Positions 1 through 64,000 of a stretch of DNA of 64,000 nucleotides are shown piece by piece (position 1 is the stretch's first letter; the number at the start of each line of letters is the position of its first letter). A program made the position numbers and the translations under genes. This stretch comes from Candidatus Magasanikiibacteriota bacterium. GTDB taxonomy: Bacteria; Patescibacteriota; Patescibacteriia; Magasanikbacterales; GWA2-37-8. The notes beneath the pieces are model-generated. The model worked only from the letters and a program-made list of their open reading frames with translations. It searched no databases and was not told the origin of the DNA. The stretch spans positions 44,279-108,278 of the forward strand of contig JAGOQR010000003.1 of the NCBI GenBank assembly GCA_017991415.1, written 5' to 3'.

Positions 1-2843
1 GGCTTGTTCTTTGACAAGTCGAATCCATAACATTTACGACAAACTCCCTTTTGCATTTTACACTGTAAAATACTGCGGACTTTTACCGAATCAATCTTAT
101 GCTCATCTATGTAACGAGCAGTTTTGTCATCAATCGCTTCACCCTCTTTAACAATTACTTGATTACCAACCTTAATAGTTTCGAGTACATATCTACCCCA
201 GATACGATCGGATAATTTTTCACCCATTTCTTTGGATTGAGCAGCAGTGAATATCTCACCATTAGTATCACCACAATCGTCCTCAAAAACAATCACATCT
301 TGAGATACATCTACTAAACGACGAGTTAAATAACCGGCGTTAGCAGTACGAAGCGCAGTATCGGTCAAACCTTTTCTAGTACCGTGAGAGGAGATAAAGA
401 ATTCGAGCACTTCGAAACCTTCTTTAAAGTTACCTTTTACTGGCAACTCAATGGTGTCTCCAGATGGAGAGGCCACTAAACCTTTCATACCGATAACCTG
501 ACCAAGCTGACCCCAACTACCACGCGCACCAGAATCAATCATGGCAAATACTGGACCGTCTTTACGTAAAGTTTCTTGATTTTTAGCAACGATTCTTTCT
601 TTGGTTTCAGCCCAAATTTCCAAAATCTTAGCGTGACGTTCAGATTGAGTAAGCAAACCTTCTTGGTATTGCTCTTCTACCAACGCTACAATCTTATCTG
701 ACTCAACCAACATACCTGGTTTTTCCAAGATAGCTGGGAAGTCATCCATACCAAGAGAGTAGCCAGACTTAGTCACATAACGGTAACCAAGATTTTTAAG
801 TTCATCCAAGAAGAACGCAACTTCTTGCTGATCACTTAACAGCTCCAAACATAAACGAATAATGTACCCTAATTTTTTTACATTTATGGTTTCATTAAAA
901 TATGGAAGTTGTGGTGGCAAAATTTTGTTGAACAAAATTCTTCCTACAGAAGTTTCTACAATTGGACGAGTGCCTTCTGGGAAACGACCATTGTCTTGGA
1001 AACGAACTTTAACTCTATCTTGCAAGCCAATTACTCGAGAACGGTAGGCCAAAATAGTTTCTTGTTCTGAACTGAAATATTTTGTTACTTCTTTATTATC
1101 ATCTGTTTCATATCTCGTGAGATAATAACAACCGAGAGCAATATCCTGCTTAGGAGTAATTACTGGACTACCAGTAGCAGGCTTTAAAATATTTTTTTCT
1201 GCTGCCATAAGGTTGTCTGCTTCCCAACGAGCTTCAGCAGTAAGCGGTAAGTGCACAGCCATCTGGTCACCGTCGAAGTCGGCGTTAAAAGCGGTACAAA
1301 CAAGTGGATGCAACTGAATAGCCTTACCTTCAATAAGACGTGGGTGGAAGGCTTGAATACCTAAACGATGCAATGTTGGAGCACGATTTAAGAGCACACG
1401 AGTTTTTCTGGTCAAATCTTCTAGGATATCCCACACTTCATCGTGTTCAGCTTCTATATATTTGGAGGCACTACGTACATTGTGCGCTAATTCACGCTTA
1501 ATTACTTCACTCATGATAAACGGTTTGAAGAGTTCAAGCGCCATGCGTTTTGGCAAACCACATTCATCGATGTTTAAGTTTGGACCAACCACGATTACAG
1601 AACGACCAGAATAGTCTACACGTTTACCAAGTAAGTTTTGACGGAAACGACCTTGCTTACCTTTTAAGATGTCAGCAAGCGATCGCAATTGTCTCTTTTG
1701 ACCAGTAGAAGCAGTTACAGTTTTTGCTTGACGAGCATTATTATCTATCAAAGCATCAACGGCTTCTTGTAACATGCGTTTTTCATTGCGGCAGATAACT
1801 TCTGGAGCATCGAGCTCAAGCAAACGACGCAAACGATTGTTACGATTGATAACACGTCTATATAAATCATTTAAATCTGAAGTAGCAAAGCGGCCACCAT
1901 CAAGCGCCACCATTGGACGTAAATCTGGTGGAATAACTGGAATAGCTTGCATAACCATCCATTCTGGACGAATATCATTGAGGAAGAAGCTCTTCAAAAC
2001 TTTTTTGCGGCGAATAACTCGTTCTAATTTTGAACCTTTTATTTTTTGTTGTTCTTCTTCTAACTTTTTGATAGTGTCGCCCAAATTAATACGAGCTAAC
2101 AAATTTCTAATACCTTCGGCACCAATTGAAGCTTCGAATAAATGACCATATCGTAATGACAATTCCTGATATTTATTTTCAGAAACAATTCTCATTACTT
2201 GCAATTCTTTTAATTCTTTATCAGCTTGCTGGAAATCTTCGTCGAGTGCTTTGAATTTTCGATCTGTTTCTTCTTGAATTTTTTCTAAATCTTTGGCGCC
2301 TAGTTTTTTATCATTAGCACTCTTGAGTTGATCTTGGCCTTCTTTTTCAATTTGTTTTTTCTTGGTCTTGTATTCTTGGCGAAGCATTTCCGCAGTCTTT
2401 TTCTTTTCTTCTTCGTTAACATGGATAATAACAAAAGAAGCAAAGTACACTACTTTTTCCAAAGATTGAGCGGACAAATCGAGCACCAAACCAATCTTGG
2501 AAGGAACAGAGCGCAAGAACCAGATATGGGCTACAGGGGTAGAAAGATCAATATGACCCATACGCTCACGGCGAACAGAAGAATGAGTAACTTCTACACC
2601 ACATTTATCACAAACGATTCCTTTGTAACGAATTTTTTTATACTTACCACAATAGCACTCCCAATCTTTCACAGGTCCAAAAATTTCTTCGGCGAACAAA
2701 CCACCTTTTTCTGGTTTTTGAGTACGATAGTTAATCGTTTCTGGTTTGTTTACTTCACCATAAGACCAGCCTTTGATTACTTCGGGAGAGGCAAGTTTGA
2801 GGCGAATAGCATCAAAGTCTGCTGGGAAAATATTATCATTCAT
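1..2843 (-). CDS. rpoC: DNA-directed RNA polymerase subunit beta' (partial; the C-terminus runs off the window start)
   Basis: A continuous minus-strand reading frame starts at the ATG at 2843 (MNDNIFPADFDAIRLKLASPEVIKGWSYGEV...). It carries conserved beta' motifs (zinc-finger CYCGKYK...CDKCGVEV and NADFDGDQMAVH) and lies directly downstream of rpoB. It is not in the supplied ORF track, probably because it is truncated at the window edge. Confidence 0.9.
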   Translation of the reverse strand, partial: MNDNIFPADFDAIRLKLASPEVIKGWSYGEVNKPETINYRTQKPEKGGLFAEEIFGPVKDWECYCGKYKKIRYKGIVCDKCGVEVTHSSVRRERMGHIDLSTPVAHIWFLRSVPSKIGLVLDLSAQSLEKVVYFASFVIIHVNEEEKKKTAEMLRQEYKTKKKQIEKEGQDQLKSANDKKLGAKDLEKIQEETDRKFKALDEDFQQADKELKELQVMRIVSENKYQELSLRYGHLFEASIGAEGIRNLLARINLGDTIKKLEEEQQKIKGSKLERVIRRKKVLKSFFLNDIRPEWMVMQAIPVIPPDLRPMVALDGGRFATSDLNDLYRRVINRNNRLRRLLELDAPEVICRNEKRMLQEAVDALIDNNARQAKTVTASTGQKRQLRSLADILKGKQGRFRQNLLGKRVDYSGRSVIVVGPNLNIDECGLPKRMALELFKPFIMSEVIKRELAHNVRSASKYIEAEHDEVWDILEDLTRKTRVLLNRAPTLHRLGIQAFHPRLIEGKAIQLHPLVCTAFNADFDGDQMAVHLPLTAEARWEADNLMAAEKNILKPATGSPVITPKQDIALGCYYLTRYETDDNKEVTKYFSSEQETILAYRSRVIGLQDRVKVRFQDNGRFPEGTRPIVETSVGRILFNKILPPQLPYFNETINVKKLGYIIRLCLELLSDQQEVAFFLDELKNLGYRYVTKSGYSLGMDDFPAILEKPGMLVESDKIVALVEEQYQEGLLTQSERHAKILEIWAETKERIVAKNQETLRKDGPVFAMIDSGARGSWGQLGQVIGMKGLVASPSGDTIELPVKGNFKEGFEVLEFFISSHGTRKGLTDTALRTANAGYLTRRLVDVSQDVIVFEDDCGDTNGEIFTAAQSKEMGEKLSDRIWGRYVLETIKVGNQVIVKEGEAIDDKTARYIDEHKIDSVKVRSILQCKMQKGVCRKCYGFDLSKNK

Positions 2844-2872
2844 ATGATTTTGAAGATTAAATCAAATTAGAA

Positions 2873-5800
2873 TTATTTATCACTATTTTTTCCAGCAGCT
2901 GCTTCTGCTCTTTCTCCACTCTCCGACCTTGCGTCTATTTCTTGTTGTTTTTTAACTTCTTCTACCAATCTATACTCACCTGATTCTGATTTTTTGAGCA
3001 ATTCTACGTCTAAGCCCAAACCTTTAAGCTCTCGCACCAAAACATTGAAAGATTCTGGCAAGTTTACTTTACTAATTGGTTCACCTTTAATAATAGCTTC
3101 GTAAGCTTTGGAACGTCCTGGGACGTCATCGGATTTGATAGTTAATATTTCTTGCAAAGTATGGGCAGCACCATATGCTTCAAGTGCCCAAACTTCCATT
3201 TCACCGAATCTCTGTCCACCGAATTGAGCTTTACCACCAAGCGGCTGCTGGGTAATTAAACTGTATGGACCAGTAGATCTTTGGTGAATTTTATCCTCAA
3301 CCATGTGGTTAAGTTTTAACATGTAGTTATAACCAACAGTTACTTTGTGATCATAAGGCTCACCAGTTCGGCCATCAAATAAAGTAACTTGGCCACTTTC
3401 TGGCAGGCCAGCCTTCTTTAATTCTTCTTTAATTTGAGCTTCATTAATACCATTAAGTACTGGAGTTGCTACTTTATAACCCAACGCATTTGCAGCCAAA
3501 CCTAAGTGAGTTTCTAAGAGCTGACCTAAGTTCATACGAGAGATAACACCGAGTGGAGATAAAATAATATCAACCGGTGTACCATCTTCTAAGAAAGGCA
3601 TATCTTCAGCAGGAACAACTTTGGAAATAACACCTTTGTTTCCGTGACGACCAGCCATTTTATCACCAACCTGAACTTTTCTCATGTCAGCTACTCTTAC
3701 TTGCACCTGCTTGATAACACCAGGCTGCAACTTGTCACCATTTTCAGTAGAAAATACTTTGATACCAGTTACTCTTCCGTGCTCACCGTGTTCGAGATAT
3801 AAAGATGAGTCGCGAACGTCGCGAGCTTTTTCACCAAAGATGGCGCGAAGCAATCGTTCTTCGGCTGATAATTCAGTTTCACCTTTAGGAGTGATTTTAC
3901 CAACAAGAATATCTCCAGATTTTGCCTCTGCGCCAATACGGACAATACCTTCGCTATCCAAATTCTTTAATTTTTCTTCACTGACATTTGGAATATCAGC
4001 GGTAATAATTTCTGGACCTAACTTTGTTTCACGAACATCGATTGTATAATCTTCAATATGAATGGAAGTGAAATTATCTTTTTGTACTACACGCTCAGAA
4101 ACAATGATCGCATCTTCATAGTTATAACCATCCCATACCATATAGGCTACCAACATGTTTTGACCAAGTGACAGTTCACCATCTTTGATTCCAGGACCAT
4201 CAGTCAAACCTTGACCTTTTTTAACTTTTTCTCCCAATTTCACAATTGGAGTTTGATTAACACAGGTAGAGTGATTGGAACGAACAAACTTACTTAAGTA
4301 ATATGTATGTTTAACATCTTTTTTATCAGTTACCACAATATGATTACCGTCTACTTCGGTAACTTCACCATCAACTTCGGATAAAATTACATAACCAGAG
4401 TAATAGGCGGCGCTTGCTTCTGTACCAGTACCAACGAGCGGCTGTTGCGGACGAATACATGGCACAGCCTGCCTTTGCATGTTTGTACCCATGAGTGCGC
4501 GAGTCGCATCATCGTGTTCTAGGAACGGAATACAGGAAGTGGCGATACTAATAATTTGGTTGGAAGCCACATCAATATAATCAAGGTCGCTTGTTCTACC
4601 AACACCAGGGTTTCCGTGAATACGAGTTGGCACATTTTCTTCTAAGAAGTAACCATTCTCGTCTACTTTGGTAGTTGCTGCAGCTGTATTTACTCTTTCT
4701 TCTCTAAACGCATTGAGGTATACAATCTCATTAGTAACGCGAGCACGCACAGAAATATTTTTATTTTTTTCTTTAGCCAATTTTACAGCTATTTCTTTGG
4801 TGATTTTTGTACCAGCTTTTACGCCAGCCACTTCGTCTAATAAAATTTCACCTTCGGTAAACTTTGGATCATTAGGAACCTCTCGTAAAACTTTTCTATA
4901 TGGAGTTTCGATAAAACCAAATTCGTTTACGCGCGCAAAACTGGAAAGGTGGTTTACCAAACCGATATTTGGTCCTTCTGGAGTGGCAATCGGACAAATA
5001 CGACCGTAGTGAGTCGTATGTACGTCACGAACTTCAAAGCCTGCACGATCACGAGACAAACCTCCTGGACCCAAGGCACTTACACGGCGTTTGTGCTCAA
5101 GCTCGGACAACGGATTGGTTTGATCCATGAACTGTGATAACTGAGAACTCATGAAGAATTCACGAATAGCAGAGATTACTGGTCGAGCATTAATGAGTTT
5201 GTTTGGAGAGAGTGCTTCCATTTCTTGAGTACTCATTCTGTCTTTAACAATACGTTCCATACGAGCCAACCCTACGCGAAATCTGTTTTGTGCAAGCTCA
5301 CCTACAGCTCTAATACGACGATTACCAAGATGGTCAATATCATCTGGTTCTTCTTGGGTAACATTTAAACGTACAACTTCTTTAAGAACTGCTAATAATT
5401 TTTCTGGAGACAAAACTCGATTATCTTTTTTGTCATAATCTTCATTTTTGTATCCTAAATCAAATTTTGTATTGAATTTATAAACACCAACACGACCCAA
5501 ATCGTAACGGTCAAAGTTAAAAAACATGGCATAAATAAGACTCTTGGCATTGTCGGCAGTAGCCAAATCTCCAGGACGGATTCTTTTGTATACTTCAATA
5601 AGTCCTTCATCTTGATTTTTTGCAATATCTTTTTTAATGGTCGCATCGATATAATCGATACTTGGATGATTATTTACACCTTTAAATAAATCCAAGATTT
5701 TATCGTCTTCTTGAAAACCAAAGGCACGCAAGAGTGATGTAGCTGCCATCTTACGTTTACGATCTACCTTAATCCAGATAACATTATTCATGTCTGTTTC

Positions 5801-6316
5801 AATTTCGATCCAAGCACCGCGATTTGGGATAATTTTAGCACCATAGTATCTGCGGCCACGAATATTTTCTGCAGTAAAAAAAGCACCAGCACTACGAATA
5901 AGCTGGGAAACAACTACACGTTCGATACCATTAACAATAAAGGTACCACGGTGAGTCATCAGAGGAATATCGCCCAAATAAATTTCTTGTGATTTAGTTT
6001 GGTTTGTGCGTTTGTTGAGCAATCTAGCAGTAACGCGAAGCGGTGCTTCGAAAGTTAAATTTCTCTCGCGACAAACTACCTCGTCAAATTTAGGCTCATC
6101 TAAATAATAATTTTCTAGGTAAAGCTCCAGATCACGACCAGTAAAATCGGTCATTGGAGATACTTCTTCGAAAAGATCCTTAATACCAAATTTTAAAAAC
6201 CAATCATACGAACTTTTTTGCACATCAATAAGATCTGGCACTGGCATAGCATCGCGCACATTGGTAAAAAATTTGCGTTCAGCCGTCTTCAGTGCTTGGC
6301 GTTTAAATATGGGCAT
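2873..6316 (-). CDS. rpoB: DNA-directed RNA polymerase subunit beta
   Basis: 1147 aa ORF with rpoB hallmark segments ([27 protein letters not shown]; rifampicin-cluster region [30 protein letters not shown]). Canonical rpoB-rpoC order. Confidence 0.95.
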
Positions 6317-7310
6317 AGGAGTTAATTAAAACTTATTATTTTAAATTAATTTATAAAAAATTTTATATTCCCTGTCATCCTGATAAATCAAATCGCCTGA
6401 TTACAAACAAAAAATGGCGCCTTGAGGGCGTTAACTCTATTTTTTCTTAAAGCTTAGCTAATAAAAGCAAGGCGAGCATGTAAATTTATTTATTCCTTGC
6501 ACGACTTTGCAACCTTTTTGATACTAAGGCTGCTAAATTTGCGCTAATTTAAGGCAAAAACTTTTTCTCTCTCGTTGCAGAAGTTAAAAGTAACTAAATA
6601 TTACGCTAATTTTAAAGTATTGTCAAGGAAAAATTAAAAATGCTTGCTTGTCAAGATATTTCATAATTTTAGCTAAAATTAGCTAAATTAAAGAATTAAA
6701 GCTGAAACTTAAACAAAATTTTCTTCTTTTATCCACAGTTTATACCTAGAAATACCTCTTTTTACCGATTAAGCTAGAAAACCATCCCAAAATCATAGCC
6801 CGGCACCCCCCCCTACTCTCCGAAACAACCGAAGCTGCCCAGAATAGGCATGCTTACAAAATTTTTAATATTGGAGCCTGCTTAGTTTAATAATTTTTTA
6901 TTTGAAAAAGCCTAAAAAAATAATAGGTAAAATAGCTGGGCATTAAACTTGACAAATTATTTTTTAACTATAAAATATAAGCATAATTTTATTTAAAAAT
7001 TTTTCTTCACCAAGTTGCGCAAGAGTTGATGTCTCAACCGAATCGGATTTTTTAAACAAATCTCTCTCTTTTCTCTTGAACATTTTTTTGTTCAAAGAAA
7101 GTTTTCAAAATTAGATTCGCTAGTTAAAACATGCAACTCTTGTCGCAGCTTAATGCAGAAAAGTTCTTAGAGCCACCTTTAAACTTTAACAGATAAAGGT
7201 GGCTTTTTGTTTACGCATCTAATTTGTGATACAATATGGATGCGAAATATTGAAATACACCAGAAGCTCGCCTGACAGAATTCTATTCGATCAATTTCGA
7301 TACATTAAAT

Positions 7311-9623
7311 ATGGGTAGACACCGAACACGAAAGCTGACTTTTTCTGAACAAATAAATTTAAACCCTGATATTAGCCGGGGTCTTTTAGCTATTCTTTTA
7401 TTTATTCTTGGCGGTTTATCAGCTCTTAGTTTTTTTAATCTGGCTGGTCTGGCTGGTCAGTTTATCGATTCATTTCTTGCCATTACCTTTGGTCAGGTGC
7501 GCTATATATTCCCTATCATTGTCATCCTCGTCTCAATTCTCATTGTTCGTGATATGGAATACGAATACCGTGCCACACATTGGCTCGGATCAATTTTATT
7601 TATCTTGGGCTTTAATGGTCTCGTTCACCTCCAAAAACCAGCCGAGGAAATGTTTGCTGCTGCCATGCAGGGATACGGAGGCGGATTAGTTGGGTACGGT
7701 CCAGCTTGGCTGTTCAATAAATACATTGGCTATTGGGGTGCCACCATGTTGCTAGTCGCTTTTTTACTTGTTGGTATTATATTTTTATTTAACACTTCTC
7801 TTGCTCGCATTGTAGAACTTCATAAAAAATTTCTCCTACTTCTTGGTTGGTTCGGACAACAAATTATTAATTTTTTTGCTTCCTTTAAAAAAGGAAAAGA
7901 GGCTGTGGCTTTTAAAATAAAAGGTGACTACCAAGAAGGAACCGAGGAAGAAGATTTAGATGAAGATACCGAAGAAACAGAAGAGACTGAAGAAAAAAGA
8001 ATCTTTGAACAACGCGCTATCGCCAAAAAAGAATCGCAAGAAGAAGTTTTGGAAGACGAAAGCGAAGAGGAACAAAATGTACCTGATCAGGCAGGAAAAC
8101 TAGAGATGGTCAAACCACCCAAACCAATCATTCGTGATTTACCTCCTATTGATTTATTATACACATCAAAAAGTAAACCAACTTCTGGAGACATCAAAGG
8201 CAATGCCGCTATTATCCATGACACATTAGAAAATTTTGGCATCGAAGTTGACATGGGCGAAGTACGGGTTGGTCCAACAGTTACCCAATATTCCTTAAAG
8301 CCCGCTAAAGGCATCAAATTGACCCGTATTACTACCCTTGGCAACGACTTATCCCTCGCACTTGCTGCCCATCCTATTCGTATAGAAGCGCCTATTCCTG
8401 GTCAATCGCTTGTCGGTATCGAAGTTCCAAATCAAAAAGTAGCCATGGTAACACTACGAGAACTACTAGAAAGCCCAGAATTTAAAAATCCAGATGGCCA
8501 TAGCATGATGATAGCTCTTGGAAAAGACGTAGCTGGAAAAGTATGGTTTGGTGATTTACTTAAAATGCCTCACTTGCTTGTAGCTGGATCAACAGGTTCA
8601 GGAAAAACTGTTTGTATTAACACAATTATTTTAAGCTTACTCTATCAAAATACCGCTGCCACTCTACGCATGATAATGGTCGATCCAAAACGCGTAGAAC
8701 TTACGTTATACAACGGCATCCCTCACCTGCTCACACCTGTTATCACCGATGCAGCCAAAACAGTTAACGCATTAAAATGGACAATCGGTGAGATGGACAG
8801 ACGCTTTACTGTTCTAGCCGATGCTGGCAAAAGAGATATTGGCTCTTACAATAAATCTGCTGCGGAACCAATGCCCTATATAGTATTTGTCATCGACGAA
8901 CTTGCCGACCTTATGGCCATGGCAGCCAGCGAAGTTGAAGCTGGAATTATTCGTCTTGCTCAAATGGCTCGTGCAGTTGGTATCCATTTAATTGTTGCAA
9001 CCCAAAGACCAAGTGTCGAAGTAATCACCGGCCTCATGAAAGCAAATATCCCCGCTCGCATTGCTTTTTCAGTCGCATCGCTGGTTGACTCACGCACCAT
9101 CTTGGATTCTTCTGGTGCAGAAAAATTACTTGGACGCGGCGATATGTTATTTTTAACTGCCGACCTCTCCAAACCAAAACGCTTGCAAGGCGCATTTGTT
9201 TCTGAAGAAGAAATGAAACGAGTTATCGACAATTTAAAAGGAGATGAGCCACCAGTCTATGACGATTCTATTACATCTAAAAACAGCGGCTCAAACGGAG
9301 GCACAGCCAATATGTTTGGTGGAAGTAGCAGTGACTTTGACCCTCTCTTTGATGAGGCCAAAAAAGTAATTATTGAATCTGGCAAAGCCAGTGCCTCTCT
9401 ACTACAAAGACGCATGAAAGTTGGTTATGCACGAGCAGCACGGCTCTTGGACGAACTTGAAGAAGCTGGTATAGTAGGACCTGCTGATGGCGCCAAACCA
9501 CGCGAACTGTTTACCGAACATATGCGACCTTCCGAATCAGATGATATTCCAGAAGAAAAACAAACACTTGATGCTGGTGGAGCCCCTGTTTTCACCGATC
9601 CAAATGAAGAAAATACTCAATAA
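7311..9623 (+). CDS. ftsK: DNA translocase FtsK/SpoIIIE (N-terminal membrane domain, acidic linker, C-terminal motor and gamma domain)
   Basis: 770 aa. N-terminal TM helices, a Glu/Asp-rich low-complexity linker, Walker A GSTGSGKTV, and the typical MVDPKRVEL and VIDELADLM FtsK motor motifs. Confidence 0.9.
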   Translation: MGRHRTRKLTFSEQINLNPDISRGLLAILLFILGGLSALSFFNLAGLAGQFIDSFLAITFGQVRYIFPIIVILVSILIVRDMEYEYRATHWLGSILFILGFNGLVHLQKPAEEMFAAAMQGYGGGLVGYGPAWLFNKYIGYWGATMLLVAFLLVGIIFLFNTSLARIVELHKKFLLLLGWFGQQIINFFASFKKGKEAVAFKIKGDYQEGTEEEDLDEDTEETEETEEKRIFEQRAIAKKESQEEVLEDESEEEQNVPDQAGKLEMVKPPKPIIRDLPPIDLLYTSKSKPTSGDIKGNAAIIHDTLENFGIEVDMGEVRVGPTVTQYSLKPAKGIKLTRITTLGNDLSLALAAHPIRIEAPIPGQSLVGIEVPNQKVAMVTLRELLESPEFKNPDGHSMMIALGKDVAGKVWFGDLLKMPHLLVAGSTGSGKTVCINTIILSLLYQNTAATLRMIMVDPKRVELTLYNGIPHLLTPVITDAAKTVNALKWTIGEMDRRFTVLADAGKRDIGSYNKSAAEPMPYIVFVIDELADLMAMAASEVEAGIIRLAQMARAVGIHLIVATQRPSVEVITGLMKANIPARIAFSVASLVDSRTILDSSGAEKLLGRGDMLFLTADLSKPKRLQGAFVSEEEMKRVIDNLKGDEPPVYDDSITSKNSGSNGGTANMFGGSSSDFDPLFDEAKKVIIESGKASASLLQRRMKVGYARAARLLDELEEAGIVGPADGAKPRELFTEHMRPSESDDIPEEKQTLDAGGAPVFTDPNEENTQ

Positions 9624-9726
9624 GCAGTAGACAATCTCAACCACTCTCAACCTCTCCTGCTTTGCACTATACTGACAAAATTTTATTTAAAATTTAAGAC
9701 GTATAGTTTAAACTTATTACATAACC

Positions 9727-10428
9727 ATGGCCATCTTTTGTCTCAAAAATTTAGAGCCCCTCACTCGAGTTGGCGAACGCCTAAAAAAAGCACGCGAACA
9801 ACAAAATCTCAGTTTGGAATATATTTTTAATAAAACAAGAATTCCTTTAAAATATTTAGAGGCCATTGAATCTGCTCGCTTTCAGGAATTACCTCAAGCA
9901 AAAGCACATCGCCTGGCATATGTGCGTGAATACGCAGAAATATTACACTTAAACCCAGCCAGTGTTCTCTATCAATTTTCTCAGGAATCAGACCTTAACA
10001 ACTATACTCCTGTTCACCCAAAACGCTCTCTTAGATTGTGGCCTTTTAATTCCCTACCTAACATCTTTAGACAAGTTGCAGTCGGCGCCCTCCTTCTTGG
10101 TTTTGTTGGCTACCTAATCTGGCAAGTACGGGGCGTGCTCCAACCACCAAAATTATATGTATATACCCCGGCTGACGGATTTATCTCAAACAAACTTGGC
10201 GCACTTGTCCAAGGAGAAACAGAAAAAGAGGTTCGTCTTATGGTAAACGGTAAGGAGGCCATGCTTAACAACCAAGGTAAATTTGAACTGCCAATCGACT
10301 TGTCAAATGGAGTAAATACTATTACTATATCAGCTATCAAAAAGCATGGTAAAACTACCACGGTAACCAGACATGTTATCGTCAAATCAAATGCCCTCAC
10401 GGTAGAAAACATAGAAAGGGGTTTCTAA
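9727..10428 (+). CDS. RodZ-like cytoskeletal protein (N-terminal XRE-type HTH, single TM, C-terminal periplasmic domain)
   Basis: 233 aa. N-terminal HTH (GERLKKAREQQNLSLEYIFNKTRIPLKYLEAIE), a central hydrophobic helix (VAVGALLLGFVGYLIW) and a C-terminal beta-rich domain. The architecture matches RodZ; the assignment is by pattern only. Confidence 0.45.
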   Translation: MAIFCLKNLEPLTRVGERLKKAREQQNLSLEYIFNKTRIPLKYLEAIESARFQELPQAKAHRLAYVREYAEILHLNPASVLYQFSQESDLNNYTPVHPKRSLRLWPFNSLPNIFRQVAVGALLLGFVGYLIWQVRGVLQPPKLYVYTPADGFISNKLGALVQGETEKEVRLMVNGKEAMLNNQGKFELPIDLSNGVNTITISAIKKHGKTTTVTRHVIVKSNALTVENIERGF

Positions 10429-10542
10429 CAACTTCTAAGTCCTAGGTTGTAATAAAAAATAAAGAATTATTTTCAAATGAGCAAAGCTCACAAAAATCCC
10501 GCTCAATGATTCTTGATTTTTAATTATTAATTTTTAGTTAGT

Positions 10543-11607
10543 ATGCCCAAAGTATCCGAGGAGGTAAAGGAGAAATTGAAAGCTGCCGAAAGCGCTATAG
10601 AACAGATTAAAAGTAAATTTGGCGATGGGGCTATCATGAAATTTGGCGAGTCAAAAACCATGGAAGTAGATGCTGTGCCTACCGGATGCTTATCTCTTGA
10701 TATTGCACTCGGAGTTGGCGGAGTACCTCGTGGACGTATTATAGAAATTTACGGACCAGAAGCGAGTGGTAAAACCACATTAGCTCAACACATCGTGGCT
10801 GAAGTACAAAAAATTGGAGGTATCGCAGCCTTTGTTGATGCCGAGCATGCTCTTGATCCAGATTATGCCAAAAAAATTGGCGTAAAAGTAGACGAACTAC
10901 TAATTTCTCAACCAGACACTGGTGAACAAGCACTCGAAATCGTTGAGACACTTGTACGATCTAATGCAGTAGATGTAATTGTAATCGACTCAGTGGCTGC
11001 ACTAGTACCAAAAGCAGAAATCGAAGGTGATATGGGAGATTCGCACATGGGTCTTCAAGCTCGCCTTATGAGTCAGGCATTACGCAAATTAACTGGTATT
11101 ATCAGCAAATCAAAAACAGTGGTAATTTTTATCAACCAGATCAGAATGAAAATCGGTATTGTCTTTGGTAACCCAGAAACAACAACAGGCGGTAATGCTC
11201 TTAAATTTTACTCCTCCCTTCGCATAGAAGTACGACGAGCTGCTCAAATCAAACAGGGCGATAAAATTATCGGCAACCGCGTAAAGACTAAAATAGTAAA
11301 AAATAAAGTTGCCCCACCTTTCCGCACCTGCGAATTTGATATCATGTATAACGAAGGTATTTCAGTTTCTGGTGATGTTCTTGATAACGGTGTAATTTAT
11401 AAAGTAATCCATAAATCTGGAAACTCCTATAGTTATGGAGAAGAAAAATTAGGAGTTGGTAGAGAAACTGCTAAAAAGTTTTTGAGAGATAATCCAAAAC
11501 TAATGAAAGCTATTTCCAAAGATATTTGGGAAGTTGTAGAAAAGGGCGAAGCTCCAGAAGAAGAAGCTCCGAGCGAAGACGAAGTCCCGCCGCCAACAGA
11601 AGAATAA
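10543..11607 (+). CDS. recA: Recombinase RecA
   Basis: 354 aa with Walker [12 protein letters not shown], recA signature regions ([21 protein letters not shown] and [10 protein letters not shown]) and an acidic C-terminal tail. Confidence 0.95.
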
Positions 11608-11623
11608 ATTATAATCACCAAAT

Positions 11624-11656
11624 AAAAAACAGCCGTAGATACGGCTGTTTTTTATT
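11624..11656. terminator. Bidirectional rho-independent terminator between convergent recA and the P-type ATPase
   Basis: Hairpin cagccgta/gat/acggctg flanked by an A-run upstream and a T-run downstream. Confidence 0.6.
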
Positions 11657-11665
11657 TAACTAAAC

Positions 11666-14146
11666 CTATTTATTACGACCGGAACTCCAACGGTAGTATA
11701 GTAATTTTACTGTTTCAGTCGTAGTAATATAACCCAAAACTAGTGCAAATCCAACTAGAAGGGCCGAAGTCGGCTGTACTTTGAATGAAAAAATCTCTCT
11801 TGAAAATCCGATATATGGCAGAGCCAAACTAAGCGGTATTAGAAAAATAGTAAGCACTATTAACAACTTGCTTGGTGTTGCCCCACGTAGAAAAAAACCC
11901 TGGCGGCGAATAGAAAATATAAGTAAAAATTCAGTTAAGACACTACCTACAAACCACATTGTTTGTAAATTTTGTTCACCAAACCTATAAAAATAACTAA
12001 AGAAAGCAAAATCAAAAACAGTACTCACCAATCCTAAAACGGTACAAATTAATACTATTTCCTTTATCTGAAAACCTTTTGGTTTCCGCAACTCCTCTAC
12101 ATCGACATTATCAGTCGCAATAGCGATCATAGGAAAGTCAGTCAAAAAATTTAATAATAAAATTTGTAAAGGCAACATCGGCAAAAAAGGAATAAAGAAA
12201 GAAGCAACCACCATAGCATAGAAATTACCAAAATTTCCTGCCAGCGTACTCTTTATATATTTAAAACTATTTACAAATATTCTTCTTCCTTCTCTTATTC
12301 CATCAATAATTACTTCCAGACTCTTGTTAAGCAAAATAATATCAGCGGTGTCTTTGGCAATATCGGAAGCATTATTTACTACAAGTGCCACATGGGCAGT
12401 TTTGAGTGCGGGCAAATCATTAAACCCCTCTCCTAAATACCCCACAAAATGATTACTTTTTAATAAATTAATGATATCAAATTTTTGCATTGGCGAGACA
12501 CGTGCAAATACATGATATTCCAAAACTGCCTGGTGCTTTGCTTCTCCTAGAGCTTCTAATTCTGATCCAGTAATAACTTTTTCTGGTGAATCTATGAGGC
12601 CAACTTTGCAAGCAATACTACCCGTCACTTCTTTGCTATCTCCAGAGATAATTTTTACCTGAACACCTAAATCTTTTGCTTCTTGCACTGCCTTAATAGT
12701 TGTTGATTTAAGCGGGTCTGCAAAAACAACTAGCCCTACAAAATTAAGCGCCTTTTCTTCTCTCATCAAATCAATTTTTTCTGCAGCGCTCAAATTACAA
12801 TCTAAGTCTTTAATGGCAATAGCAATTACTCTTTTACCTTCTAAACCAAAGGATTTAATTTTTTCTAAAACCTCTTTTTTGGAATAGTCTTCGAACACTG
12901 CACATAAATTTACTAATTCCTCAGCTGCACCTCTTACTACTAATTTACACTGGCCATCTTCTTCAAAAGAAACGCAATTTCTACGACGCTGCGGATCAAA
13001 GGGCATTTCTGCTATTTTTTTAATTTTTTTGACCTCTGCCTGTAGCGCAGCAGATGCATATTCCCAAAGAGCCAAATCAAAAGAATTTTGGCCTGTGTCT
13101 ATTTTATCTTCGGAATTTGAAGCAAGTAAAGCATACCGCAACGTACCATCTTTTTTGATTTCAACAATATTATCTACTTTTAAATGATTTTCAGTAATTG
13201 TTCCAGTCTTATCTGTGCATAAAATATCAATGTTTCCTAAATCCTCAATGGCCGATAATCTTTTTGGCACCACATGTTTTTTGGCCAACTGCAAAGCACC
13301 TCGTGAAAGCGCCATGGTAATAACAAGCGGCAATGCTTCGGGAATAACACCGACTGATAAGGCAATGGCAAATACCACAAACTCAATTACTCGAAAATCG
13401 GATCCGTGTATTAAAAATTGGAATACAAACACCAATACAATAGAAATGACTACCAAACGTAAAATAAAAGAAGAAAACGATTTCATCTCACGCTGAAACG
13501 CACTATCACTTACGGTCTCCAGAGTGACTTTGGCAATTTTTCCTACTTCGGTACTATTTCCTATAGCTACCACTTCACCAGTCGCACTACCCGAGACAAG
13601 TAACGTCCCCCAAAAACCAAGATTATTATTTGAACTCGGAATAACGTCTATACTCTTGGCTGCAGGTAACGACTCTCCTGTAAGAATAGATTCGTCTACC
13701 ATCAAAGAACGAGTTTCTAAAAATTTAATATCAGCAGGAATTTTATCACCAGCTTTTAGCTCAACAATATCCCCCACCACCAAATCTACCACATCAATAA
13801 ATTCTTCTTTGCCATTTCGAATAACATGGGTTTTTTCGGTAATATACTTTTTTAAATCCTGCAAAGATTTTGCCGAATGAAATTCTTGCCAAAAACCAAG
13901 GACTGCGTTAGTTAAAATAAAAATTAAAATAAAAATACCATCTATCTTTTCTCCTAAAACAAAAGAAGCGAGGCCCGCAACAGCCAAAAGATAAATAAAG
14001 GAAGACCTAAACTGATTGATTGCTATATGATACCAACGCACCTCTTTTGAGGTAAGCCTGTTGATACCGTACTGACTACGCCGCGCAAGCACCTCGGTAT
14101 GACTAAGGCCAATTTTATGTTCCATACCAATTATGTTACCGACCAA
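11666..14146 (-). CDS. Cation-transporting P-type ATPase (P2/P3-type, MgtA/Ca2+-ATPase-like)
   Basis: 826 aa with phosphorylation motif DKTGTITEN, hinge motif GDGFNDLPALK, TGES, and about 10 TM segments. The adjacent mgtC suggests Mg2+ specificity, which is an inference. Confidence 0.8.
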   Translation of the reverse strand: MVGNIIGMEHKIGLSHTEVLARRSQYGINRLTSKEVRWYHIAINQFRSSFIYLLAVAGLASFVLGEKIDGIFILIFILTNAVLGFWQEFHSAKSLQDLKKYITEKTHVIRNGKEEFIDVVDLVVGDIVELKAGDKIPADIKFLETRSLMVDESILTGESLPAAKSIDVIPSSNNNLGFWGTLLVSGSATGEVVAIGNSTEVGKIAKVTLETVSDSAFQREMKSFSSFILRLVVISIVLVFVFQFLIHGSDFRVIEFVVFAIALSVGVIPEALPLVITMALSRGALQLAKKHVVPKRLSAIEDLGNIDILCTDKTGTITENHLKVDNIVEIKKDGTLRYALLASNSEDKIDTGQNSFDLALWEYASAALQAEVKKIKKIAEMPFDPQRRRNCVSFEEDGQCKLVVRGAAEELVNLCAVFEDYSKKEVLEKIKSFGLEGKRVIAIAIKDLDCNLSAAEKIDLMREEKALNFVGLVVFADPLKSTTIKAVQEAKDLGVQVKIISGDSKEVTGSIACKVGLIDSPEKVITGSELEALGEAKHQAVLEYHVFARVSPMQKFDIINLLKSNHFVGYLGEGFNDLPALKTAHVALVVNNASDIAKDTADIILLNKSLEVIIDGIREGRRIFVNSFKYIKSTLAGNFGNFYAMVVASFFIPFLPMLPLQILLLNFLTDFPMIAIATDNVDVEELRKPKGFQIKEIVLICTVLGLVSTVFDFAFFSYFYRFGEQNLQTMWFVGSVLTEFLLIFSIRRQGFFLRGATPSKLLIVLTIFLIPLSLALPYIGFSREIFSFKVQPTSALLVGFALVLGYITTTETVKLLYYRWSSGRNK

Positions 14147-14157
14147 CTTTAACTATT

Positions 14158-14583
14158 CTAACTTTTATTACTATTTTTTTCGGCAGCGTTTTTCTTATAC
14201 TCTCCAATTTCCAACATAAAAATACCAAGAACTAGCAAACTAACAACCGAGGCTAAAACATAATATTCAACGCCTACAGCCATACCTATCGCAGCTACCA
14301 TCCACAAACCCGCAGCTGTAGTAAGTCCTTCTACTTTATTTTCTTTATGTAAAATTGTACCTGCACCTAAAAAGCCAATCCCAACTACTATCTGAGAAGC
14401 AATGCGAGAAATATCTGAACCAAAAGCATTAACTGATAAAATTGTGAATAATGCTGAGCCGCCCGCAACGAGTGCATAGGTTCGTGGACCCGCAGATTTA
14501 CCCCAATTTTCTCGCTGCCAACCTAATATGCCCCCTAAAATTATGGCTAAAACCACATGCAAAACCATATACAACTCCCCCAT
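14158..14583 (-). CDS. mgtC: MgtC/SapB family membrane protein
   Basis: 141 aa with the conserved MgtC core (LGGILGWQRE and GIGFLGAGTILHKENKVEGLTTAAGLWMVAAIGMAVG). Confidence 0.75.
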   Translation of the reverse strand: MGELYMVLHVVLAIILGGILGWQRENWGKSAGPRTYALVAGGSALFTILSVNAFGSDISRIASQIVVGIGFLGAGTILHKENKVEGLTTAAGLWMVAAIGMAVGVEYYVLASVVSLLVLGIFMLEIGEYKKNAAEKNSNKS

Positions 14584-14713
14584 ATACTTCTAACATTAAC
14601 TAAATAATAACAGCCTTATTATATCACCAGTTGACGTTTTTGTTAATTATTGATAGAATATTTTTACTTTTTTAAAGCTACTGTACTAAACAGTTTTTTT
14701 CAATCTAAATAAA

Positions 14714-14786
14714 GGGCCCTTAGCTCATTTGGTAGAGCACCGCGTTTGCAACGCGGGGGTGATCGGTTCGAGCCCGATAGGGTCCA
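14714..14786 (+). tRNA. tRNA-Ala (anticodon TGC)
   Basis: Cloverleaf with acceptor GGGCCCT/AGGGTCC, D-loop AGCTCATTTGGTAGAGC, anticodon stem-loop CCGCG-TTTGCAA-CGCGG and T-loop GGTTCGAGCC. Confidence 0.8.
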
Positions 14787-14798
14787 CAAAAAAACCCA

Positions 14799-14871
14799 GC
14801 CGCGGTAGCTCATCGGTAGAGCGCAGCCCTGAAGAGGCTGGCGTGGTCAGTTCGACTCTGACCCGCGGCAC
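14799..14871 (+). tRNA. tRNA-Phe (anticodon GAA)
   Basis: Acceptor GCCGCGG/CCGCGGC, anticodon stem-loop CAGCC-CTGAAGA-GGCTG, T-loop GGTCAGTTCGACTCTGACC. Confidence 0.8.
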
Positions 14872-14882
14872 AAAGAAAATAA

Positions 14883-14956
14883 CGGGGTATGGCTCAATTG
14901 GCTAGAGCACCTGGTTTGGGACCAGGGGATTGTGGGTTCAAGTCCCACTACCCCGA
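14883..14956 (+). tRNA. tRNA-Pro (anticodon TGG)
   Basis: Acceptor CGGGGTA/TACCCCG, anticodon stem-loop CCTGG-TTTGGGA-CCAGG, T-loop GGGTTCAAGTCCC. Confidence 0.8.
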
Positions 14957-14960
14957 CACG

Positions 14961-14987
14961 AAAAAACACCTAATGAGGTGTTTTTTG
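14961..14987 (+). terminator. Rho-independent terminator after the tRNA cluster
   Basis: Hairpin aacacc-taatg-aggtgtt followed by TTTTTT. Confidence 0.55.
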
Positions 14988-15058
14988 ATTGTTCTAGAAT
15001 AGACTATAAGTTGTAGATATGATATTATCGCTACGTTAGTTATTAAAATAACAGAGCT

Positions 15059-15826
15059 ATGAAAAAATTTATTTTGGTTAGTTTGGTTTTAATATTGTTA
15101 GGTGCGGGTTGTAAGAATTCCGAACCAATACAACCAACCACGAACCTAACTAATAACCATACAGATACTACAAACACTGCCAGTCCTAGCATAACACCCT
15201 CTGAAAAAGAACCGGTTTTTATCATTGAAAACACTTCAACGCCATATATAATATTTAACAGCCTTAGAAAAGACATCCATAATTACAGAAAGTTTGATCG
15301 GACGCCTGATGATATGACAGTGGCTAAAAAACGAATACTCGAACTTCCAAGTGACGCCACCCTTCTTGATCAAGTTTATTTTAAAGATCAAAAAGTAATT
15401 GTATTTAGTTTTTTACTTGATGATAGAGAAATTTTGGGCGCTGATCGACCTACAGACACAGCATTGTACTTATATGACTTAAAAAGTCACCGGTTGCAAA
15501 CACTTGGCACAATCAAGAGTCTTCGCCTATCCGCAGATACACCATATTTATTCATAGACAAACTTTCTTCCGACTCTCGTTATCTTAGCATATACAGCAC
15601 TGGTTGCCTTTTCTGCGACGATATTTTTGGATTGTTTGACGGACCCCTGGTTACTCTTTTAGATATACAAACTCTTACTACAAAAAATGTTGGACACTTA
15701 ATTGATTTTGAGTGGCTTTCCAGTGGAAAGTATCAATATAAAGAATTCATCGAAACCGAACCATGCGAAGTAGGTGTTTGCCATAAAGCACCGTCGGAGC
15801 TGCCGTGGAAACAAGGTAGTTTTTAG
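15059..15826 (+). CDS. Putative lipoprotein of unknown function
   Basis: 255 aa. Signal peptide plus lipobox (MKKFILVSLVLILLGAGC) and a Thr/Asn-rich linker. No recognisable catalytic motif. Confidence 0.5.
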   Translation: MKKFILVSLVLILLGAGCKNSEPIQPTTNLTNNHTDTTNTASPSITPSEKEPVFIIENTSTPYIIFNSLRKDIHNYRKFDRTPDDMTVAKKRILELPSDATLLDQVYFKDQKVIVFSFLLDDREILGADRPTDTALYLYDLKSHRLQTLGTIKSLRLSADTPYLFIDKLSSDSRYLSIYSTGCLFCDDIFGLFDGPLVTLLDIQTLTTKNVGHLIDFEWLSSGKYQYKEFIETEPCEVGVCHKAPSELPWKQGSF

Positions 15827-15891
15827 GGTAGTATCAAGCTTCATTCCGAAGTAAATAAGTTCCAACTTCGTCCCACAAGGCCGACACATAT

Positions 15892-15928
15892 AAAAAATAC
15901 ACTCATTAAATTGAGTGTATTTTTTATA
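15892..15928 (+). terminator. Rho-independent terminator of the lipoprotein gene
   Basis: Hairpin atacactca-ttaaat-tgagtgtat followed by TTTTTT. Confidence 0.6.
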
Positions 15929-16146
15929 CTATGTAGATATTTTTTGACCGACATACAAAGCCATGGTAGCATACTGGTGCTTTAATGCTATACTCCAATT
16001 TATTATGCTTCAAAATAAATATACAAATACTTGGTCAGGCTTTACCCACAGCACCCTCCTCCTCCGATAGTCGGGACTGCTTTTTTGTATATGCACCCGC
16101 CCTATCGGCGGTTTTTTTATTTGTGCTTATTTATTAACCTAGCCCT

Positions 16147-16782
16147 ATGATTCAATTTACAGAAAAATCTTTTAAAAAATTAATTATTGTTCTCGGCATC
16201 TATCTTACCTCTTTGTTTGCTGCCAATACCCTTGGACTTAAACTTATGCCATTTATCCTCGGCACCAACTTATCTGTGGCTGTATTTTCTTTCCCAGTAG
16301 TGTTTCTAATGACCGATGTTATCGGCGAAGTCTACGGCAAGCAAGTGGCCAAACTATTTGTCTTGGCTGGTTTTGTTGGCACTGCTTTATTTATCGCCTA
16401 TTCTTTTTTATCTCTTGCTATGCCCTGGTCTCCATCAGAAGAGTGGGCTCGGGATGGATACAACCAAGTTTTTGGTCTTTCCGTGCGCATATCAATCGCT
16501 TCGCTACTCGCCTTCCTTATTGCAGAGTATCAGGATGTCTTTGTTTTTTTCTTTTTCCGAAAAAAACTTAATGGCAAGTTTTTCTGGCTGCAATCTATAC
16601 TCTCCAATATCTGGTCGCAGCTTCTTGACACAGCAATTTTTATGATTGTCGCTTTTGCAGGTGTCTACTCGACAAGTGCTCTTATAAATATTATTATCTC
16701 CTGGTGGCTTTACAAGGTGGTGATGGGTATTTTGTATACACCCCTCTCCTATGTTGGAATTTTTTTACTAAAAAAAGAATAA
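16147..16782 (+). CDS. yhhQ: YhhQ/COG1738 family queuosine-precursor transporter (membrane protein)
   Basis: 211 aa and multi-TM, with the family-typical FPVVFLMTDVIGEVYGK segment. Confidence 0.65.
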   Translation: MIQFTEKSFKKLIIVLGIYLTSLFAANTLGLKLMPFILGTNLSVAVFSFPVVFLMTDVIGEVYGKQVAKLFVLAGFVGTALFIAYSFLSLAMPWSPSEEWARDGYNQVFGLSVRISIASLLAFLIAEYQDVFVFFFFRKKLNGKFFWLQSILSNIWSQLLDTAIFMIVAFAGVYSTSALINIIISWWLYKVVMGILYTPLSYVGIFLLKKE

Positions 16783-16789
16783 TTGTCGT

Positions 16790-17524
16790 ATGCTTATAAA
16801 ACCAATAAAAACACGTATTTTCCAAGAAGGTGAAAATCTCTTACAATTTATAACCAACCACATCAAAAAACTACCTGAGGAGTCTGTGCTCATAATTACC
16901 TCAAAAATCGTAGCTCTCGCAGAAAAACGCACCGCTATAATTACAGACGAGCGTGCTAAAGAAAAATTAATCCGTTCTGAAAGCCAAATAGCTATGCGCA
17001 CCAAATATGTTTGGCTTACCGTAAAAGATAATATGGTAATGCCGTCCGCAGGAATAGATGAATCAAATGCAAATGGCAAATTAATTCTTCTACCGAAAAA
17101 CAGTTTTAAAACTGCCAACTCACTCTGGTTAGCCCTTAGAAAAAAATATAATATAAAAAACTTAGGGGTAATTATTACTGACAGTCACACCATGCCGCTC
17201 CGCGCCGGAGTTATTGCTATGGCGCTCGGATATGCAGGTTTTAAAGGGCTCAAAACATATATTGGTAAGACAGATATCTTTGGCCGTACCTTTCGTTTTT
17301 CTAATGTAAATGTTGCCGATAGTTTGTCCACAGCAGCCGCTTTTACCATGGGCGAAGGTAACGAACAACAGCCGCTTGCGCTGATAACTAAGGCAAAAAT
17401 TGATTTTTGTGAAAAAATAAAAAAGAACGAACTGCATATCGACTTACGAGAAGATATGTATATGCCTCTTTTTTCTACAATGCCTGCTCAAAAAGGAGAC
17501 GCCAAAAAACCTGCCCTACTATAG
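16790..17524 (+). CDS. CofE-like protein (F420-0:gamma-glutamyl ligase family, PF01996-like)
   Basis: 244 aa. IITSKIVALAEKR resembles the CofE VVSQKVVSKAEGR region. The size and Gly-rich C-terminal half fit the family. The function in an organism unlikely to make F420 is unknown. Confidence 0.5.
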   Translation: MLIKPIKTRIFQEGENLLQFITNHIKKLPEESVLIITSKIVALAEKRTAIITDERAKEKLIRSESQIAMRTKYVWLTVKDNMVMPSAGIDESNANGKLILLPKNSFKTANSLWLALRKKYNIKNLGVIITDSHTMPLRAGVIAMALGYAGFKGLKTYIGKTDIFGRTFRFSNVNVADSLSTAAAFTMGEGNEQQPLALITKAKIDFCEKIKKNELHIDLREDMYMPLFSTMPAQKGDAKKPALL

Positions 17525-17589
17525 TGTGTAGTTGACCTGTATCAAATTTTGAAATATAATCCATATATTACTTATATAAACATCTTTCT

Positions 17590-18330
17590 ATGGAACAAGC
17601 CGATCAAAATCTGAGTAAAAAAGAACGCCAAGAATTAAAACGAGAAGAAAAATTAGACAAACAAGCCCAGGAAAGAAATAAAAAAAGACTTACTTCTATA
17701 ATTTTATGGTCATTTATTACTCTCTTTGTAGGAGGAACTACAGCTCTCATGATAGCCTTGGCTGCCAAAAATCCTACCGCTCAATTTGTTGACGGCACAG
17801 TAAAAGCTGCCGACGCAACAGATTGGACAAAAGGAGCGCCACTTACAGAAGCCAAGGTAGTATTAACCGAGTACAGCGACTTCCAATGCCCAGCGTGCGG
17901 AGCCTACTACCCAATGGTCAAAAAACTAGGAACTGATTTTAAAAATGTAACAATTGTCTACCGTCACTTCCCATTACCACAACATAAAAATGCCAGAACC
18001 GCAGCTCAAGCAGCCGAAGCTGCAGGTCGACAAGGAAAATTCTGGGAAATGCATGACATGCTTTTTGAAAATCAAAATTTCTGGTCAGATTCAAATTCCG
18101 CTGAAGAAATATTTTCTACCTATGCCCAAAAACTGGCACTGGATTTAGAAAAATATAAGTCTGATTTCAATTCTAGTGCTGCTAAAACAAAAATTACTTC
18201 TGATTATCAGAGCGGTGCCAACGAAATTGACGGAACCCCTACTTTCTTTTTAAATAATAAAAAAATACAAAACCCAAGAACATATGAAGAATTTAGAAGC
18301 ATCATCCAACAAGCCGGTAGCACCCTCTAA
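17590..18330 (+). CDS. DsbA-family thiol:disulfide oxidoreductase (membrane-anchored, thioredoxin fold)
   Basis: 246 aa with an N-terminal TM, the CxxC active site (FQCPACGAYYP) and a thioredoxin-like remainder. Confidence 0.75.
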   Translation: MEQADQNLSKKERQELKREEKLDKQAQERNKKRLTSIILWSFITLFVGGTTALMIALAAKNPTAQFVDGTVKAADATDWTKGAPLTEAKVVLTEYSDFQCPACGAYYPMVKKLGTDFKNVTIVYRHFPLPQHKNARTAAQAAEAAGRQGKFWEMHDMLFENQNFWSDSNSAEEIFSTYAQKLALDLEKYKSDFNSSAAKTKITSDYQSGANEIDGTPTFFLNNKKIQNPRTYEEFRSIIQQAGSTL

Positions 18331-18766
18331 ACTCCCTCTTTTTGCTTTCCCAGTTTTAGGCGCTGTTGGTTTTTCCGATGCGACCTATCTTACGGTCAAG
18401 CATTTTTTAGGTACAACTGTCCCCTGCTCAATTTTGCATGGTTGCGAACAAGTTCTCTCTAGCAAATATTCCTCCATTTGGGGCATACCAGTGGCTCTTT
18501 TTGGATCTTTATACTACCTCACTATCCTAATCTTGGCGGCTATATACATAGAAACACGAAATGTATTATTCCTTAAAATCTCCGCTGTCTTAACCTGCTT
18601 TGGCTTTGCAGCCTCTCTAGGTTTTGTATACCTGCAAATTTTTGTTATCAAATCAATTTGCTTATACTGCATGGGGTCAGCCCTAACTTCGACCCTGCTA
18701 TTTATAGCAGGTATGATATTTTTAGCAAAACACAAAGCAGCCACCCCTATTACCCAAAATAGCTAG
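18284..18766 (+). CDS. Vitamin K epoxide reductase (VKOR) family protein
   Basis: 160 aa and multi-TM, with the CxxC (CLYC) and conserved VKOR loop cysteines (VPCSILHGCEQV). The annotated start overlaps the dsbA-like gene by 47 bp, so the exact start is uncertain. Confidence 0.65.
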   Translation: MKNLEASSNKPVAPSKLPLFAFPVLGAVGFSDATYLTVKHFLGTTVPCSILHGCEQVLSSKYSSIWGIPVALFGSLYYLTILILAAIYIETRNVLFLKISAVLTCFGFAASLGFVYLQIFVIKSICLYCMGSALTSTLLFIAGMIFLAKHKAATPITQNS

Positions 18767-18787
18767 GTATATAAAACTCAAACAAAA

Positions 18788-18816
18788 AACCGTTGATAAC
18801 GATCAACGGTTTTTTA
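18788..18816. terminator. Bidirectional terminator between VKOR (+) and malic enzyme (-)
   Basis: Perfect hairpin aaccgttgat-aac-gatcaacggtt with an A-run on one side and a T-run on the other. Confidence 0.65.
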
Positions 18817-18818
18817 AT

Positions 18819-19961
18819 TTATTTAATAGCTTTTGCAACCAACTTAGCTACACCTTTATCAAATGGTTTTGGTAATATATTATCTACATCTGGCTTCTTT
18901 ACATACCGAGCCAAATTTTCAGCTGCTTTTACAAGCATCATTTCTGTAATCTGCGTAACATTATTATCAAGTGCTCCTCTAAAAATTCCTGGAAAAGCTA
19001 ACACATTGTTTATTTGGTTAGGAAAATCAGATCTCCCAGTACCTACTATATACGCCCCACCAGCTCGCGCCTCATCTGGCATAATCTCTGGCACAGGGTT
19101 GGCAAGCACCAAAATAATTGGCTTAGCATTCATTGTTCGTACTTCATTTCTCGTAATAATATTTGGCCCACTTAAACCAATAAACACATCTGTATTTTTT
19201 ATCACTTCTTTTAGATCTTTATCGGCTTGTCTACCCTGTCGGGTGAGCTCCGCCAATTCCATTTTGGCAGGATTAATATCTGTTCTACCTTTATGAATAA
19301 GCCCTTTAGAATCACAAATAGCCACATTTGTAATTCCGTAATTAATTAAAATCTTGGCCACAGCTGTTCCTGCTGCACCTGCACCACTAATAGCAACTTT
19401 AGCTTTACTTTTATCTAGTTTTTTTATTTTAAGGGCGTTTATCATGGCCGCCAAAACCACTACGGCTGTTCCGTGCTGGTCATCGTGCATCACTGGAATA
19501 GACAACTCTCTTTTTAACCTTTCTTCGATCTCAAAACATCGTGGCGCCGAAATATCTTCTAGATTTATACCACCAAAAACTGGCGCCAAATATTTTATAG
19601 TCTTAATAATTTCTTCGGTGTCCTGAGTATCCAAACAAATAGGAAAAGCATCTACCCCGCCAAATTCTTTAAACAGAACAGCCTTACCTTCCATAACAGG
19701 AATAGCTGCCTCTGCTCCCAAATTTCCTAAACCCAAAATTGCCGAACCGTCCGAAATAACGGCCACTGTATTTTTCTTTATCGTATATTCACGGGCTAAA
19801 CTTTTATCTTTGCCAATTACTCGACATACTTCAGCCACCCCAGGTGTGTAGGCCAAAGACAAGTCTCTCTTATTTTTTATAGCCACCTTACTTTTTAACT
19901 CCAATTTTCCATGAAATTTTTTATGGAGCTTGAGCGAATCTTTATATACTGTATCTAACAT
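18819..19961 (-). CDS. NAD(P)-dependent malic enzyme (malate dehydrogenase, decarboxylating)
   Basis: 380 aa with malic-enzyme N-terminal (LSLAYTPGVAEVC) and NAD-binding (VAISGAGAAGTAVAKIL) regions. Confidence 0.8.
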   Translation of the reverse strand: MLDTVYKDSLKLHKKFHGKLELKSKVAIKNKRDLSLAYTPGVAEVCRVIGKDKSLAREYTIKKNTVAVISDGSAILGLGNLGAEAAIPVMEGKAVLFKEFGGVDAFPICLDTQDTEEIIKTIKYLAPVFGGINLEDISAPRCFEIEERLKRELSIPVMHDDQHGTAVVVLAAMINALKIKKLDKSKAKVAISGAGAAGTAVAKILINYGITNVAICDSKGLIHKGRTDINPAKMELAELTRQGRQADKDLKEVIKNTDVFIGLSGPNIITRNEVRTMNAKPIILVLANPVPEIMPDEARAGGAYIVGTGRSDFPNQINNVLAFPGIFRGALDNNVTQITEMMLVKAAENLARYVKKPDVDNILPKPFDKGVAKLVAKAIK

Positions 19962-19976
19962 ACGGACAAAATTAAA

Positions 19977-20195
19977 TTAAAAAATTTGAACAACTTTATT
20001 TTTACTCGTAAATCCTTTTTTTACCACCACCGTTGATTGCGCCACGTTAAAGTACTTTGCCACGGCCCGACAGACAGCTTTGTTTGCTAATCCGTTTTGC
20101 GGCGGCTCTTTTACGGCCACTACAAAATGCGTTTCATCTATTTTTTCTATTTTCTCCTCATATGCGTTTGGCTTAACCTTAATATGTATCTGCAT
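19977..20195 (-). CDS. DUF167/YggU family protein
   Basis: Small protein with IKVKPNA...GLANKAVCRAVAKYF...VVVKKGFTSKNKVVQI, which matches the YggU family pattern. The start is placed at the internal Met because the upstream extension overlaps the neighbouring gene. Confidence 0.5.
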   Translation of the reverse strand: MQIHIKVKPNAYEEKIEKIDETHFVVAVKEPPQNGLANKAVCRAVAKYFNVAQSTVVVKKGFTSKNKVVQIF

Positions 20196-21477
20196 ACAAA
20201 ATAAGTACACTTGCGATTAAAATCCAGAATAAAAATGCTAGGTCATTTTTAAAATACGGCACATCTACCAGTCCATGCACAACCAAAACGGTAAAAGCAG
20301 CCATGGTTCCTGCCCCCATTATTACATTATTCTTTCTAATTTTATTCCCCAAATAAAAAATATAGCTTATCATTACCACCACCGCCAACATGCCTAGCAA
20401 ACCAATCTCCGTCCAAAAATTTAACAATATATTATGCGGATAAATAAGCCTCTCCATAACATACTTATCATAATACGGTTTTTGTACTTTTCTAAAAAAC
20501 TGCCGAACACCTGTACCTAAAACAAAATTCTTCGGAGACTCTTTCAAAAAAGTCCAGGAATAGCCCCAGAGTCTAAGGCGATTTTTGTTTGCCTGATCTT
20601 GGAATAAAACCGCCTCACGCATAGAGGGTACTCCTAAAGAAAACACAATTCCTGCTATCGCAAGGCCGACTGCTATTTTTTTATATCCAACAAAAAATAT
20701 AAAGACCAAAATACCTGCCCCCACACCAATCCAAGCACCTTGGGATTTGGTAAAAATTACAGCAAATACAGCCAAGAATGCCATTGCAAAAAGTGCTAAT
20801 GTAGCAGGGCGACGAAATAAGTCTGTCATTTTTACTACCATTCCTTGAGCCTGCTTTATTGTATTAACCAAAACAGTTGTCACCAGCATCAGAATAGGAG
20901 CAACATACAAACCAACAGCATTGGGAGAACTAAAAAATGCAGTTACTCTACGGGTGGCCGCATTTGTCCATTCTGGCGTAGCTATCCCCCAACCAGTAAA
21001 CTTCTGCGCAGCAGAAAAAATAGTAATACTAAGAGTAGAAAGTCCCAAAGCCCAAAACAAATCATTATTTTTAAAAATCTCTTTCCGTCCAATTAGGATA
21101 AAAAAGAATACTACTGGTTCCAAAAAATATGCTCGCCATTCTCCAAAAGAAGGTATAGGCATATCGCTCACAAAAATACTAACAACCGAAGATAAAAAAA
21201 ATACACCTATAGCAACAGAAAACACGCGGTGCAACGTACAAAAATTAACAATTCTAGCAATATCGTAACGACTGTATTTTAAAAACCAAACTAGAAATAT
21301 GGCTGCAAAAGAAAATTCCAATATTGTAGAGGGGAATACTATCTTTCCTACTTGAAAAAGATTAAACCTAACTAGATAGGTCGGAAGCAGCACAACAAAC
21401 AACAAAATAGCCCATCGAAAATTTTTCCAGCTGAGTAAACAAAAAAGTAAAAAATAAATGCTAATCAAAAAAATCAT
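20179..21477 (-). CDS. O-antigen ligase/polymerase-like (Wzy_C family) polytopic membrane protein
   Basis: 432 aa with about 10-12 TM helices and a central periplasmic loop. Confidence 0.5.
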   Translation of the reverse strand: MIFLISIYFLLFCLLSWKNFRWAILLFVVLLPTYLVRFNLFQVGKIVFPSTILEFSFAAIFLVWFLKYSRYDIARIVNFCTLHRVFSVAIGVFFLSSVVSIFVSDMPIPSFGEWRAYFLEPVVFFFILIGRKEIFKNNDLFWALGLSTLSITIFSAAQKFTGWGIATPEWTNAATRRVTAFFSSPNAVGLYVAPILMLVTTVLVNTIKQAQGMVVKMTDLFRRPATLALFAMAFLAVFAVIFTKSQGAWIGVGAGILVFIFFVGYKKIAVGLAIAGIVFSLGVPSMREAVLFQDQANKNRLRLWGYSWTFLKESPKNFVLGTGVRQFFRKVQKPYYDKYVMERLIYPHNILLNFWTEIGLLGMLAVVVMISYIFYLGNKIRKNNVIMGAGTMAAFTVLVVHGLVDVPYFKNDLAFLFWILIASVLILYADTY

Positions 21478-21483
21478 AGGGCC

Positions 21484-22029
21484 TTACCATTTAAACTGTC
21501 CATGCTTTATCATGTAATTAAACTTGATAATATGAAAAGAAATGAACTCATTTTTAATAGTGCCGTCGAGCGCCATTTGTAACGCTTTTGAAAAGGGTGT
21601 TGGCACAACTTTTATAGGATTTTCTTCATCGCCTGTAAGAGGCGCCATATACAAATCCTTAGCCGCATAGATATGAATATCCCAGTGTAACGTAGGGCTC
21701 GGGGACTTTTCATAAATTTTTTTAACTACTCTAGCACCAAAACCTGTCTCTTCTCTAAGCTCTCGCTTGGCTGCCTGCATAGGACTTTCGCCTTCATCTA
21801 CTTTCCCAGCTGGCAAAAACCACACGTCCTTATCATATCCGTGTCTACGCTCTCTAATAAGCAGCAGCCTTCCCTTACTATCAAAGGGCAAAATAGTCAC
21901 TGAATTTGGACGAACACAATATTCAAAAAGCTTGGTAGTACCATCGGAAAAAGAAACATCTCGCTGTAAAATCTTAAAAAGAATGCCACTATACACCTCT
22001 CTCAAAGGCCCTAATTTCTCTTTTTTCAT
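21484..22029 (-). CDS. NUDIX hydrolase
   Basis: Nudix box GKVDEGESPMQAAKRELREETGF. Confidence 0.8.
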   Translation of the reverse strand: MKKEKLGPLREVYSGILFKILQRDVSFSDGTTKLFEYCVRPNSVTILPFDSKGRLLLIRERRHGYDKDVWFLPAGKVDEGESPMQAAKRELREETGFGARVVKKIYEKSPSPTLHWDIHIYAAKDLYMAPLTGDEENPIKVVPTPFSKALQMALDGTIKNEFISFHIIKFNYMIKHGQFKW

Positions 22030-22212
22030 ACCAAAAAATTACCTTACTAAAGCTAAATAGCAACCATACTATAACAAGAAAAATAGCCTATGTCTAACCA
22101 GAAAACCTGTCTCCTGATAGTTGAAAAATAAGCAATAAACTGATACTCTACAGTAACTAAACTTAGGATGAATGTGTATCTATATATAAGCTCTCTCTAA
22201 ACTAAACTTCCT

Positions 22213-23535
22213 ATGAATAACTTTTTTTCAAAACTTATTTTAAGCCTAATTCTTATTGGGACGATTTTTCTCAAACCAGTCTTTGCTCAAGTAGACACAG
22301 GCACTCGCCTGCAACTAGAAACCGAGTTGCAGGCAATTGAAAGCCAGATTGCCGACTTAGAAAAACAAATAACGGTAACTAAGGGTGAAAAACAAACATT
22401 GGCCAATAAAATTAAACAGCTAAAAAGCGAGGGCGACCGGCTCCGATTAGAAATCAAGGCAACTAACATCAAGATTAATGACCTGGAGAGCAAGCTTGTT
22501 AAAACGAGTAAGGCTATAGACGCAAATAAATCTAAAATTGCTCAATTACGAATGGACTTGGCTAAACTACTTCGTAGCATGCAGCAAAAAGACGACAATC
22601 TCTTTTTACTACATCTCTTTGCTGAGAGTGGCATAACCCAAGCTTTTACCGAGGCAAACAACTACGCACAATTATCAATATCTATCAACAACCTCGTTCA
22701 AGAATCAAAAAAAATCCAAAAAGATCTCGGCAATAAACAAGCAGATTACGAAGATCAACAAGATGATGCTGAAAAACTATTAAGCCTAGCGCAAATTCAA
22801 CAAGGTGCATTAGGCGGCAAGCTCCAAGAACAAAACCAGCTCCTTGAACAAACTAAGGGATTAGAAAGCACCTACCAAAACCTACTACAAGATAGCAAAA
22901 AACAAGCGGCTCAAATTCGAAGCCGCATTTACGAACTACTTGGTGTTGGCACTCAGATAAACTTTGGCCAAGCAGTAACTATTGCCCAAGCAGCCAGCAA
23001 ACAAACTGGTGTTTCCCCTGCTTTCCTACTAGCCATACTTACCCAGGAATCAAATTTAGGTAAAAATGTTGGCACATGCAACAGACCTGGCGACCCGCCA
23101 GAAAAAGGCTGGAAGGTAATTATGAAACCGACTCGCGACCAAGAACCATTTCTAACTATTACCTCCGAGCTAGGCCGAGACCCTGACGTAACACCAGTCT
23201 CTTGTCCAATGAAAAATAAAGACGGTTCTCAGCTCGGCTGGGGCGGTGGTATGGGACCAGCTCAATTTATCCCGTCTACCTGGATGGGCTATAAAGACAA
23301 AGTAAGTGCTATTACTGGCAAAACACCAGCTGATCCGTGGGATATTCGCGATGCGTTTATGGCTGCAGCCCTTCTCCTTAAAAACAACGGCGCTGATGGC
23401 ACGCGCGATGGCGAATGGAAAGCAGCCATGCGCTACTTCTCTGGTGGCACCAATGTTCGCTACCGCTTTTACGGCGACAATGTAATGGCTCAGGCAGATA
23501 AATATAAAAAAGATATTGCCGATCTGGAAGGCTAG
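22213..23535 (+). CDS. Secreted lytic murein transglycosylase (MltB/SLT_2-like) with an N-terminal coiled-coil region
   Basis: 440 aa. Signal peptide, heptad-rich region from about residue 30 to 250, and a C-terminal SLT_2-like catalytic region (ILTQESNLG; GGGMGPAQFIPSTW). Confidence 0.65.
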   Translation: MNNFFSKLILSLILIGTIFLKPVFAQVDTGTRLQLETELQAIESQIADLEKQITVTKGEKQTLANKIKQLKSEGDRLRLEIKATNIKINDLESKLVKTSKAIDANKSKIAQLRMDLAKLLRSMQQKDDNLFLLHLFAESGITQAFTEANNYAQLSISINNLVQESKKIQKDLGNKQADYEDQQDDAEKLLSLAQIQQGALGGKLQEQNQLLEQTKGLESTYQNLLQDSKKQAAQIRSRIYELLGVGTQINFGQAVTIAQAASKQTGVSPAFLLAILTQESNLGKNVGTCNRPGDPPEKGWKVIMKPTRDQEPFLTITSELGRDPDVTPVSCPMKNKDGSQLGWGGGMGPAQFIPSTWMGYKDKVSAITGKTPADPWDIRDAFMAAALLLKNNGADGTRDGEWKAAMRYFSGGTNVRYRFYGDNVMAQADKYKKDIADLEG

Positions 23536-23545
23536 AAATAAAAAA

Positions 23546-23575
23546 CCGCTACAAATAAATAGCGGTTTTTTATTT
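23546..23575. terminator. Bidirectional terminator between mltB-like (+) and ribE (-)
   Basis: Hairpin aaccgcta-caaataaa-tagcggtt with flanking A/T runs. Confidence 0.6.
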
Positions 23576-23593
23576 CAATAAATTATAAGGTGC

Positions 23594-24178
23594 TTATTTT
23601 TTCATAAGCTTAAATACATATTTTGCAAGCACGTCTGTTTCAATATTTACGAGATCGCCCTTTTTAACAACCTTAAAGTTTGTATGCTCTACGGTATAGC
23701 TTACGAGCGATACGGTAAACCAGTCGCGGCCAGTATCTACCACCGTCAGACTAATGCCGTTAATTGTTATTGAACCTTTATCCGCCACAAACTTCATAAA
23801 CTGGACTGGCAATTTTACTTTCACAATCCAAGAATCTTTGAGGGGTTTTATCTCTACAATTTTCCCCACGGTATCAACGTGCCCTTGCACAACATGTCCA
23901 TCGAGTAATGTGCTAAGAGTAATACTTGTCTCCAAGTTAACCATTGCATCTTTTTTTAGATATGATACTGCTGTTTTTTTAATAGTTTCTGGCATCCACT
24001 CTACTAAAAAATTGGAGTTCGTAAAACTTTTTACCGTGGAACAGACTCCATTTATAGATATGCTTTGCCCCAACTCAACTGGCCAGTTTTTTTCTTTTTT
24101 AATCAAAGCAAATAAACTACCATTTTTTTCGTATACATCTTCAATTGTGGAAGTTTTTTTGATAATACCCGTAAACAT
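23594..24178 (-). CDS. ribE: Riboflavin synthase (alpha subunit)
   Basis: 194 aa. MFTGII...NGVCSTV plus a duplicated lumazine-binding half (HVVQGHVDTVG). Confidence 0.85.
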   Translation of the reverse strand: MFTGIIKKTSTIEDVYEKNGSLFALIKKEKNWPVELGQSISINGVCSTVKSFTNSNFLVEWMPETIKKTAVSYLKKDAMVNLETSITLSTLLDGHVVQGHVDTVGKIVEIKPLKDSWIVKVKLPVQFMKFVADKGSITINGISLTVVDTGRDWFTVSLVSYTVEHTNFKVVKKGDLVNIETDVLAKYVFKLMKK

Positions 24179-24190
24179 ATAAAAAATTAA

Positions 24191-24535
24191 TTAGGATAAC
24201 GAATGCAAAAAACGAACCCGCCGTATGTCGTCTGCGATTTGTTTTTTTAAATCTTCCTCTCTCTCAAACTTTTTAGAATCTCTAATCTTGGCCTCTACCT
24301 CTACGGTTAAAGTCTGCCCATACAAATCGCCATTAAAATCTAAAATATGTATTTCAAATAATTTCCCCTCAGGATATACAAATATTGCCCCCATATATTC
24401 CTTGCTATTAATAGTGGTCTTTCCCGCATAAATACCACCTTCCATTGGTTCTAACAACGAAATATTGGCCGTAGGAAAGCCAAGCTCTCTGCCTTTTTGC
24501 TTTCCTCTCGTTACTACTCCAGAAATAATTTGCAT
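24191..24535 (-). CDS. Riboflavin kinase (stand-alone kinase domain of the RibF type)
   Basis: 114 aa with GRELGFPTANI and the EVHILDFNGDLYG motif. No FAD-synthetase domain is attached. Confidence 0.7.
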   Translation of the reverse strand: MQIISGVVTRGKQKGRELGFPTANISLLEPMEGGIYAGKTTINSKEYMGAIFVYPEGKLFEIHILDFNGDLYGQTLTVEVEAKIRDSKKFEREEDLKKQIADDIRRVRFLHSLS

Positions 24536-24536
24536 A

Positions 24537-25475
24537 TTAATATGATGACCTTCTTCTTTTTACACTATGTTTAAAAACTGGAAATGTATCTCGCATTTTT
24601 TTGATAAAAGCGCATTTCCAGTTACAAAATGCTTGCCCGTTCTTACTCAAACATTTTTCACAACAAATAAAATGATCATGACAACTTGGCTGAAAGCAAT
24701 TTACAAAATGCTCACTACTCACCCCACATTTTCGACATTTTCCTACTACCACCTGTTCTTTATCTGGGCTATTAAAACCCATAGTTACTCGCCCATCAAA
24801 AACATACAGCTTGCCCAAAAAATCTTCATTTGGATATTTCTCCATATAGCTCACAATACCGTTGTGCAACTGGTATACATCTTTAAATCCATGAGTTACC
24901 AAAAATCCAGAGGCCTTTTCACAACGCACACCACCAGTACAAACTGTCACCACAGTTTTATTTTTAAGATGCTCCAGCTTTGGTAAAATTTTTGGTAAAT
25001 CACGGAAATTTTTGAGTGGTGGTAAAATAGAATTTTTAAAAAATCCAACCGAGTGTTCGTAGTCATTGCGCATGTCTACAATATAAAATTCTTTATCACT
25101 ATGGATCCAGGCGTGCAATTCTTCTGCTGGTAAATATTTACCCGTAGTAATGGTTGGGTTTACATCTTCGCCCCCTAAATGGGCACTCACAATTTCGGTA
25201 CGTGATTTGACTGACAGTTTTGGAAAGGCCGAACCTGTGCCATCACTTCTTTTAAAATTCATATCGACAAATCGAGGGTCTTTAATAATTTCGTCAATAT
25301 ATTTTTGTGTATTCTCTCTAAGCCCTTCTACCGTACCATTAATCCCTTCGGCGGTAACAATTATTCGTCCTTTTAAGCCAAGTTTTTCACATAACACTTT
25401 TTGCGCAGCGCAAAATTCATCAGGATTAATGATGTTAGTATATTTATAATATAAAAGAATTTCGTAATTGCTCAT
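24537..25475 (-). CDS. trhO: Rhodanese-domain tRNA uridine(34) hydroxylase (TrhO/YceA, UPF0176)
   Basis: 312 aa with the family-typical N-terminus (ILLYYKY...GRIIVTAEGINGT), a rhodanese Cys loop (CTGGVRCEK) and C-terminal Cys cluster. Confidence 0.7.
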   Translation of the reverse strand: MSNYEILLYYKYTNIINPDEFCAAQKVLCEKLGLKGRIIVTAEGINGTVEGLRENTQKYIDEIIKDPRFVDMNFKRSDGTGSAFPKLSVKSRTEIVSAHLGGEDVNPTITTGKYLPAEELHAWIHSDKEFYIVDMRNDYEHSVGFFKNSILPPLKNFRDLPKILPKLEHLKNKTVVTVCTGGVRCEKASGFLVTHGFKDVYQLHNGIVSYMEKYPNEDFLGKLYVFDGRVTMGFNSPDKEQVVVGKCRKCGVSSEHFVNCFQPSCHDHFICCEKCLSKNGQAFCNWKCAFIKKMRDTFPVFKHSVKRRRSSY

Positions 25476-25483
25476 ATATAAAA

Positions 25484-26311
25484 CTATAAAATAATATTAG
25501 ATAAAACGAGAATGAAAACCACCAAACCCAGTCCAATCCGATAATAGCCAAAACTCTTAAAATCGTGATTTTGAATATAACGCAGAAAAAATTTAACTAC
25601 AGCAAGAGCAACCAAAAACGCTGTGATAAAACCTGTTACCAAAATTAAAAGCTCGTTGTCTGTTATAACAAAGCCGTGTTTTAATACGCTATAAGCCGAA
25701 GCAGCCAACATAGTTGGAATCGCCAAGAAAAAAGAAAACTCCACCGCAGCTCCACGACTAGCTCCTAAGAGCATTGCTCCAATGATTGTAGCGGCTGACC
25801 TGGAAGTGCCAGGAATCATAGCAAGGCATTGAAATAATCCAATATAAAAAGCCGTACGATATGAAATAGCCGACGTAAGTAGCGGAGCAGAACTAATAGA
25901 CTGTTTTTTTTCTACCGCAATCAAGACAATTCCACCCACTATCAAAGCTATGGCTACAACTATTGGATTAAATAATTTCTCTTCAATTAATCCCCCAAAT
26001 ATTGCACCCAGCACCAAGGCTGGCACTACCGCCAAAATTGTTTTATACCAAATGGTTACACTTAAAACATTTAAGGTCGTAGTTTTTTTAATAGGGTCTT
26101 TGCCAAAAGGCCACAGCTTTTTCCAAAACACAACTATCACAGCCAAAATTGCCCCTAATTGAATTACCACATCAAACAAAGCAGTAAACGATTCACCAAA
26201 ACGTAGCCAGTTATTAATAACAATAAGATGGCCTGTGGAGGAGATAGGTAAAAATTCGGTAACACCTTCTACCAAACCGAGAATAATGGCTTTAACTAGA
26301 TCTAGAAACAT
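25484..26311 (-). CDS. uppP: Undecaprenyl-diphosphatase
   Basis: 275 aa with GVTEFLPISSTGHL and PGTSRSAATI motifs. Confidence 0.85.
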   Translation of the reverse strand: MFLDLVKAIILGLVEGVTEFLPISSTGHLIVINNWLRFGESFTALFDVVIQLGAILAVIVVFWKKLWPFGKDPIKKTTTLNVLSVTIWYKTILAVVPALVLGAIFGGLIEEKLFNPIVVAIALIVGGIVLIAVEKKQSISSAPLLTSAISYRTAFYIGLFQCLAMIPGTSRSAATIIGAMLLGASRGAAVEFSFFLAIPTMLAASAYSVLKHGFVITDNELLILVTGFITAFLVALAVVKFFLRYIQNHDFKSFGYYRIGLGLVVFILVLSNIIL

Positions 26312-26361
26312 AGATTTTAATTTAAAGTGATTATATACGAAGTGAGCAAGAGAAACAAGTC

Positions 26362-26388
26362 TTGACTTATACCCCTAGGGGGTATAAT
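26362..26388 (+). promoter_or_regulatory. csoR promoter with overlapping palindromic CsoR-type operator
   Basis: TTGACT (26362-26367), a 15-nt spacer, then TATAAT (26383-26388). The spacer and -10 carry the near-perfect palindrome TATACCCC-TA-GGGGGTATA. The GC-core dyad matches the known CsoR operator style (TACCC-n-GGGTA). Confidence 0.6.
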
Positions 26389-26415
26389 ATAGCTGTATTA
26401 TATTATTTCAATTTT

Positions 26416-26682
26416 ATGCATAATAAAAATAAACCTACGTTGGCGCGCCGCCTCAAATTAATTGAAGGCCAAGTTCGTGGCTTACAAAAAATGATTGAGA
26501 ATGACACCTATTGCATAGACGTAATAACTCAAACCTCGGCGGTTAAACAAGCTCTTTCGAATGTAGAAGATTTGCTTATGGAAAATCATCTTGGTAGCTG
26601 CATTATAAACCAAATCAAATCTGGCCAAACAGACAAGGCTACACAAGAAATCCTTAAAGTATACAAACTTAAAAGAAAATAA
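26416..26682 (+). CDS. csoR: CsoR/RcnR family copper-sensing transcriptional repressor
   Basis: 88 aa from the ATG at 26416. The ORF-track start at 26362 is a TTG inside the promoter. The conserved C-H-C metal ligand pattern sits in LKLIEGQVRGL...TYCIDVITQ...HLGSC. Confidence 0.75.
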   Translation: MHNKNKPTLARRLKLIEGQVRGLQKMIENDTYCIDVITQTSAVKQALSNVEDLLMENHLGSCIINQIKSGQTDKATQEILKVYKLKRK

Positions 26683-26692
26683 TTTTAATTAT

Positions 26693-28984
26693 ATGCAAAC
26701 AAAAACCTACCAAATAAAAGGCATGCACTGCGCCTCTTGTGCAGGTATTATTGAAAAAACATTTAAAAAAACTAAGGGAGTACACTCGGCCGAAGTAAAC
26801 TATGGTACCGAAACTGCCAAGGTATCTTTTGACGAATTAACGATAACACCCCATCACTTATCCCAAACAGTCGAACCACTCGGATACTCTTTACTCATAC
26901 CTACAACCGAAGAAATGAGTATGCCAACTAATGAGCACACCGAACATCTTGGACTCACACAATCTAAAAAAGATAAACTGGCTGAAATAGCTGCTCTACG
27001 CACAACCGTTATTACTTCTATTCGCTTAGCTCTTATCGCTATTTTTATTATGGGCTGGGATATTTTAGGCCAACTTAATTATATCTCACCCCCAAACGAA
27101 ACCATAAGTGAATTTTTTCATCATTTACTCCCAATTCTGGCTACCTACATGCTCTTTGTAGCAGGCAAACCATACCTCCTTGGTTTTTACCGCTTTTTAC
27201 GGTACGGAAAAGCAAATATGGATACGCTTATTGGCATCGGCACATCAGCTGCTTTCTTATACAGTTTTATTATTTCAGCTTTTGAAAATAATTTGAGCCC
27301 CTATATAAATGTAGAGCACAGCTACTACGACGTAACAATAGTAGTTATAGCATTTATTACTCTCGGCAAATATTTAGAGGCCCGATCAAAAATAAAAACT
27401 GGGGATGCTATAGAAAAACTTCTCAATCTTCAGGTAAAAACCGCCCTAGTTATTCGTGATGAAAAAGAAATTGAAATTCCAATTCAAGATGTGAAACATG
27501 GCGATGTAATCGTTATAAAACCTGGAGCAAAGATTCCAGTGGACGGCATAGTTATCCATGGCAACTCTTTTGTTGATGAATCTATGGTAACGGGAGAACC
27601 CATGCCTGCTCAAAAAAATACAGGGGCCTCCGTAGTAGCTGGCACTATCAATACCACCGGATCATTCACCTTTAAAACAACCAAGATCGGCTCCGAGACC
27701 ATGCTCGCTCAAATAATCAAAATGGTAAGCGAAGCTCAAGGCAGCAAGGCACCTATCCAAGCCTTAGCCGATAAAATCTCGAGCGTCTTTGTGCCTTCTG
27801 TACTATTTATATCATTTCTAGCTTTGGCAGCCTGGCTACTGTTTGGCACTGGCCCACTTGGATTTTCTCAAGCATTATCATATGGTCTAGTTTCTTTTGT
27901 AGGCGTACTAGTTATTGCCTGTCCGTGCGCGCTTGGTTTAGCCACCCCCACTGCAATTATTGTTGGTGTGGGTAAGGGGGCCAAGGAGGGCATCCTTATA
28001 AGAGATGCCGCAACTCTAGAAAAACTACATAAAATAAATACACTGGTAATAGATAAAACAGGAACAATTACCCTTGGCAAACCAACGCTTGTTGATATAC
28101 AAAATCAAACCGATATATCTGATGCCGAACTTATCTCTATCCTTACTTCCTTAGAACAAAAATCTGAACACCCGATCGCACGTGCCATAACAAATTATGC
28201 TCAAGAAAAAAATATCACCATAAAAGATATTAATGATTTTGAAAGCATAAGCGGAAAAGGTATCGCTGGAGTCTTGGATGGAAAAAAATATTATGCTGGC
28301 AATATAAAGCTAATTCAAGATCTGGGGCTTATGTTCGACCCGCTAAAGATCGAACGATTTACTATTCAAGGCAAAACTCCAATAATTATAGCAACTAAAG
28401 AAAAAATACTAGGATTTATAACTGTATCTGATGAAATAAAACCAACTGCCAAACAAGCAGTGAATGATCTCCACCGGCTTGGAATTAAAGTAATAATGCT
28501 CACCGGTGATGAAGAAAAAACAGCAGCATATATTGCCTCACTTGTTGGTATTGACCAGGTAGCAGCCCATCTCCTACCTCAAGATAAATTAACAAAAATA
28601 AAAGAACTGCAATCGCAGCACAATATTGTAGCTATGGCAGGAGACGGTATCAACGATGCCCCTGCTCTCGCCCAAGCTGATATAGGCATAGCTATGGGTA
28701 ATGGCACAGACATAGCAATTGAATCTGCTGGTATCACCTTGCTTGGCGGTGATATTTCAAAACTAGTCAAAGCAGTCAAGTTATCCAAAATAACCATGCG
28801 AGGAATAAAACAGAATCTTTTCTGGGCATTTATTTATAACATCGTTGGGATTCCGCTTGCAGCAGGATTATTTTATCCAATTTTCGGCTGGCTACTCAAC
28901 CCAATTTTTGCGGGATTAGCCATGGCATTTTCGAGCGTATCTGTTGTAGCAAATTCACTGCGTATAAAAACTAAAAAAATATAG
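26693..28984 (+). CDS. copA: Copper-translocating P1B-type ATPase
   Basis: 763 aa with an N-terminal HMA (GMHCASCAG), the CPC transmembrane motif, DKTGTIT, HP and GDGINDAPAL. Confidence 0.9.
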   Translation: MQTKTYQIKGMHCASCAGIIEKTFKKTKGVHSAEVNYGTETAKVSFDELTITPHHLSQTVEPLGYSLLIPTTEEMSMPTNEHTEHLGLTQSKKDKLAEIAALRTTVITSIRLALIAIFIMGWDILGQLNYISPPNETISEFFHHLLPILATYMLFVAGKPYLLGFYRFLRYGKANMDTLIGIGTSAAFLYSFIISAFENNLSPYINVEHSYYDVTIVVIAFITLGKYLEARSKIKTGDAIEKLLNLQVKTALVIRDEKEIEIPIQDVKHGDVIVIKPGAKIPVDGIVIHGNSFVDESMVTGEPMPAQKNTGASVVAGTINTTGSFTFKTTKIGSETMLAQIIKMVSEAQGSKAPIQALADKISSVFVPSVLFISFLALAAWLLFGTGPLGFSQALSYGLVSFVGVLVIACPCALGLATPTAIIVGVGKGAKEGILIRDAATLEKLHKINTLVIDKTGTITLGKPTLVDIQNQTDISDAELISILTSLEQKSEHPIARAITNYAQEKNITIKDINDFESISGKGIAGVLDGKKYYAGNIKLIQDLGLMFDPLKIERFTIQGKTPIIIATKEKILGFITVSDEIKPTAKQAVNDLHRLGIKVIMLTGDEEKTAAYIASLVGIDQVAAHLLPQDKLTKIKELQSQHNIVAMAGDGINDAPALAQADIGIAMGNGTDIAIESAGITLLGGDISKLVKAVKLSKITMRGIKQNLFWAFIYNIVGIPLAAGLFYPIFGWLLNPIFAGLAMAFSSVSVVANSLRIKTKKI

Positions 28985-29045
28985 ATTGACAACTAATATA
29001 ATATCTACTACAATATGTAGTAGATAAATAAAACTATTTTGTTCT

Positions 29046-30065
29046 ATGCAAACATACAAATTTCACGTCAACGGCATGCACTGTAATTCTTGTGTCTTGC
29101 TCACCGAGAGCGAGCTCGGTGATGTACCAGAAGTACAAAAAGCGAAAGCGTCGCTCTCCGACCTTAGTGTTGAAGTAAGTGGTGAATTTGGAAACAAAAC
29201 AAATATAGAGGTTGCAGAAAAATTAAGCGAGGTACTAAAACCTCACGGCTACACCTTAAGTCCAGAAAAACAAACAAAGGTTGTGGTATGGTCTGATTTT
29301 TATCTGGCTCTACCCATTGCAGCTGTTTTTATACTATTATTTATCACATTACAAAAACTCGGATTGGTAAACATAATTACCTCTGATAAAATCAGCTACA
29401 GCACTTCTTTTATTGTTGGGCTGATCGCCTCGGTCTCTAGCTGTATGGCCGTAGTAGGCGGCCTCGTACTGTCTATGTCAGCTAATTTTGCCAAACAAAA
29501 TGACAGGACTAAACCACAATTACTCTTTCATATCGGCAGGCTTGTCTCATTTTTTATATTAGGAGGCGTAGTCGGCGCGCTTGGCTCAACTTTCCAACTC
29601 GGCATTACTGGTACTTTTATCTTAAGCCTACTAGTAGCCCTCACCTTACTCATCTTAGGGTTCAATCTTCTAGAAATTTTCCCTTGGGCCAAAAAATTAC
29701 AACCAACTATTCCCGCTTTTATTGGCAAGCATGCGCTTGGTCTAAAAAATATTAACCACACACTTACGCCGCTTCTTGTAGGCGTGGCCACATTTTTCCT
29801 TCCTTGCGGCTTTACTCAATCTATGCAAATTTACTCTCTTAGTACCGGTAACTTTTGGACGGGAGCTTTTACCATGCTTACCTTTGCACTTGGAACTGCA
29901 CCTGTTTTAGCGATGCTTAGTTTTAGCACTTTGAGCATTACCAAAAAAGCTCAGTCTGGCGTATTCTTCAAAACAGCAGGAATTATAGTTATATTCTTTG
30001 GACTTTTTAATATTCTAAGCAGTCTCGCAAGCATTGGCATCATTCCGCCACTATTTAGTTTTTAA
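29046..30065 (+). CDS. HMA-domain fused to a DsbD_2/TauE-like polytopic membrane domain (putative copper-handling membrane protein)
   Basis: 339 aa with an N-terminal HMA (GMHCNSCV) followed by 6-8 TM helices containing FFLPCGFTQSMQIY. Confidence 0.55.
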   Translation: MQTYKFHVNGMHCNSCVLLTESELGDVPEVQKAKASLSDLSVEVSGEFGNKTNIEVAEKLSEVLKPHGYTLSPEKQTKVVVWSDFYLALPIAAVFILLFITLQKLGLVNIITSDKISYSTSFIVGLIASVSSCMAVVGGLVLSMSANFAKQNDRTKPQLLFHIGRLVSFFILGGVVGALGSTFQLGITGTFILSLLVALTLLILGFNLLEIFPWAKKLQPTIPAFIGKHALGLKNINHTLTPLLVGVATFFLPCGFTQSMQIYSLSTGNFWTGAFTMLTFALGTAPVLAMLSFSTLSITKKAQSGVFFKTAGIIVIFFGLFNILSSLASIGIIPPLFSF

Positions 30066-30085
30066 TAGCATCTGACATTTCAAAT

Positions 30086-30478
30086 ATGAAAAAAATTATT
30101 GCCCTTATAATTCTAGCCACTTTGGCATCAATACCAATTATCATACTTACCAAAAAAACCTCCTCAACTCCTTCAACCGAACAAATATCAAAAAACATAA
30201 CCACAGTAGATGGCAAACAAGTAATTACCATTGATGCTAAAGGTGGGTATACTCCTCGAAAAACAGATGCCAAAGCCAACACACCAACTCTTCTAAAAAT
30301 AAAAACGAGTGGTACGTTTGACTGCTCATCTGCCTTAGTTATACCGAATCTTAATTACCGAAAAAATTTACCGCCCTCTGGTGAAACAATAGTCGAAGTA
30401 CCCCCACAAAAACCTGGCACAAATATTCGCGGCTTATGCTCTATGGGAATGTTTAGTTTTAATATCATGTTTAATTAA
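30086..30478 (+). CDS. Secreted cupredoxin-like domain protein
   Basis: 130 aa with a signal peptide and Cys/Met ligand candidates (FDCSS; GLCSMGMFSF). It is co-located with copA. Confidence 0.5.
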   Translation: MKKIIALIILATLASIPIIILTKKTSSTPSTEQISKNITTVDGKQVITIDAKGGYTPRKTDAKANTPTLLKIKTSGTFDCSSALVIPNLNYRKNLPPSGETIVEVPPQKPGTNIRGLCSMGMFSFNIMFN

Positions 30479-30488
30479 CAACAAATCA

Positions 30489-30518
30489 AAAAACCTGGGC
30501 TAGCCCAGGTTTTTTGAT
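30489..30518. terminator. Bidirectional terminator ending the copper operon
   Basis: Hairpin cctgggc-tagc-ccagg flanked by A6 and T7. Confidence 0.65.
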
Positions 30519-30535
30519 TGAGAAAATAAAGGTAC

Positions 30536-30907
30536 TTATTTTACTTTGGGAACAAATTTTAAAGAAATAGAATTTACACAATGGCGAGTATTTTTATCAG
30601 TATATTGCTCGCCAACAAAAACATGACCTAAATGACCACCACATGCGGCACAGGTAATTTCGGTACGCATACCATCGGCATCTACCGTCTTTTTTACTGC
30701 ACCCGAAATCTCTTGATCAAAACTAGGCCACCCACAACCTGAGTGAAATTTACTATCCGAAGTATATAAGGGCGTTTCACATCTTCGGCACACGTATGTT
30801 CCTTCTACAAAAAAATCATCGTATTCTCCTGTAAAGGGCCTTTCAGTACCTTTATCCACAATAACTCGTTCTTCTTCTAGAGAGAGGGTATTATTTTTCA
30901 TATACAC
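30536..30907 (-). CDS. msrB: Peptide-methionine (R)-S-oxide reductase
   Basis: 123 aa with HSGCGWPSF and a CxxC...CxxC zinc motif. Confidence 0.85.
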
Positions 30908-30917
30908 TTATTAAATA

Positions 30918-31499
30918 TTAACCTGTTTTTAAGCTGTATTTTTTCAATGCTCTCCTAATTTTTTTATGATCTGGAATCGTTCGAGCAACTAAACTCCAAA
31001 ATTTATCCGAATGGTTAAATTGACCTAAATGGCTCAGCTCGTGGACTATAATATAGTCCACCATCTGCTCAGGCAGCAGTGCGATTTTATAATTAAAATT
31101 TATATTGCCTTGCTTAGAACAACTCCCCCAACGAGTGCTTTGATTTTTGATAGAAATTTTATTCCAATTATAGTTATAGAACTGATTAAAATAAAGCATC
31201 TTATCTCTAGCAATTTTCTTGGCTACTGCCTTATACCGTATATAATCTAGCTTGGAGCTTTTTACCTTTAACGGTTTTTGAACAGAAGACATCTGGCTAA
31301 TTTTTTTTAAAACCCAATCAGACTTATCAATAATAAAACGCTCAATGGCGGGTAAGCTCAAGAACCGAGGGGCTGTCACAGTTACGCTGCCCCCTGGGTA
31401 AACAGCCAGCCTGAGATGCCGAGACGCATTACTCACCTTAAGTGTATACTCTATATTTTTTGCTGCCAACTCAATAGTTTTTAACATACCCAAAAGCAC
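30918..31499 (-). CDS. YgjP/DUF45 (M48/SprT-like) metal-dependent hydrolase
   Basis: 193 aa with HEXXH as IVHELSHL. Confidence 0.6.
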   Translation of the reverse strand: MLLGMLKTIELAAKNIEYTLKVSNASRHLRLAVYPGGSVTVTAPRFLSLPAIERFIIDKSDWVLKKISQMSSVQKPLKVKSSKLDYIRYKAVAKKIARDKMLYFNQFYNYNWNKISIKNQSTRWGSCSKQGNINFNYKIALLPEQMVDYIIVHELSHLGQFNHSDKFWSLVARTIPDHKKIRRALKKYSLKTG

Positions 31500-31502
31500 A
31501 TC

Positions 31503-31784
31503 TTAAAATGGCAGCTGGCCCACTTCGGCGGCCTCTGATTCCTCTTCTTCATCAACATCTTCTTCAGCACCTGCTTCAATATCTTTTTTAATTTCTTCAA
31601 ATTCATTCTCTATCTCTGCTAAACGACTATTACTTTCTTTTATGAGAGTCGCTGCTTCTTTTACTTTTTTTAGGCCTTCTTCTACGTCTACTTCATCTTG
31701 ATTATCAAACCAAGCAGCAATAGCCGAAAGTGACGCCAAATTTTTACTTAAGTTTATATCTTTTGTTTTTTCTTTTTTAGACAT
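31503..31784 (-). CDS. xseB: Exodeoxyribonuclease VII small subunit
   Basis: 93 aa, helical and acidic, immediately downstream of xseA. Confidence 0.6.
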   Translation of the reverse strand: MSKKEKTKDINLSKNLASLSAIAAWFDNQDEVDVEEGLKKVKEAATLIKESNSRLAEIENEFEEIKKDIEAGAEEDVDEEEESEAAEVGQLPF

Positions 31785-31788
31785 ATAT

Positions 31789-33042
31789 TTATTTTTTATT
31801 AATATTTTTTATAACTGATTCAATTTCACCGTCTACTACACGTATATTTAGTTGCTCACCAGGCAATACGTCCTTAACACTTCGCACTACCCTATCTTTT
31901 ACAAAGACTAGGCTATAGCCTAACCGTAGTTGCCGCTCTGGATTATTTGCTTCTACCAAACGAACCAAATTAGCTATCTTATTACTAGCGGCCTTAAGCG
32001 CAGTTCCGTATAGCTGGTTAATTTCTTGTGGCATAGTATATATATATCGAGCTCGAACCATGCTTAGAGCACTAACAAATGATTTTATAATTAAGTTTTG
32101 ATTATTAATAATATGATGTTCCAGTCCCGTTATAGCCACCTGTATTTTAGCAAGACTATTTTTTACAATATCTTTTACATCTTTATACGTCGCCAAAACC
32201 ATATGCAAAGCTTGTACCACTCTTCTTGCGTCCTTCTCAAGTGCATAGGTTGCTTCAAGCCACGACTTTGAGAGCAGCGCTGCAACCAGTGACGGCGTAG
32301 ACTCAGTAGCATCAGCAACAAGTGTTGCGAGCGGCACATCCTGATGATGGCCAATACCAGTTACCACTGGCACAGGAAACGCAGCGATTTCTCGCACCAA
32401 CTTTTCGTTATCAAAACCAGCCAGCGACTGCATAGATCCACCGCCCCGAATGAGCACAAGCACATCCAAATCTTCATCGCGCATAGCCCGCACACTAAGC
32501 GCCAACGCCCGCCCACATTCAGGACCTTCCACGCGACAATCTAAAATTTTAATTTTAAAACCCGATCGGCGTAAATTGTTACTAAAATCATGAATTACTG
32601 CTCCATGCACTGACGTAATAACCCCTATCTTTTGAGGAAACAACGGTAGAGGTCTCTTACGAGACAAGTCAAACAAACCTTCTTCTGCCAATTTTTTCTT
32701 TAACTTCTCATACGCTTTTTTAAGTGCGCCCTCACCTACCACCTCCATAGCATCTGCAACAAAAGACATTCTGCTAAAACGTCCACTAAAACTAGGAGCG
32801 CCTTTTAACTGCACTTCCATACCAACTTCCAAATCAACACCACTATACATGTACTTTCCCTTCCACATGATACAAGGCAGAACATCGCCTGTATCTTTAT
32901 CTTTAAGAGAAAAATAAACATGCCCGCTCGCTGGCACTTTCACCTCAGAAACTTCACCAATAATCTGGACTTGCAGTGTACCCAATGTTGAATTTATTAT
33001 TTCTATAAATTCAGAAATTTTATACGGTTCATTTTGATGCAT
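31789..33042 (-). CDS. xseA: Exodeoxyribonuclease VII large subunit
   Basis: 417 aa with an N-terminal OB-fold (GEVSEVKVPASGHVYFSLKD) and the catalytic region GRGGGS. Confidence 0.8.
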   Translation of the reverse strand: MHQNEPYKISEFIEIINSTLGTLQVQIIGEVSEVKVPASGHVYFSLKDKDTGDVLPCIMWKGKYMYSGVDLEVGMEVQLKGAPSFSGRFSRMSFVADAMEVVGEGALKKAYEKLKKKLAEEGLFDLSRKRPLPLFPQKIGVITSVHGAVIHDFSNNLRRSGFKIKILDCRVEGPECGRALALSVRAMRDEDLDVLVLIRGGGSMQSLAGFDNEKLVREIAAFPVPVVTGIGHHQDVPLATLVADATESTPSLVAALLSKSWLEATYALEKDARRVVQALHMVLATYKDVKDIVKNSLAKIQVAITGLEHHIINNQNLIIKSFVSALSMVRARYIYTMPQEINQLYGTALKAASNKIANLVRLVEANNPERQLRLGYSLVFVKDRVVRSVKDVLPGEQLNIRVVDGEIESVIKNINKK

Positions 33043-33069
33043 AAACTATAATTACAGCAACAGGTAATT

Positions 33070-33528
33070 TTATTTGTTCTTATAGCGGCCAGGCCAACAT
33101 TTGGGGCAGCTTGGATGGGTACTATCCTTATAAAATATATGACCACGGCTACAAATCTTTTGTGCAGCCTTTTGAAGTTCTTTAGCTTTAAACAAAACAA
33201 TTTTTTTCACCAATGTGTACGGAATCGACTTATCTAACAAAAACTGAATCGCTCCTTTTGAAACCTTAAATCCTACTAGCTCTTTTTCAAAAGCAGCGTT
33301 TGCAGAAGGTGTTGCATAAAAACCAATATGTTTTTCCCAGGCCGCAAAATAGACTAAGGGCTTACCATACAATTTAAAGGCTGGCATACCATAACTTATC
33401 GATCCTACTGCCTTTGGAGCAAACGCCTCTACAATTTGTCTTATTTTTTTCAAAATAATCCGAGTACCTTTTGGAGCATTTTGAATATACTCACCTATGG
33501 TATTAATTGTTTTTTTATTTTTTAACAT
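33070..33528 (-). CDS. DUF1801/YdhG-like protein
   Basis: 152 aa with a DUF1801-like core (YGMPAFKLYGKPLVYFAAWEKHIGFY) plus a C-terminal Cys/His zinc-ribbon-like tail. Confidence 0.45.
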   Translation of the reverse strand: MLKNKKTINTIGEYIQNAPKGTRIILKKIRQIVEAFAPKAVGSISYGMPAFKLYGKPLVYFAAWEKHIGFYATPSANAAFEKELVGFKVSKGAIQFLLDKSIPYTLVKKIVLFKAKELQKAAQKICSRGHIFYKDSTHPSCPKCWPGRYKNK

Positions 33529-33577
33529 ATATCAGGTTATTATGGAACGGTTTTTCAACGTAGAATAATTATTCTAG

Positions 33578-33650
33578 CAAATACTTAAAATGAGCGCCCA
33601 TTAATTACAATTAGTGTAAGGGTTTCTGGAACTTCTGTCTAGACATAAAT
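33578..33650 (+). repeat. Direct repeat copy A flanking the GC-rich cassette
   Basis: aaaatgagcgcccattaattacaattagtgtaagggtttctggaacttctgtctagac aligns at about 80% identity with copy B at 34845-34936 (ttacaatcagtgtaaggatttctggggattctgtacagac). Confidence 0.6.
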
Positions 33651-33731
33651 TTAGGATACTTGGATCAGGTTTGAAATTTAAAATAAAAAAAACGAAACAG
33701 TAAAACAGGTGTTTGGAAAGCAATTCTTCCA

Positions 33732-33760
33732 TTGACAAAACACTATTTTTATGCTAATAT
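33732..33760 (+). promoter_or_regulatory. Near-consensus sigma70 promoter driving the GC-rich lipoprotein gene
   Basis: TTGACA (33732-33737), a 17-nt spacer, then TAATAT (33755-33760), all in AT-rich DNA. A leader of about 100 nt contains the SD AAAGGA. Confidence 0.6.
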
Positions 33761-33863
33761 AATGTGTTCTTTTTCAACACTTGATACCCTTATCGACCCC
33801 AACTTTACCGAGGCTAATGCTATCGGTGGGTCTGAGGGGTTTCAAGCCACGAAAGGAATCGAC

Positions 33864-34640
33864 ATGACCCGCATCTCGATCATTCTCGCCGCTGCCTTCG
33901 CCGTCGCCGCCTGCACCGAGACCGAGGTGGTCGTCAACGACCACTACGGCGTCTGCACGGCCGACGAGCAGTGCCCGGGCACCTACGTGTGCCAGGACGG
34001 CATCTGCATCGAGCCGGAGGAGCCGCCACAGTCGGTCGCGGACTGTGCGACCTACGAGTGGGCCGGTCGGGAGACGCCCTGGCACTGCTGGTGCGAGGGC
34101 GACAACTGCATCGGCACCGATGCCGAGCTCCCCTGGGAGTGCCCGCTCGACTTGCTGGACTCCGATCCCAACGACGGCGTCTGCGGTGTGCAGTGCCACG
34201 ACCACTTCTGGCTCGACGCCCAAGCGGTCGGTCTCGACCCCAACACCTCGCCCCCGTCCCTGACCTTCGACGTCGGTAACGGTGTGGTGACATGCACCCA
34301 GTACGTCGACATCTCGCCCTTGCGCTTCGTGCGCAGCCAGACCGAGATCTACCTGGATGCGCCCGACGGCCGTACCGTCCAGATCGACTATCGGATGACG
34401 GCCCCGGCCATCGTCGAGGTGTTCATCCGGTACAACGAGGGTGCCCAGTGGATCAACGGCGGACTTGCCTTCACCTACACCTTCCCGGGCGGCCCCACCA
34501 ACATCGGTGGCGTGCGGTACGGGTTCCGGCCGGAAGAGTCATTCCCTTCGGGGACCACCACCTACTGGAAGCTCGAGGCTCATCGGTGGATCAACAACGA
34601 GCTGTTCGACACCTGGACGGGGAGCATCACGCTCCCCTGA
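33864..34640 (+). CDS. Cysteine-rich secreted lipoprotein of unknown function, encoded in a compositionally foreign (about 65% GC) segment
   Basis: ATG at 33864 preceded by AAAGGA. Lipoprotein signal MTRISIILAAAFAVAAC. At least 12 Cys in the N-terminal half (CTADEQCPGTYVCQDGICIEPEE; WHCWCEGDNCIG). Codons are strongly GC3-biased, unlike all neighbouring genes. The opposite-strand and other-frame ORFs listed in the track here are high-GC artefacts. Confidence 0.7.
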   Translation: MTRISIILAAAFAVAACTETEVVVNDHYGVCTADEQCPGTYVCQDGICIEPEEPPQSVADCATYEWAGRETPWHCWCEGDNCIGTDAELPWECPLDLLDSDPNDGVCGVQCHDHFWLDAQAVGLDPNTSPPSLTFDVGNGVVTCTQYVDISPLRFVRSQTEIYLDAPDGRTVQIDYRMTAPAIVEVFIRYNEGAQWINGGLAFTYTFPGGPTNIGGVRYGFRPEESFPSGTTTYWKLEAHRWINNELFDTWTGSITLP

Positions 34641-34646
34641 ACACTG

Positions 34647-34744
34647 CCTCTGGCTGCGCTCTCACGAGAGAGCGCAGCCCCATCCGAGTTGTTTGCACAA
34701 CAGAATAATTAATTTGTTATGTTGTGCAAACTCGGATGCAGAGG
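34647..34744 (+). repeat. Composite inverted-repeat structure at the 3' end of the GC-rich gene
   Basis: An outer pair cctctg...cagagg encloses a GC hairpin (ggctgcgctctc-acgag-agagcgcagcc, 34652-34679) and a 19-22 bp AT-richer imperfect IR (catccgagttgtttgcacaaca ... tgttgtgcaaactcggatg, 34681-34738). Confidence 0.6.
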
Positions 34745-34757
34745 AAGTATAAATTTA

Positions 34758-34792
34758 AAAAGCCCTTCTTATTCAGAAGGGCTTTTTAGTTA
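34758..34792. terminator. Bidirectional rho-independent terminator
   Basis: aaaaagcccttc-ttattca-gaagggcttttt. Confidence 0.65.
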
Positions 34793-34844
34793 AAAAACTA
34801 AACAATAAAAATTAAACCTTACGAAACATGTCAACTAAAATCTA

Positions 34845-34936
34845 GGATTTAAAAGATGACGCACTGCGGGCCACTCGGGTTAAGTACCCGTTAGTTACAA
34901 TCAGTGTAAGGATTTCTGGGGATTCTGTACAGACTT
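34845..34936 (+). repeat. Direct repeat copy B flanking the GC-rich cassette
   Basis: Matches copy A, with an internal GC-rich insertion of about 23 bp. Lies between the cassette terminator and a hypothetical gene next to tRNA-Ser. Confidence 0.6.
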
Positions 34937-35034
34937 AGAGTCGAGGCACGTGGGTCTAGCCTGGATTTTAACAGGTCATCTAATAAAGAACGCCTAATAT
35001 TGAGAGCATGTGATAGTATCCGAATTGGAACAAT

Positions 35035-35475
35035 TTAACTGTTGACAATTGCAGAATCCGGTAATGATGGAAAATCTTTTAATTTTATTGTTACCTCTTT
35101 ATCAAGAAAAGCGCGGGTAAGGCGATGCATGCCATTAAATATTTGTCCATCCACAGTTCTCCATATGGGATTGGATAAATCTGCATGCTGGATTGTTGCT
35201 ACGTGATCGGCGTAGGCTTGATTTTGTTTTGCTGCGTCCCAATCTTTAAGAAGATCGTATGGGCCTAATAAATCCCCGTTTCTATCAGTCCAATAATAAT
35301 TCCCTTCAGATACTGCTTCAGCTAATTCATTCAATGGCACTTCTCGCGTAGGAAGCAGTTCAGCGACGCGCTCTAAAAGTTCAACATTATAAAGCTGGTC
35401 TCCAACAGTGGTTGTTTCAAAGTTATGACCATGCAATCCATCTTGATATCCAGCTGGCGGTTTTCCTTCTAGCAT
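35035..35475 (-). CDS. Hypothetical protein (147 aa) adjacent to tRNA-Ser
   Basis: The ORF-track version (35035-35586) runs through the tRNA-Ser gene. The start is placed at the internal Met (MLEGKPPAGYQDG...). No recognisable motif. Confidence 0.4.
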   Translation of the reverse strand: MLEGKPPAGYQDGLHGHNFETTTVGDQLYNVELLERVAELLPTREVPLNELAEAVSEGNYYWTDRNGDLLGPYDLLKDWDAAKQNQAYADHVATIQHADLSNPIWRTVDGQIFNGMHRLTRAFLDKEVTIKLKDFPSLPDSAIVNS

Positions 35476-35499
35476 AATTATTTGATTTTTTAAAAAATG

Positions 35500-35584
35500 C
35501 GGAGAGGGTGGGATTCGAACCCACGAGGCCTTGCAGCCTACCGCTTTTCGAGAGCGGCACTTTCGACCACTCAGACACCTCTCC
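35500..35584 (-). tRNA. tRNA-Ser (anticodon CGA), type II tRNA with a long variable arm
   Basis: Reverse complement is GGAGAGGTGTCTGAGTGGTCGAAAGTGCCGCTCTCGAAAAGCGGTAGGCTGCAAGGCCTCGTGGGTTCGAATCCCACCCTCTCCG. Anticodon loop CTCGAAA. Long variable arm. Confidence 0.85.
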
Positions 35585-35625
35585 ATTTTAAATTGCTCTT
35601 ATCCTAACACGAATTAGCTGGACCT

Positions 35626-36249
35626 TCAACGATTATCCAAACTAGCCCATAAATATAGCGAAGCGGTCGTGCGATACGGTTGCCAACGAGAAGATAGTTG
35701 TTTTAATTTTTTAGGAGATGGATCCTTACGTAAACCATACAATTTCTTAACTGCATTTCGCAAACCCAAATCACCAAAAGAAAATACATCTGGCCTACCA
35801 AGCGAAAAAATCAAAAACATTTCTGCCGTCCATCGCCCGATTCCTTTTACTTTTACAAGCATCTCAATTATTTCTTCGTCTGTTTTTTTATTTACCTGCC
35901 TAAAATCCAATGCGCCCTCCTCAAACGCAGTGGCAAGATTTTTAATATATGAAGCCTTAGAACCAGACACTCCTACCGATCGAAGCTCCTCATTACTTTT
36001 TGCCAAAACCTGAGCAGGCAAAGGAAATTTACCCTGAGGGAACAAAGCTTTGAATCGTTTTATAATTGTACTAGCTGCCTTGCCTGAGAGCTGTTGGCTT
36101 ATAATAGCGTCGGCCAAAGATTCAAAATAGTTTTTGCTCGAACGCAAAATTGTTGGCTTAGCCAACAAAAATAGTGTGGCAAGTAGCGGATCTGCTTTTT
36201 TTAAAAAAACCATAGCTGGCGACATAGATACTTTTTTCTGTACTGACAT
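35626..36249 (-). CDS. DNA-3-methyladenine glycosylase II-like (HhH-GPD superfamily, AlkA-type)
   Basis: 207 aa with an HhH-GPD motif region (VKVKGIGRWTAEMFLIFSLGRPDVFSFGDLGL). Confidence 0.7.
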   Translation of the reverse strand: MSVQKKVSMSPAMVFLKKADPLLATLFLLAKPTILRSSKNYFESLADAIISQQLSGKAASTIIKRFKALFPQGKFPLPAQVLAKSNEELRSVGVSGSKASYIKNLATAFEEGALDFRQVNKKTDEEIIEMLVKVKGIGRWTAEMFLIFSLGRPDVFSFGDLGLRNAVKKLYGLRKDPSPKKLKQLSSRWQPYRTTASLYLWASLDNR

Positions 36250-36250
36250 A

Positions 36251-37801
36251 TTACAATTCTATACACGGTTTTACTTTATTATTAAACCCTTCAAGCTGCG
36301 CAATTTGATCTACGGTAATATTTTGCAATTTTTTATCTCGCTTATTCTCTGGGTACATTACTTCATAAAAAAGCGGCATCATACTATCTACTCCGTTTTG
36401 CAAAGACATACCCTTGGCTGACTCTACGATTTTGTTCCAGGTGCTATTTGTACCATAGAGCATAAGATCTAAGCCCGTAGCTTGGAATAAGCTACCATTT
36501 TTATCTTGCAAAAACGCAAGCGCGATATCCCCGCCCATAATCTTGGTTTCTATTTGTTTACACATACCTGCTTCCTCGCTTTCTCCTATCTCCTGGAGCA
36601 ACTGCAGATACCCTGCTTTCATAGCAGTTAAGTAACTTGGCTGAGAAAAACCACCTAGACAAGTTACGCCGTAATAAAACGAAATAAGTATAAAGGTAAG
36701 GAGCATAGAGGGGACGAGCTCTCCTGACTGTAATTTTTCACTAATAACCAAAGCTGTTAAGGGCACACAGAAAGTACCGTCCGCATTTATTAGCCCTCCA
36801 TTTTTTTTCCATAATCGCTGCCTATACTTTTCTCCTTTGGGTTTTGCCCAAAACAAAAAAGTTCCAATATCATTTTTTGAAAAAGCGCCAATAATGCCTT
36901 CAAAATATTTTATCAGTAGCTGCTGATATTTGGCATTAAAAATAATTTGATTAACGATTGTATTCTGATTGAGGTGATACTTGATAAGTAAATTACTTGT
37001 AATTGTTTCCTGATCAATGTAGACAAGATTTGGTAATTTTTTGTACGGGGCAAACAACTGTTGCCAAAACCTGAAGTTAGTCTTGGTAATTTGTTCAGAA
37101 TAATTCTTGCTCTCTAACACATCAGACTGACCATAAACTACATCAATTAATCTTGTAATTTTTTCTACTGTCTCATGACGAATGAGACCGTCTAACACTT
37201 TGTGCTTTAGCATTTTTTTAATACGGGTTAAATCTTTTTGCGTATAACCCTCAAGTCCATAGACAGCCCGCTGACTATCTTTGGCTGGGAAAAAAGACAA
37301 ACGATGCAGCTCTTGAGTGTTCCCTATATCACTATGAAAAATGAGTCCACGTGGAAAAGAAGAATTGTTAAGCGAGACATTAGCGCAGGACAAAACAATA
37401 ATATTTTCTAAATTAAAATCTGCTTGGGGTGTGGCAGTAATTAAATTAGCATTTAAAAAAAATGGATGACAAATTGGCCCATGATGATCGACAGTGGAAA
37501 CAAAATAATTTTGCTCTAACTGCCTTTCGACACTGTGCGCAACCTCAACACCAAGCAGCCGCTCTACCTGCTCCACAACAACAGCAACAAATTCTGCCTG
37601 ACGATCTTTTGCAGCAGGGCTCTTCTCAATTTCTTTATACCGCAAGGCATGGTCATACAATGTTTCATTGCCTTTCTTTTCAAGAGTTTCTTGAAGGGCA
37701 GGGGCGGTACGAAGCACTTGGTTTTTAAGTTGCGCAAAATCTAACCCAAGCTGGCTTGAATCAATAAAATTTCTTTCTCGGGCTATATTCATAGAAGACA
37801 A
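36251..37801 (-). CDS. Hypothetical protein (516 aa), likely co-transcribed with the upstream ATP-grasp gene
   Basis: Long ORF without recognisable motifs (no P-loop, no Mur-ligase GxxGKT). Ends 2 bp before alkA-like and starts 16 bp after the ATP-grasp gene. Confidence 0.4.
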   Translation of the reverse strand: MSSMNIARERNFIDSSQLGLDFAQLKNQVLRTAPALQETLEKKGNETLYDHALRYKEIEKSPAAKDRQAEFVAVVVEQVERLLGVEVAHSVERQLEQNYFVSTVDHHGPICHPFFLNANLITATPQADFNLENIIVLSCANVSLNNSSFPRGLIFHSDIGNTQELHRLSFFPAKDSQRAVYGLEGYTQKDLTRIKKMLKHKVLDGLIRHETVEKITRLIDVVYGQSDVLESKNYSEQITKTNFRFWQQLFAPYKKLPNLVYIDQETITSNLLIKYHLNQNTIVNQIIFNAKYQQLLIKYFEGIIGAFSKNDIGTFLFWAKPKGEKYRQRLWKKNGGLINADGTFCVPLTALVISEKLQSGELVPSMLLTFILISFYYGVTCLGGFSQPSYLTAMKAGYLQLLQEIGESEEAGMCKQIETKIMGGDIALAFLQDKNGSLFQATGLDLMLYGTNSTWNKIVESAKGMSLQNGVDSMMPLFYEVMYPENKRDKKLQNITVDQIAQLEGFNNKVKPCIEL

Positions 37802-37816
37802 AACTTGGTCGACTTA

Positions 37817-39007
37817 TTAAAACGCATCAATATACTGCTCTACATAATCCCACAAAGGTTGGGCCACATTATTTGTCGCCCCTTCAACAGGATCATAGTG
37901 CAAATTAATAAACGGTAAACCATTACACTCTATAATGCCCCATTTTTGCTCATCTGGATTACGAGAAATATCGTTAATAATAAAATCAAAACCAATTACA
38001 GGGTCGGCAACTACTTCCGCTGCTTTTTCTAAAATTTTTATAGTTTCTGGATGGGTAATACTCGTTACTTCCGCTGCACAGCCCCCATAGGAAACGCCGA
38101 TTTTTTCTAGCAGATCAATAGTCTGATTGTTCGGCAGAACGCTCTCCAAGTTTAATCCAAGTCTAGCTAGAAAATTTTTATGCTCTTCTGTGACCACTAC
38201 ATCTTTAACACCTGTTGGCTTGTTGGAATTTTTTATTTCAATTAAACGAGCAACGGAACTATTACCATCACCTGTAATTCGTGGCGGATCCCCGCGTAAT
38301 ACACCCGCTACTTTTCCGTTTATGACGGTACCGCGATAGACACTACCCACCAAATGTTCTTCTAAAATTACCCAGTAGCAGAGCTGTTTGGCTGACTCAA
38401 ATGCTTTTTTTAAATCTTCTTCAGTATATATGTGCGTGGTAGTATGTCGCCCTCGTGAACCAAGACGCGGCTTTATAATGACTGGCTTTTCTAATTCTTT
38501 AAACTTGTTGAGCAGTGGTGAAAAACGAGAAAATACTCCGCCTCGAGCTACAGGCAAACCCTCATCTTGTAAAGTTTTTTTAAAAAGCGCCTTATCATCC
38601 AACCACCATTCGGAGTTTTTTGGGGTACGAAGCGGCCTTGGCAACCCGTTAAAATAAATCTTTTTACCATGTACAGTCGCCCCATACAAGTCGACTACTT
38701 TTCCAAATGCATAGAAATTATGCATAGGTATACCACGACGCAGAGCCTCTTGCCAGAGCACCTTGCCGCGCTGATTTACTGTTTTGCTTGGATCATTATT
38801 AACCTTAAGCACACCCACGGCGCTATACAACCACACAAAAAATTTAAGTAGCGGATTGGTAATAGCCGCTGCCAATCGAGATAAAAAACTTTTTGACAAC
38901 CAAACATGCATTGGCGAACTAAAAACCGAGCTCGTCTGACTAAACCACGAAAGAGCGTGTGATACTTGATTATTGCCACAGGCTAAACAGCGTTGTTTTT
39001 CAGACAT
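37817..39007 (-). CDS. ATP-grasp ligase resembling the N-terminal ATP-grasp half of cyanophycin synthetase (CphA), without a Mur-ligase domain
   Basis: 396 aa. Segments VIIKPRLGSRGRHTT, VINGKVAGVLRGDPPRITGDGNSSVARLIEIKN and GVSYGGCAAEVTSITHPETIKILEKAAEVVADPVIGFDFIINDISRNPDEQKWGIIECNGLPF are collinear with CphA ATP-grasp regions (VVKP..G..G.GV, VVNGKLVAAA.R.P..V.GDG..TI.ELI and NLSTGG.A.DVTD..HP.N...A..AA.AIGLDIAGID...DIS.P). Confidence 0.55.
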   Translation of the reverse strand: MSEKQRCLACGNNQVSHALSWFSQTSSVFSSPMHVWLSKSFLSRLAAAITNPLLKFFVWLYSAVGVLKVNNDPSKTVNQRGKVLWQEALRRGIPMHNFYAFGKVVDLYGATVHGKKIYFNGLPRPLRTPKNSEWWLDDKALFKKTLQDEGLPVARGGVFSRFSPLLNKFKELEKPVIIKPRLGSRGRHTTTHIYTEEDLKKAFESAKQLCYWVILEEHLVGSVYRGTVINGKVAGVLRGDPPRITGDGNSSVARLIEIKNSNKPTGVKDVVVTEEHKNFLARLGLNLESVLPNNQTIDLLEKIGVSYGGCAAEVTSITHPETIKILEKAAEVVADPVIGFDFIINDISRNPDEQKWGIIECNGLPFINLHYDPVEGATNNVAQPLWDYVEQYIDAF

Positions 39008-39040
39008 ACTAGAGAGTTAATAACCTTCATATAATATACG

Positions 39041-39077
39041 AAAATGAGCCTGTTGCAAACAGGCTCATTTCTTTTTT
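39041..39077. terminator. Hairpin terminator between VIT1 and the ATP-grasp gene
   Basis: aatgagcctgtt-gcaa-acaggctcatt followed by tcttttttg. Confidence 0.5.
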
Positions 39078-39090
39078 GCAGGTTAGCCTT

Positions 39091-39879
39091 TTAGGCCAAG
39101 CCACCAAGCAGTATCCCAACACCATAAGCAGAAGCTGCTGCAAAACCACCAAGCAACAACATCTCGAGACCAGCTTGATACCAAGGCTGACGAGTAAAGT
39201 AAATTTTAAGAGTACCAAGGATAAATAACGTAATACCCGTTAGAACGCAGGCCATCACAAAAGTATGAGCAGCAAAAAAAGGAACAAAGCGAGCTGCTAC
39301 ATAAATTAAAACGGGGATGGATCCAAAAAAAATGAAAGAACCAAATGTAACAGCTGCATTTTTTATTGGAGACTCCTTACTTTCCACCATACCCAACTCT
39401 TCTACCATCATAATATCTACCCACGATTTTTCATATTTCGACAAAGCTTGAACCGCGATTTTTGCATCTTCTTCGGCAATACCTTTTTCCATATACAGCT
39501 CCACCATTTCTTGCTTTTCACCTTCTGGGTAATTACGAACTTCCCATGTCTCTCGCACTCGTTCAGCAGCCATATAATCATTTTCTGCTTTGGTACTTAA
39601 ATAATCACCAAAGGCCATCGATATGCCATCGGCAATCAAATTGGCTACACCCAAAATTAAAACGACCGTAGAAGTTAAGCTTGCTCCAGCTACTCCAGCC
39701 ACCACGGCAAATGTAGTTATAATTCCATCCAAGCCGCCATAAACAAAGCTTTTAATATATTGCCCTCCTCCAGAAAAATGATTCTCAGGCGCTCGGCCAC
39801 CTTGATGAGCTTTTTTACTCGCCTCAGCATCATTATTACGAAAAGCATCTCGTGCCTGATCCAAATTTCGAGTAATCAT
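39091..39879 (-). CDS. VIT1/CCC1 family iron/manganese transporter
   Basis: 262 aa with a VIT1 signature region (GGLDGIITTFAVVAGVAGASL...LGVANLIADGISMAFGDYLS) and a C-terminal TM bundle. Confidence 0.75.
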   Translation of the reverse strand: MITRNLDQARDAFRNNDAEASKKAHQGGRAPENHFSGGGQYIKSFVYGGLDGIITTFAVVAGVAGASLTSTVVLILGVANLIADGISMAFGDYLSTKAENDYMAAERVRETWEVRNYPEGEKQEMVELYMEKGIAEEDAKIAVQALSKYEKSWVDIMMVEELGMVESKESPIKNAAVTFGSFIFFGSIPVLIYVAARFVPFFAAHTFVMACVLTGITLFILGTLKIYFTRQPWYQAGLEMLLLGGFAAASAYGVGILLGGLA

Positions 39880-39904
39880 ACATCATTTTTTATAAAATAA
39901 TTTA

Positions 39905-40513
39905 TCATTTACCATTTTCTGCCATTAAAAATTTATATGATTGAAAACCTAGCACTGCTCCAATAACTGGGGCCAGAACATAGACAACTGTTACAGAATT
40001 GAGTGCAAGAGCGACTGCTGGGTTGAGAATTCCAGCTGCACCACACACAGACGCTACTAGCACACCAAGGAGAAGCGACCCACCCACAACCAGTCCAGAC
40101 ATTTGCTCTTTGGCTTTTCCGTAAACCACTGCAGCAATTCCAAAATTAAAGAAAAAAGCTCCTAGCATTTCTGCTAAAAACACCTTGCCATTAAACACTG
40201 CTCCGACCGCCGGACTTACCACAACAAAAACTTTGGCTAACATAATTGCCATCAAAGTACCTGCAAGCTGCGCAAGAATATAAAATACTGCCTCTTTGGT
40301 AGATATTTTTTTCACTGACAATTGCGCCAACGTAACAGCAGGGTTAATATGGCACCCTGAAATTGGTCCTATAGAATAAACAAATAGCGTCAGTGTAAGG
40401 CCTGCAATAAGCGGAACCGCCATAGGTAAGCTACCTGTAAAAGATACTGCCATTAGAACAACAAAGACTAAGGCAAACGTACCGATAAATTCTGCCAAGT
40501 ATTTTTTATACAT
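39905..40513 (-). CDS. Aquaporin/MIP family channel
   Basis: 202 aa with two NPA boxes (HINPAVTL; ILNPAVAL). Confidence 0.85.
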   Translation of the reverse strand: MYKKYLAEFIGTFALVFVVLMAVSFTGSLPMAVPLIAGLTLTLFVYSIGPISGCHINPAVTLAQLSVKKISTKEAVFYILAQLAGTLMAIMLAKVFVVVSPAVGAVFNGKVFLAEMLGAFFFNFGIAAVVYGKAKEQMSGLVVGGSLLLGVLVASVCGAAGILNPAVALALNSVTVVYVLAPVIGAVLGFQSYKFLMAENGK

Positions 40514-40541
40514 AATCCTAGATTGATATTAATAATAATGA

Positions 40542-43262
40542 TTAAAATCTATAGTATATATCAAACTGTTCGGTAAGTTTCTCAACTCTTTTTACACTAG
40601 ATTCTAGCGCTTCTTTAAATCTGCCAAAATTTAAATTGTCTTTTTCTACGGCAATTAGAGCAATAATCTCATCAACTTCTTGAGTTATTTTTAATTTTAA
40701 ATCCTGCAGATGTGTGTCATTAAGTAACAAACTTCTGGTCGGGATAAGTGCTTTAAATCCATCTGCCTCCTGCTCAATTAACCTAAAAAAAGTACTTTCT
40801 AAAGCCTCGACTGCTGCCTGAATATCCGAATCTATTTTTTGAAGAAGTTCAGTTTGCGCTTGGCTTTGAGGATCTTTTTTAGAAAAATCTTGTTTAATAA
40901 ATTTTCTTACAAAAAGTTCGAGTTCTTTTTCAGAGAATCCAACCCGCAAAGTCTTTGCGCTATCTGAATATAGCTGATCAAATTTTTCTTCAGAAAAACC
41001 TCGGCGCCGAAACTCGTAAGGCAAAATATTAATAAGGTTCTCTGGAGTAAATCCAACAAGTTTTATTAAACGATCTTTAAGAGTAAACTCTATTTTTTCC
41101 AGTTCTTTTTCTTTTTTATGCCTTTCTTTATCTGCCTCTATACCTGGATCGGGGTCAGGCTCTGTAGCAATACCTGAATCAACAAGCTCCTTCGAAAGCG
41201 CCTGACGCATTTTATCAACAGCTCTTTTTAAAATCTGCCTAACTCTTTCACGACCAATTCGCAACCCCCCTCTTTCTCCTATCTCTTTTAAAGTAGCGCC
41301 ATTAATGGTTTCTATTAAAATAAAAGCCTCGATTGGCCTTAAATCTTCAAAGGCTTTCAGAATAGCTCTGTTAAGAAGCGGATCATTTACATCTTCCAAG
41401 CGATATACTTCATTTAAACCTGGGCCAAGCAGAGTTCTCAAACCTTGGCGCGCTTCTATAGAATCTGGGTACTTGACCAACTCATTAGCTAAATGCTCAA
41501 AATCCTCTGATACTGAACGCTCGCCAATGGCTGCACTTATAACTTCACGGCGCTTATCTTTTTTTGGTAATAAGTAGCCTTTATCGGCCTGCAAAAGTAA
41601 CATTGTCCCACGCTGCTCAGGAAAAAACTCTGTAACCATATTCTTAAAATCCTCTTTATTTTTCACTCCTATGCTCCACAACAAAATACGTCCATAGCCA
41701 GTAAAGGCTGGATGTTTAAAAAATGTATTTTGGAAATTACGATAAGAATGCAGAACTTCCATTAACTGTGCATCCTCTGTTTCGTTGGTATTATCATTTA
41801 TAAGCCCTGTGTTAATAATTTCTCTTATCTGAGCTTGGTTCCCCCTGTCAATTTTTACAGCGCCTAGCCCCCCGTATTCTCGTATATTAGCCACCAATCT
41901 AACATTCACATTTTCCACTCTTTCTGGAAGAGGCAGAACTTTACTTTCTGTACTTTGATTATCTTTTTTTACTGTTCCTATCACCTTGCCAACTGGCAAA
42001 TCTACATCGTCACGATCTAATAATATATTGGGTGGAAGAAGCGGGGGATATTTTAACTTACTAGGAACAACTGAATAAATCTTAGCTATTTTTTGATCTT
42101 CAAATTGGCTTTTAGTTAAAGGGCGGGTAAATTTTTGACCAGCTCGGACAGGTGAAGTTGTAGGATCAAAATCAATCAATAATTTACAGCGCTCGGCATC
42201 CCATCCCTGCAACAGAACTCTGACCGTAATCAAAGTATCATATTTACCATCTAAATAATCCTGAAGTTTCTTTGCGCGATCTTTAGTATCTTCCGTAATA
42301 ACTGCGACTCGCACTGCTTCTTCCGGCCGCAAACGCTCTAAATACGCTCTAGCATCTTCGGCTTGTTGTTTAACACGAAAACATATTAATCCTGGTATAT
42401 CTTTATTTCCTTTATCATACCTAATTTTTTCCATGAGTTTAAACACTGGCAAACCTGTTATAAGACGGCCCATATCTTCTGCTTTATAATCCCCGCCACT
42501 CAAATCTATTTCTGACCCATCTAAATCTAGCTCATACACCCAATATTGAAAAGGGGAAAGCATATCAAGACTCACTGCTTCGGGTATAGATATACTACCA
42601 ATAAGATTTGGATAGAAATGTTCAAGCTTTCGTGATTCACTATAATCAGGCGTACCAGTAAGTGCTATACGAATAGCATGTGGGTCAAACTCTTCACGCA
42701 TAATACGTATTCGACTTTCTGTAGTAGATTCATGGCCTTCATCTGCAAAAACAAGAGGCTTAGTTCTCAGCTCTACCGGCAAACTATCTTGAGTACGAAT
42801 ATTTGCTTGTGAAATCTGATAGGTCGCAACGATTATATCAGCCCCCTCTAAATCCCCCTTTTCTTTACCCGTATACTTAACTATTATTTTCCCAGGTAGT
42901 AATTCTTCAAGCTCTTTAACGGCCTGATCAATCAGATTAGTTGAAGGCGCAAAAAATACCGCACCCAAATCAGTGCGACGCAATATCTCTGCAGCTATAG
43001 TTGTTTTGCCCGTACGAGGCGCAGAAACAACTCTGGCCATATGCATATCTACAGAATCATTACCCTGCTTACGAGAATTAACAACTTCTTTGAAGTATTC
43101 AACAAAACGATCCACAAAATCTACTTGGTGAGACCTCAGCTCACGGACTTCGTCACCTTTTTCTTCTACAGACAATCTGGCCGCAGCTAACTCTTGCTGC
43201 TCATCTACACCAGACTGTTTAACTGCAACCTCTCCATGATATGGACTTAGGCGTTCTGACAT
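40542..43262 (-). CDS. SF2 (DEAD/DEAH-like, ResIII-type) helicase fused to a C-terminal sigma70 region-4-like HTH domain
   Basis: 906 aa with Walker A APRTGKTTIA and motif II FADEGHES. Near the C-terminus, LLNRAILKAFEDLRPIEAFILIETINGATLKEIGERGGLRIGRERVRQILKRAVDKMRQ matches the sigma70 region-4 pattern (L..RE..VL..R.GL.....TLEEIG..LG..RERVRQIE..AL.KLR). Confidence 0.6.
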   Translation of the reverse strand: MSERLSPYHGEVAVKQSGVDEQQELAAARLSVEEKGDEVRELRSHQVDFVDRFVEYFKEVVNSRKQGNDSVDMHMARVVSAPRTGKTTIAAEILRRTDLGAVFFAPSTNLIDQAVKELEELLPGKIIVKYTGKEKGDLEGADIIVATYQISQANIRTQDSLPVELRTKPLVFADEGHESTTESRIRIMREEFDPHAIRIALTGTPDYSESRKLEHFYPNLIGSISIPEAVSLDMLSPFQYWVYELDLDGSEIDLSGGDYKAEDMGRLITGLPVFKLMEKIRYDKGNKDIPGLICFRVKQQAEDARAYLERLRPEEAVRVAVITEDTKDRAKKLQDYLDGKYDTLITVRVLLQGWDAERCKLLIDFDPTTSPVRAGQKFTRPLTKSQFEDQKIAKIYSVVPSKLKYPPLLPPNILLDRDDVDLPVGKVIGTVKKDNQSTESKVLPLPERVENVNVRLVANIREYGGLGAVKIDRGNQAQIREIINTGLINDNTNETEDAQLMEVLHSYRNFQNTFFKHPAFTGYGRILLWSIGVKNKEDFKNMVTEFFPEQRGTMLLLQADKGYLLPKKDKRREVISAAIGERSVSEDFEHLANELVKYPDSIEARQGLRTLLGPGLNEVYRLEDVNDPLLNRAILKAFEDLRPIEAFILIETINGATLKEIGERGGLRIGRERVRQILKRAVDKMRQALSKELVDSGIATEPDPDPGIEADKERHKKEKELEKIEFTLKDRLIKLVGFTPENLINILPYEFRRRGFSEEKFDQLYSDSAKTLRVGFSEKELELFVRKFIKQDFSKKDPQSQAQTELLQKIDSDIQAAVEALESTFFRLIEQEADGFKALIPTRSLLLNDTHLQDLKLKITQEVDEIIALIAVEKDNLNFGRFKEALESSVKRVEKLTEQFDIYYRF

Positions 43263-43349
43263 ATATAAATGATTTCAGATTATTAATCTCAGTATTCTGA
43301 TTCAATTCTAACACATAATACTGCTTGGTCAACTAGCAACATTCCTAAA

Positions 43350-45488
43350 TTAATTTTTCTTCAAATGACTAATAACAGCTCTAATCTCACCGTAGCTAAC
43401 ATCTTCACCCAAAGATTCTTTTAGAGGGAAAATCGGAAAATGGCCGTATTTTTCTACGGCACCGCTTATACGAGAAATTTTCTCATCCGATACAAGATCT
43501 GTAATTTTTAACCTGCCGTCCTCAACATAAAAAATAAGGTGTGCTTCGATCGTAGAAGGACTGAGTTGCCGAATACTTGCAATCTCAGCAACAGTATTAC
43601 CTTTTTTAAATAAATCTAAAGAGACTGCTCGCGTATTATTTTCCGTTTTTTGATCTGTTTTGGAACGAGACTCTCGTTTTGGAATTTTTTCTAAAATTTT
43701 GGAAACTAAATTGCGATCTTTGCAATAAGAAACAACTGCACTCAAAAAGTCTTGACCGTACTTGGCAATTTTAACTTCACCGAAGCCTGATATTTTTCTC
43801 ATCTCATCTTGGTTTTGCGGCAGATAAGTTGCCAGTTCGAGCAGCGTAGCATCTGAAAAAATAATGTAAGCTGGAACTTGTTCTTGTGTTGCAATATGAG
43901 CACGCAAGTCTTTGAGGGTCACCAATAATTCTTTTTCAAATGGCAATTCCTGATAAGTAGTGTTTTCTTTTTTACCAACAGCTCTTATCATCGTCACTTT
44001 TTCGGTACCATTTAAAACAGCGGTGCTTTTTTTGGTCAATTTAATTACAGGATATTCTGCGCCGCTTTGCTCCAAATAACCAAGGCCAATCAAATTTTTG
44101 ATATAGCTAAATAAATCTTCCTTGGAAATATCTGCACCAATACCGTAGGTAGAAAGCTGCCTATGATATAATTTTATTTTTTCTGATTTTGATCCACGTA
44201 AAAAATCTACTAGGTAGGTTAGGCCATGAGGAGTATCAAAGCGAGCTACCGCGGAAAGAATTTTTTGCGCAACTACCGTACCGTCAAATTGTTCAAAATT
44301 TCCTAGACACACATCACAACTTTGGCAATTACCCTCTATCTGCTCGCCAAAATAAGCCAAGACCTTTTGTCGACGACATACTGACATTTCGCACAAGTCT
44401 GCCATCTGGGCTAATTTATGAAGCATTATTTTGGACTGCTGCGGATTACCTTCAATCGTGGCAAACTTACGCAACTTAATGACATCTCCTCCGCTATAAA
44501 AAAGAATAGCTTCACTTTTAAGCCCATCTCGGCCTGCTCGACCGGTTTCTTGATAATAACTTTCAATATTTTTTGGCAGATCAACATGGGCTACAAAACG
44601 AACATTGGATTTATTAATCCCCATACCAAACGCAATAGTCGCTACCATTATTTTTACTTCATCTTTCAAAAACTGTGCCTGATGACGACTTCTTTTTTCT
44701 TGGCTTAGGCCTGCATGATATGGAAGCGCTTTAAACCCATCGGCAGTTAATTTTCGAGAAAGATCTTCAGTAGACTGACGCGATAAAGCATAAATAATCC
44801 CAGCGTCATCGTGGTGCTTAATAAGATAATTTAAGAGCCGTGGATACATGTTGCGCTTAGGCTCAATATAATAATAAATATTTTTTCGATTAAAGCTTGA
44901 GATAAATGTTTGTGGATTTCTAAGAGCAAGCTTAGCAACAATATCGTCGGCTGTTATTTTATCAGCCGTCGCAGTAAGCGCAATGGTAGGAACACCAGGA
45001 AATTCTTTTTTGAGACGAGCCAATTCGCGATATTCTGGTCGAAAATCATGCCCCCAGGAAGAAATACAGTGCGCTTCATCGATGGCAAAAAGTGATATTG
45101 GATATTTTTTAATAAAATTTAAAAACTGCCCTTCACCAAACAGTCGTTCTGGCGCAACATATAATAATTTAAGCCGACCAGCTTCAAGCGCACGATAGAT
45201 ATCCGAGCGCTCTTCGGTCGTAGTAGAAGAATTTAAATAAGCGGCTTCGATACCATTTACTCGTAACGCATCGACCTGATCTTTCATAAGCGCAATGAGC
45301 GGTGAAATCACGATAGTAAGGCCTTTAAAAATCAAAGCTGGAATCTGATAGCAAAGCGACTTACCTCCGCCGGTGGGCATTAGAACAAAAGAGTCTTTTT
45401 TATCTAGGGTACGCAAAATTATCTCTTCCTGATTAGCACGGAAAGAATTATAACCAAATTTATTTTGAAGAATATCAAGGGGAACCAT
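43350..45488 (-). CDS. recQ: ATP-dependent DNA helicase RecQ
   Basis: 712 aa with the DEAH box (FAIDEAHCISSWGHDFRPEY), the RecQ zinc-binding Cys cluster (C...C..C..C) and C-terminal HRDC-like regions. Confidence 0.85.
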   Translation of the reverse strand: MVPLDILQNKFGYNSFRANQEEIILRTLDKKDSFVLMPTGGGKSLCYQIPALIFKGLTIVISPLIALMKDQVDALRVNGIEAAYLNSSTTTEERSDIYRALEAGRLKLLYVAPERLFGEGQFLNFIKKYPISLFAIDEAHCISSWGHDFRPEYRELARLKKEFPGVPTIALTATADKITADDIVAKLALRNPQTFISSFNRKNIYYYIEPKRNMYPRLLNYLIKHHDDAGIIYALSRQSTEDLSRKLTADGFKALPYHAGLSQEKRSRHQAQFLKDEVKIMVATIAFGMGINKSNVRFVAHVDLPKNIESYYQETGRAGRDGLKSEAILFYSGGDVIKLRKFATIEGNPQQSKIMLHKLAQMADLCEMSVCRRQKVLAYFGEQIEGNCQSCDVCLGNFEQFDGTVVAQKILSAVARFDTPHGLTYLVDFLRGSKSEKIKLYHRQLSTYGIGADISKEDLFSYIKNLIGLGYLEQSGAEYPVIKLTKKSTAVLNGTEKVTMIRAVGKKENTTYQELPFEKELLVTLKDLRAHIATQEQVPAYIIFSDATLLELATYLPQNQDEMRKISGFGEVKIAKYGQDFLSAVVSYCKDRNLVSKILEKIPKRESRSKTDQKTENNTRAVSLDLFKKGNTVAEIASIRQLSPSTIEAHLIFYVEDGRLKITDLVSDEKISRISGAVEKYGHFPIFPLKESLGEDVSYGEIRAVISHLKKN

Positions 45489-45523
45489 GGGAGAAATATT
45501 TAGATGCAGAAAAATTTCAACGT

Positions 45524-47152
45524 TTATTCAGGTCTTGTCGGAATTCCCAGGAATTTTAAGGCGTATTCTGTTTTTTGAAAAATTAAGCCTTTTTTCTTTA
45601 ATGCCAAATATCCGCTCGACATTTGCTCTAATAATCCAACTATAGCGGGGTCAATACTGGTAATTAACACCTGCTGCCCTCGCGCTTCAGTAATATTTAT
45701 TACTTCGTCGAGCGCTTCCACACCGTCCATATCAATAAAATATACTTCCCGTAAACGCAGAATTATGTACTTATACTTTATTAAACTAGACTCAAAACGA
45801 GCCACATGCGCGCGACTATTAATATAGCATAATTTGCCTCTGACTGAATAAAGTAACACATCCACATTTTCTACAATTTCTTTTTTTTCTTCTCCGGCCG
45901 CGGCATCTACAATTCCATCTTCAAACTTATTAACCCGCAAATCAAACTGGCCACGAGATAAATGATTAACAAATATAAGCAAGGACAACGCCACCCCAAG
46001 TAAAATACCAAAAATTGGATCTTCGATGATAGTGGCTACAGCAACCAAAAGCGCCACAAAAAATCCAGATCGCTCATATCGCCAGAACTTTGCAAAATGC
46101 TCAGCTTCAACCATCTGCACGGCTACAAATACCAAAATGGCTGCAATAACGGCCATTGGTATATATTTAAAATAGCCAAGAAAAAAAGCAGAGATCAGCG
46201 CCACCCCCAGCACACTTACTACACCAGAGGTTCTGTGAGTTGCACCCGTTTTAATATTAAGTGATGTGCGTGCCAAAGCAGCCGTAGCCGGCATACCACC
46301 CATAAAACCAGACGCAATATTGGCCAGCCCCAAACCCAACATCTCTTTTCTTTCGTTGTGTTTGGTATGCGTCATACCATCGGCAATTTTTGCAGAAAGC
46401 ATTGTTTCCAAAATAGCGATAAGCGCCACTACCATAGCTGTTTGCACCATAAAGATAGAAGGCACCCACTGATGCATTTCAAAAATTCTAAACGGTATAT
46501 TCCCAAACTTATCACCCAACGTTTGTACCCCAAGCGAAACAACCTCCGTCTTGCTTAAATATCCTAACATAATTCCAATTGGAGTCAGGATAATTGCACC
46601 CGGGATTTTTGGCGCGATTTTTTTAAATATTATGAGTCCAATAAAAAACAGGGAAAAAACTACAAATGTGGACCAGGAGATATTGCTAATATGCTGAATG
46701 GATTCAATTAAATTTGAAAAAAAAATTTCATGCTGGGGCAGCCCTTGTAATCCCAGTGCGAAATTAAACTGATTAAGACCAATAATAAAAGCCACGCCCA
46801 AAGTAAAGCCATGAATAACACTGGAAGGAATAAGAACCAAATATCGTTCCAATTTCAAAAAATAAGCGGCTAAAATAATAAGACCAGCCATAATAGTAAG
46901 CATGGGTAGGCCGATAATACCGTGCAAAATAACATAGGTAGCCACGATACCAGAGAGTGCCCCCGTTGGGCCAACAATATTAAAATTACTACCGCCAAAA
47001 ACAGCTGCAATAAGCCCCGCCCAAATAGCCGTAATAATGCCAATACGTGGCGATGCACTAGAAGCAACGGCCAGAGAAATAGACAAGGGAATAGAAATAA
47101 GCGCAACTGTAAGACCGGATTTAAAATTATTTTTGATATTTTGCAAAATCAT
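45524..47152 (-). CDS. SulP family anion permease with a C-terminal STAS domain
   Basis: 542 aa with about 11 TM segments and a C-terminal STAS-like region. Confidence 0.75.
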   Translation of the reverse strand: MILQNIKNNFKSGLTVALISIPLSISLAVASSASPRIGIITAIWAGLIAAVFGGSNFNIVGPTGALSGIVATYVILHGIIGLPMLTIMAGLIILAAYFLKLERYLVLIPSSVIHGFTLGVAFIIGLNQFNFALGLQGLPQHEIFFSNLIESIQHISNISWSTFVVFSLFFIGLIIFKKIAPKIPGAIILTPIGIMLGYLSKTEVVSLGVQTLGDKFGNIPFRIFEMHQWVPSIFMVQTAMVVALIAILETMLSAKIADGMTHTKHNERKEMLGLGLANIASGFMGGMPATAALARTSLNIKTGATHRTSGVVSVLGVALISAFFLGYFKYIPMAVIAAILVFVAVQMVEAEHFAKFWRYERSGFFVALLVAVATIIEDPIFGILLGVALSLLIFVNHLSRGQFDLRVNKFEDGIVDAAAGEEKKEIVENVDVLLYSVRGKLCYINSRAHVARFESSLIKYKYIILRLREVYFIDMDGVEALDEVINITEARGQQVLITSIDPAIVGLLEQMSSGYLALKKKGLIFQKTEYALKFLGIPTRPE

Positions 47153-47310
47153 ATAAATATTTAAAACAAAGTTCCCTTATCCTATCAGAAAAAACCCCTT
47201 AGAGCTAGCCCCTTGACTATAACGTTGCGTAATAGTTTATAGTATGATACGGTGAGTCTATAAAAATAAACAGACCTGGTCGACACCACCAAAAATACCT
47301 ATTTTGTACT

Positions 47311-48078
47311 ATGTCCTATACAGTACAACAACTTGCAAACATGGCTGGAGTAAGTATACGCACACTCCATTATTATGATAGTGTCAATCTGCTTAAACCA
47401 GCTGGGATACAAAAAAATAGGTACCGCTATTACGAGGAGGCAGAGCTACTACGCCTACAACAAATACTATTCTTTCGCGAGCTCGATTTTTCTCTCGATG
47501 ATATTAAACGCGTTTTATCTTCACCAAACTTTGACATGAGGATTGCCTTAAACGATCAAAGAAAACTAATCAAGCTCAAACGAAATCGTTTAGACCGACT
47601 CGTACAAACGATTGATAAGACTATTAAAAAAATTAACAAAGAAATACATATGGAAGACAAAGAATTATACGGCAATTTTTCCAAAGAAGAGATGGATAAA
47701 TATGCCGAAGAAGCACGTCAAAAATGGGGTAATACCGAAGCTTTTAAACAGTCTCAGGAAAGGGTACAGAAAATGGGCAAAGCTGGGTTAGCAAAAGTTA
47801 TCCAAGAAGCAGGCAAACTAACCCAAGAAATTGCCACAGCAATGAAAAGTGGCCAAGACCCAAAAAGTGAAGCGGTGCAACAACTTATAGCCAGACACTA
47901 CAATGGCTTGCGCGCTTTCTACGAACCAAACCTAGCCATGTATCGCGGCATGGCCAAAATGTACGTAGACGATCCAAGATTTAAAACAAACTACGAAAAT
48001 GTAGCGGTGGGGCTCGCACAATTTATGCGAGACGGCATGCTCCACTTTGCTCAAGCAAATGAGGGTAAACAAATCTAA
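47311..48078 (+). CDS. MerR-family transcriptional regulator with a TipAS-like C-terminal domain
   Basis: 255 aa with N-terminal MerR HTH (YTVQQLANMAGVSIRTLHYYD) and a C-terminal TipAS-like region. Confidence 0.7.
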   Translation: MSYTVQQLANMAGVSIRTLHYYDSVNLLKPAGIQKNRYRYYEEAELLRLQQILFFRELDFSLDDIKRVLSSPNFDMRIALNDQRKLIKLKRNRLDRLVQTIDKTIKKINKEIHMEDKELYGNFSKEEMDKYAEEARQKWGNTEAFKQSQERVQKMGKAGLAKVIQEAGKLTQEIATAMKSGQDPKSEAVQQLIARHYNGLRAFYEPNLAMYRGMAKMYVDDPRFKTNYENVAVGLAQFMRDGMLHFAQANEGKQI

Positions 48079-48079
48079 A

Positions 48080-48112
48080 TTAAAAAAACGGAGCTTATAC
48101 CTCCGTTTTTTT
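48080..48112. terminator. Bidirectional terminator between merR-like (+) and mutY-like (-)
   Basis: aaaaaaacggag-cttatac-ctccgttttttt. Confidence 0.65.
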
Positions 48113-48114
48113 AA

Positions 48115-48933
48115 TTACACTATTACCAGTTTACCTTTTATATTTTTTATAAAACCATCTTTTTCTAGACCAGAAATAATTTTTTCTACCAGTTCATTAT
48201 CACCACCTAATATACGCTCAACATCTTTCTTGGCGCACGGTTTCTCTAAAATAAATCGCAGCACTTGGGCCCTTTTCTGACGGAAAGACCCGATAAATTT
48301 TGTCTGCTTAGCATAATGAATACTTTTCTTATTAGGATTACCAGTTTTTTTGAGCAATACGCCATAATCAAATAAAGCCCAATACCACTCGCGGGGATTT
48401 TTGGCATCAAGCGTCTTTTCTACTAAGGGCAAAATTTCCTTATCGCTTACCTGCTCTATACCCTTGAAGAAAAAATGAATAAACACCGAACGGATATTAG
48501 TTTCTATAAACACAGTGGGTATATTCCATGCAAAGGCCATAATATCTCCAGCTGTAGCTTTACCAATACCAGGAAGCTCAAGCAAGGTATTTAAATCTTT
48601 AGGAAATTTACCGCTATACTCTTTTACAAGAGTTTCCGCACACTTCTTTAAATACAAAGCACGACGGTTGTAGCCAAGACCTTGCCATTCTTGTAGCACA
48701 TCATGAAGTCTTGCCTTAGCAAGCATTTCTACAGTTGGAAATTTTTCTAAGAAGGATTTATATTTTGGCTCTACCCGATAACTCTGTGTTTGTTGCAGCA
48801 TGATTTCAGAAACCAAAATTTTGTACGGGTTACGAGTTTTACGCCACGGAAGATTACGTTTATTTTGTTTGTAATGAGACCAGATAGTTTTTTTAAATTC
48901 TAGAATATTCATAACAGATAAAGTGTATAACAA
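48115..48933 (-). CDS. HhH-GPD adenine DNA glycosylase (MutY/Nth-like)
   Basis: 272 aa. KILVSEIMLQQTQ and LPGIGKATAGDIMAFAW match the MutY N-terminal catalytic domain. Confidence 0.65.
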   Translation of the reverse strand: MLYTLSVMNILEFKKTIWSHYKQNKRNLPWRKTRNPYKILVSEIMLQQTQSYRVEPKYKSFLEKFPTVEMLAKARLHDVLQEWQGLGYNRRALYLKKCAETLVKEYSGKFPKDLNTLLELPGIGKATAGDIMAFAWNIPTVFIETNIRSVFIHFFFKGIEQVSDKEILPLVEKTLDAKNPREWYWALFDYGVLLKKTGNPNKKSIHYAKQTKFIGSFRQKRAQVLRFILEKPCAKKDVERILGGDNELVEKIISGLEKDGFIKNIKGKLVIV

Positions 48934-48971
48934 AATAACCCTAGCTGTATAGGGTTATTTTGAATAGCTTT

Positions 48972-50729
48972 TTAACTCTTTCGATTGTGGTGTAAAAGCA
49001 TTTCCATGGCATGATCCATCGAACCAGCTTGTACCACCTCGCCTGCATTTACAAAGAAAATTTCATCTGCATTTTGAATGGTATTCAACCGATGAGCAAT
49101 TATCACCTTGGTAGTGCTAGACGGTAAATTACGTAAAATATCCTCTAACAGCTGTTCAGTTACCGTATCAATATTAGCAGTCGCTTCATCCAAAATTAGC
49201 AGTTCGGGATTGCGCAGCACCGCCCGAATAAAGGCAATTAACTGTTTTTGGCCGAGGCTTACCGCATCACCCGCAGCAGTTAATTTTGTTTCTAAACCTT
49301 TATCAAATCGATCAAGTAAACGCTGCAGCCCTGCCTTATTAATAACTGCTTCCAACTGCTCATTGTTATAGGAAACATATTCTTCATTGCCATACAAAAT
49401 ATTTTCTCTTACAGAACCTGTAAATAATACTGGTTCCTGTAAAATAAAACCAATCTTTTTTGTTCGCCCTTCTGTTGTATAACTACGAATATCTTTGCCA
49501 TCGAGCAGCACGTCCCCAGTAGTAGCGTCGTATAAACGAGCCATTAGAGATGCAGTGGTGGTTTTACCACCACCAGTTGGACCAACAAGGGCATAGGTTT
49601 TTCCTTTTTGCAGATTGATATTAACATGATGCAAAACCTCTTTACCATTAGGATAGGCAAAATTTACGTTCTTAAATTCCAGAATTCCACTACTGCTAAC
49701 TGCGGCTGTACTTGTAATAACTGGCAAATCATTTTCCATGATTAAAATTTCATGCACTCTATCCCAACTAGCCATGGCTGCTTGAAAACTTGCCCAAAGC
49801 GCTGCCAATTGACGTAACGGCATATAGAAGTTATTGGCATACGACAAAAAACTAATAAGAAGCCCGATGGTAAACTGACCAGAAGAAATAAGCGCGATAC
49901 CGTAGGCAAGCACAATCAACTGTCCAAGGTTGGCAGCCAAACCATAAATTGGCACAAAAGTATTATTAGCGACGCCTGCTCCAACTGAAGCTGTATAATT
50001 TTGATTATTAACTTCTTGAAAACGTTTCTTAAAATAATCACGGCGATTGAAAGCGATAATTACTTTAAAATTATTTAAACTCTCTTGAATTTCAGAACTT
50101 AAACCCCCGAGCGACTGAGCGCTAACCAAATTTTTTCGCTTTACCCAAGCAGAGAGCCCTAAAGTAACAAACAATAAAACTACAGCGGGCATAAGTGTGG
50201 CGGCGCCAAGTTTTAGATTAAGGCTTAACAAAAATATAGTAGCCCCAACCATCATAAAAATATTGCCAAAAAACTGCACAAACGACTGAGAGAAAAACTG
50301 GTTAATTTTATCCGTATCATTATTAATACGAGAAATAAGATCACCAGCTTTGTTTTGGTTAAAAAATGCGATTGGTAATGACTGTAATTTATTAAATATC
50401 TGGTTGCGCAATCTATAGAGAACGCGCTGACCTACACCGCCCATGAGACGTATCTGCATATAGCTTGTACCAAGACCAAACAAATATATAACCAAAATTA
50501 TGCCTGCATATACAAGTACTCCGTGATAGTCACGTACCACAATAAATGTATCAATTGCATGCGCAACAAGCCGTGGCGCAGTTAGGTTTAAGCCCGAGTT
50601 TATAACCACTGCAATAAGCGCAATTATAATTATATTTTTTTCTTCAACAATGAGTGGCCATAATTTTCTGGCCGCACTCCAAACAGAACTCTTCTCGGAT
50701 TTGTCGGTTTTGTTTAAGTCGTAATTCAT
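48972..50729 (-). CDS. ABC exporter, fused permease-ATPase subunit (MsbA/MdlB type)
   Basis: 585 aa with 6 TM, Walker A GPTGGGKTT, signature LSLGQKQ and Walker B LILDEAT. Confidence 0.85.
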   Translation of the reverse strand: MNYDLNKTDKSEKSSVWSAARKLWPLIVEEKNIIIIALIAVVINSGLNLTAPRLVAHAIDTFIVVRDYHGVLVYAGIILVIYLFGLGTSYMQIRLMGGVGQRVLYRLRNQIFNKLQSLPIAFFNQNKAGDLISRINNDTDKINQFFSQSFVQFFGNIFMMVGATIFLLSLNLKLGAATLMPAVVLLFVTLGLSAWVKRKNLVSAQSLGGLSSEIQESLNNFKVIIAFNRRDYFKKRFQEVNNQNYTASVGAGVANNTFVPIYGLAANLGQLIVLAYGIALISSGQFTIGLLISFLSYANNFYMPLRQLAALWASFQAAMASWDRVHEILIMENDLPVITSTAAVSSSGILEFKNVNFAYPNGKEVLHHVNINLQKGKTYALVGPTGGGKTTTASLMARLYDATTGDVLLDGKDIRSYTTEGRTKKIGFILQEPVLFTGSVRENILYGNEEYVSYNNEQLEAVINKAGLQRLLDRFDKGLETKLTAAGDAVSLGQKQLIAFIRAVLRNPELLILDEATANIDTVTEQLLEDILRNLPSSTTKVIIAHRLNTIQNADEIFFVNAGEVVQAGSMDHAMEMLLHHNRKS

Positions 50730-52453
50730 AAAGTATTAGTGCTTTGTTGTGAATTATAAATCTGCACATATTCAGGTGACGTATCCATTAGGTGCTGGTG
50801 CGTACCGACTCCCACCAACTCCCCTTCCATCAAGACTACAATCTGATCGTAACTTTCAACCGACGCTATCTTTTGGGTAACTGAGACAAGAGTTAACCCA
50901 GGATAATTAGTGGATACATTATCCAAAATTTTCTTTTCAGTGCTCGTATCAACTCGAGCTGTAAAATCATCAAGTAATAATACTTTTGGGTTAATAGCAA
51001 GTGCACGAGCAAGCATAATACGCTGCTTTTGTCCGCCCGACAAACTAGTGCCACGTTCGGACACAATCGTATTTAAACCTTCTGGTAAGCTGCTAATAAA
51101 ATCTGACAGCTCAGCGGTCTCAATTGCCTTTTGCAGATCTACTTCTGCAACGGCAGTATTAAAAGCAATATTTTCTCGCAAAGAAATATTAAAGATAATA
51201 CTATCTTGAAATACCAGCCCCACTTGTTTATATAAATTTTCTCGTTTATATTCGGCGAGTGGATGGCTGTCGTACTTAATCACACCAGTTGTAGGTGAAA
51301 TAAGTCCAACTAACAAGTTGAGCAACTGGGTTTTACCTGCAGCTGTAGGGCCGATAATAGCCACCTTACTGCCTGGGGTAATAGTAAGCGAAACATCTTT
51401 AAGGGCTGATTTTTCTCCATACTGCAGACCTACTTTTTCTATTTGAATACTACCATGTAATGGAGCAATAATTGTACCGTCATCTTTTGGCTCTGGCGCG
51501 GCGAGCACCGCAGCAATACGTCCATACGAAGCTTGGGCTTGGGCCATAATATTACTCACAAAACCGAGGATAAAAATAGGAAAGATTAAAATAACTAAAT
51601 AACTATTAAACGAAGCAAAATCTCCCAAACTCATAGTGCCATTAATAATGAATTTACCACCTAACACTAAAATAATAAGCACTGCCAAGTTGGAGGCAAA
51701 TGTAATTATCGGAATCATAGCCGAAAAAAGTTTAAGAATACTAATACCCACATCTCTCGCTTTACTATTAGCTTCGGCAAATTTATTATGCTCTAGTTTG
51801 TGCGAGTTAAGCACACGAATCAAGGCTGCGCCCAAAATAGTTTCGTTAATCACTTTATTAAGCCAATCAATAACTTCGCGGGTTTGCAAAAACAAGGTGC
51901 GAACTTTACCAAGAATTATAAAAAATGTAGCTCCAATAATTGGCAGGATAACAAGCACTGCCAAGCCTAATTTCCAATTAATAGAGATAAGTAAAATACT
52001 ACCGCCGATAATAAGAAAAATAGAAGAGACGACGTTAACCACAGCTTGTGAAACAAAGTTTTTAACAGAATCTATATCTGAAGTTAAGTTGGTAAGCAGT
52101 TTGGATGGAGTAACCTCTTGCACCTGAGCAAAGGTATGATTAGAAATTTTTTCAGACAAATCATTGCGTAAATCCCGGGCTACTCGTTCGGAAGCATAGG
52201 TCTGCACAATGTTTTGCAAATAAACAAAAATAAAAATTAAAGCCGAAGCAATACCAAATTGCCACAAGATGACAGTAAGAGACCCTGCACGTAAAAAACT
52301 ATCAATACCATGAGACATTAAGCGTGGCAACCAGAGAGCAAGGGCATTACTCGCAATAGTAAGCACGACGAGCGGAATAATTAGCTTTCGATACGGTTTA
52401 AGCAGGGAAAATAAGTTTGGCTGGCCGGGTTTTTGCGCTTCAGGTTTGTTCAT
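50726..52453 (-). CDS. ABC exporter, fused permease-ATPase subunit (heterodimer partner)
   Basis: 575 aa with Walker A GPTAAGKTQ, signature LSGGQKQR and Walker B LLLDDFT. The 4-bp overlap with the downstream partner indicates an operon. Confidence 0.85.
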   Translation of the reverse strand: MNKPEAQKPGQPNLFSLLKPYRKLIIPLVVLTIASNALALWLPRLMSHGIDSFLRAGSLTVILWQFGIASALIFIFVYLQNIVQTYASERVARDLRNDLSEKISNHTFAQVQEVTPSKLLTNLTSDIDSVKNFVSQAVVNVVSSIFLIIGGSILLISINWKLGLAVLVILPIIGATFFIILGKVRTLFLQTREVIDWLNKVINETILGAALIRVLNSHKLEHNKFAEANSKARDVGISILKLFSAMIPIITFASNLAVLIILVLGGKFIINGTMSLGDFASFNSYLVILIFPIFILGFVSNIMAQAQASYGRIAAVLAAPEPKDDGTIIAPLHGSIQIEKVGLQYGEKSALKDVSLTITPGSKVAIIGPTAAGKTQLLNLLVGLISPTTGVIKYDSHPLAEYKRENLYKQVGLVFQDSIIFNISLRENIAFNTAVAEVDLQKAIETAELSDFISSLPEGLNTIVSERGTSLSGGQKQRIMLARALAINPKVLLLDDFTARVDTSTEKKILDNVSTNYPGLTLVSVTQKIASVESYDQIVVLMEGELVGVGTHQHLMDTSPEYVQIYNSQQSTNTL

Positions 52454-52893
52454 ATAGTATTAGTAATATTACTTGCAATTTTTTTATTAATAGCAGCATA
52501 CTGCACCAGCTCTTCGTCGGTCAAGACACTAAACAGTTTTTTCATTTTCTCTTGGCTCTGCTCTTCAAACTCTTTGAATAATTTTTTGGCTTTTGTAGAT
52601 AAGGACAAGGCAATTACCCGCCGATCGATAGGGTTATCGGTCCGTACCAAATACCCATTATTAGCCAGGCCGTCTACCAGTTGAGTAGCAGCACTACTGG
52701 TAATATGGAGCGACTGGGCTATAGCTTTAACATTGGTATTGTTATGCTCGGCAATAAACCGCAAAACAAACCCCTGCGAAGGGGTAATGGCTCTATCTTT
52801 TTCTTTTTTGCCTGTATAACCAACCATGAGCTTGTGCCGCATGGCATGCAAGTTACACAGAAGTTCTTCCGTTACTTTTTTACGGTTTACCAT
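52450..52893 (-). CDS. MarR-family transcriptional regulator
   Basis: 147 aa winged HTH. Overlaps the start of the ABC operon by 4 bp. Confidence 0.75.
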   Translation of the reverse strand: MVNRKKVTEELLCNLHAMRHKLMVGYTGKKEKDRAITPSQGFVLRFIAEHNNTNVKAIAQSLHITSSAATQLVDGLANNGYLVRTDNPIDRRVIALSLSTKAKKLFKEFEEQSQEKMKKLFSVLTDEELVQYAAINKKIASNITNTI

Positions 52894-53016
52894 AGTAAAC
52901 GCTTTATATATTAGATACTTAATATATTAGCAGCTTATTTAATTTATGTCAACATGCCTATACTAGAATAAACGAAATTAAAAAAGCCCCATAAAAGGGC
53001 TTATTAAGAATAGGTT

Positions 53017-53259
53017 TTATACCCTCACCCCAAACATACCTAGTGCCAATCGTACAAAATAGAATGTAGCCACCTGCATCGCATAAAGCCAAATTTCTCC
53101 AAACATCTGCACGTTCCAAACCTTATAAGAAATAAATAGAACGGTAGAATGAGCTAGAAAATAAGCTGTATTGTTAATAAATCGTTTTGTAGAAAGGCTT
53201 AGAGTTTTCTTAGGTTTATAAGTTCTCCAAGTTTGAGACATATACATCGCTTTATACAT
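53017..53259 (-). CDS. Small hydrophobic protein (80 aa) immediately downstream of lexA
   Basis: Basic N-terminus (KPKKTLSLSTKRF) followed by two predicted TM helices. Lies 17 bp after the lexA stop. A terminator hairpin (agccc-cataaaa-gggct) follows at 52984-53010. Confidence 0.4.
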   Translation of the reverse strand: MYKAMYMSQTWRTYKPKKTLSLSTKRFINNTAYFLAHSTVLFISYKVWNVQMFGEIWLYAMQVATFYFVRLALGMFGVRV

Positions 53260-53276
53260 ACTAGTAGATATAATAA

Positions 53277-53912
53277 TTAATTTTTAATAACTCGTACCAC
53301 TACTCCATTGAGCAAATACCCAGATGTTTCTAGATCGTCTTTGTGCATAATAATGGGCGGGAAGTCTTTGGTCGATTCTGATACCAGCCGGATTTCTTGT
53401 TTTTTATCGTCTTTAAAAAACTTTTTAAAGTTGGCCATGCCATCTATGATTGAGAGTACATAGTTGCCATTTATTGGCCGTTGCTTACTATCTACAATTA
53501 CATAGTCTCCGTTTTCGATACTGTCGCCATCTATATTTGCCTTATTGAGCGAATCCCCCACTGCACGGACCGCGATAAGCCCTTCGGGTTTTGATTTCTG
53601 CAGCGACCGCGGCGAAATTTTGAGATATCCGGTAATGTCTTCCTGCGCTAGCTGCGCGGCCGGACCACAGTTGGCCGCACCGACAATGGGAATGTTAAAG
53701 AAACTATCCACGACAAAGGCTTTTGGTTTGGCAACGCGTTGTTTTTTGTGCGTATCCAGATACAAGAGCCCTTTTTTCTTTAACTGTTCCAAGTGGTAGA
53801 TAACAGTCTGTGGATTGGGAATACCGAGCTCTCGGCCAATCTCCCGAAAATTCATTTTGGAAATATCTTTTTTCTTGGCCAGGTCTATAATTTTTTCTTG
53901 GTTCTCATTCAT
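53277..53912 (-). CDS. lexA: LexA repressor
   Basis: 211 aa with an N-terminal winged HTH, an Ala-Gly cleavage site (VGAANCG) and S24 peptidase Ser/Lys motifs (GDSLN...K). Confidence 0.85.
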   Translation of the reverse strand: MNENQEKIIDLAKKKDISKMNFREIGRELGIPNPQTVIYHLEQLKKKGLLYLDTHKKQRVAKPKAFVVDSFFNIPIVGAANCGPAAQLAQEDITGYLKISPRSLQKSKPEGLIAVRAVGDSLNKANIDGDSIENGDYVIVDSKQRPINGNYVLSIIDGMANFKKFFKDDKKQEIRLVSESTKDFPPIIMHKDDLETSGYLLNGVVVRVIKN

Positions 53913-54032
53913 ACAAGCATTGTTAATGAGTTAGAAATTTTACCTTTCATTCTAGGCGCAGAGAAGGATCCTTATACTTAGTAACCAGTACCATGCTTAA
54001 GGGATTCTTCACTTTGCTCAGAATGATAAAGA

Positions 54033-54062
54033 TAGTATAACACACATTATTTATCTTGTCAA
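54033..54062 (-). promoter_or_regulatory. lexA promoter (consensus-like sigma70)
   Basis: Read on the minus strand: TTGACA, a 17-nt spacer, then TATACT. Upstream is a dyad ACACT-N6-AGTGT (54074-54089). Downstream of the -10 is TGAGCAAAGTGAA (54008-54020), sharing a 9-mer with the recA upstream region. Confidence 0.55.
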
Positions 54063-54118
54063 GAGATTTATTGACACTATTGACAGTGTTTATATTATTA
54101 ACAATAATATAGCTAAGA

Positions 54119-54160
54119 TAAAACAAAATAACCACCTGGAATGGTGATTATTTTGTTTTA
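54119..54160. terminator. Bidirectional terminator after the large FN3 surface-protein gene
   Basis: aaaacaaaataaccacc-tggaa-tggtgattattttgtttt. Confidence 0.55.
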
Positions 54161-54186
54161 TCGAGTGGATAACTATTTTAGTTTTA

Positions 54187-57100
54187 CTAGTTGCCTGCTT
54201 TTATTTCTAGAGCCAAAGCACTGGACTCCCAAACATCTGCACCAGCCGGATCGGTCATATCATTCCAGGTTACGTTCGTTGAACTACTACCTGTTCGTGT
54301 TTGAGTTTCCATATCTCCGTATCCATACGAAGTTGCTTGATCAAATATTTCTGTCCAACCAGTACCTGGAGTTGCAAGACTATTAGTGTTATTGTTGTCG
54401 GTCGTACCCTTGGTAGCTACCACCACACTATTAGTGGCTGGTGCAGCTGACAAGTTAATAGTTGCGGCGGCCATTCCAAGGCTTGATCCACTTGCAGTAG
54501 CTCCAACTGGAGATGCAGTGTCATGCCCCGTAAATGCTATCACTTGAATATTAACGCGAGTTGGGTCGCTCCCCGAAGTGCCAGTGCCAGCAAAGGTGAT
54601 GGCCATTGGCGCAGCTGTACCAACTTGAGCTGTCCAAATTTCCTGCACATACTCATAACCAAATGGATGGTTTGGTGAGGTAAAAGATAGTTGTCTTGTC
54701 CAGGTTAATCCACCACCTGATACGGCGATAGTACCTTGTGTTTGATTGTTAACTGATAATGTACTGACAACCAACAATGAATTACTTGGCGGGGTAAAGG
54801 TTGCGCCAGTTACGGAAATTGGAGAGTTGGCTGCCTCAGTCAGTAATTGACTTTGAATATTTGTCTGAGTAAGGGTACCACTACCAGGATTTGCTACGGA
54901 AAATGAAACTGACGAATCATTGGAAGTGTTAGTAGCTGCGTCTTGGCATTTTACATAATATGTATACGAACTTCCATTAGTTAGACCAGAAAGCGTTGTG
55001 CTGTGTGCTGTTGCGCCCGTTGTACCAAACGGAGTCATTGCAGCAAATGAAGCACCGGAAACTGTAGCATACCTACAAATAGCATTTTCATTTGTTGTAA
55101 CACTTAAAGTTGTATTAGTAGTTCCAGAAGACAAAACCGCATTTTGAGCAGGCGCAGCGACAATCACCGTTGGTGGAGTAGTGTCTGCAGGAGGTACTGC
55201 TAAAGTAGTGGTGGAAACAGGAGTAGATGTATCAGAAACATTGCTAGCAGCATCTACGGCTTTCACTGTATAGCTATACAATGTAGAGGCAGTTAAGCCA
55301 GTGTCATTAAAAGAATTTGAAGCTGGGGTTGCAATTGGCGTAGTGTTACCATCACGGAAAACTTGATAACCAGTTACCCCGACATTGTCTGTGGAAGCAG
55401 CCCAACTTAGATTAATTTGTGTATCTGATGCTGGGATTGCAATAAGACTGGTTGGAACAGATGGAGCGATGGTATCAGGAGCAGCAGACTGCACAGCAAT
55501 TAGCCACAGATGCGCTCCCTGTACTGGCGAAGCTGTCCAGGTAACATTATAGGTACCAGCAGTAGTTACTTCTTTTGAAGCAATTACTGTTTGGATTGCA
55601 CAGGTAGTATTAACAAGCTGTGATTCAACTACTGTAAAGCCGTTATTAGGAACTGCAGTCATGCCTTCTTGAGCACCATCTCCAGCCCACAACGCAATGA
55701 GTGTAGCTGGGCCATTAACTGTTACATTAGCACTTGTATTTGGAGCGCTTCCGACTGTTTTAACCCACTGCGCATCAGCAATTACACCGCCATTTTTAAT
55801 TTCTACAACACCCATCGTAACTTCGTCTGAAGATGGTAATTGAGTGCTAAAAATATGATTTGCTCCGCCATTTGCAGATGTTACTTGGTACATCGCTTCA
55901 CCAGAAGTAGGCCAGTACGGAGAATAATCATGCACTGTACCAATCATATTAAACACGTTCCCTTTATTGTCTGTAGGAACAGCCGTAAAATCACCAATCA
56001 CACCACGTGCTACCCAAGCAAGTAATGTACTATTTGAAGTTTGTGTAGTAATTGGGGCGGTTGTTAGTGTGCCATTACTATTACATGGGTACCAAGCAAT
56101 TGCATGAGCGCCGAGTGAGGCCGCACCAGTTGATGTGTTAGCTTCGGAAGTTGTAGCAGAAGCACCGAGCGAAAATCCAGAGCGATTTCCAGCTGCATCA
56201 TAAGCTCTAACAGTAAAGTTATAACCAGTGGCTGCGGAAAGACCAAAATTACTAAAAGTAGTATTTGCACTGGTACCTACCTGAACACCATCGCGGAAAA
56301 TTTCATACCCAGTTACCGCAACATTATCAGTAGAAGCAGTCCAATTAAGATCTACTTGAGAGCTAGACATCACCGCAGCTGCCAAATTTGTTGGAACTGA
56401 TGGTGCTGTAGTATCTACAGCGGCGGCAGTAGTAAATACTACATTACTGCCTACTCGCTCATTTCCAGCTGCATCTTTGGAACGAACGCGAAAATTGTAC
56501 GTAGTATTTGGATTAAGACCAGAGATAACATGCGAGTGAGAAGTGAGGAGCGTATTGTCGATTGCGGTTGTAGAACCATAACTTGTAGTCAACCCATAAT
56601 TTGCCTGAGACGTAGCAGGTTCATCTGTTGTCCAAGTTATTGTTGCGCTTGTACCTGTAATATTTGTAGCAGCGACTACAGAAATAGTTGGAGCGGTCGT
56701 ATCAAGAATAATAGTTGCGCTTGAAACTGGCGACCAGTTCCCGGCGGCATCTTTAAATTGTGCATACACAGTTTTGACCCCTGCTCCAGTAGCGAGCGTC
56801 CATGAAGCAGTAGTATTATATGCAACTGCAGTGTTAAAACTAGTACCGTTATTTGAAAAACGCATTTGGGTAATGGAAGTTACTGCGTCGGTAGCAGATA
56901 AGGTAAGAGTAGCTGCCGTACTATTAGTATAGGCGGCACCACCATTGATTACTATCGTTCCGGCTGCAGGCACTTCGTTATCTACCGTAACATTTATAAT
57001 ACTCGTCGCACTATTACGAGCTGCATCCCGACCACGCGCAGAAATTGTATGTAAACCATTTGAAACTAAGGTAGAGTTCCAACTCATTGTATATGGCGAA

Positions 57101-57345
57101 ACAGTGTCCTCAACACCTAAATTAATACTTTCATCCAGAATAAACTGTACACCTACCACCCCAACCGCATCAGAAGCGGTGGCAGTAAGAGTAAGCGCAC
57201 TACCGGCCACAAATGTGTCGGCAACTGGCACCGTGGCTCTAACCACAGGTGGAGTATTATCGGCGGCAAGTGCTGCCGAACCAAAACCTAACACGGCGAC
57301 GACACCTACCAAAATCGCCGAGAGACGTACGTATGCATGCTGCAT
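54187..57345 (-). CDS. Very large secreted Thr/Ala/Ser-rich surface protein with repeated fibronectin type III-like and Ig-like domains
   Basis: 1052 aa with a signal peptide (VGVVAVLGFGSAALAADN) and at least three FN3-like units (e.g. TAPTISVVAATNITGTSATITWTTDEPATSQANYGLTTSYG...YNFRVRSKDAAGN; APSVPTNLAAAVMSSSQVDLNWTAS...YNFTVRAYDAAGN). Confidence 0.65.
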   Translation of the reverse strand: MQHAYVRLSAILVGVVAVLGFGSAALAADNTPPVVRATVPVADTFVAGSALTLTATASDAVGVVGVQFILDESINLGVEDTVSPYTMSWNSTLVSNGLHTISARGRDAARNSATSIINVTVDNEVPAAGTIVINGGAAYTNSTAATLTLSATDAVTSITQMRFSNNGTSFNTAVAYNTTASWTLATGAGVKTVYAQFKDAAGNWSPVSSATIILDTTAPTISVVAATNITGTSATITWTTDEPATSQANYGLTTSYGSTTAIDNTLLTSHSHVISGLNPNTTYNFRVRSKDAAGNERVGSNVVFTTAAAVDTTAPSVPTNLAAAVMSSSQVDLNWTASTDNVAVTGYEIFRDGVQVGTSANTTFSNFGLSAATGYNFTVRAYDAAGNRSGFSLGASATTSEANTSTGAASLGAHAIAWYPCNSNGTLTTAPITTQTSNSTLLAWVARGVIGDFTAVPTDNKGNVFNMIGTVHDYSPYWPTSGEAMYQVTSANGGANHIFSTQLPSSDEVTMGVVEIKNGGVIADAQWVKTVGSAPNTSANVTVNGPATLIALWAGDGAQEGMTAVPNNGFTVVESQLVNTTCAIQTVIASKEVTTAGTYNVTWTASPVQGAHLWLIAVQSAAPDTIAPSVPTSLIAIPASDTQINLSWAASTDNVGVTGYQVFRDGNTTPIATPASNSFNDTGLTASTLYSYTVKAVDAASNVSDTSTPVSTTTLAVPPADTTPPTVIVAAPAQNAVLSSGTTNTTLSVTTNENAICRYATVSGASFAAMTPFGTTGATAHSTTLSGLTNGSSYTYYVKCQDAATNTSNDSSVSFSVANPGSGTLTQTNIQSQLLTEAANSPISVTGATFTPPSNSLLVVSTLSVNNQTQGTIAVSGGGLTWTRQLSFTSPNHPFGYEYVQEIWTAQVGTAAPMAITFAGTGTSGSDPTRVNIQVIAFTGHDTASPVGATASGSSLGMAAATINLSAAPATNSVVVATKGTTDNNNTNSLATPGTGWTEIFDQATSYGYGDMETQTRTGSSSTNVTWNDMTDPAGADVWESSALALEIKAGN

Positions 57346-57410
57346 AGATTATATTAAATGAATAAATTTAAATTAACGACTGATGATGAGTATAACAAAA
57401 TTGAATATTA

Positions 57411-57451
57411 AAAACAAATACTGTGCAAGGGGTGCTCGCACAGTATTTGTT
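57411..57451. terminator. Strong hairpin terminator (perfect 15-bp stem) downstream of the methyltransferase gene
   Basis: aaacaaatactgtgc-aaggggtgctc-gcacagtatttgttt. Confidence 0.6.
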
Positions 57452-57471
57452 TAAACAACTCAGAATTTTTG

Positions 57472-58266
57472 CTAGCCTATCTTCTTGGTAAAATAGAAAG
57501 TTGAACTGTGTCGACTCTCAAAAATAGCCTTGCTTAAATCTCCGTCATTTACCTCCGCTCTATTAATTTGATAATCTATGTTAAACTCGTCACTTGCCCC
57601 TATCTGCCATTTTTTCAATTCTTTTAACTCACGAACGCTCCAGTCTGGATCTAAACTAGTAATGGTTTTTCCGCACTCTCCTACCATGGTTAAATCACCA
57701 ATAATTACATATCTTGAAATTTTTGTAGTTTCTCTAATTATTTTTGCCCAATTAGATTCATAAGGCGGCCAAGACATCAATACTAAATCGGGCTCTGTAC
57801 CATTTTTACTTAAATCAGACAGAATACTCTGTGCATCTTTTCTAACTACTACATCATTAATAACGGTGGTCTTGTTCGCAACTTGTTCCGCAGGATAACC
57901 ATCTGTTGTTACAAATGATAATGTTCCTGCATCTACATATTTAGAAAGTTTCTTAGTTAAAAAAAGGCTCAACATACCAGAACCTGCACCCAACTCTAAT
58001 ATCACCTTAGGCTTTTTATCACTATCAAGCGCTAACTCACCGACTAAAAACTGACAAAATTTGTTTATATACTCTTCTGTCCAGTATTCCCATTCTGCGA
58101 CGTCAGGGCGGTTAGTACTTTTTATAAACTCTAGAATTTTTTTAGCTACCTCGGCAAATTTTAGGGGGGGACCATTATACTTAGGACCGTATAAGCAAAA
58201 CGGTGGCTTTTCTTGCCATTTTTTTTCGTCCATTTCTATTTCCTGTGGAGTTCTTCTACCTTCCAT
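57472..58266 (-). CDS. Class I SAM-dependent methyltransferase (substrate unknown)
   Basis: 264 aa with motif I VILELGAGSGMLS and a downstream acidic motif II-like DLVLMSWPP. Confidence 0.55.
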   Translation of the reverse strand: MEGRRTPQEIEMDEKKWQEKPPFCLYGPKYNGPPLKFAEVAKKILEFIKSTNRPDVAEWEYWTEEYINKFCQFLVGELALDSDKKPKVILELGAGSGMLSLFLTKKLSKYVDAGTLSFVTTDGYPAEQVANKTTVINDVVVRKDAQSILSDLSKNGTEPDLVLMSWPPYESNWAKIIRETTKISRYVIIGDLTMVGECGKTITSLDPDWSVRELKELKKWQIGASDEFNIDYQINRAEVNDGDLSKAIFESRHSSTFYFTKKIG

Positions 58267-58450
58267 AAAAAAATATTTTGATTATATAAAAAAACCAAGT
58301 ACAGCACTTAAAATATTCTAAGTTACATTCAATGCGAACCGATCGGATTACGCACCCATTGTACCATAATCAACATAGTGCTCTCTAACACTTCTACCCA
58401 AATTTAAATTGATACACTCAGGCCATTGAATCAAGCGGGATTACTAGTAA

Positions 58451-59314
58451 CTAGTTTAAAGCGCAACACTGAGGATTCTTTCCATTTACCGTACCTGAGT
58501 CAACAATTATACCTAGATCTATATCATTTTTAAAACAGGCTGTACCTACACTTGTAACGGCTGCTGCGTAACCTTTCTGCGCAACACAATCTTCCATAGT
58601 TACAGTCTTTGAAACATTTGCCTTTTGTCCACCTGTGCCAAAATATTCTCCCCAGCAATCCATGCCGCTAAAATCTGCTGTAGAAAAATTACCCTCTTTC
58701 CAGTTGCTAAATACTTTTAGCAAGTCTGCCGCATTATAAAATTTGCAACTGCCTTCACGGCCTACCAAAGATCGAGCTGCCTTGTTTGACTCCTGCTGTT
58801 GTTGCGCAACTTCTTCATTTGTCATGCCGCTATCCAACATCTGCTGAACTGCTTCTTTAGTAAAAGAAACACTGCCATCTGTAACTTTCAGATAAAATAC
58901 ACACTCATTTCCTTGCCTCCCTTTAATTTCATAAACTGCAGCGGATTTAGAAAACATGCCGAATATTTCACCTTCATCTTTACTAATTATTTTTGCTAAC
59001 GTGCAATTTTTAACAGCGCTGTTAAAACAATTAAAATTTTGATAATTCAGCGAAGTACCACAGTTAACTACGGGTAGCTGGGTAAGTTGTTTTGACGTGG
59101 TATTAGATGAAGTGCTAGACGAAATTACAGGTGTAAACGCCGCTGACTCATCCGACACCACAGAATTTCTGTCGGTTTTTACAAATTTTTGAAAAGCGGT
59201 ATAAGCTCCGCCGCCAATGAGCACGCCTACGATTATAGAAATAGCGATAATTTTCCATGTAGCTAAAACTTGTTTTATGTTTACCTGATTGTTCTGTCCA
59301 AACTGGTTATTCAT
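58451..59314 (-). CDS. Hypothetical membrane-anchored secreted protein
   Basis: 287 aa with an N-terminal TM (IIAISIIVGVLIGGGAY) and a Cys-containing extracellular domain. No recognisable motif. Confidence 0.4.
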   Translation of the reverse strand: MNNQFGQNNQVNIKQVLATWKIIAISIIVGVLIGGGAYTAFQKFVKTDRNSVVSDESAAFTPVISSSTSSNTTSKQLTQLPVVNCGTSLNYQNFNCFNSAVKNCTLAKIISKDEGEIFGMFSKSAAVYEIKGRQGNECVFYLKVTDGSVSFTKEAVQQMLDSGMTNEEVAQQQQESNKAARSLVGREGSCKFYNAADLLKVFSNWKEGNFSTADFSGMDCWGEYFGTGGQKANVSKTVTMEDCVAQKGYAAAVTSVGTACFKNDIDLGIIVDSGTVNGKNPQCCALN

Positions 59315-59391
59315 ATTTTTTAATTTAGAGAATATATAAAATTTTTAGATATGTAATTATTGATAGTAAACTGGAAGAAAAATATTAAACT

Positions 59392-60189
59392 CTACAAATC
59401 AACCTCAACTGCTACCGGACAATGGTCGGAGCCAAGAACATCTTTATGGATTGTCGCTTTGGTAACTTTTGATACTAATTTTTTACTGACAAAGAAGTAA
59501 TCAATTCTCCAGCCAACATTACGGGCACGAGCGTCACCAAAATGACTCCACCATGTATAGTGCCCATTGCCTTTGGTAAAAATACGGAAAGTGTCCGCAA
59601 AACCACGCTTAATTATATTATCTATCCCTTCTCGTTCCTCGTACGTAAAACCGTGTCCGCCGATATTTTCTTTGGGCCGCGCCAAATCATCTTCGGTATG
59701 AGCAACGTTTAAGTCGCCACAAAACACAACTGGTTTCTTTTTTTCCAACTGGCACATATATTCCAAAAATGCCGGATCCCACTGCTTGTGGCGTAATGGA
59801 ATGCGAGAGAGATCTTCTTTGGCATTAGGTGTATATACGGTAACAACGTAGAATTTTTTGAATTCAAGAACCGTGACTCGACCCTCGGCATTAGCATCAC
59901 CATACTTATCACTCACTAGTTTATATTTCTTGGCAATATCTTCTGGAATACCCAACACTACCGAAATCGGTTTAATTTTGGTAAATATAGCCGTCCCGCT
60001 GTACCCTGGTCGCTCTGCCGAATTCCAATACTCTTCATAGTCCGGTAAATCAACTTCGCTCTGATGCTGCTTGGCTTTTGTTTCTTGCAAACACAAAATA
60101 TCGGGTTTGTACTTTTCAATAAAAGGCAGGAACATGCCCTTTTTGTGGACTGCCCGAATTCCGTTGATGTTCCAAGACATTATACGCAT
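59392..60189 (-). CDS. xth: Exodeoxyribonuclease III (AP endonuclease, Xth family)
   Basis: Start reassigned to [13 protein letters not shown]. The ORF-track N-terminal extension runs through tRNA-Ser. Xth motifs include LQETK, GDLNVAH and the C-terminal SDHCPV. Confidence 0.8.
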
Positions 60190-60205
60190 GGTGCTTTTAA
60201 AAAAT

Positions 60206-60291
<86 letters not shown>

Positions 60292-60342
60292 AAAAAGTAT
60301 GATTAGATTAACATAAAGAAATTGAGAAATCAATAGTCATAG

Positions 60343-62934
60343 TTACCTTCTTTTAAAGAATTTTTCCTTTGCTTGTTTTACCCACCCTGCAATTATAACA
60401 CCTTTAAATCTGATTAAAAAAGCAAGGACAAGGGCACTTATACCACCCAATGTAACTAAACTATATTTTTTAACAACGTTTTCTTTAGTATTGCTAATTT
60501 TTTCGCCTAAAACCTTGGCGTCTGGCGCCACATCTATTACCTGAACATCGTCATTGGACCTTGGCCAAAGCTGCCATTCACTAGCTGTTTTTTCTAAAAT
60601 TCCTACAACCCAAACCCTCTCGCCTTCTTTTAAGTTTTGCTTATTAATTTGAGCGTTCTTTTTAAAAGTGACTTTTATTTCCGCTTCACCATTATCAACA
60701 AACATAAAGCTGGATTTAAGCTCTGTAATCTCGCCTTCAACCTGAACTAAGGCGCCAGCATTACTATCTTCTAAGCCCGACAAACTGACTTCAGTTTTTG
60801 GTACCACATTGCCAAGCGATAAAATATCAACACTCTGACTATTTTTAATATTTACTCTTTTTATTCCACTGACCTCGGAAACAGTTCCAGAAACTTCTAC
60901 CAGGTCACCAACACCTAGCGGCGGAAAGTCTTTTTTACTCTGATAAATTTGCACTCCTGCATTATCATTATTTATATAAAAAAACTGGCTACCAAATATA
61001 TTTGGCACAACCGAGACTATACCTTTTATTTTCACTGGCTGGCCTTTGACAGCACTTCGCACATCCCCGATATTTATAACAAGCGCTCCAACAGATTTGG
61101 TTGCGGTTTTTTGATTAGTGTTACTATTTTTTTCTTCTGCCAACAAACTTTCTGATTCTAATGTTAAAATCTTACCTGGATTTGGTTTTACCCATCGCCA
61201 CTCTCCCCGAACTAATGCAAAACTTTTACCAGATAATGGTTTTTCGTATTTTACCAAATCAACAAGGGTTTTATCTTTATTAAATAACTCAACTTTTCCA
61301 ACCGTGTTTACCAGACTAATCTTGGTGGCCGCTTTATAAAAAACCAACGTACCGTTCGGAGCAATAATCGTATTATCTACAAAAGTATATTTTTTATCAC
61401 CAACTTTTAAAAACCAGCCGGCCAGATTAACAACTGTAGCAGAATTATTTTTCAACTCAATAAACTCTGCGCTATCATCGCCTTCTGGATTTGGTAATAT
61501 TTCCGAAATAATTATATCGGCGTTCTGAGCCAAACCACTCCCTACACTAATTTCTATTTTTTTATTTTCTCCATACCCACTTGTGCTTGTTACAAACAAC
61601 GAGACGGTATGCGTGCCGGAGGTGGCAAAACTAGTCTTTATTTCTGGCCCCACTACCTGCTGACCATTTTCTAAGGTCCAAAAAAAGTGCAGCTGCCCAC
61701 CACGCGGATCGGCTACATCTTCGGCATTAAGGGTTATTGTTTCGTTTATATCAGCCGAGGAAGGCGCTATAATATTCCATACAAAAATAGCTGGTGTTTT
61801 TTTAATGGTTTTGACTGTGCTTGAAACTACTTTTTGAGAAAAGCTACTATCGCTGCTTACCGTTTCTTCTACAACTATTACATTCGCTGCGCCTGGAGAA
61901 ATTTTATTTGTCACAAGCCAATCTGCCTCATTATCTGTATCCAACCCATCTACAATTCGAGCGAGTGACTGGCCTTCGTCTGGAGACAGCTCATCGTTAT
62001 AATCTATCCTATCTATTACCACCCCACGAACATCTTTTAAAATAACACTATCTCCAGAATTATTTAAAAAACTTTTACTTTGCAGATCTATCTGCAACCA
62101 CCCATACGGCCCCACAGCCCCAGTTATTTTTTTACAGGTAGAGGTGGTGTTGCGAGAATCACATACCATAGCCCCACCTATATCAACAGAAAGCCCCGAA
62201 GAATTAAACAGTTCTACCCATTCATTTCCATCTTCGGGATCTGACACTATCTCGTTTAGAGAGAGCGCAGTTAAATCAGCTGGAGTAACCGCCACTAACC
62301 CAGATTGCGAAGCACTAGATCCATACGGATTTATAAAAGAAGATGTACTTGTTACAACCTCTTCTTGCGCAAGAACAGTTGTGGTAATACTTGTTGTACT
62401 AACAAAAGAAGTAAAATTATTTACAAATCCAACAGTATTACTTGCCAGATGTTCAGCCCAATTAACCGATGTATAATCGGATAAAAAAGAATCTTTTCTT
62501 TGCAAAGAAAAATTAGCAGCAATGGGGTATGTAAACTGTTCTACAAAATTTCCTTGCGCATCCTTTAACCCTATTACTTCTCCGCTTTCATTTAGGCTGC
62601 TCCAAGAAGAATCAAAAACCGAACCAGCAAAAAATGGATAATCTATAATAAACTGGGTGGCATCCTGTACAATTACTCCGTATTCACCAGCATCAAGAAT
62701 AGAATTTGTGGTACTCACCGACAAGCTATGATTTGTATTGTTTTCCCAAAATTTCCAACTTAACAAGTCTACTGGCTCGCTTCCCTTATTCCAAATTTCT
62801 ATCCACTCATGCCCACTGGGTTCGTATGCACCTATTTCATTAATAACAATATCGGAGTTAGCAGAAAAAGCATACTGGCCAACAAAAAAACTACTTGCCA
62901 ATAAAAACAAAATAAAAACTATCCTCCGCTTCAT
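60343..62934 (-). CDS. Large secreted protein with multiple lamin-tail domains (LTD) and a C-terminal membrane anchor
   Basis: 863 aa with a signal peptide. Three LTD-like units (IVINEIGAYEPSGHEWIEIWNKGSEPVDLLSWKF; SLNEIVSDPEDGNEWVELFNSSGLSVDIGG; IIISEILPNPEGDDSAEFIELKNNSATVVNLAGWFL). C-terminal TM (LVTLGGISALVLAFLI) followed by a basic tail. Confidence 0.65.
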   Translation of the reverse strand: MKRRIVFILFLLASSFFVGQYAFSANSDIVINEIGAYEPSGHEWIEIWNKGSEPVDLLSWKFWENNTNHSLSVSTTNSILDAGEYGVIVQDATQFIIDYPFFAGSVFDSSWSSLNESGEVIGLKDAQGNFVEQFTYPIAANFSLQRKDSFLSDYTSVNWAEHLASNTVGFVNNFTSFVSTTSITTTVLAQEEVVTSTSSFINPYGSSASQSGLVAVTPADLTALSLNEIVSDPEDGNEWVELFNSSGLSVDIGGAMVCDSRNTTSTCKKITGAVGPYGWLQIDLQSKSFLNNSGDSVILKDVRGVVIDRIDYNDELSPDEGQSLARIVDGLDTDNEADWLVTNKISPGAANVIVVEETVSSDSSFSQKVVSSTVKTIKKTPAIFVWNIIAPSSADINETITLNAEDVADPRGGQLHFFWTLENGQQVVGPEIKTSFATSGTHTVSLFVTSTSGYGENKKIEISVGSGLAQNADIIISEILPNPEGDDSAEFIELKNNSATVVNLAGWFLKVGDKKYTFVDNTIIAPNGTLVFYKAATKISLVNTVGKVELFNKDKTLVDLVKYEKPLSGKSFALVRGEWRWVKPNPGKILTLESESLLAEEKNSNTNQKTATKSVGALVINIGDVRSAVKGQPVKIKGIVSVVPNIFGSQFFYINNDNAGVQIYQSKKDFPPLGVGDLVEVSGTVSEVSGIKRVNIKNSQSVDILSLGNVVPKTEVSLSGLEDSNAGALVQVEGEITELKSSFMFVDNGEAEIKVTFKKNAQINKQNLKEGERVWVVGILEKTASEWQLWPRSNDDVQVIDVAPDAKVLGEKISNTKENVVKKYSLVTLGGISALVLAFLIRFKGVIIAGWVKQAKEKFFKRR

Positions 62935-63168
62935 AAATTAAAGTTTAACGTAACTTAATTTATCAAATATAGAGTATGGGATGTCAAAAATATTTAACAT
63001 AAATTTAAAATTTGTATCAAAAATTAAATAACACCTAGCAACTTACCTGTCCGCTTTGAAAAAACCAAAGTAAACTTGAGGAATTATATCACTTTTCAAA
63101 CACGAATTGTCAAGGATCTTGGTGTAACTAAAAACACTCCACTTTCATGGAATGTTTTTAAAAATTTT

Positions 63169-63230
63169 CTGAGATCTCCGTAATTCTATATACAAGTATT
63201 TATATAGAGAATTACGGCGGAGATCTCAGG
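63169..63230. repeat. 62-bp imperfect inverted repeat abutting the second GC-rich segment
   Basis: ctgagatctccgtaattctatata ... tatatagagaattacggcggagatctcagg. The right arm carries two 2-nt insertions. Composition switches to GC-rich immediately after the IR. Confidence 0.6.
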
Positions 63231-63293
63231 CATCCTCCACCGCACTGTTGGGGTTGGAGGTTGATGCGTTGTTGGGCGCGGGCCGACGCGGCG

Positions 63294-63692
63294 CTACTTG
63301 ACGGTGAAGGTGACCCTCGACCAGTCGATCTCGACCGGTCGTGCGACGTAGCTGAAGTCGCACTGGCCGACGTGCCCGTTCTTGTCGATGAACTCGCTGA
63401 GCGTCACCGGCTTGAGCTGGTAGGCCAACGCGGTGAACTTGGGAGCCGCCTTGGCGCAGTTGTCGTAGGTCAGACCGGAGGCGCTGGTGTCTCGAGCGCG
63501 GACGATGATATCGACCATCGCCGACATGATGCGCTCCTCGCAACTGGCGTTCTTGCACTGCTTGGGCGCCGACTTGTCGGCCTTGGACGACGCCTGCGTC
63601 TTGGCACTGACGACAGTCTCCGCTCCGGCGACCGAAGCGATGGTGCCGAACAGGAGGGTGAAGAACATGCAGAGCTTGAGAGTGGTATTCAC
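63294..63692 (-). CDS. Small secreted protein of unknown function, encoded in a compositionally foreign (about 60-65% GC) segment
   Basis: 132 aa with a GTG start at 63690-63692 preceded by the SD AGGAGA. Signal peptide LKLCMFFTLLFGTIASVAGAE. Several Cys (CKNASCEE; DNCAKAAP; VGQCDF). Strong GC3 bias. The overlapping + strand ORFs in the track are high-GC artefacts. Confidence 0.65.
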   Translation of the reverse strand: MNTTLKLCMFFTLLFGTIASVAGAETVVSAKTQASSKADKSAPKQCKNASCEERIMSAMVDIIVRARDTSASGLTYDNCAKAAPKFTALAYQLKPVTLSEFIDKNGHVGQCDFSYVARPVEIDWSRVTFTVK

Positions 63693-63830
63693 GACAGTCT
63701 CCTACGTGGGGGTTTTGGAAATTGAACCTTTGTACAAGCCAGCAGGCTTTACCAAGGTAAAAGAAAGCCTAGTTTTGGATCTCTTTTCCCCTGGCAAAGC
63801 CTGGTTTGTTATTTAAAAGAGCAACAGACA

Positions 63831-63859
63831 ATTATACACCAAAACAAGAATTTTGTCAA
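63831..63859 (-). promoter_or_regulatory. Consensus sigma70 promoter driving the second GC-rich gene
   Basis: Read on the minus strand: TTGACA, a 17-nt spacer, then TATAAT, in AT-rich DNA. A structured leader of about 130 nt precedes the SD. Confidence 0.6.
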
Positions 63860-64000
63860 TCCCCCTACGAGAGTGATAATATATTTTGGCTAAGATAAAA
63901 GATTTTTGTAGTACCCCCCCCTATAGACACGGCTTATTCCAAAGGATAGGTTAAACAAAAAATACCTTCACTCAATTACAGAGACAGGGCTGAACAACAT

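Follow-up and report, generated by a model that had tools for sequence, protein, structure and literature searches.

The window, the 64,000-nucleotide stretch of a Candidatus Magasanikiibacteriota contig analysed here, carries on its minus strand a complete coding sequence that starts with ATG and encodes 906 amino acids followed by a stop (Table 1). The earlier note on this DNA had called this open reading frame without giving its strand, and translation bore the call out. The product represents a conserved, uncharacterised family encoded by stand-alone genes and is built of four parts: an SF2 ATPase core, a middle domain, a sigma70-type region 4 and a lineage-specific tail. Directly upstream on the same strand, across a gap of 87 bp, lies recQ (43350-45488; TIGR01389, 756 bits). 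The window also contains rpoB (2873-6316), whose product has a canonical flap-tip helix, together with xseA, genes for two HhH-GPD glycosylases, and lexA. The GC content of the helicase gene, 0.38-0.39, matches that of its flanks, and its composition shows no anomaly; by this measure the gene is native to the genome.

Table 1. Features of the helicase gene and of the gap that separates it from recQ
Feature	Coordinates in the window	Strand	Evidence
Complete coding sequence: SF2 motor, family-specific middle domain, sigma70-type region 4, helical tail	40542..43262	-	ORF translation
RecA-like lobe 1, residues 41-206	42645..43142	-	Pfam ResIII (E=5.5e-16), plus DEAD and SWI2_SNF2
RecA-like lobe 2, residues 251-400	42063..42512	-	Pfam Helicase_C, residues 292-377
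Family-specific region, residues 401-612	41427..42062	-	Nearly invariant residues across members
Sigma70-type region 4, residues 628-695	41178..41381	-	Pfam Sigma70_r4, profile search, hhalign, fold match
C-terminal helical tail, probably coiled-coil, residues 696-906	40545..41177	-	Long helices in AF2 model, pLDDT mostly <65
Promoter-like site, TTGACC-16 nt-TAGAAT with upstream TG	43305..43332	-	Consensus scan, 10/12

A 100% identical protein (P0001) is recorded as 'MAG: DEAD/DEAH box helicase family protein [Candidatus Magasanikbacteria bacterium]' and comes from several sources. Because the same sequence occurs on contigs of two separate Logan assemblies and in an NCBI record, and because the architecture is seen in more than 100 clusters, we rule out an assembly or fusion artefact.

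The N-terminal part had been described as a ResIII/DEAD-like ATPase with GKT and DEGH motifs, and this description holds. Matches to ResIII, DEAD and Helicase_C all exceed the Pfam gathering cut-offs, the last with 24.0 bits against 23.5. The two RecA-like lobes carry the full set of SF2 motifs that we looked for: Walker A (APRTGKTT, with GKT at residues 85-87, 43002-43010), motif II (DEGH, residues 174-177, 42732-42743), motif III (TGTP, residues 202-205, 42648-42659) and motif VI with its arginine finger (QKFTRPLTK, residues 376-384, 42111-42137). Residues G85, K86, D174, E175, Q376 and R380 are invariant among 53 family members, and lobe 1 is modelled by AF2 with pLDDT >90. Foldseek searches with the motor returned RadD, SauUSI, LlaBIII, XPB/Ssl2, Hef and Snf2-type proteins (E ~1e-12 to 1e-13, identity 12-21%); the repair protein RadD was the nearest structural neighbour and XPB also ranked high, whereas the best PDB matches by sequence were SauUSI and XPBII. 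Judged by motifs and predicted fold, the protein thus has an SF2 ATPase core of XPB/RadD/ResIII-like type whose catalytic motifs are all intact.

With XPB/Ssl2, RadD and the ResIII-type restriction motors (SauUSI, LlaBIII, HsdR) the protein shares the two RecA lobes, motifs I, II, III and VI and a general design in which a distinct recognition module tethers the motor. None of these relatives, however, has a region 4 or the middle domain, and the window protein in turn lacks their nuclease, Zn-finger, DRD and methylase partner. Pfam detected neither a nuclease nor a methylase domain in it, and no match to SNF2-rel_dom. The RecQ Zn-binding, RQC and HRDC domains, which Pfam and NCBIfam found in the upstream RecQ, are likewise missing from it.

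In the C-terminal half, Pfam Sigma70_r4 (PF04545) scored 29.0 bits against a gathering threshold of 24.1 when the whole protein was searched (E=7.5e-7, residues 654-687) and 31 bits when the C-terminal fragment was scored alone. The peptide on which the proposal of a helicase-sigma fusion had been based, IETINGATLKEIGERGGLRIGRERVRQILKRAVDKMRQ, corresponds to residues 650-687. Alignment with hhalign against E. coli sigma70 covered residues 535-611 only, with a probability of 98% (E=1.2e-13), and a profile of the family's C-terminal module matched region 4 of a primary sigma factor, B. subtilis SigA 284-371, at E=6e-25. Among the 60 PDB profile matches listed for this module all were sigma factors, with SigA the best. 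The AF2 model contains four helices (628-639, 643-653, 658-663 and 671-695; pLDDT 77-96) in the fold of sigma region 4 and superimposed on T. aquaticus sigma4 (1ku3) with an rmsd of 2.5 Å over 58 columns (Foldseek probability 1.00). The helices of region 4.1 are followed by a helix-turn-helix, made up of helices 3 and 4, that begins with TLKEIGE (41274-41294) and includes the recognition helix RERVRQI (residues 671-677, 41232-41252). A LuxR/GerE-type or generic helix-turn-helix, which the earlier note had held out as an outcome that would undo its proposal, is ruled out by the SigA-led profile matches and by Pfam, where the window protein gave no GerE/LuxR match at E<=0.1. We conclude from these comparisons that the domain is by homology a complete region 4, comprising both 4.1 and 4.2, whose origin lies in a primary (group 1) sigma factor, and the proposed fusion of an SF2 helicase to this module stands.

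No larger piece of a sigma factor was found. Pfam returned no match to Sigma70_r2 or Sigma70_r3 even at E<=1, the hhalign alignment to sigma70 ends at residue 535, and the PDB profile search also speaks against region 2 or region 3 in the middle domain. Whole sigma factors did head the Foldseek matches of the C-terminal module, with weak and unconvincing values (E 0.04-0.1, TM ~0.2). As regions 2 and 3 are absent, the protein cannot act as a sigma factor; it is sigma2 (regions 2.1-2.4) that binds the beta' coiled-coil, recognises the -10 element and takes part in melting. Compared with primary sigma factors (E. coli sigma70 ~535-613; T. aquaticus sigmaA, 1ku3/1ku7), the family shows homology over 4.1, 4.2 and the preceding linker, has the same fold, retains the RER(I/V)RQ motif and in some members extends the homology into the tail, but it lacks sigma1.1, sigma2 and sigma3, and its region 4 lies behind a 600-residue ATPase. 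Nor does this domain form the very C-terminus: it had been placed near that end, and ~210 amino acids of helical tail, modelled with low confidence, follow it. The tail is poorly conserved and lineage-specific (mean pairwise identity 0.14), aligns with close relatives alone, and gave a single, sub-threshold Pfam match, to DUF4327.

The -35 hexamer is read by sigma70 through recognition-helix residues R584, E585, R586, R588 and Q589. The window protein keeps all five, as R671, E672, R673, R675 and Q676. Across the 53 members, retention is highest for R586 (47/53), followed by R588 (36/53), Q589 (34/53), E585 (33/53) and R584 (27/53), and the equivalent of sigma70 T572 is kept in 42/53. The domain as a whole is less constrained than the motor, with a mean pairwise identity of 0.26, no better than that of the middle domain, against 0.44-0.47 for the motor. 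The copy in the window is among the more diverged: relative to primary sigma factors it has lost the RFGL loop (5 residues), its HTH turn is longer by 2 residues, and it scores only 29 bits, so its DNA specificity could have drifted. Some nine members on scattered branches of the helicase tree keep the C-terminal tail of sigma70 (KLRHPSRS..LR.F), at up to 63% identity to the E. coli protein; most members, the window protein among them, lack this motif.

What had been taken for a long linker between motor and region 4 is in fact a conserved domain. Residues 401-612 comprise an extended segment with PPLLPP, followed by a helical domain whose beta-hairpin bears the conserved FQNTFFKHPAFTGYGRILLW (residues 510-529, 41676-41735), and F510, F515, H517, G522, G524, L527, L528 and P548 are nearly invariant in the family (AF2 pLDDT ~55-92). 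We detected no relatives of this domain: it gave no Pfam match at E<=1 and, searched alone as a profile, no match in the PDB, and the hhalign alignment to E. coli sigma70 stays outside it. A word-index search with the middle domain returned a single protein of 293 amino acids, probably a fragment.

A profile search with the family recovered 355 cluster representatives at E<=1e-30. Sigma70_r4 was present in 47 of the 53 full-length members, with a best E of 5e-16, in 9 of 10 long members and in 6 of 10 atypical ones (two of these six weakly); long and atypical members revealed nothing informative in the way of extra domains. The window protein was the top match to the family alignment (A2; 1163 bits over profile positions 5-798), has motor, F..F.H..F.G.G..LL middle domain and region 4 in collinear order over its full length, and carries each nearly invariant family residue. 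Based on these profiles, the helicase-sigma4 fusion is the hallmark of a sizeable family and not the oddity of one genome.

Sequence databases already list the family, as 'DEAD/DEAH box helicase family protein'. We found no curated family with the helicase-sigma4 architecture in NCBIfam or PADLOC, which gave weak, partial matches below their cut-offs, confined to the helicase or the sigma4 portions; in NCBIfam, the window protein matched sub-threshold sigma and UvrB/Hef fragments only. Full-text literature searches for such a fusion yielded nothing relevant, and these results are consistent with the earlier view that the architecture had not been described. There was no full-length match among INPHARED phages or PLSDB plasmids, and 80 IMG/VR loci contained distant helicase cores only, without region 4; these results, together with the normal composition of the gene, argue against a phage or plasmid origin.

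Gene context offers little further guidance. The adjacency to recQ on the same strand was correctly reported, but the link it implied does not hold up: in a survey of 16 genomic contexts recQ was next door in 1/16, this genome's own copies, and in 0/15 of the others. Neither the gene tables nor a BLAST comparison of all neighbouring ORFs with one another revealed a neighbour conserved across the 16 contexts. We therefore reject a functional link to recQ. Neighbours of repair type do occur elsewhere, recJ in one context (L003) and an MgsA/RarA-like AAA protein in another (L008). Since the gene stands alone, without a conserved neighbour, any targeting function has to reside in the protein itself.

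Taken with the domain composition, this leads us to infer that the most likely role is that of a translocase aimed by region 4, as a targeting module, at -35-like DNA or at the beta flap of RNA polymerase. The roles suggested in the earlier note, promoter targeting or an anti-sigma-like function, are plausible. Binding of sigma4 to the -35 element and to the beta flap is established (PMC4598750, PMC6755090). At a rough probability of 40%, we favour the first of these targets, in which region 4 would anchor the enzyme on TTGACA-like -35 DNA and the motor would remodel promoters. Retention of all five recognition-helix residues makes anchoring on -35 DNA the most likely mode, and the nearest structures of the motor, SF2 enzymes of the dsDNA-translocase type, would be in keeping with it. 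From such an anchor the motor could use ATP to pull on the adjoining duplex or to move along it; promoter occupants might be remodelled, with holoenzyme or sigma evicted or recycled, or else the topology of promoter DNA might be altered. The logic would be that of a site-anchored translocase, by analogy with Mot1 on TBP, XPB in TFIIH and the Type ISP/III restriction motors. Counting against -35 reading, conserved basic residues in the recognition helix would be expected for non-specific DNA binding as well; the divergence of the window copy and the conservation of region 4, no higher than that of the middle domain, weigh on the same side.

A second possibility, which we hold more tentatively, is that the motor docks on RNA polymerase in the manner of RapA, Mfd or HelD, sitting by the RNA-exit channel and the upstream DNA, where it could clear R-loops or act on stalled polymerase by pushing, recycling or dislodging it. 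Region 4 was captured entire, with its 4.1 helices, and the sigma4/beta flap contact is the second largest sigma/RNAP interface (PMC4598750, PMC6755090). The sigma70 C-terminal tail touches the beta-flap tip, according to Bonocora et al. 2011 as cited in PMC6755090. The occurrence of this tail in about nine scattered members argues for docking on RNA polymerase, instead of or besides DNA reading, and the degree of sigma70-like constraint on these members would fit a retained polymerase contact. The canonical flap-tip helix of the host RpoB is also compatible with docking, and the neighbours recQ, recJ and the MgsA/RarA-like gene have a loosely repair-like flavour. Against this reading, the tail motif is absent from most members, the window protein included; in a single-chain comparison, hydrophobic pocket residues were indistinguishable from fold-core residues; and linkage to genes for RNA polymerase or transcription is not conserved. 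The protein is also neither RapA nor Mfd by sequence: NCBIfam and Pfam found in it none of the domains specific to these families, neither the RapA N-terminal domains with SNF2_N nor the RID, TRG motif and UvrB-homology module of Mfd, the RapA model of NCBIfam matched the neighbouring RecQ alone, and weakly, and no Mfd model was among the matches listed. RapA docks through its N-terminal domains and Mfd through its RID, neither using a sigma domain, and the likeness to RapA/HepA, Mfd and HelD may be one of function, with an ATPase brought to promoters or to RNA polymerase so as to remodel or recycle the polymerase.

It is also conceivable, though unlikely, that the protein is a RadD/XPB-like repair or recombination helicase whose sigma4-like helix-turn-helix serves as a general or site-specific DNA-binding appendage, independent of promoters and RNA polymerase. 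RadD and XPB are indeed prominent among the structural matches, the window holds genes of repair type (recQ, xseA, those for the two HhH-GPD glycosylases, and lexA), two other contexts have such genes as neighbours, and the adjacent RecQ, which ends in an HTH_40 domain (Pfam), provides a precedent for a helicase with a C-terminal helix-turn-helix. RecQ nevertheless belongs to a different helicase family (RecQ/RQC/HRDC), and its HTH_40 is not of the same kind as region 4 (hhalign probability 0.8%). The repair-type neighbours are not conserved, the appended domain is specifically a primary-sigma region 4 and no generic helix-turn-helix, and a generic helix-turn-helix would not easily account for the sigma70-type tail kept by lineages scattered across the tree.

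We consider it very improbable that region 4 acts as a decoy that titrates a regulator which binds sigma4, be it an anti-sigma factor, an activator or an Rsd-like protein, with the ATPase tuning the exposure of region 4. PhyR shows that a sigma-like domain can be re-used in a non-sigma protein (PMC4598750), one family member matched a PhyR_sigma-like model, and the surface positions R596 (25/53), K597 (29/53) and R599 (42/53) are fairly well retained. PhyR, however, joins sigma2-like and sigma4-like domains of ECF type to a receiver domain and is a decoy for the anti-sigma factor NepR, whereas in the present family a lone sigma4 of primary type is attached to a motor; neither an anti-sigma gene nor a partner gene is linked to the helicase gene, and a decoy needs no invariant, costly SF2 motor. 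We set aside, as equally remote, a motor for defence against phages or of restriction type (Type III/ISP/IV or PbeA-like) with the helix-turn-helix as sensor, which the ResIII-type core fold, the structural matches to SauUSI and LlaBIII and weak PADLOC matches (PbeA, E=3.7e-11, and a Type IV REase model) might suggest, since those PADLOC matches are partial and confined to the helicase lobes, nuclease and methylase domains and conserved partner genes (16 contexts) are lacking, contexts are housekeeping-like with native composition, and the architecture is missing from plasmid and phage collections.

Sigma70-dependent initiation is usually regarded as ATP-independent, and the known motors associated with RNA polymerase, RapA, Mfd and HelD, use dedicated docking modules of their own. 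A conserved motor that carries the -35-reading, flap-docking domain of sigma itself suggests an ATPase aimed by competing for sigma4 sites; if true, this would add transcription or repair factors of a new kind. In its boldest form, which we regard as rather doubtful, the proposal would give Patescibacteria, Myxococcota and Desulfobacterota an ATP-driven remodeller of promoters or RNA polymerase, whose borrowed sigma4 competes for the -35 element, the beta-flap tip helix or both while a translocase resembling TFIIH-XPB or Mot1 evicts sigma or holoenzyme, or loads or clears RNA polymerase. Such a remodeller would amount to ATP-dependent control of sigma70-type initiation, without a described bacterial counterpart, and could bear on how Patescibacteria, with their minimal genomes, handle transcription, transcription-replication conflicts or repair conflicts. 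Because the partners of sigma4 and the assays for it are well established, the family offers a simple handle for testing. Were region 4 a mere DNA-binding appendage, the family would still be a clean and previously undescribed one with a new conserved middle domain.

In a scan of the region for promoter consensus sites the total did not exceed that in shuffled sequence, so the site listed in Table 1 is to be read as a consensus match only. It was the top-scoring site of the scan, lies in the gap between recQ and the helicase gene, ~42 nt ahead of the helicase ATG, and is a possible candidate for the gene's own promoter.

The window encodes a 906-aa protein in which an SF2 helicase is joined to region 4 of a sigma70 factor (sigma4). 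This architecture had been proposed in an earlier note from the sequence alone, and it is now confirmed: the GKT (residues 85-87), the DEGH (residues 174-177) and the quoted peptide IETINGATLKEIGERGGLRIGRERVRQILKRAVDKMRQ (residues 650-687) are all present, and ResIII, Helicase_C and Sigma70_r4 all exceed their Pfam cut-offs. The note had named the lack of a significant Sigma70_r4 hit, or a better fit to LuxR/GerE or another HTH, as grounds for abandoning the idea; the Sigma70_r4 match is significant and GerE/LuxR is unmatched in the protein in Pfam. Database entries include an identical protein, named 'MAG: DEAD/DEAH box helicase family protein [Candidatus Magasanikbacteria bacterium]', and contigs of two separate Logan assemblies also encode it, so we rejected an assembly artefact. 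In NCBIfam and PADLOC no match was better than sub-threshold or partial, and those obtained lay in the helicase lobes and in the sigma4 segment; we found no description of the architecture in the literature.

Positions of the features discussed; residue numbers refer to the helicase-sigma4 protein, other coordinates to the window
Feature	Position	Strand	Details
helicase-sigma4 gene	40542-43262	minus	single ORF, ATG to stop, 906 codons
two RecA-like lobes	residues about 20-400		pLDDT >90 (AF2)
ResIII	residues 41-206		E=5.5e-16, above curated cut-off (Pfam); DEAD and SWI2_SNF2 matches overlap
Helicase_C	residues 292-377		24.0 bits vs cut-off 23.5 (Pfam)
middle domain	residues about 400-612		PPLLPP segment, then helical domain with beta-hairpin
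sigma4	residues 628-695		
Sigma70_r4	residues 654-687		29.0 bits vs cut-off 24.1 (Pfam)
helical tail	residues 696-906		low model confidence (AF2); common to close relatives only
recQ	43350-45488	minus	TIGR01389, 756 bits; RQC, HRDC, C-terminal HTH_40; bona fide
DNA-repair genes (recQ included)	31789-33042, 35626-36249, 43350-45488, 48115-48933, 53277-53912	minus (all)	
rpoB (RNA polymerase beta subunit)	2873-6316	minus	1147 aa; canonical flap-tip helix

The fusion defines a family and is not a freak of one genome. Nine relatives came up in a word-index search, and each has Sigma70_r4. Their alignment was used for an exhaustive HMM search, which yielded 355 cluster representatives at E<=1e-30; the majority of full-length matches extend through the sigma domain, to about profile position 690. 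Sigma70_r4 was detected in 47 of the 53 aligned full-length members (best 5e-16), in nine of ten unusually long members and in six of ten with broken alignment, two of the six weakly. Related loci come from Uhrbacteria and other Patescibacteria, Myxococcales, Kofleriaceae, Polyangiaceae, Desulfobacteraceae and unclassified MAGs, and one member sits on a 12.8-Mb contig. Neither 80 IMG/VR loci nor the phage and plasmid collections searched contained the architecture.

Queried alone against the PDB, the window segment gave weak matches (E 0.01-0.5), nearly all to sigma factors. A profile of the family's C-terminal module matched B. subtilis SigA residues 284-369 (E=6e-25), followed by many primary sigma factors and then RpoS and SigB, and hhalign against the E. 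coli rpoD product aligned sigma70 residues 535-611 (98% probability, E=1.2e-13) and nothing upstream of residue 535. Modelled sigma4 and T. aquaticus sigma4 (1ku3) superpose at 2.5 A. Together, the SigA match, the hhalign alignment and the superposition show that a complete region 4 of a primary-type sigma was captured, comprising 4.1, 4.2 and the linker before them. The protein has neither sigma2 nor sigma3 and cannot serve as a sigma factor. The sigma4 of one relative, P0101, is strikingly sigma70-like (63% identity to E. coli sigma70), and about nine of the 53 members keep the sigma70 C-terminal tail; in a neighbour-joining tree built on the helicase core they are scattered, which suggests that the tail is ancestral and was retained repeatedly. 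The window protein falls in a long-branch Patescibacteria clade with more eroded sigma4: its RFGL loop is deleted, its HTH turn is two residues longer and the tail motif is absent. It retains R671, E672, R673, R675 and Q676, equivalent to sigma70 R584, E585, R586, R588 and Q589.

The SF2 motor is intact, and an AF2 model of the protein built with the 53-sequence alignment has a mean pLDDT of 79. G85, K86, D174, E175, Q376 and R380 are invariant in that alignment, and the nearest solved structures are RadD, SauUSI, LlaBIII (a Type ISP enzyme), XPB/Ssl2, Hef and Snf2-type motors, at 12-21% identity. These residues and structures make the motor a dsDNA-translocase-like SF2 enzyme that, judging from conservation, is under selection to stay active. 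What the earlier note took for a long linker is a middle domain conserved across the family and novel; Pfam at E<=1 was empty for it and the PDB held no sequence relative. The family's top conserved motif, F510..F515.H517..F520.G522.G524..L527 L528, sits on its beta-hairpin.

The sigma4 HTH binds the -35 element, and sigma4 also binds RNA polymerase via the beta-flap tip helix (PMC4598750, PMC6755090). In the helicase, sigma4 is probably the targeting module. We favor, at a probability of about 0.4, a reading in which it would anchor the enzyme on -35-like DNA, and the anchored motor would act on flanking duplex and remodel promoter complexes, because no other sigma-specific feature is kept as well as the recognition-helix residues, all of which the window protein has. 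A close and only somewhat less probable rival is that the helicase would dock on core polymerase at the beta-flap tip and work like RapA or Mfd; retention of the sigma70 tail in scattered lineages favors it, and the window genome's rpoB has a canonical flap-tip helix. Since sigma4 naturally docks on this helix, the window itself holds a candidate cognate partner sequence. Anchoring at -35-like DNA and flap docking are not mutually exclusive, and the protein would be a targeted SF2 motor, possibly one associated with RNA polymerase.

As the earlier note had observed, recQ lies directly upstream on the same strand; the gap is 87 bp. The association does not hold more widely: among 16 genomic contexts recQ precedes the helicase-sigma4 gene in the window genome only, and all-against-all comparison of adjoining ORFs found no shared neighbor. 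The gene is a stand-alone unit without partner genes, and its composition is native. The gap contains a good promoter-like TTGACC-16-TAGAAT with an upstream TG, a consensus match only. The 64-kb window also carries xseA, two HhH-GPD glycosylases and a LexA-like repressor that combines an S24 peptidase with a LexA DNA-binding domain, and relatives of the helicase adjoin recJ (locus L003) or lie near a RarA/MgsA-like AAA protein (L008). Because the repair-gene linkage is not conserved, this proximity may be coincidence. That the protein is a repair helicase whose HTH is generic is an improbable reading. A PhyR-like sigma decoy and a defense motor are each very unlikely.

At L003, in another Patescibacteria genome, a gene at 5243-6022 (minus strand), two genes upstream of that for the P0004 helicase, encodes 259 aa. 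The N-terminus of this product has a sigma4-like HTH that stays below the Pfam threshold (23.2 bits) and scores 29 bits on the family sigma4 HMM; the product looks like a stand-alone sigma4-like protein. In one Patescibacteria genome, the P0044 homologue, whose sigma4 is among the family's most degenerate, adjoins a diversity-generating retroelement (RVT_1 reverse transcriptase and bAvd; L023 10338-11758).

Elsewhere in the window, a stretch at about 33000-36000, most clearly at 33732-34750, is richer in GC (0.48) than the rest (about 0.38), with ORFs that overlap in several frames; a 302-aa ORF there has no Pfam match and only a tRNA (35500-35584, minus) reaches the Rfam gathering score. The stretch may represent a foreign insert or a structured RNA not yet recognised. 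A 396-aa ATP-grasp protein (37817-39007, minus) is similar to the ligase portion of cyanophycin synthetase, with an NCBIfam E of about 1e-55 but a score far short of the cut-off for the full length, and may form a small peptide-ligase operon with the next gene, a 516-aa ORF (36251-37801, minus) unmatched in Pfam, NCBIfam and PADLOC. The region 53913-54186 (minus), upstream of the lexA-like gene, contains a TTGACA-17-TATACT that looks like a strong promoter, has a TG upstream and is preceded by a tandem repeat, CTGTCAATA / GTGTCAATA, that could be an operator. Two large proteins rich in fn3, Ig-like, PKD and lamin-tail domains (54187-57345 and 60343-62934, both minus) are probably surface proteins; the second also has an OB-fold and its gene adjoins an Exo_endo_phos nuclease gene (59392-60333), an arrangement that would suit a secreted or surface nuclease.

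Follow-up and report, generated by a model that had tools for sequence, protein, structure and literature searches.

A GC-rich module for a predicted secreted protein within a conserved A+T-rich frame at a syntenic site in Magasanikbacteria-like genomes

A vls-type system is built from an expressed gene and contiguous silent cassettes that are about 90% identical to it. Integron cassettes, which are usually promoterless, bear immediately 3′ of the ORF an attC site, i.e. an imperfect inverted repeat of 57–141 nt with the cores R″ (RYYYAAC) and R′ (GTTRRRY) at the hairpin base. Hypervariable loci for surface polysaccharides and surface antigens, such as the O-antigen clusters (galF–gnd), represent ancient polymorphisms, with alleles of atypical G+C content residing in fixed flanks and being exchanged by recombination, and the hallmarks of a DGR are a nearby reverse transcriptase, a template repeat that matches the variable region, and adenine-specific differences. 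At the level of transcripts, 3′ stabiliser hairpins, REP-type elements and RNase III stems occur in bacterial and phage mRNAs. The vls cassettes of Borrelia exhibit 49% G+C in a genome of 28.6%, have associated inverted repeats and a GC skew of +0.5, and a pressure keeping their G+C content high has been inferred (PMC11499132). Phage morons are defined as autonomous promoter–ORF–terminator units with a G+C content unlike that of their surroundings (PMC2920897).

The locus described here lies in a 64-kb stretch of DNA (hereafter the window) with an overall GC content of 39.2%. The segment 63231–63716, put at about 60–65% GC by the initial annotation, has a measured value of 62.1%, with flanks of 25.6% (62935–63168) and 38.0% (63717–64000). 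On the minus strand it harbours an ORF of 132 aa (63294–63692) with period-3 GC, and the GTG start and the Shine–Dalgarno (SD) sequence AGGAGA (63698–63703) that had been claimed for it are indeed there, as are a putative signal peptide and five of the expected five to six cysteines (positions 8, 46, 51, 79 and 111, one of them inside the putative signal peptide). The GTG start is favoured because its spacing from the SD sequence is kept across relatives; the NCBI annotation of the ORF is shorter (124 aa) and uses an internal ATG. GC1/GC2/GC3 values of the ORF are 0.50/0.46/0.89, GC3 being 11 standard deviations above 49 background ORFs (0.329 ± 0.051), and the coding-strand GC skew of the locus is slightly negative (about −0.1). 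The downstream syntenic neighbour is an 863-aa gene for an LTD/PKD/OB-fold surface protein (60343–62934, minus strand), which has an ordinary composition (GC3 0.29) and was employed both as a synteny anchor and as a control for composition and substitution.

Upstream of the ORF, the claimed perfect promoter in AT-rich DNA is likewise present: a predicted σ70-type promoter on the minus strand, TTGACA (63854–63859) and TATAAT (63831–63836) separated by 17 nt, matches the consensus at 12 of 12 positions. It is the sole perfect match in the window, where the pattern occurs six times at no more than one mismatch (0.8 expected). Over the six alleles introduced below, the −35 box is identical and the −10 box reads TATAAT, TATAGT or TATACT; near-invariant are also an upstream box TTAGCCAAAA (63884–63893, minus strand) and the block TATTATCACTCT-N5-GGGGA (within 63831–63893, minus strand). 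The 5′ leader of about 135 nt (63693–63827, minus strand) opens with a conserved single-stranded CUGUUGCUCUUUUAAA, includes a conserved hairpin GCCAGGGGAAA.../...UUUCCCCUYGGC (63743–63803, ΔG about −36), whose covariation is weak since the stem sequence itself is conserved, and has a variable, GC-richer distal part with the SD sequence near its end. Apart from one chance-level miRNA match, the leader matched no Rfam family at E ≤ 1; at gathering thresholds Rfam returned tRNAs alone, and at E ≤ 1 only chance-level matches for either of the two cassettes discussed here.

The ORF is followed by a GC-rich stretch of the 3′UTR with small GC hairpins (63230–63293, minus strand, 69% GC), which in other alleles spans 41–92 nt with 48–72% GC, and then by a long bulged hairpin. 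The inverted repeat reported before as a 62-bp imperfect element at 63169–63230 does exist, with an actual length of 61 nt (63169–63229, minus strand), and in place of two 2-nt bulges in its arms there are one 3-nt bulge and one C·U mismatch. Read along the ORF strand, the hairpin comprises an 11-bp outer stem, the 3-nt bulge in the 5′ arm, an A+T-rich 16-bp inner stem containing the mismatch, and a 4-nt loop, with a ΔG of −30.1 kcal/mol (z = −8.3; none of 200 shuffles folds equally well). It measures 60–62 nt in all six alleles, with the bulge at a fixed place and a base of the form YTGAG...CTCRG. In the six-allele alignment 96.9% of the cells are paired and both sides have changed in 10 of the 27 pairs; the covariation score is reached by 0/500 shuffles, and slid controls are 25–52% paired. 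The sense strand has 14 G·U cells, and in five of the six alleles it folds more stably than the antisense strand (ΔG −30 to −35 versus an antisense mean of −26). An intrinsic (Rho-independent) terminator has a G+C-rich stem with a U-tract right behind it, whereas this hairpin, with its A+T-rich inner stem, has no T-tract and is followed by AAAA. The transcription unit, supposed earlier to end at the inverted repeat, has its real terminator in a second hairpin, AAAAACAUUCC-loop-GGAGUGUUUUU plus a U-tract (63120–63161, minus strand, ΔG −16.4), kept in all alleles and missed by a simple terminator scanner because its stem has few G-C pairs. Given that the long hairpin covaries, folds better in the sense orientation and has a separate true terminator downstream, it is, as far as its sequence tells, most likely a 3′UTR RNA element rather than an insertion junction, with a same-strand ssDNA hairpin being compatible as well. 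The boundary role initially assigned to it is not supported, as it also moves with the variable part of the locus and is devoid of integron core sites. Its stem of about 27 bp with an internal bulge, located in the 3′UTR ahead of the terminator, is reminiscent of 3′ stabilisers and RNase III stems, and by analogy its size and shape would suit a site for a double-strand-specific RNase or a dsRNA-binding protein. Unlike REP-type elements it is not repeated, as a covariance model found no further copies across 142 kb, and unlike generic stabilisers it has a constant length and a fixed 3-nt bulge.

The encoded protein is real, as testified by the period-3 GC, the conserved signal peptides and Cys pattern, and an AF2 model with a core pLDDT of 68–91. 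Its putative signal peptide comprises residues 1–24 (63621–63692, ...VAGA|ETV), and the putative A-x-A-type cleavage sites of the six alleles, identified by eye, read ...AGA|E, ...AYA|D, ...AHA|D, ...VSA|D and ...ARA|D. The mature protein of about 108 aa with four Cys is predicted to fold as a disulfide-containing three-helix bundle. Searches revealed no informative sequence or fold relative; the relatives found, P0013 (46% identity) and P0014 (40%), are both syntenic, and the alleles of this family (family A) share 34–46% identity among themselves and a common frame. P0015, a eukaryote-like repeat protein that also came up with HMMER, was set aside as a spurious hit.

The same layout of promoter, leader, GC-rich ORF, bulged hairpin and terminator is found at 33.8 kb in the window, as the initial annotation had noticed. 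This comparison unit, cassette 1 (33732–34789, plus strand), consists of a predicted promoter TTGACA (33732–33737)-17-TAATAT, a leader of about 100 nt, a lipoprotein ORF of 258 aa with a GC3 of 0.90 (33864–34640), a GC hairpin (34652–34679), a bulged long hairpin (34681–34738) and a terminator (34755–34789), all on the plus strand, and it has promoter features in common with the 63-kb unit (cassette 2). The cassette-1 relatives L001 and L006 are without the long hairpin, yet GC-rich. GC-rich units of this type for secreted proteins do recur in these genomes; related loci contain additional secreted ORFs with a high GC3. The cassette-1 protein gave a faint hint of a Myxococcus-type Cys repeat, below threshold.

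Five more alleles, found in related genomes, have the whole 63-kb unit at the same syntenic site upstream of the LTD/PKD/OB gene. The six distinct alleles all come from MAGs or metagenome contigs, and independent assemblies from several samples agree in structure. The locus encoding P0013 (L007) and four more loci display an identical order of conserved frame, variable module, terminator and LTD gene; in every syntenic relative the site is filled, none of them showing an empty frame. Comparison of the LTD neighbours (60% identity) yields a pS of 0.76, i.e. synonymous saturation. No relative of either cassette's protein was found in a GC-rich genome among about 15 billion proteins searched with word-indexed and exhaustive HMMER approaches, the viral, phage and plasmid searches for module relatives were all empty, and each of the 15 distinct loci examined sits in DNA of 30–45% GC. 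These results speak against the foreign origin that had been proposed. Nor do they support an installation behind native promoters: the whole set of promoter, leader, ORF, hairpin and terminator has been inherited together at the syntenic site across genomes whose neighbour genes are synonymously saturated. Judged from these comparisons, the idea that a foreign cassette was recently placed behind a native promoter fails. A recently transferred genomic island was rejected for like reasons: the composition is deviant, but there is no donor-context relative, the locus is syntenic and GC3 is kept high in spite of G↔C turnover within the modules. The unit resembles a phage moron in its apparent own promoter and terminator and its deviant G+C content. 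However, its neighbours are chromosomal, with no prophage and no viral or phage relatives found; it occupies one site in every syntenic relative, unlike the patchy morons; and its promoter and terminator share the composition of the host and are better conserved than its ORF.

Alignment of the relatives shows the module to be hypervariable between genomes and to be swapped between relatives by homologous recombination through the conserved frame. The genomes carrying L007 and L018 differ by 5–15% in the flanks and by 51% in the module, and L007 and L021 share a block of about 1 kb with 0–1 differences amid mosaic blocks differing by 3–14%. Unrelated modules in near-identical genomes (L007/L018) and identical modules in diverged ones (L007/L021) indicate allele swapping by recombination. 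As had been surmised, the variable part moves as a module, with the hairpin, the ORF and the distal leader being exchanged together. Modules differ at every base type and over their full length, the variable region coincides with the GC-rich one, and the 5′ edge of divergence is a gradient across the leader and the signal peptide. Local hypermutation was ruled out by an identical module in four assemblies with differing flanks. No second or silent copy of either module is present within the 64-kb window; together with the absence of a reverse transcriptase among the annotated neighbours, this also led us to reject a DGR target. By analogy, one parallel would be O-antigen-type loci, in which alleles of deviant composition are swapped through conserved flanks of a fixed frame, although here the G+C content is high rather than low, a single small gene takes the place of an operon and the frame includes transcript elements. 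The protein of L022 may be unrelated to the other alleles, which would also suit import from outside.

GC3 is 0.82–0.94 in the six alleles and 0.29–0.44 in the neighbours. In the LTD gene, S→W differences are 13 times as frequent as S↔S per G/C site, implying an equilibrium GC3 of 0.39. The modules exhibit synonymous S↔S differences of 9–16% and SW/SS ratios of 1.7–1.9 against about 14 expected (Fisher p 1e-3 to 1e-13), ratios that are partly bounded by composition, with parsimony polarisation being biased at such depth. From the G↔C turnover, passive decay would by now have brought the module GC3 to about 0.47, so the high GC must be actively, if leakily, maintained; the aligned alleles show a GC3 of about 0.9 being held against a host spectrum pulling to about 0.4–0.5. 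The leakiness is apparent from cassette 1, whose family of nine members has GC3 values of 0.69–0.90 and includes lineages in decay (L029 and L030 with an S>W:W>S ratio of about 20:1, L006 and L001 with a GC3 of 0.68–0.74).

The explanation we favour, with about an even chance of being correct, is that the locus is resident and vertically anchored in a Magasanikbacteria-like CPR lineage and consists of two parts, one nested in the other; the exchange of the module as alleles inside a conserved frame points to an old resident rather than a fresh insertion. The A+T-rich frame, directly upstream of the LTD/PKD/OB gene, would provide the upstream box, the near-consensus σ70 promoter, a conserved hairpin leader of about 80 nt and, on the far side, the intrinsic terminator. 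The module of about 600 nt would comprise the distal leader, the SD sequence, the signal peptide, a secreted helical protein of about 100 aa, the GC-rich 3′UTR and the 60–62-nt hairpin. The protein may be an extracellular factor under diversifying selection from interactions with a host or competitors, and the long hairpin may work at the mRNA level, either stabilising the 3′ end or offering a site to a double-strand RNase or a dsRNA-binding protein. Selection acting on the transcript or on how it is translated would keep the codons GC-rich, the selected trait possibly being the stability of the mRNA or a translation rate tuned for a Sec-exported protein that is strongly transcribed. Cassette 1 would be a second, unrelated gene under a like frame, probably with the same regulator. 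We arrived at this presumed cause of the GC-richness by elimination, and transcript-level selection does not obviously explain the A+T-rich hairpin and first 80 nt of the leader, nor the preference for G-ending Lys, Glu and Gln codons in an A+T-rich genome. There is a slim chance, assigned jointly to two versions of the idea, that the GC-rich codon set is the adaptation itself. In one version, the gene or mRNA would be delivered into, and expressed in, a GC-rich host cell whose codon usage it follows, with the consensus σ70 promoter, the strong SD and the Sec signal of a small regulon being universally readable; in the other, a dedicated GC-biasing diversification machinery would act on the stretch that runs from the leader hairpin to the bulged hairpin of the 3′UTR.

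That the GC-richness is instead a by-product of recombination, through GC-biased repair or gene conversion at a very frequently recombining locus, is in our view unlikely, be it in a simple form or in a vls-like one of antigenic variation with silent donors elsewhere, where the hairpin would promote conversion at the DNA level. The locus demonstrably recombines, its variable and GC-rich regions coincide, and its weakly constrained non-coding parts are GC-rich too, which a bias would predict better than selection on codons; vls provides a precedent (PMC11499132), and gene conversion of a biased kind has been proposed to act in bacteria (PMC4450053). Like Borrelia vls, the locus is variable, codes for a protein (here one predicted to be exported), has a far higher G+C content than its A+T-rich genome and always includes an inverted repeat of variable sequence. 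However, simple biased gene conversion is weakened by the equally mosaic neighbours, which stay at a GC3 of 0.29–0.40, and alleles differing by about 50% cannot form the heteroduplex required for biased repair. The hairpin is variable, yet A+T-rich; it lies 3′ of the ORF and not at the promoter as the vls repeat does, and its G·U pairs and its sense and antisense energies point to a structure of RNA or of a single strand. Unlike in vls, there is no adjacent silent-cassette array in the window and the skew is not strongly positive; the variation seen here is the replacement of whole modules between genomes, that of vls segmental conversion within a clone. Repeated import from unsampled GC-rich donors, for example the hosts of these episymbionts, with each allele a separate and fairly recent arrival and its GC3 being that of the donor, we regard as improbable as well. 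The donor DNA would already have to bear CPR-specific flanks, the module is accompanied in its moves by an A+T-rich hairpin and by a signal peptide and leader of CPR type, and the family A alleles are interrelated within the same frame; moreover, the searches and the 15 loci mentioned above offer no relative in a GC-rich context. Import would nonetheless fit a codon usage resembling that of an organism with 65–70% GC, the extreme differences among alleles, including the seemingly unrelated L022, and the subthreshold Cys-repeat hint in cassette 1, as well as the decay of some lineages expected after a transfer and the existence of other GC islands in related genomes, including an M28 peptidase with a plausible transfer.

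Even less credence is due to the insertion mechanism, integron-like or hairpin-directed, put forward in the initial annotation, with the imperfect inverted repeat as a recombination site for foreign cassettes; we consider it very improbable. An ORF followed by an imperfect hairpin does look like an integron cassette with attC: a bulged hairpin of about 60 nt is found 41–92 nt past the stop in all six alleles, its sequence varies while its structure and bulge position are kept, it moves together with the ORF, and the same design stands behind the two unrelated ORFs of the window. However, the RYYYAAC and GTTRRRY cores are absent from either strand of all six hairpins, no integrase, attI, cassette array, transposase or reverse transcriptase was found nearby, nor any recombinase among the neighbours, and unlike an integron cassette the unit is single, has its own conserved promoter and favours the ORF-sense strand. 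The mechanism is further at odds with the site being filled in every relative, with a 5′ divergence edge that is gradual rather than a discrete site, with L001 and L006 being GC-rich without the long hairpin, and with the lack of further hairpin copies in the 142 kb scanned. Finally, a chimeric contig, with reads of a GC-rich organism spliced in at a palindrome, could be imagined from the abrupt GC shift adjoining an inverted repeat in a MAG contig, but its likelihood is practically negligible: the architecture recurs, in the same syntenic place, in independent assemblies of different samples among the JGI, Logan, ENA-derived and GTDB records, the repeat is imperfect and covarying, and low-GC DNA carries on at either side.

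Composition-based methods would label units of this kind as recent horizontal transfers, whereas the comparative data identify them as old residents. With third positions near 90% G+C in genomes equilibrating near 35–40%, they make a clean natural case, if a small one, that demands either strong selection on synonymous codon positions or a strong GC-biasing process of local reach. They also mark out a group of secreted proteins in CPR bacteria that evolve fast and are probably expressed at a high level; to our knowledge, almost no molecules by which these organisms interact with hosts have been described. The conserved-shape 3′UTR hairpin and the shared promoter and leader signature could be used to find the remaining regulon, with the TTGACAAAA/CTGTT(G)CTCTTT signature and the TTAGCCAAA boxes as candidate tags. 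A scan of metagenomes with the promoter pattern gave nothing new beyond a duplicate of L022, and a scan of genome contigs recovered four true relatives together with six unrelated promoters.

The window, 39% GC and part of a 183.6-kb contig (locus tags KBC69_) of a Candidatus Magasanikbacteria MAG, contains exactly two G+C islands, one at ~33.8-34.7 kb (cassette 1, a lipoprotein unit) and one at 63231-63716 (cassette 2). The latter, with 62.1% GC against 25.6% and 38.0% in its flanks, carries on the minus strand an ORF of 132 aa (63294-63692) with a GTG start, AGGAGA 6 nt before it, a typical signal peptide (...SVAGA/ETV) and five cysteines, in line with the five to six noted initially. Its GC1/GC2/GC3 values are 0.50/0.46/0.89, the last lying 11 SD over the mean of the window's 49 other ORFs (0.329 +/- 0.051), and its codon choice is nearly inverted (AAG 11/11, TTC 7/7 and GTC 10/12, against background values of 20%, 14% and 9%). 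A leader of ~135 nt separates the ORF from TTGACA-17-TATAAT, the sole perfect match in the window; downstream, a 64-nt GC-rich 3'UTR is followed by a 61-nt bulged hairpin (63169-63229, minus strand; dG -30.1, z -8.3). The initial annotation was thus accurate for the GC island, the ORF with its signal peptide and the perfect promoter, but not for the geometry of the inverted repeat or its role as terminator: the true terminator is a separate hairpin with a U-tract (63120-63161, minus strand), beyond the long one. The antisense ORFs lying over cassette 2 (63261-63725, plus strand, 154 aa) and cassette 1 (33774-34223, minus strand, 149 aa) are most likely composition by-products, not genes, since their codon-position G+C is that expected opposite a GC3-rich gene. 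It may be a coincidence that tRNA-Ser genes occur 0.8 kb from cassette 1 (CGA anticodon; 35499-35584, minus strand) and 3 kb from cassette 2 (UGA anticodon; 60206-60291, minus strand), and that serine is most often encoded by UCG in cassette 1 (5/10) and in cassette 2 (5/12), although UCG has a share of just 10% among background Ser codons.

A word-indexed protein search with the cassette 2 protein returned nothing besides itself. An exhaustive HMMER scan recovered two relatives (46% and 40% identity), one of them, on contigs of 21 kb to 754 kb, directly upstream of a gene for an LTD/PKD/OB-fold surface protein (hereafter LTD gene), as is the ORF in the window. A promoter-pattern scan of species-representative genomes added four further syntenic loci and a metagenome scan one duplicate; the distinct alleles number six in total. 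The order of parts is common to 6/6: an upstream box and promoter (TTAGCCAAAA..TTATCACTCT-N5-GGGGATTGACAAAA-N9-TGGTGTATA); a leader that starts with CTGTTGCTCTTT and contains a conserved hairpin (GCCAGGGGAAA/TTTCCCCTYGGC) before the SD; a signal peptide and a mature protein of ~100 aa; a GC-rich 3'UTR and a 60-62-nt hairpin; the terminator (AAAAACAYTCC...GGRRTGTTTTT); and an A+T-rich spacer of ~200 nt leading to the LTD gene. All alleles are G+C islands (GC3 0.82-0.94) within DNA of 30-45% GC, and the surroundings are ordinary chromosome, with no recombinase or reverse transcriptase genes in the neighbourhood. Judged from these comparisons, cassette 2 is no orphan insertion. The foreign origin proposed initially is not supported: the unit is syntenic in six alleles, and no relative of either cassette's protein turned up in any GC-rich context, virus, phage or plasmid. 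A chimeric contig is ruled out by independent assemblies from different samples. Four of the related records (CAYIJG01, CAZHYG01, CAZLNR01 and CAZBWU01, here L014, L018, L021 and L022) are titled 'uncultured Gammaproteobacteria bacterium', probably wrongly, as the syntenic locus that they share with the Magasanikbacteria window is of CPR type (40-45% GC, with the LTD/PKD/OB protein).

What we call the frame (the promoter, the leader's first ~80 nt and the terminator) is near-invariant among the alleles, whereas the module inside it, from the distal leader through the end of the long hairpin, is scarcely alignable. Family A proteins share 34-46% identity, those of L014 and L018 keep just a Cys/Gly skeleton, and that of L022 looks unrelated to the others. 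Between L007 and L018, flanks 85-99% identical on both sides enclose ~430 nt, comprising the mature protein, 3'UTR and hairpin, that are 51% different. Conversely, L007 and L021 are 2.7% different upstream and 3-14% different within the LTD gene, but over the ~1 kb that runs from the -35 box to the start of the LTD gene they show 0-1 differences. Patterns like these are the mark of alleles replacing one another, with homologous recombination acting through the conserved frame. The LTD gene of these two is itself a mosaic of 3-14%-different blocks, its 3' part being wholly divergent. In the window it encodes 863 aa and is followed by a gene for an Exo_endo_phos family nuclease (both within 59392-62934, minus strand), and the products look like a putative extracellular DNA-binding/nuclease pair.

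The six long hairpins have one fold, with an outer stem of ~11 bp, a 3-nt bulge in the 5' arm, an A+T-rich inner stem of ~16 bp and a loop of 3-5 nt (dG -30 to -35, z -7.7 to -9.4). The copies covary: when they are aligned on one register, 96.9% of cells are paired, with double-sided change in 10/27 pairs, a pairing score reached by 0/500 shuffles, and slid registers pair 25-52%. G.U cells on the ORF strand number 14, versus two A.C, and the sense strand folds better in 5/6 alleles. The hairpins lack attC core sites, and no further copy of the cassette 2 hairpin occurs in 142 kb. In a fold census of the window, the bulged design without a T-tract was confined to the two G+C cassettes, the other long A+T hairpins being ordinary terminators. 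The cassette 1 hairpin (window and L003) is of the same design but unrelated in sequence; L001 and L006, more distant cassette 1 relatives, are without it, yet GC-rich. We infer that the long hairpin is a 3'UTR RNA element, either a stabiliser or a site for a double-strand RNase or dsRNA-binding protein; a single-stranded DNA structure on the same strand is a possible alternative.

In the LTD gene, synonymous sites are saturated between the window and L007 (60% identity, pS 0.76), and despite this neighbour GC3 is near 0.9 in all cassette 2 alleles. Between closely related genomes, its synonymous third-position differences comprise 295 S<->W (S, G/C; W, A/T), 11 S<->S and 5 W<->W; per G/C site, change to A/T is therefore 13-fold more frequent than G<->C exchange, which implies an equilibrium GC3 of 0.39. 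G<->C differences are already present at 9-16% of synonymous codons in the modules, where SW/SS, a statistic partly bounded by composition, is 1.7-1.9 versus ~14 expected (p 2e-3 to 2e-13). Passive decay with the observed G<->C turnover would give a GC3 of ~0.47, calculated from LTD-derived rates; this internal clock is independent of the co-divergence assumption and agrees with the saturation argument. The high GC of the module is thus actively maintained, assuming that the alleles resided in genomes with an LTD-type spectrum. The maintenance is real but leaky, because among cassette 1 lineages polarised S>W and W>S counts are about equal for the window, L003 and L024 but ~20:1 for L029 and L030, and GC3 is lower in L006 and L001; the alignments are deep, and parsimony is biased to common-to-rare changes.

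Simple biased gene conversion as the source of the GC-richness is weakened by the ordinary GC3 of equally mosaic neighbours, and heteroduplex is impossible between ~50%-divergent alleles. Repeated import of GC-rich modules is similarly weakened: no donor was identified, the module brings along its A+T-rich hairpin together with the CPR-type leader and signal peptide, and every family member resides in an A+T-rich genome. In-situ hypermutation is excluded on short timescales, the L007/L021 module being identical in four assemblies. By elimination of conversion, import and hypermutation, we favour, with low confidence, selection on the transcript or its translation, which would keep the module GC-rich.

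The structure prediction advised initially yielded a model but no identification: AlphaFold2, run on a three-sequence alignment, folds residues ~42-115 of the cassette 2 protein into a three-helix bundle (pLDDT 68-91), and sequence and structure searches gave no informative match. Its dN/dS is ~0.7 by a crude estimate. Being secreted, disulfide-containing, fast-evolving, small and encoded beside a large surface protein, it may be a putative extracellular interaction factor under diversifying selection. The closest precedent for the locus is Borrelia vls, where a variable gene for an exported protein is likewise kept at high G+C in an A+T-rich genome and is accompanied by an inverted repeat (PMC11499132). 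Two defining traits of vls are lacking, however: cassette 2 has no such GC skew, and the window no silent-cassette array. It also looks like a phage moron (PMC2920897), but is chromosomal, syntenic and present in all relatives, and resembles an integron cassette, yet has neither the core sites nor an integrase nearby. We file cassette 2 among hypervariable loci of deviant composition that recombine within a conserved frame.

The cassette 1 lipoprotein has ten relatives (41-73% identity); all nine loci examined are G+C islands (GC3 0.68-0.90) in A+T-rich DNA, spread over at least four gene contexts, with promoter and leader conserved. The layout that the initial annotation saw in both cassettes is upheld, with the GC-rich ORF and hairpin design accompanied by a common TTGACAAAA context, T-rich spacer and predicted transcript start, (C)TGTT(G)CT(C)TTT; several members also have TTAGCCAAA/TTTGGCTAA boxes. 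Further GC-rich ORFs in related genomes encode a secreted M28-family peptidase (L022 4781-6604, plus strand; 607 aa, GC3 0.75), a Cys-rich protein (L014 2443-2871, plus strand; 142 aa, GC3 0.75) and a signal-peptide protein (L011 717-1058, minus strand; 113 aa, GC3 0.67), each in a G+C island. The common promoter features and these additional ORFs point to a recurrent, regulon-like class of GC-rich secreted-protein genes in the lineage, not a lone oddity.

Upstream of the cassette 2 promoter, relatives have paired palindromes of 22 nt (TTGTATAGACTAGTATACAA) along with repeated TTTGGCTAAT/TTAGCCAAAA boxes (L007 5860-5990; L011 1690-1830); the window retains one such box (63884-63893), the remainder falling past its end, and similar boxes precede several cassette 1 promoters (L001, L006 and L026). 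These look like candidate operators of a common regulator. Farther upstream, beside a dksA/traR-type zinc-finger gene, a conserved GC-richer non-coding stretch (L011 1360-1600; L007 5600-5760), whose equivalent also falls past the window end, may be an RNA gene. Cassette 1 is bracketed by a ~100-nt conserved non-coding element, intact downstream at 34862-34970 and degenerate upstream at 33590-33680 (both plus strand; 77% identical), with an intact-type copy also upstream of the cassette 1 promoter in L003 (693-800). Rfam contains nothing that matches it at E<=1. Its predicted fold has three hairpins, with weak covariation among three sequences, and the element may represent either a small RNA that lacks annotation or a target site that was duplicated.
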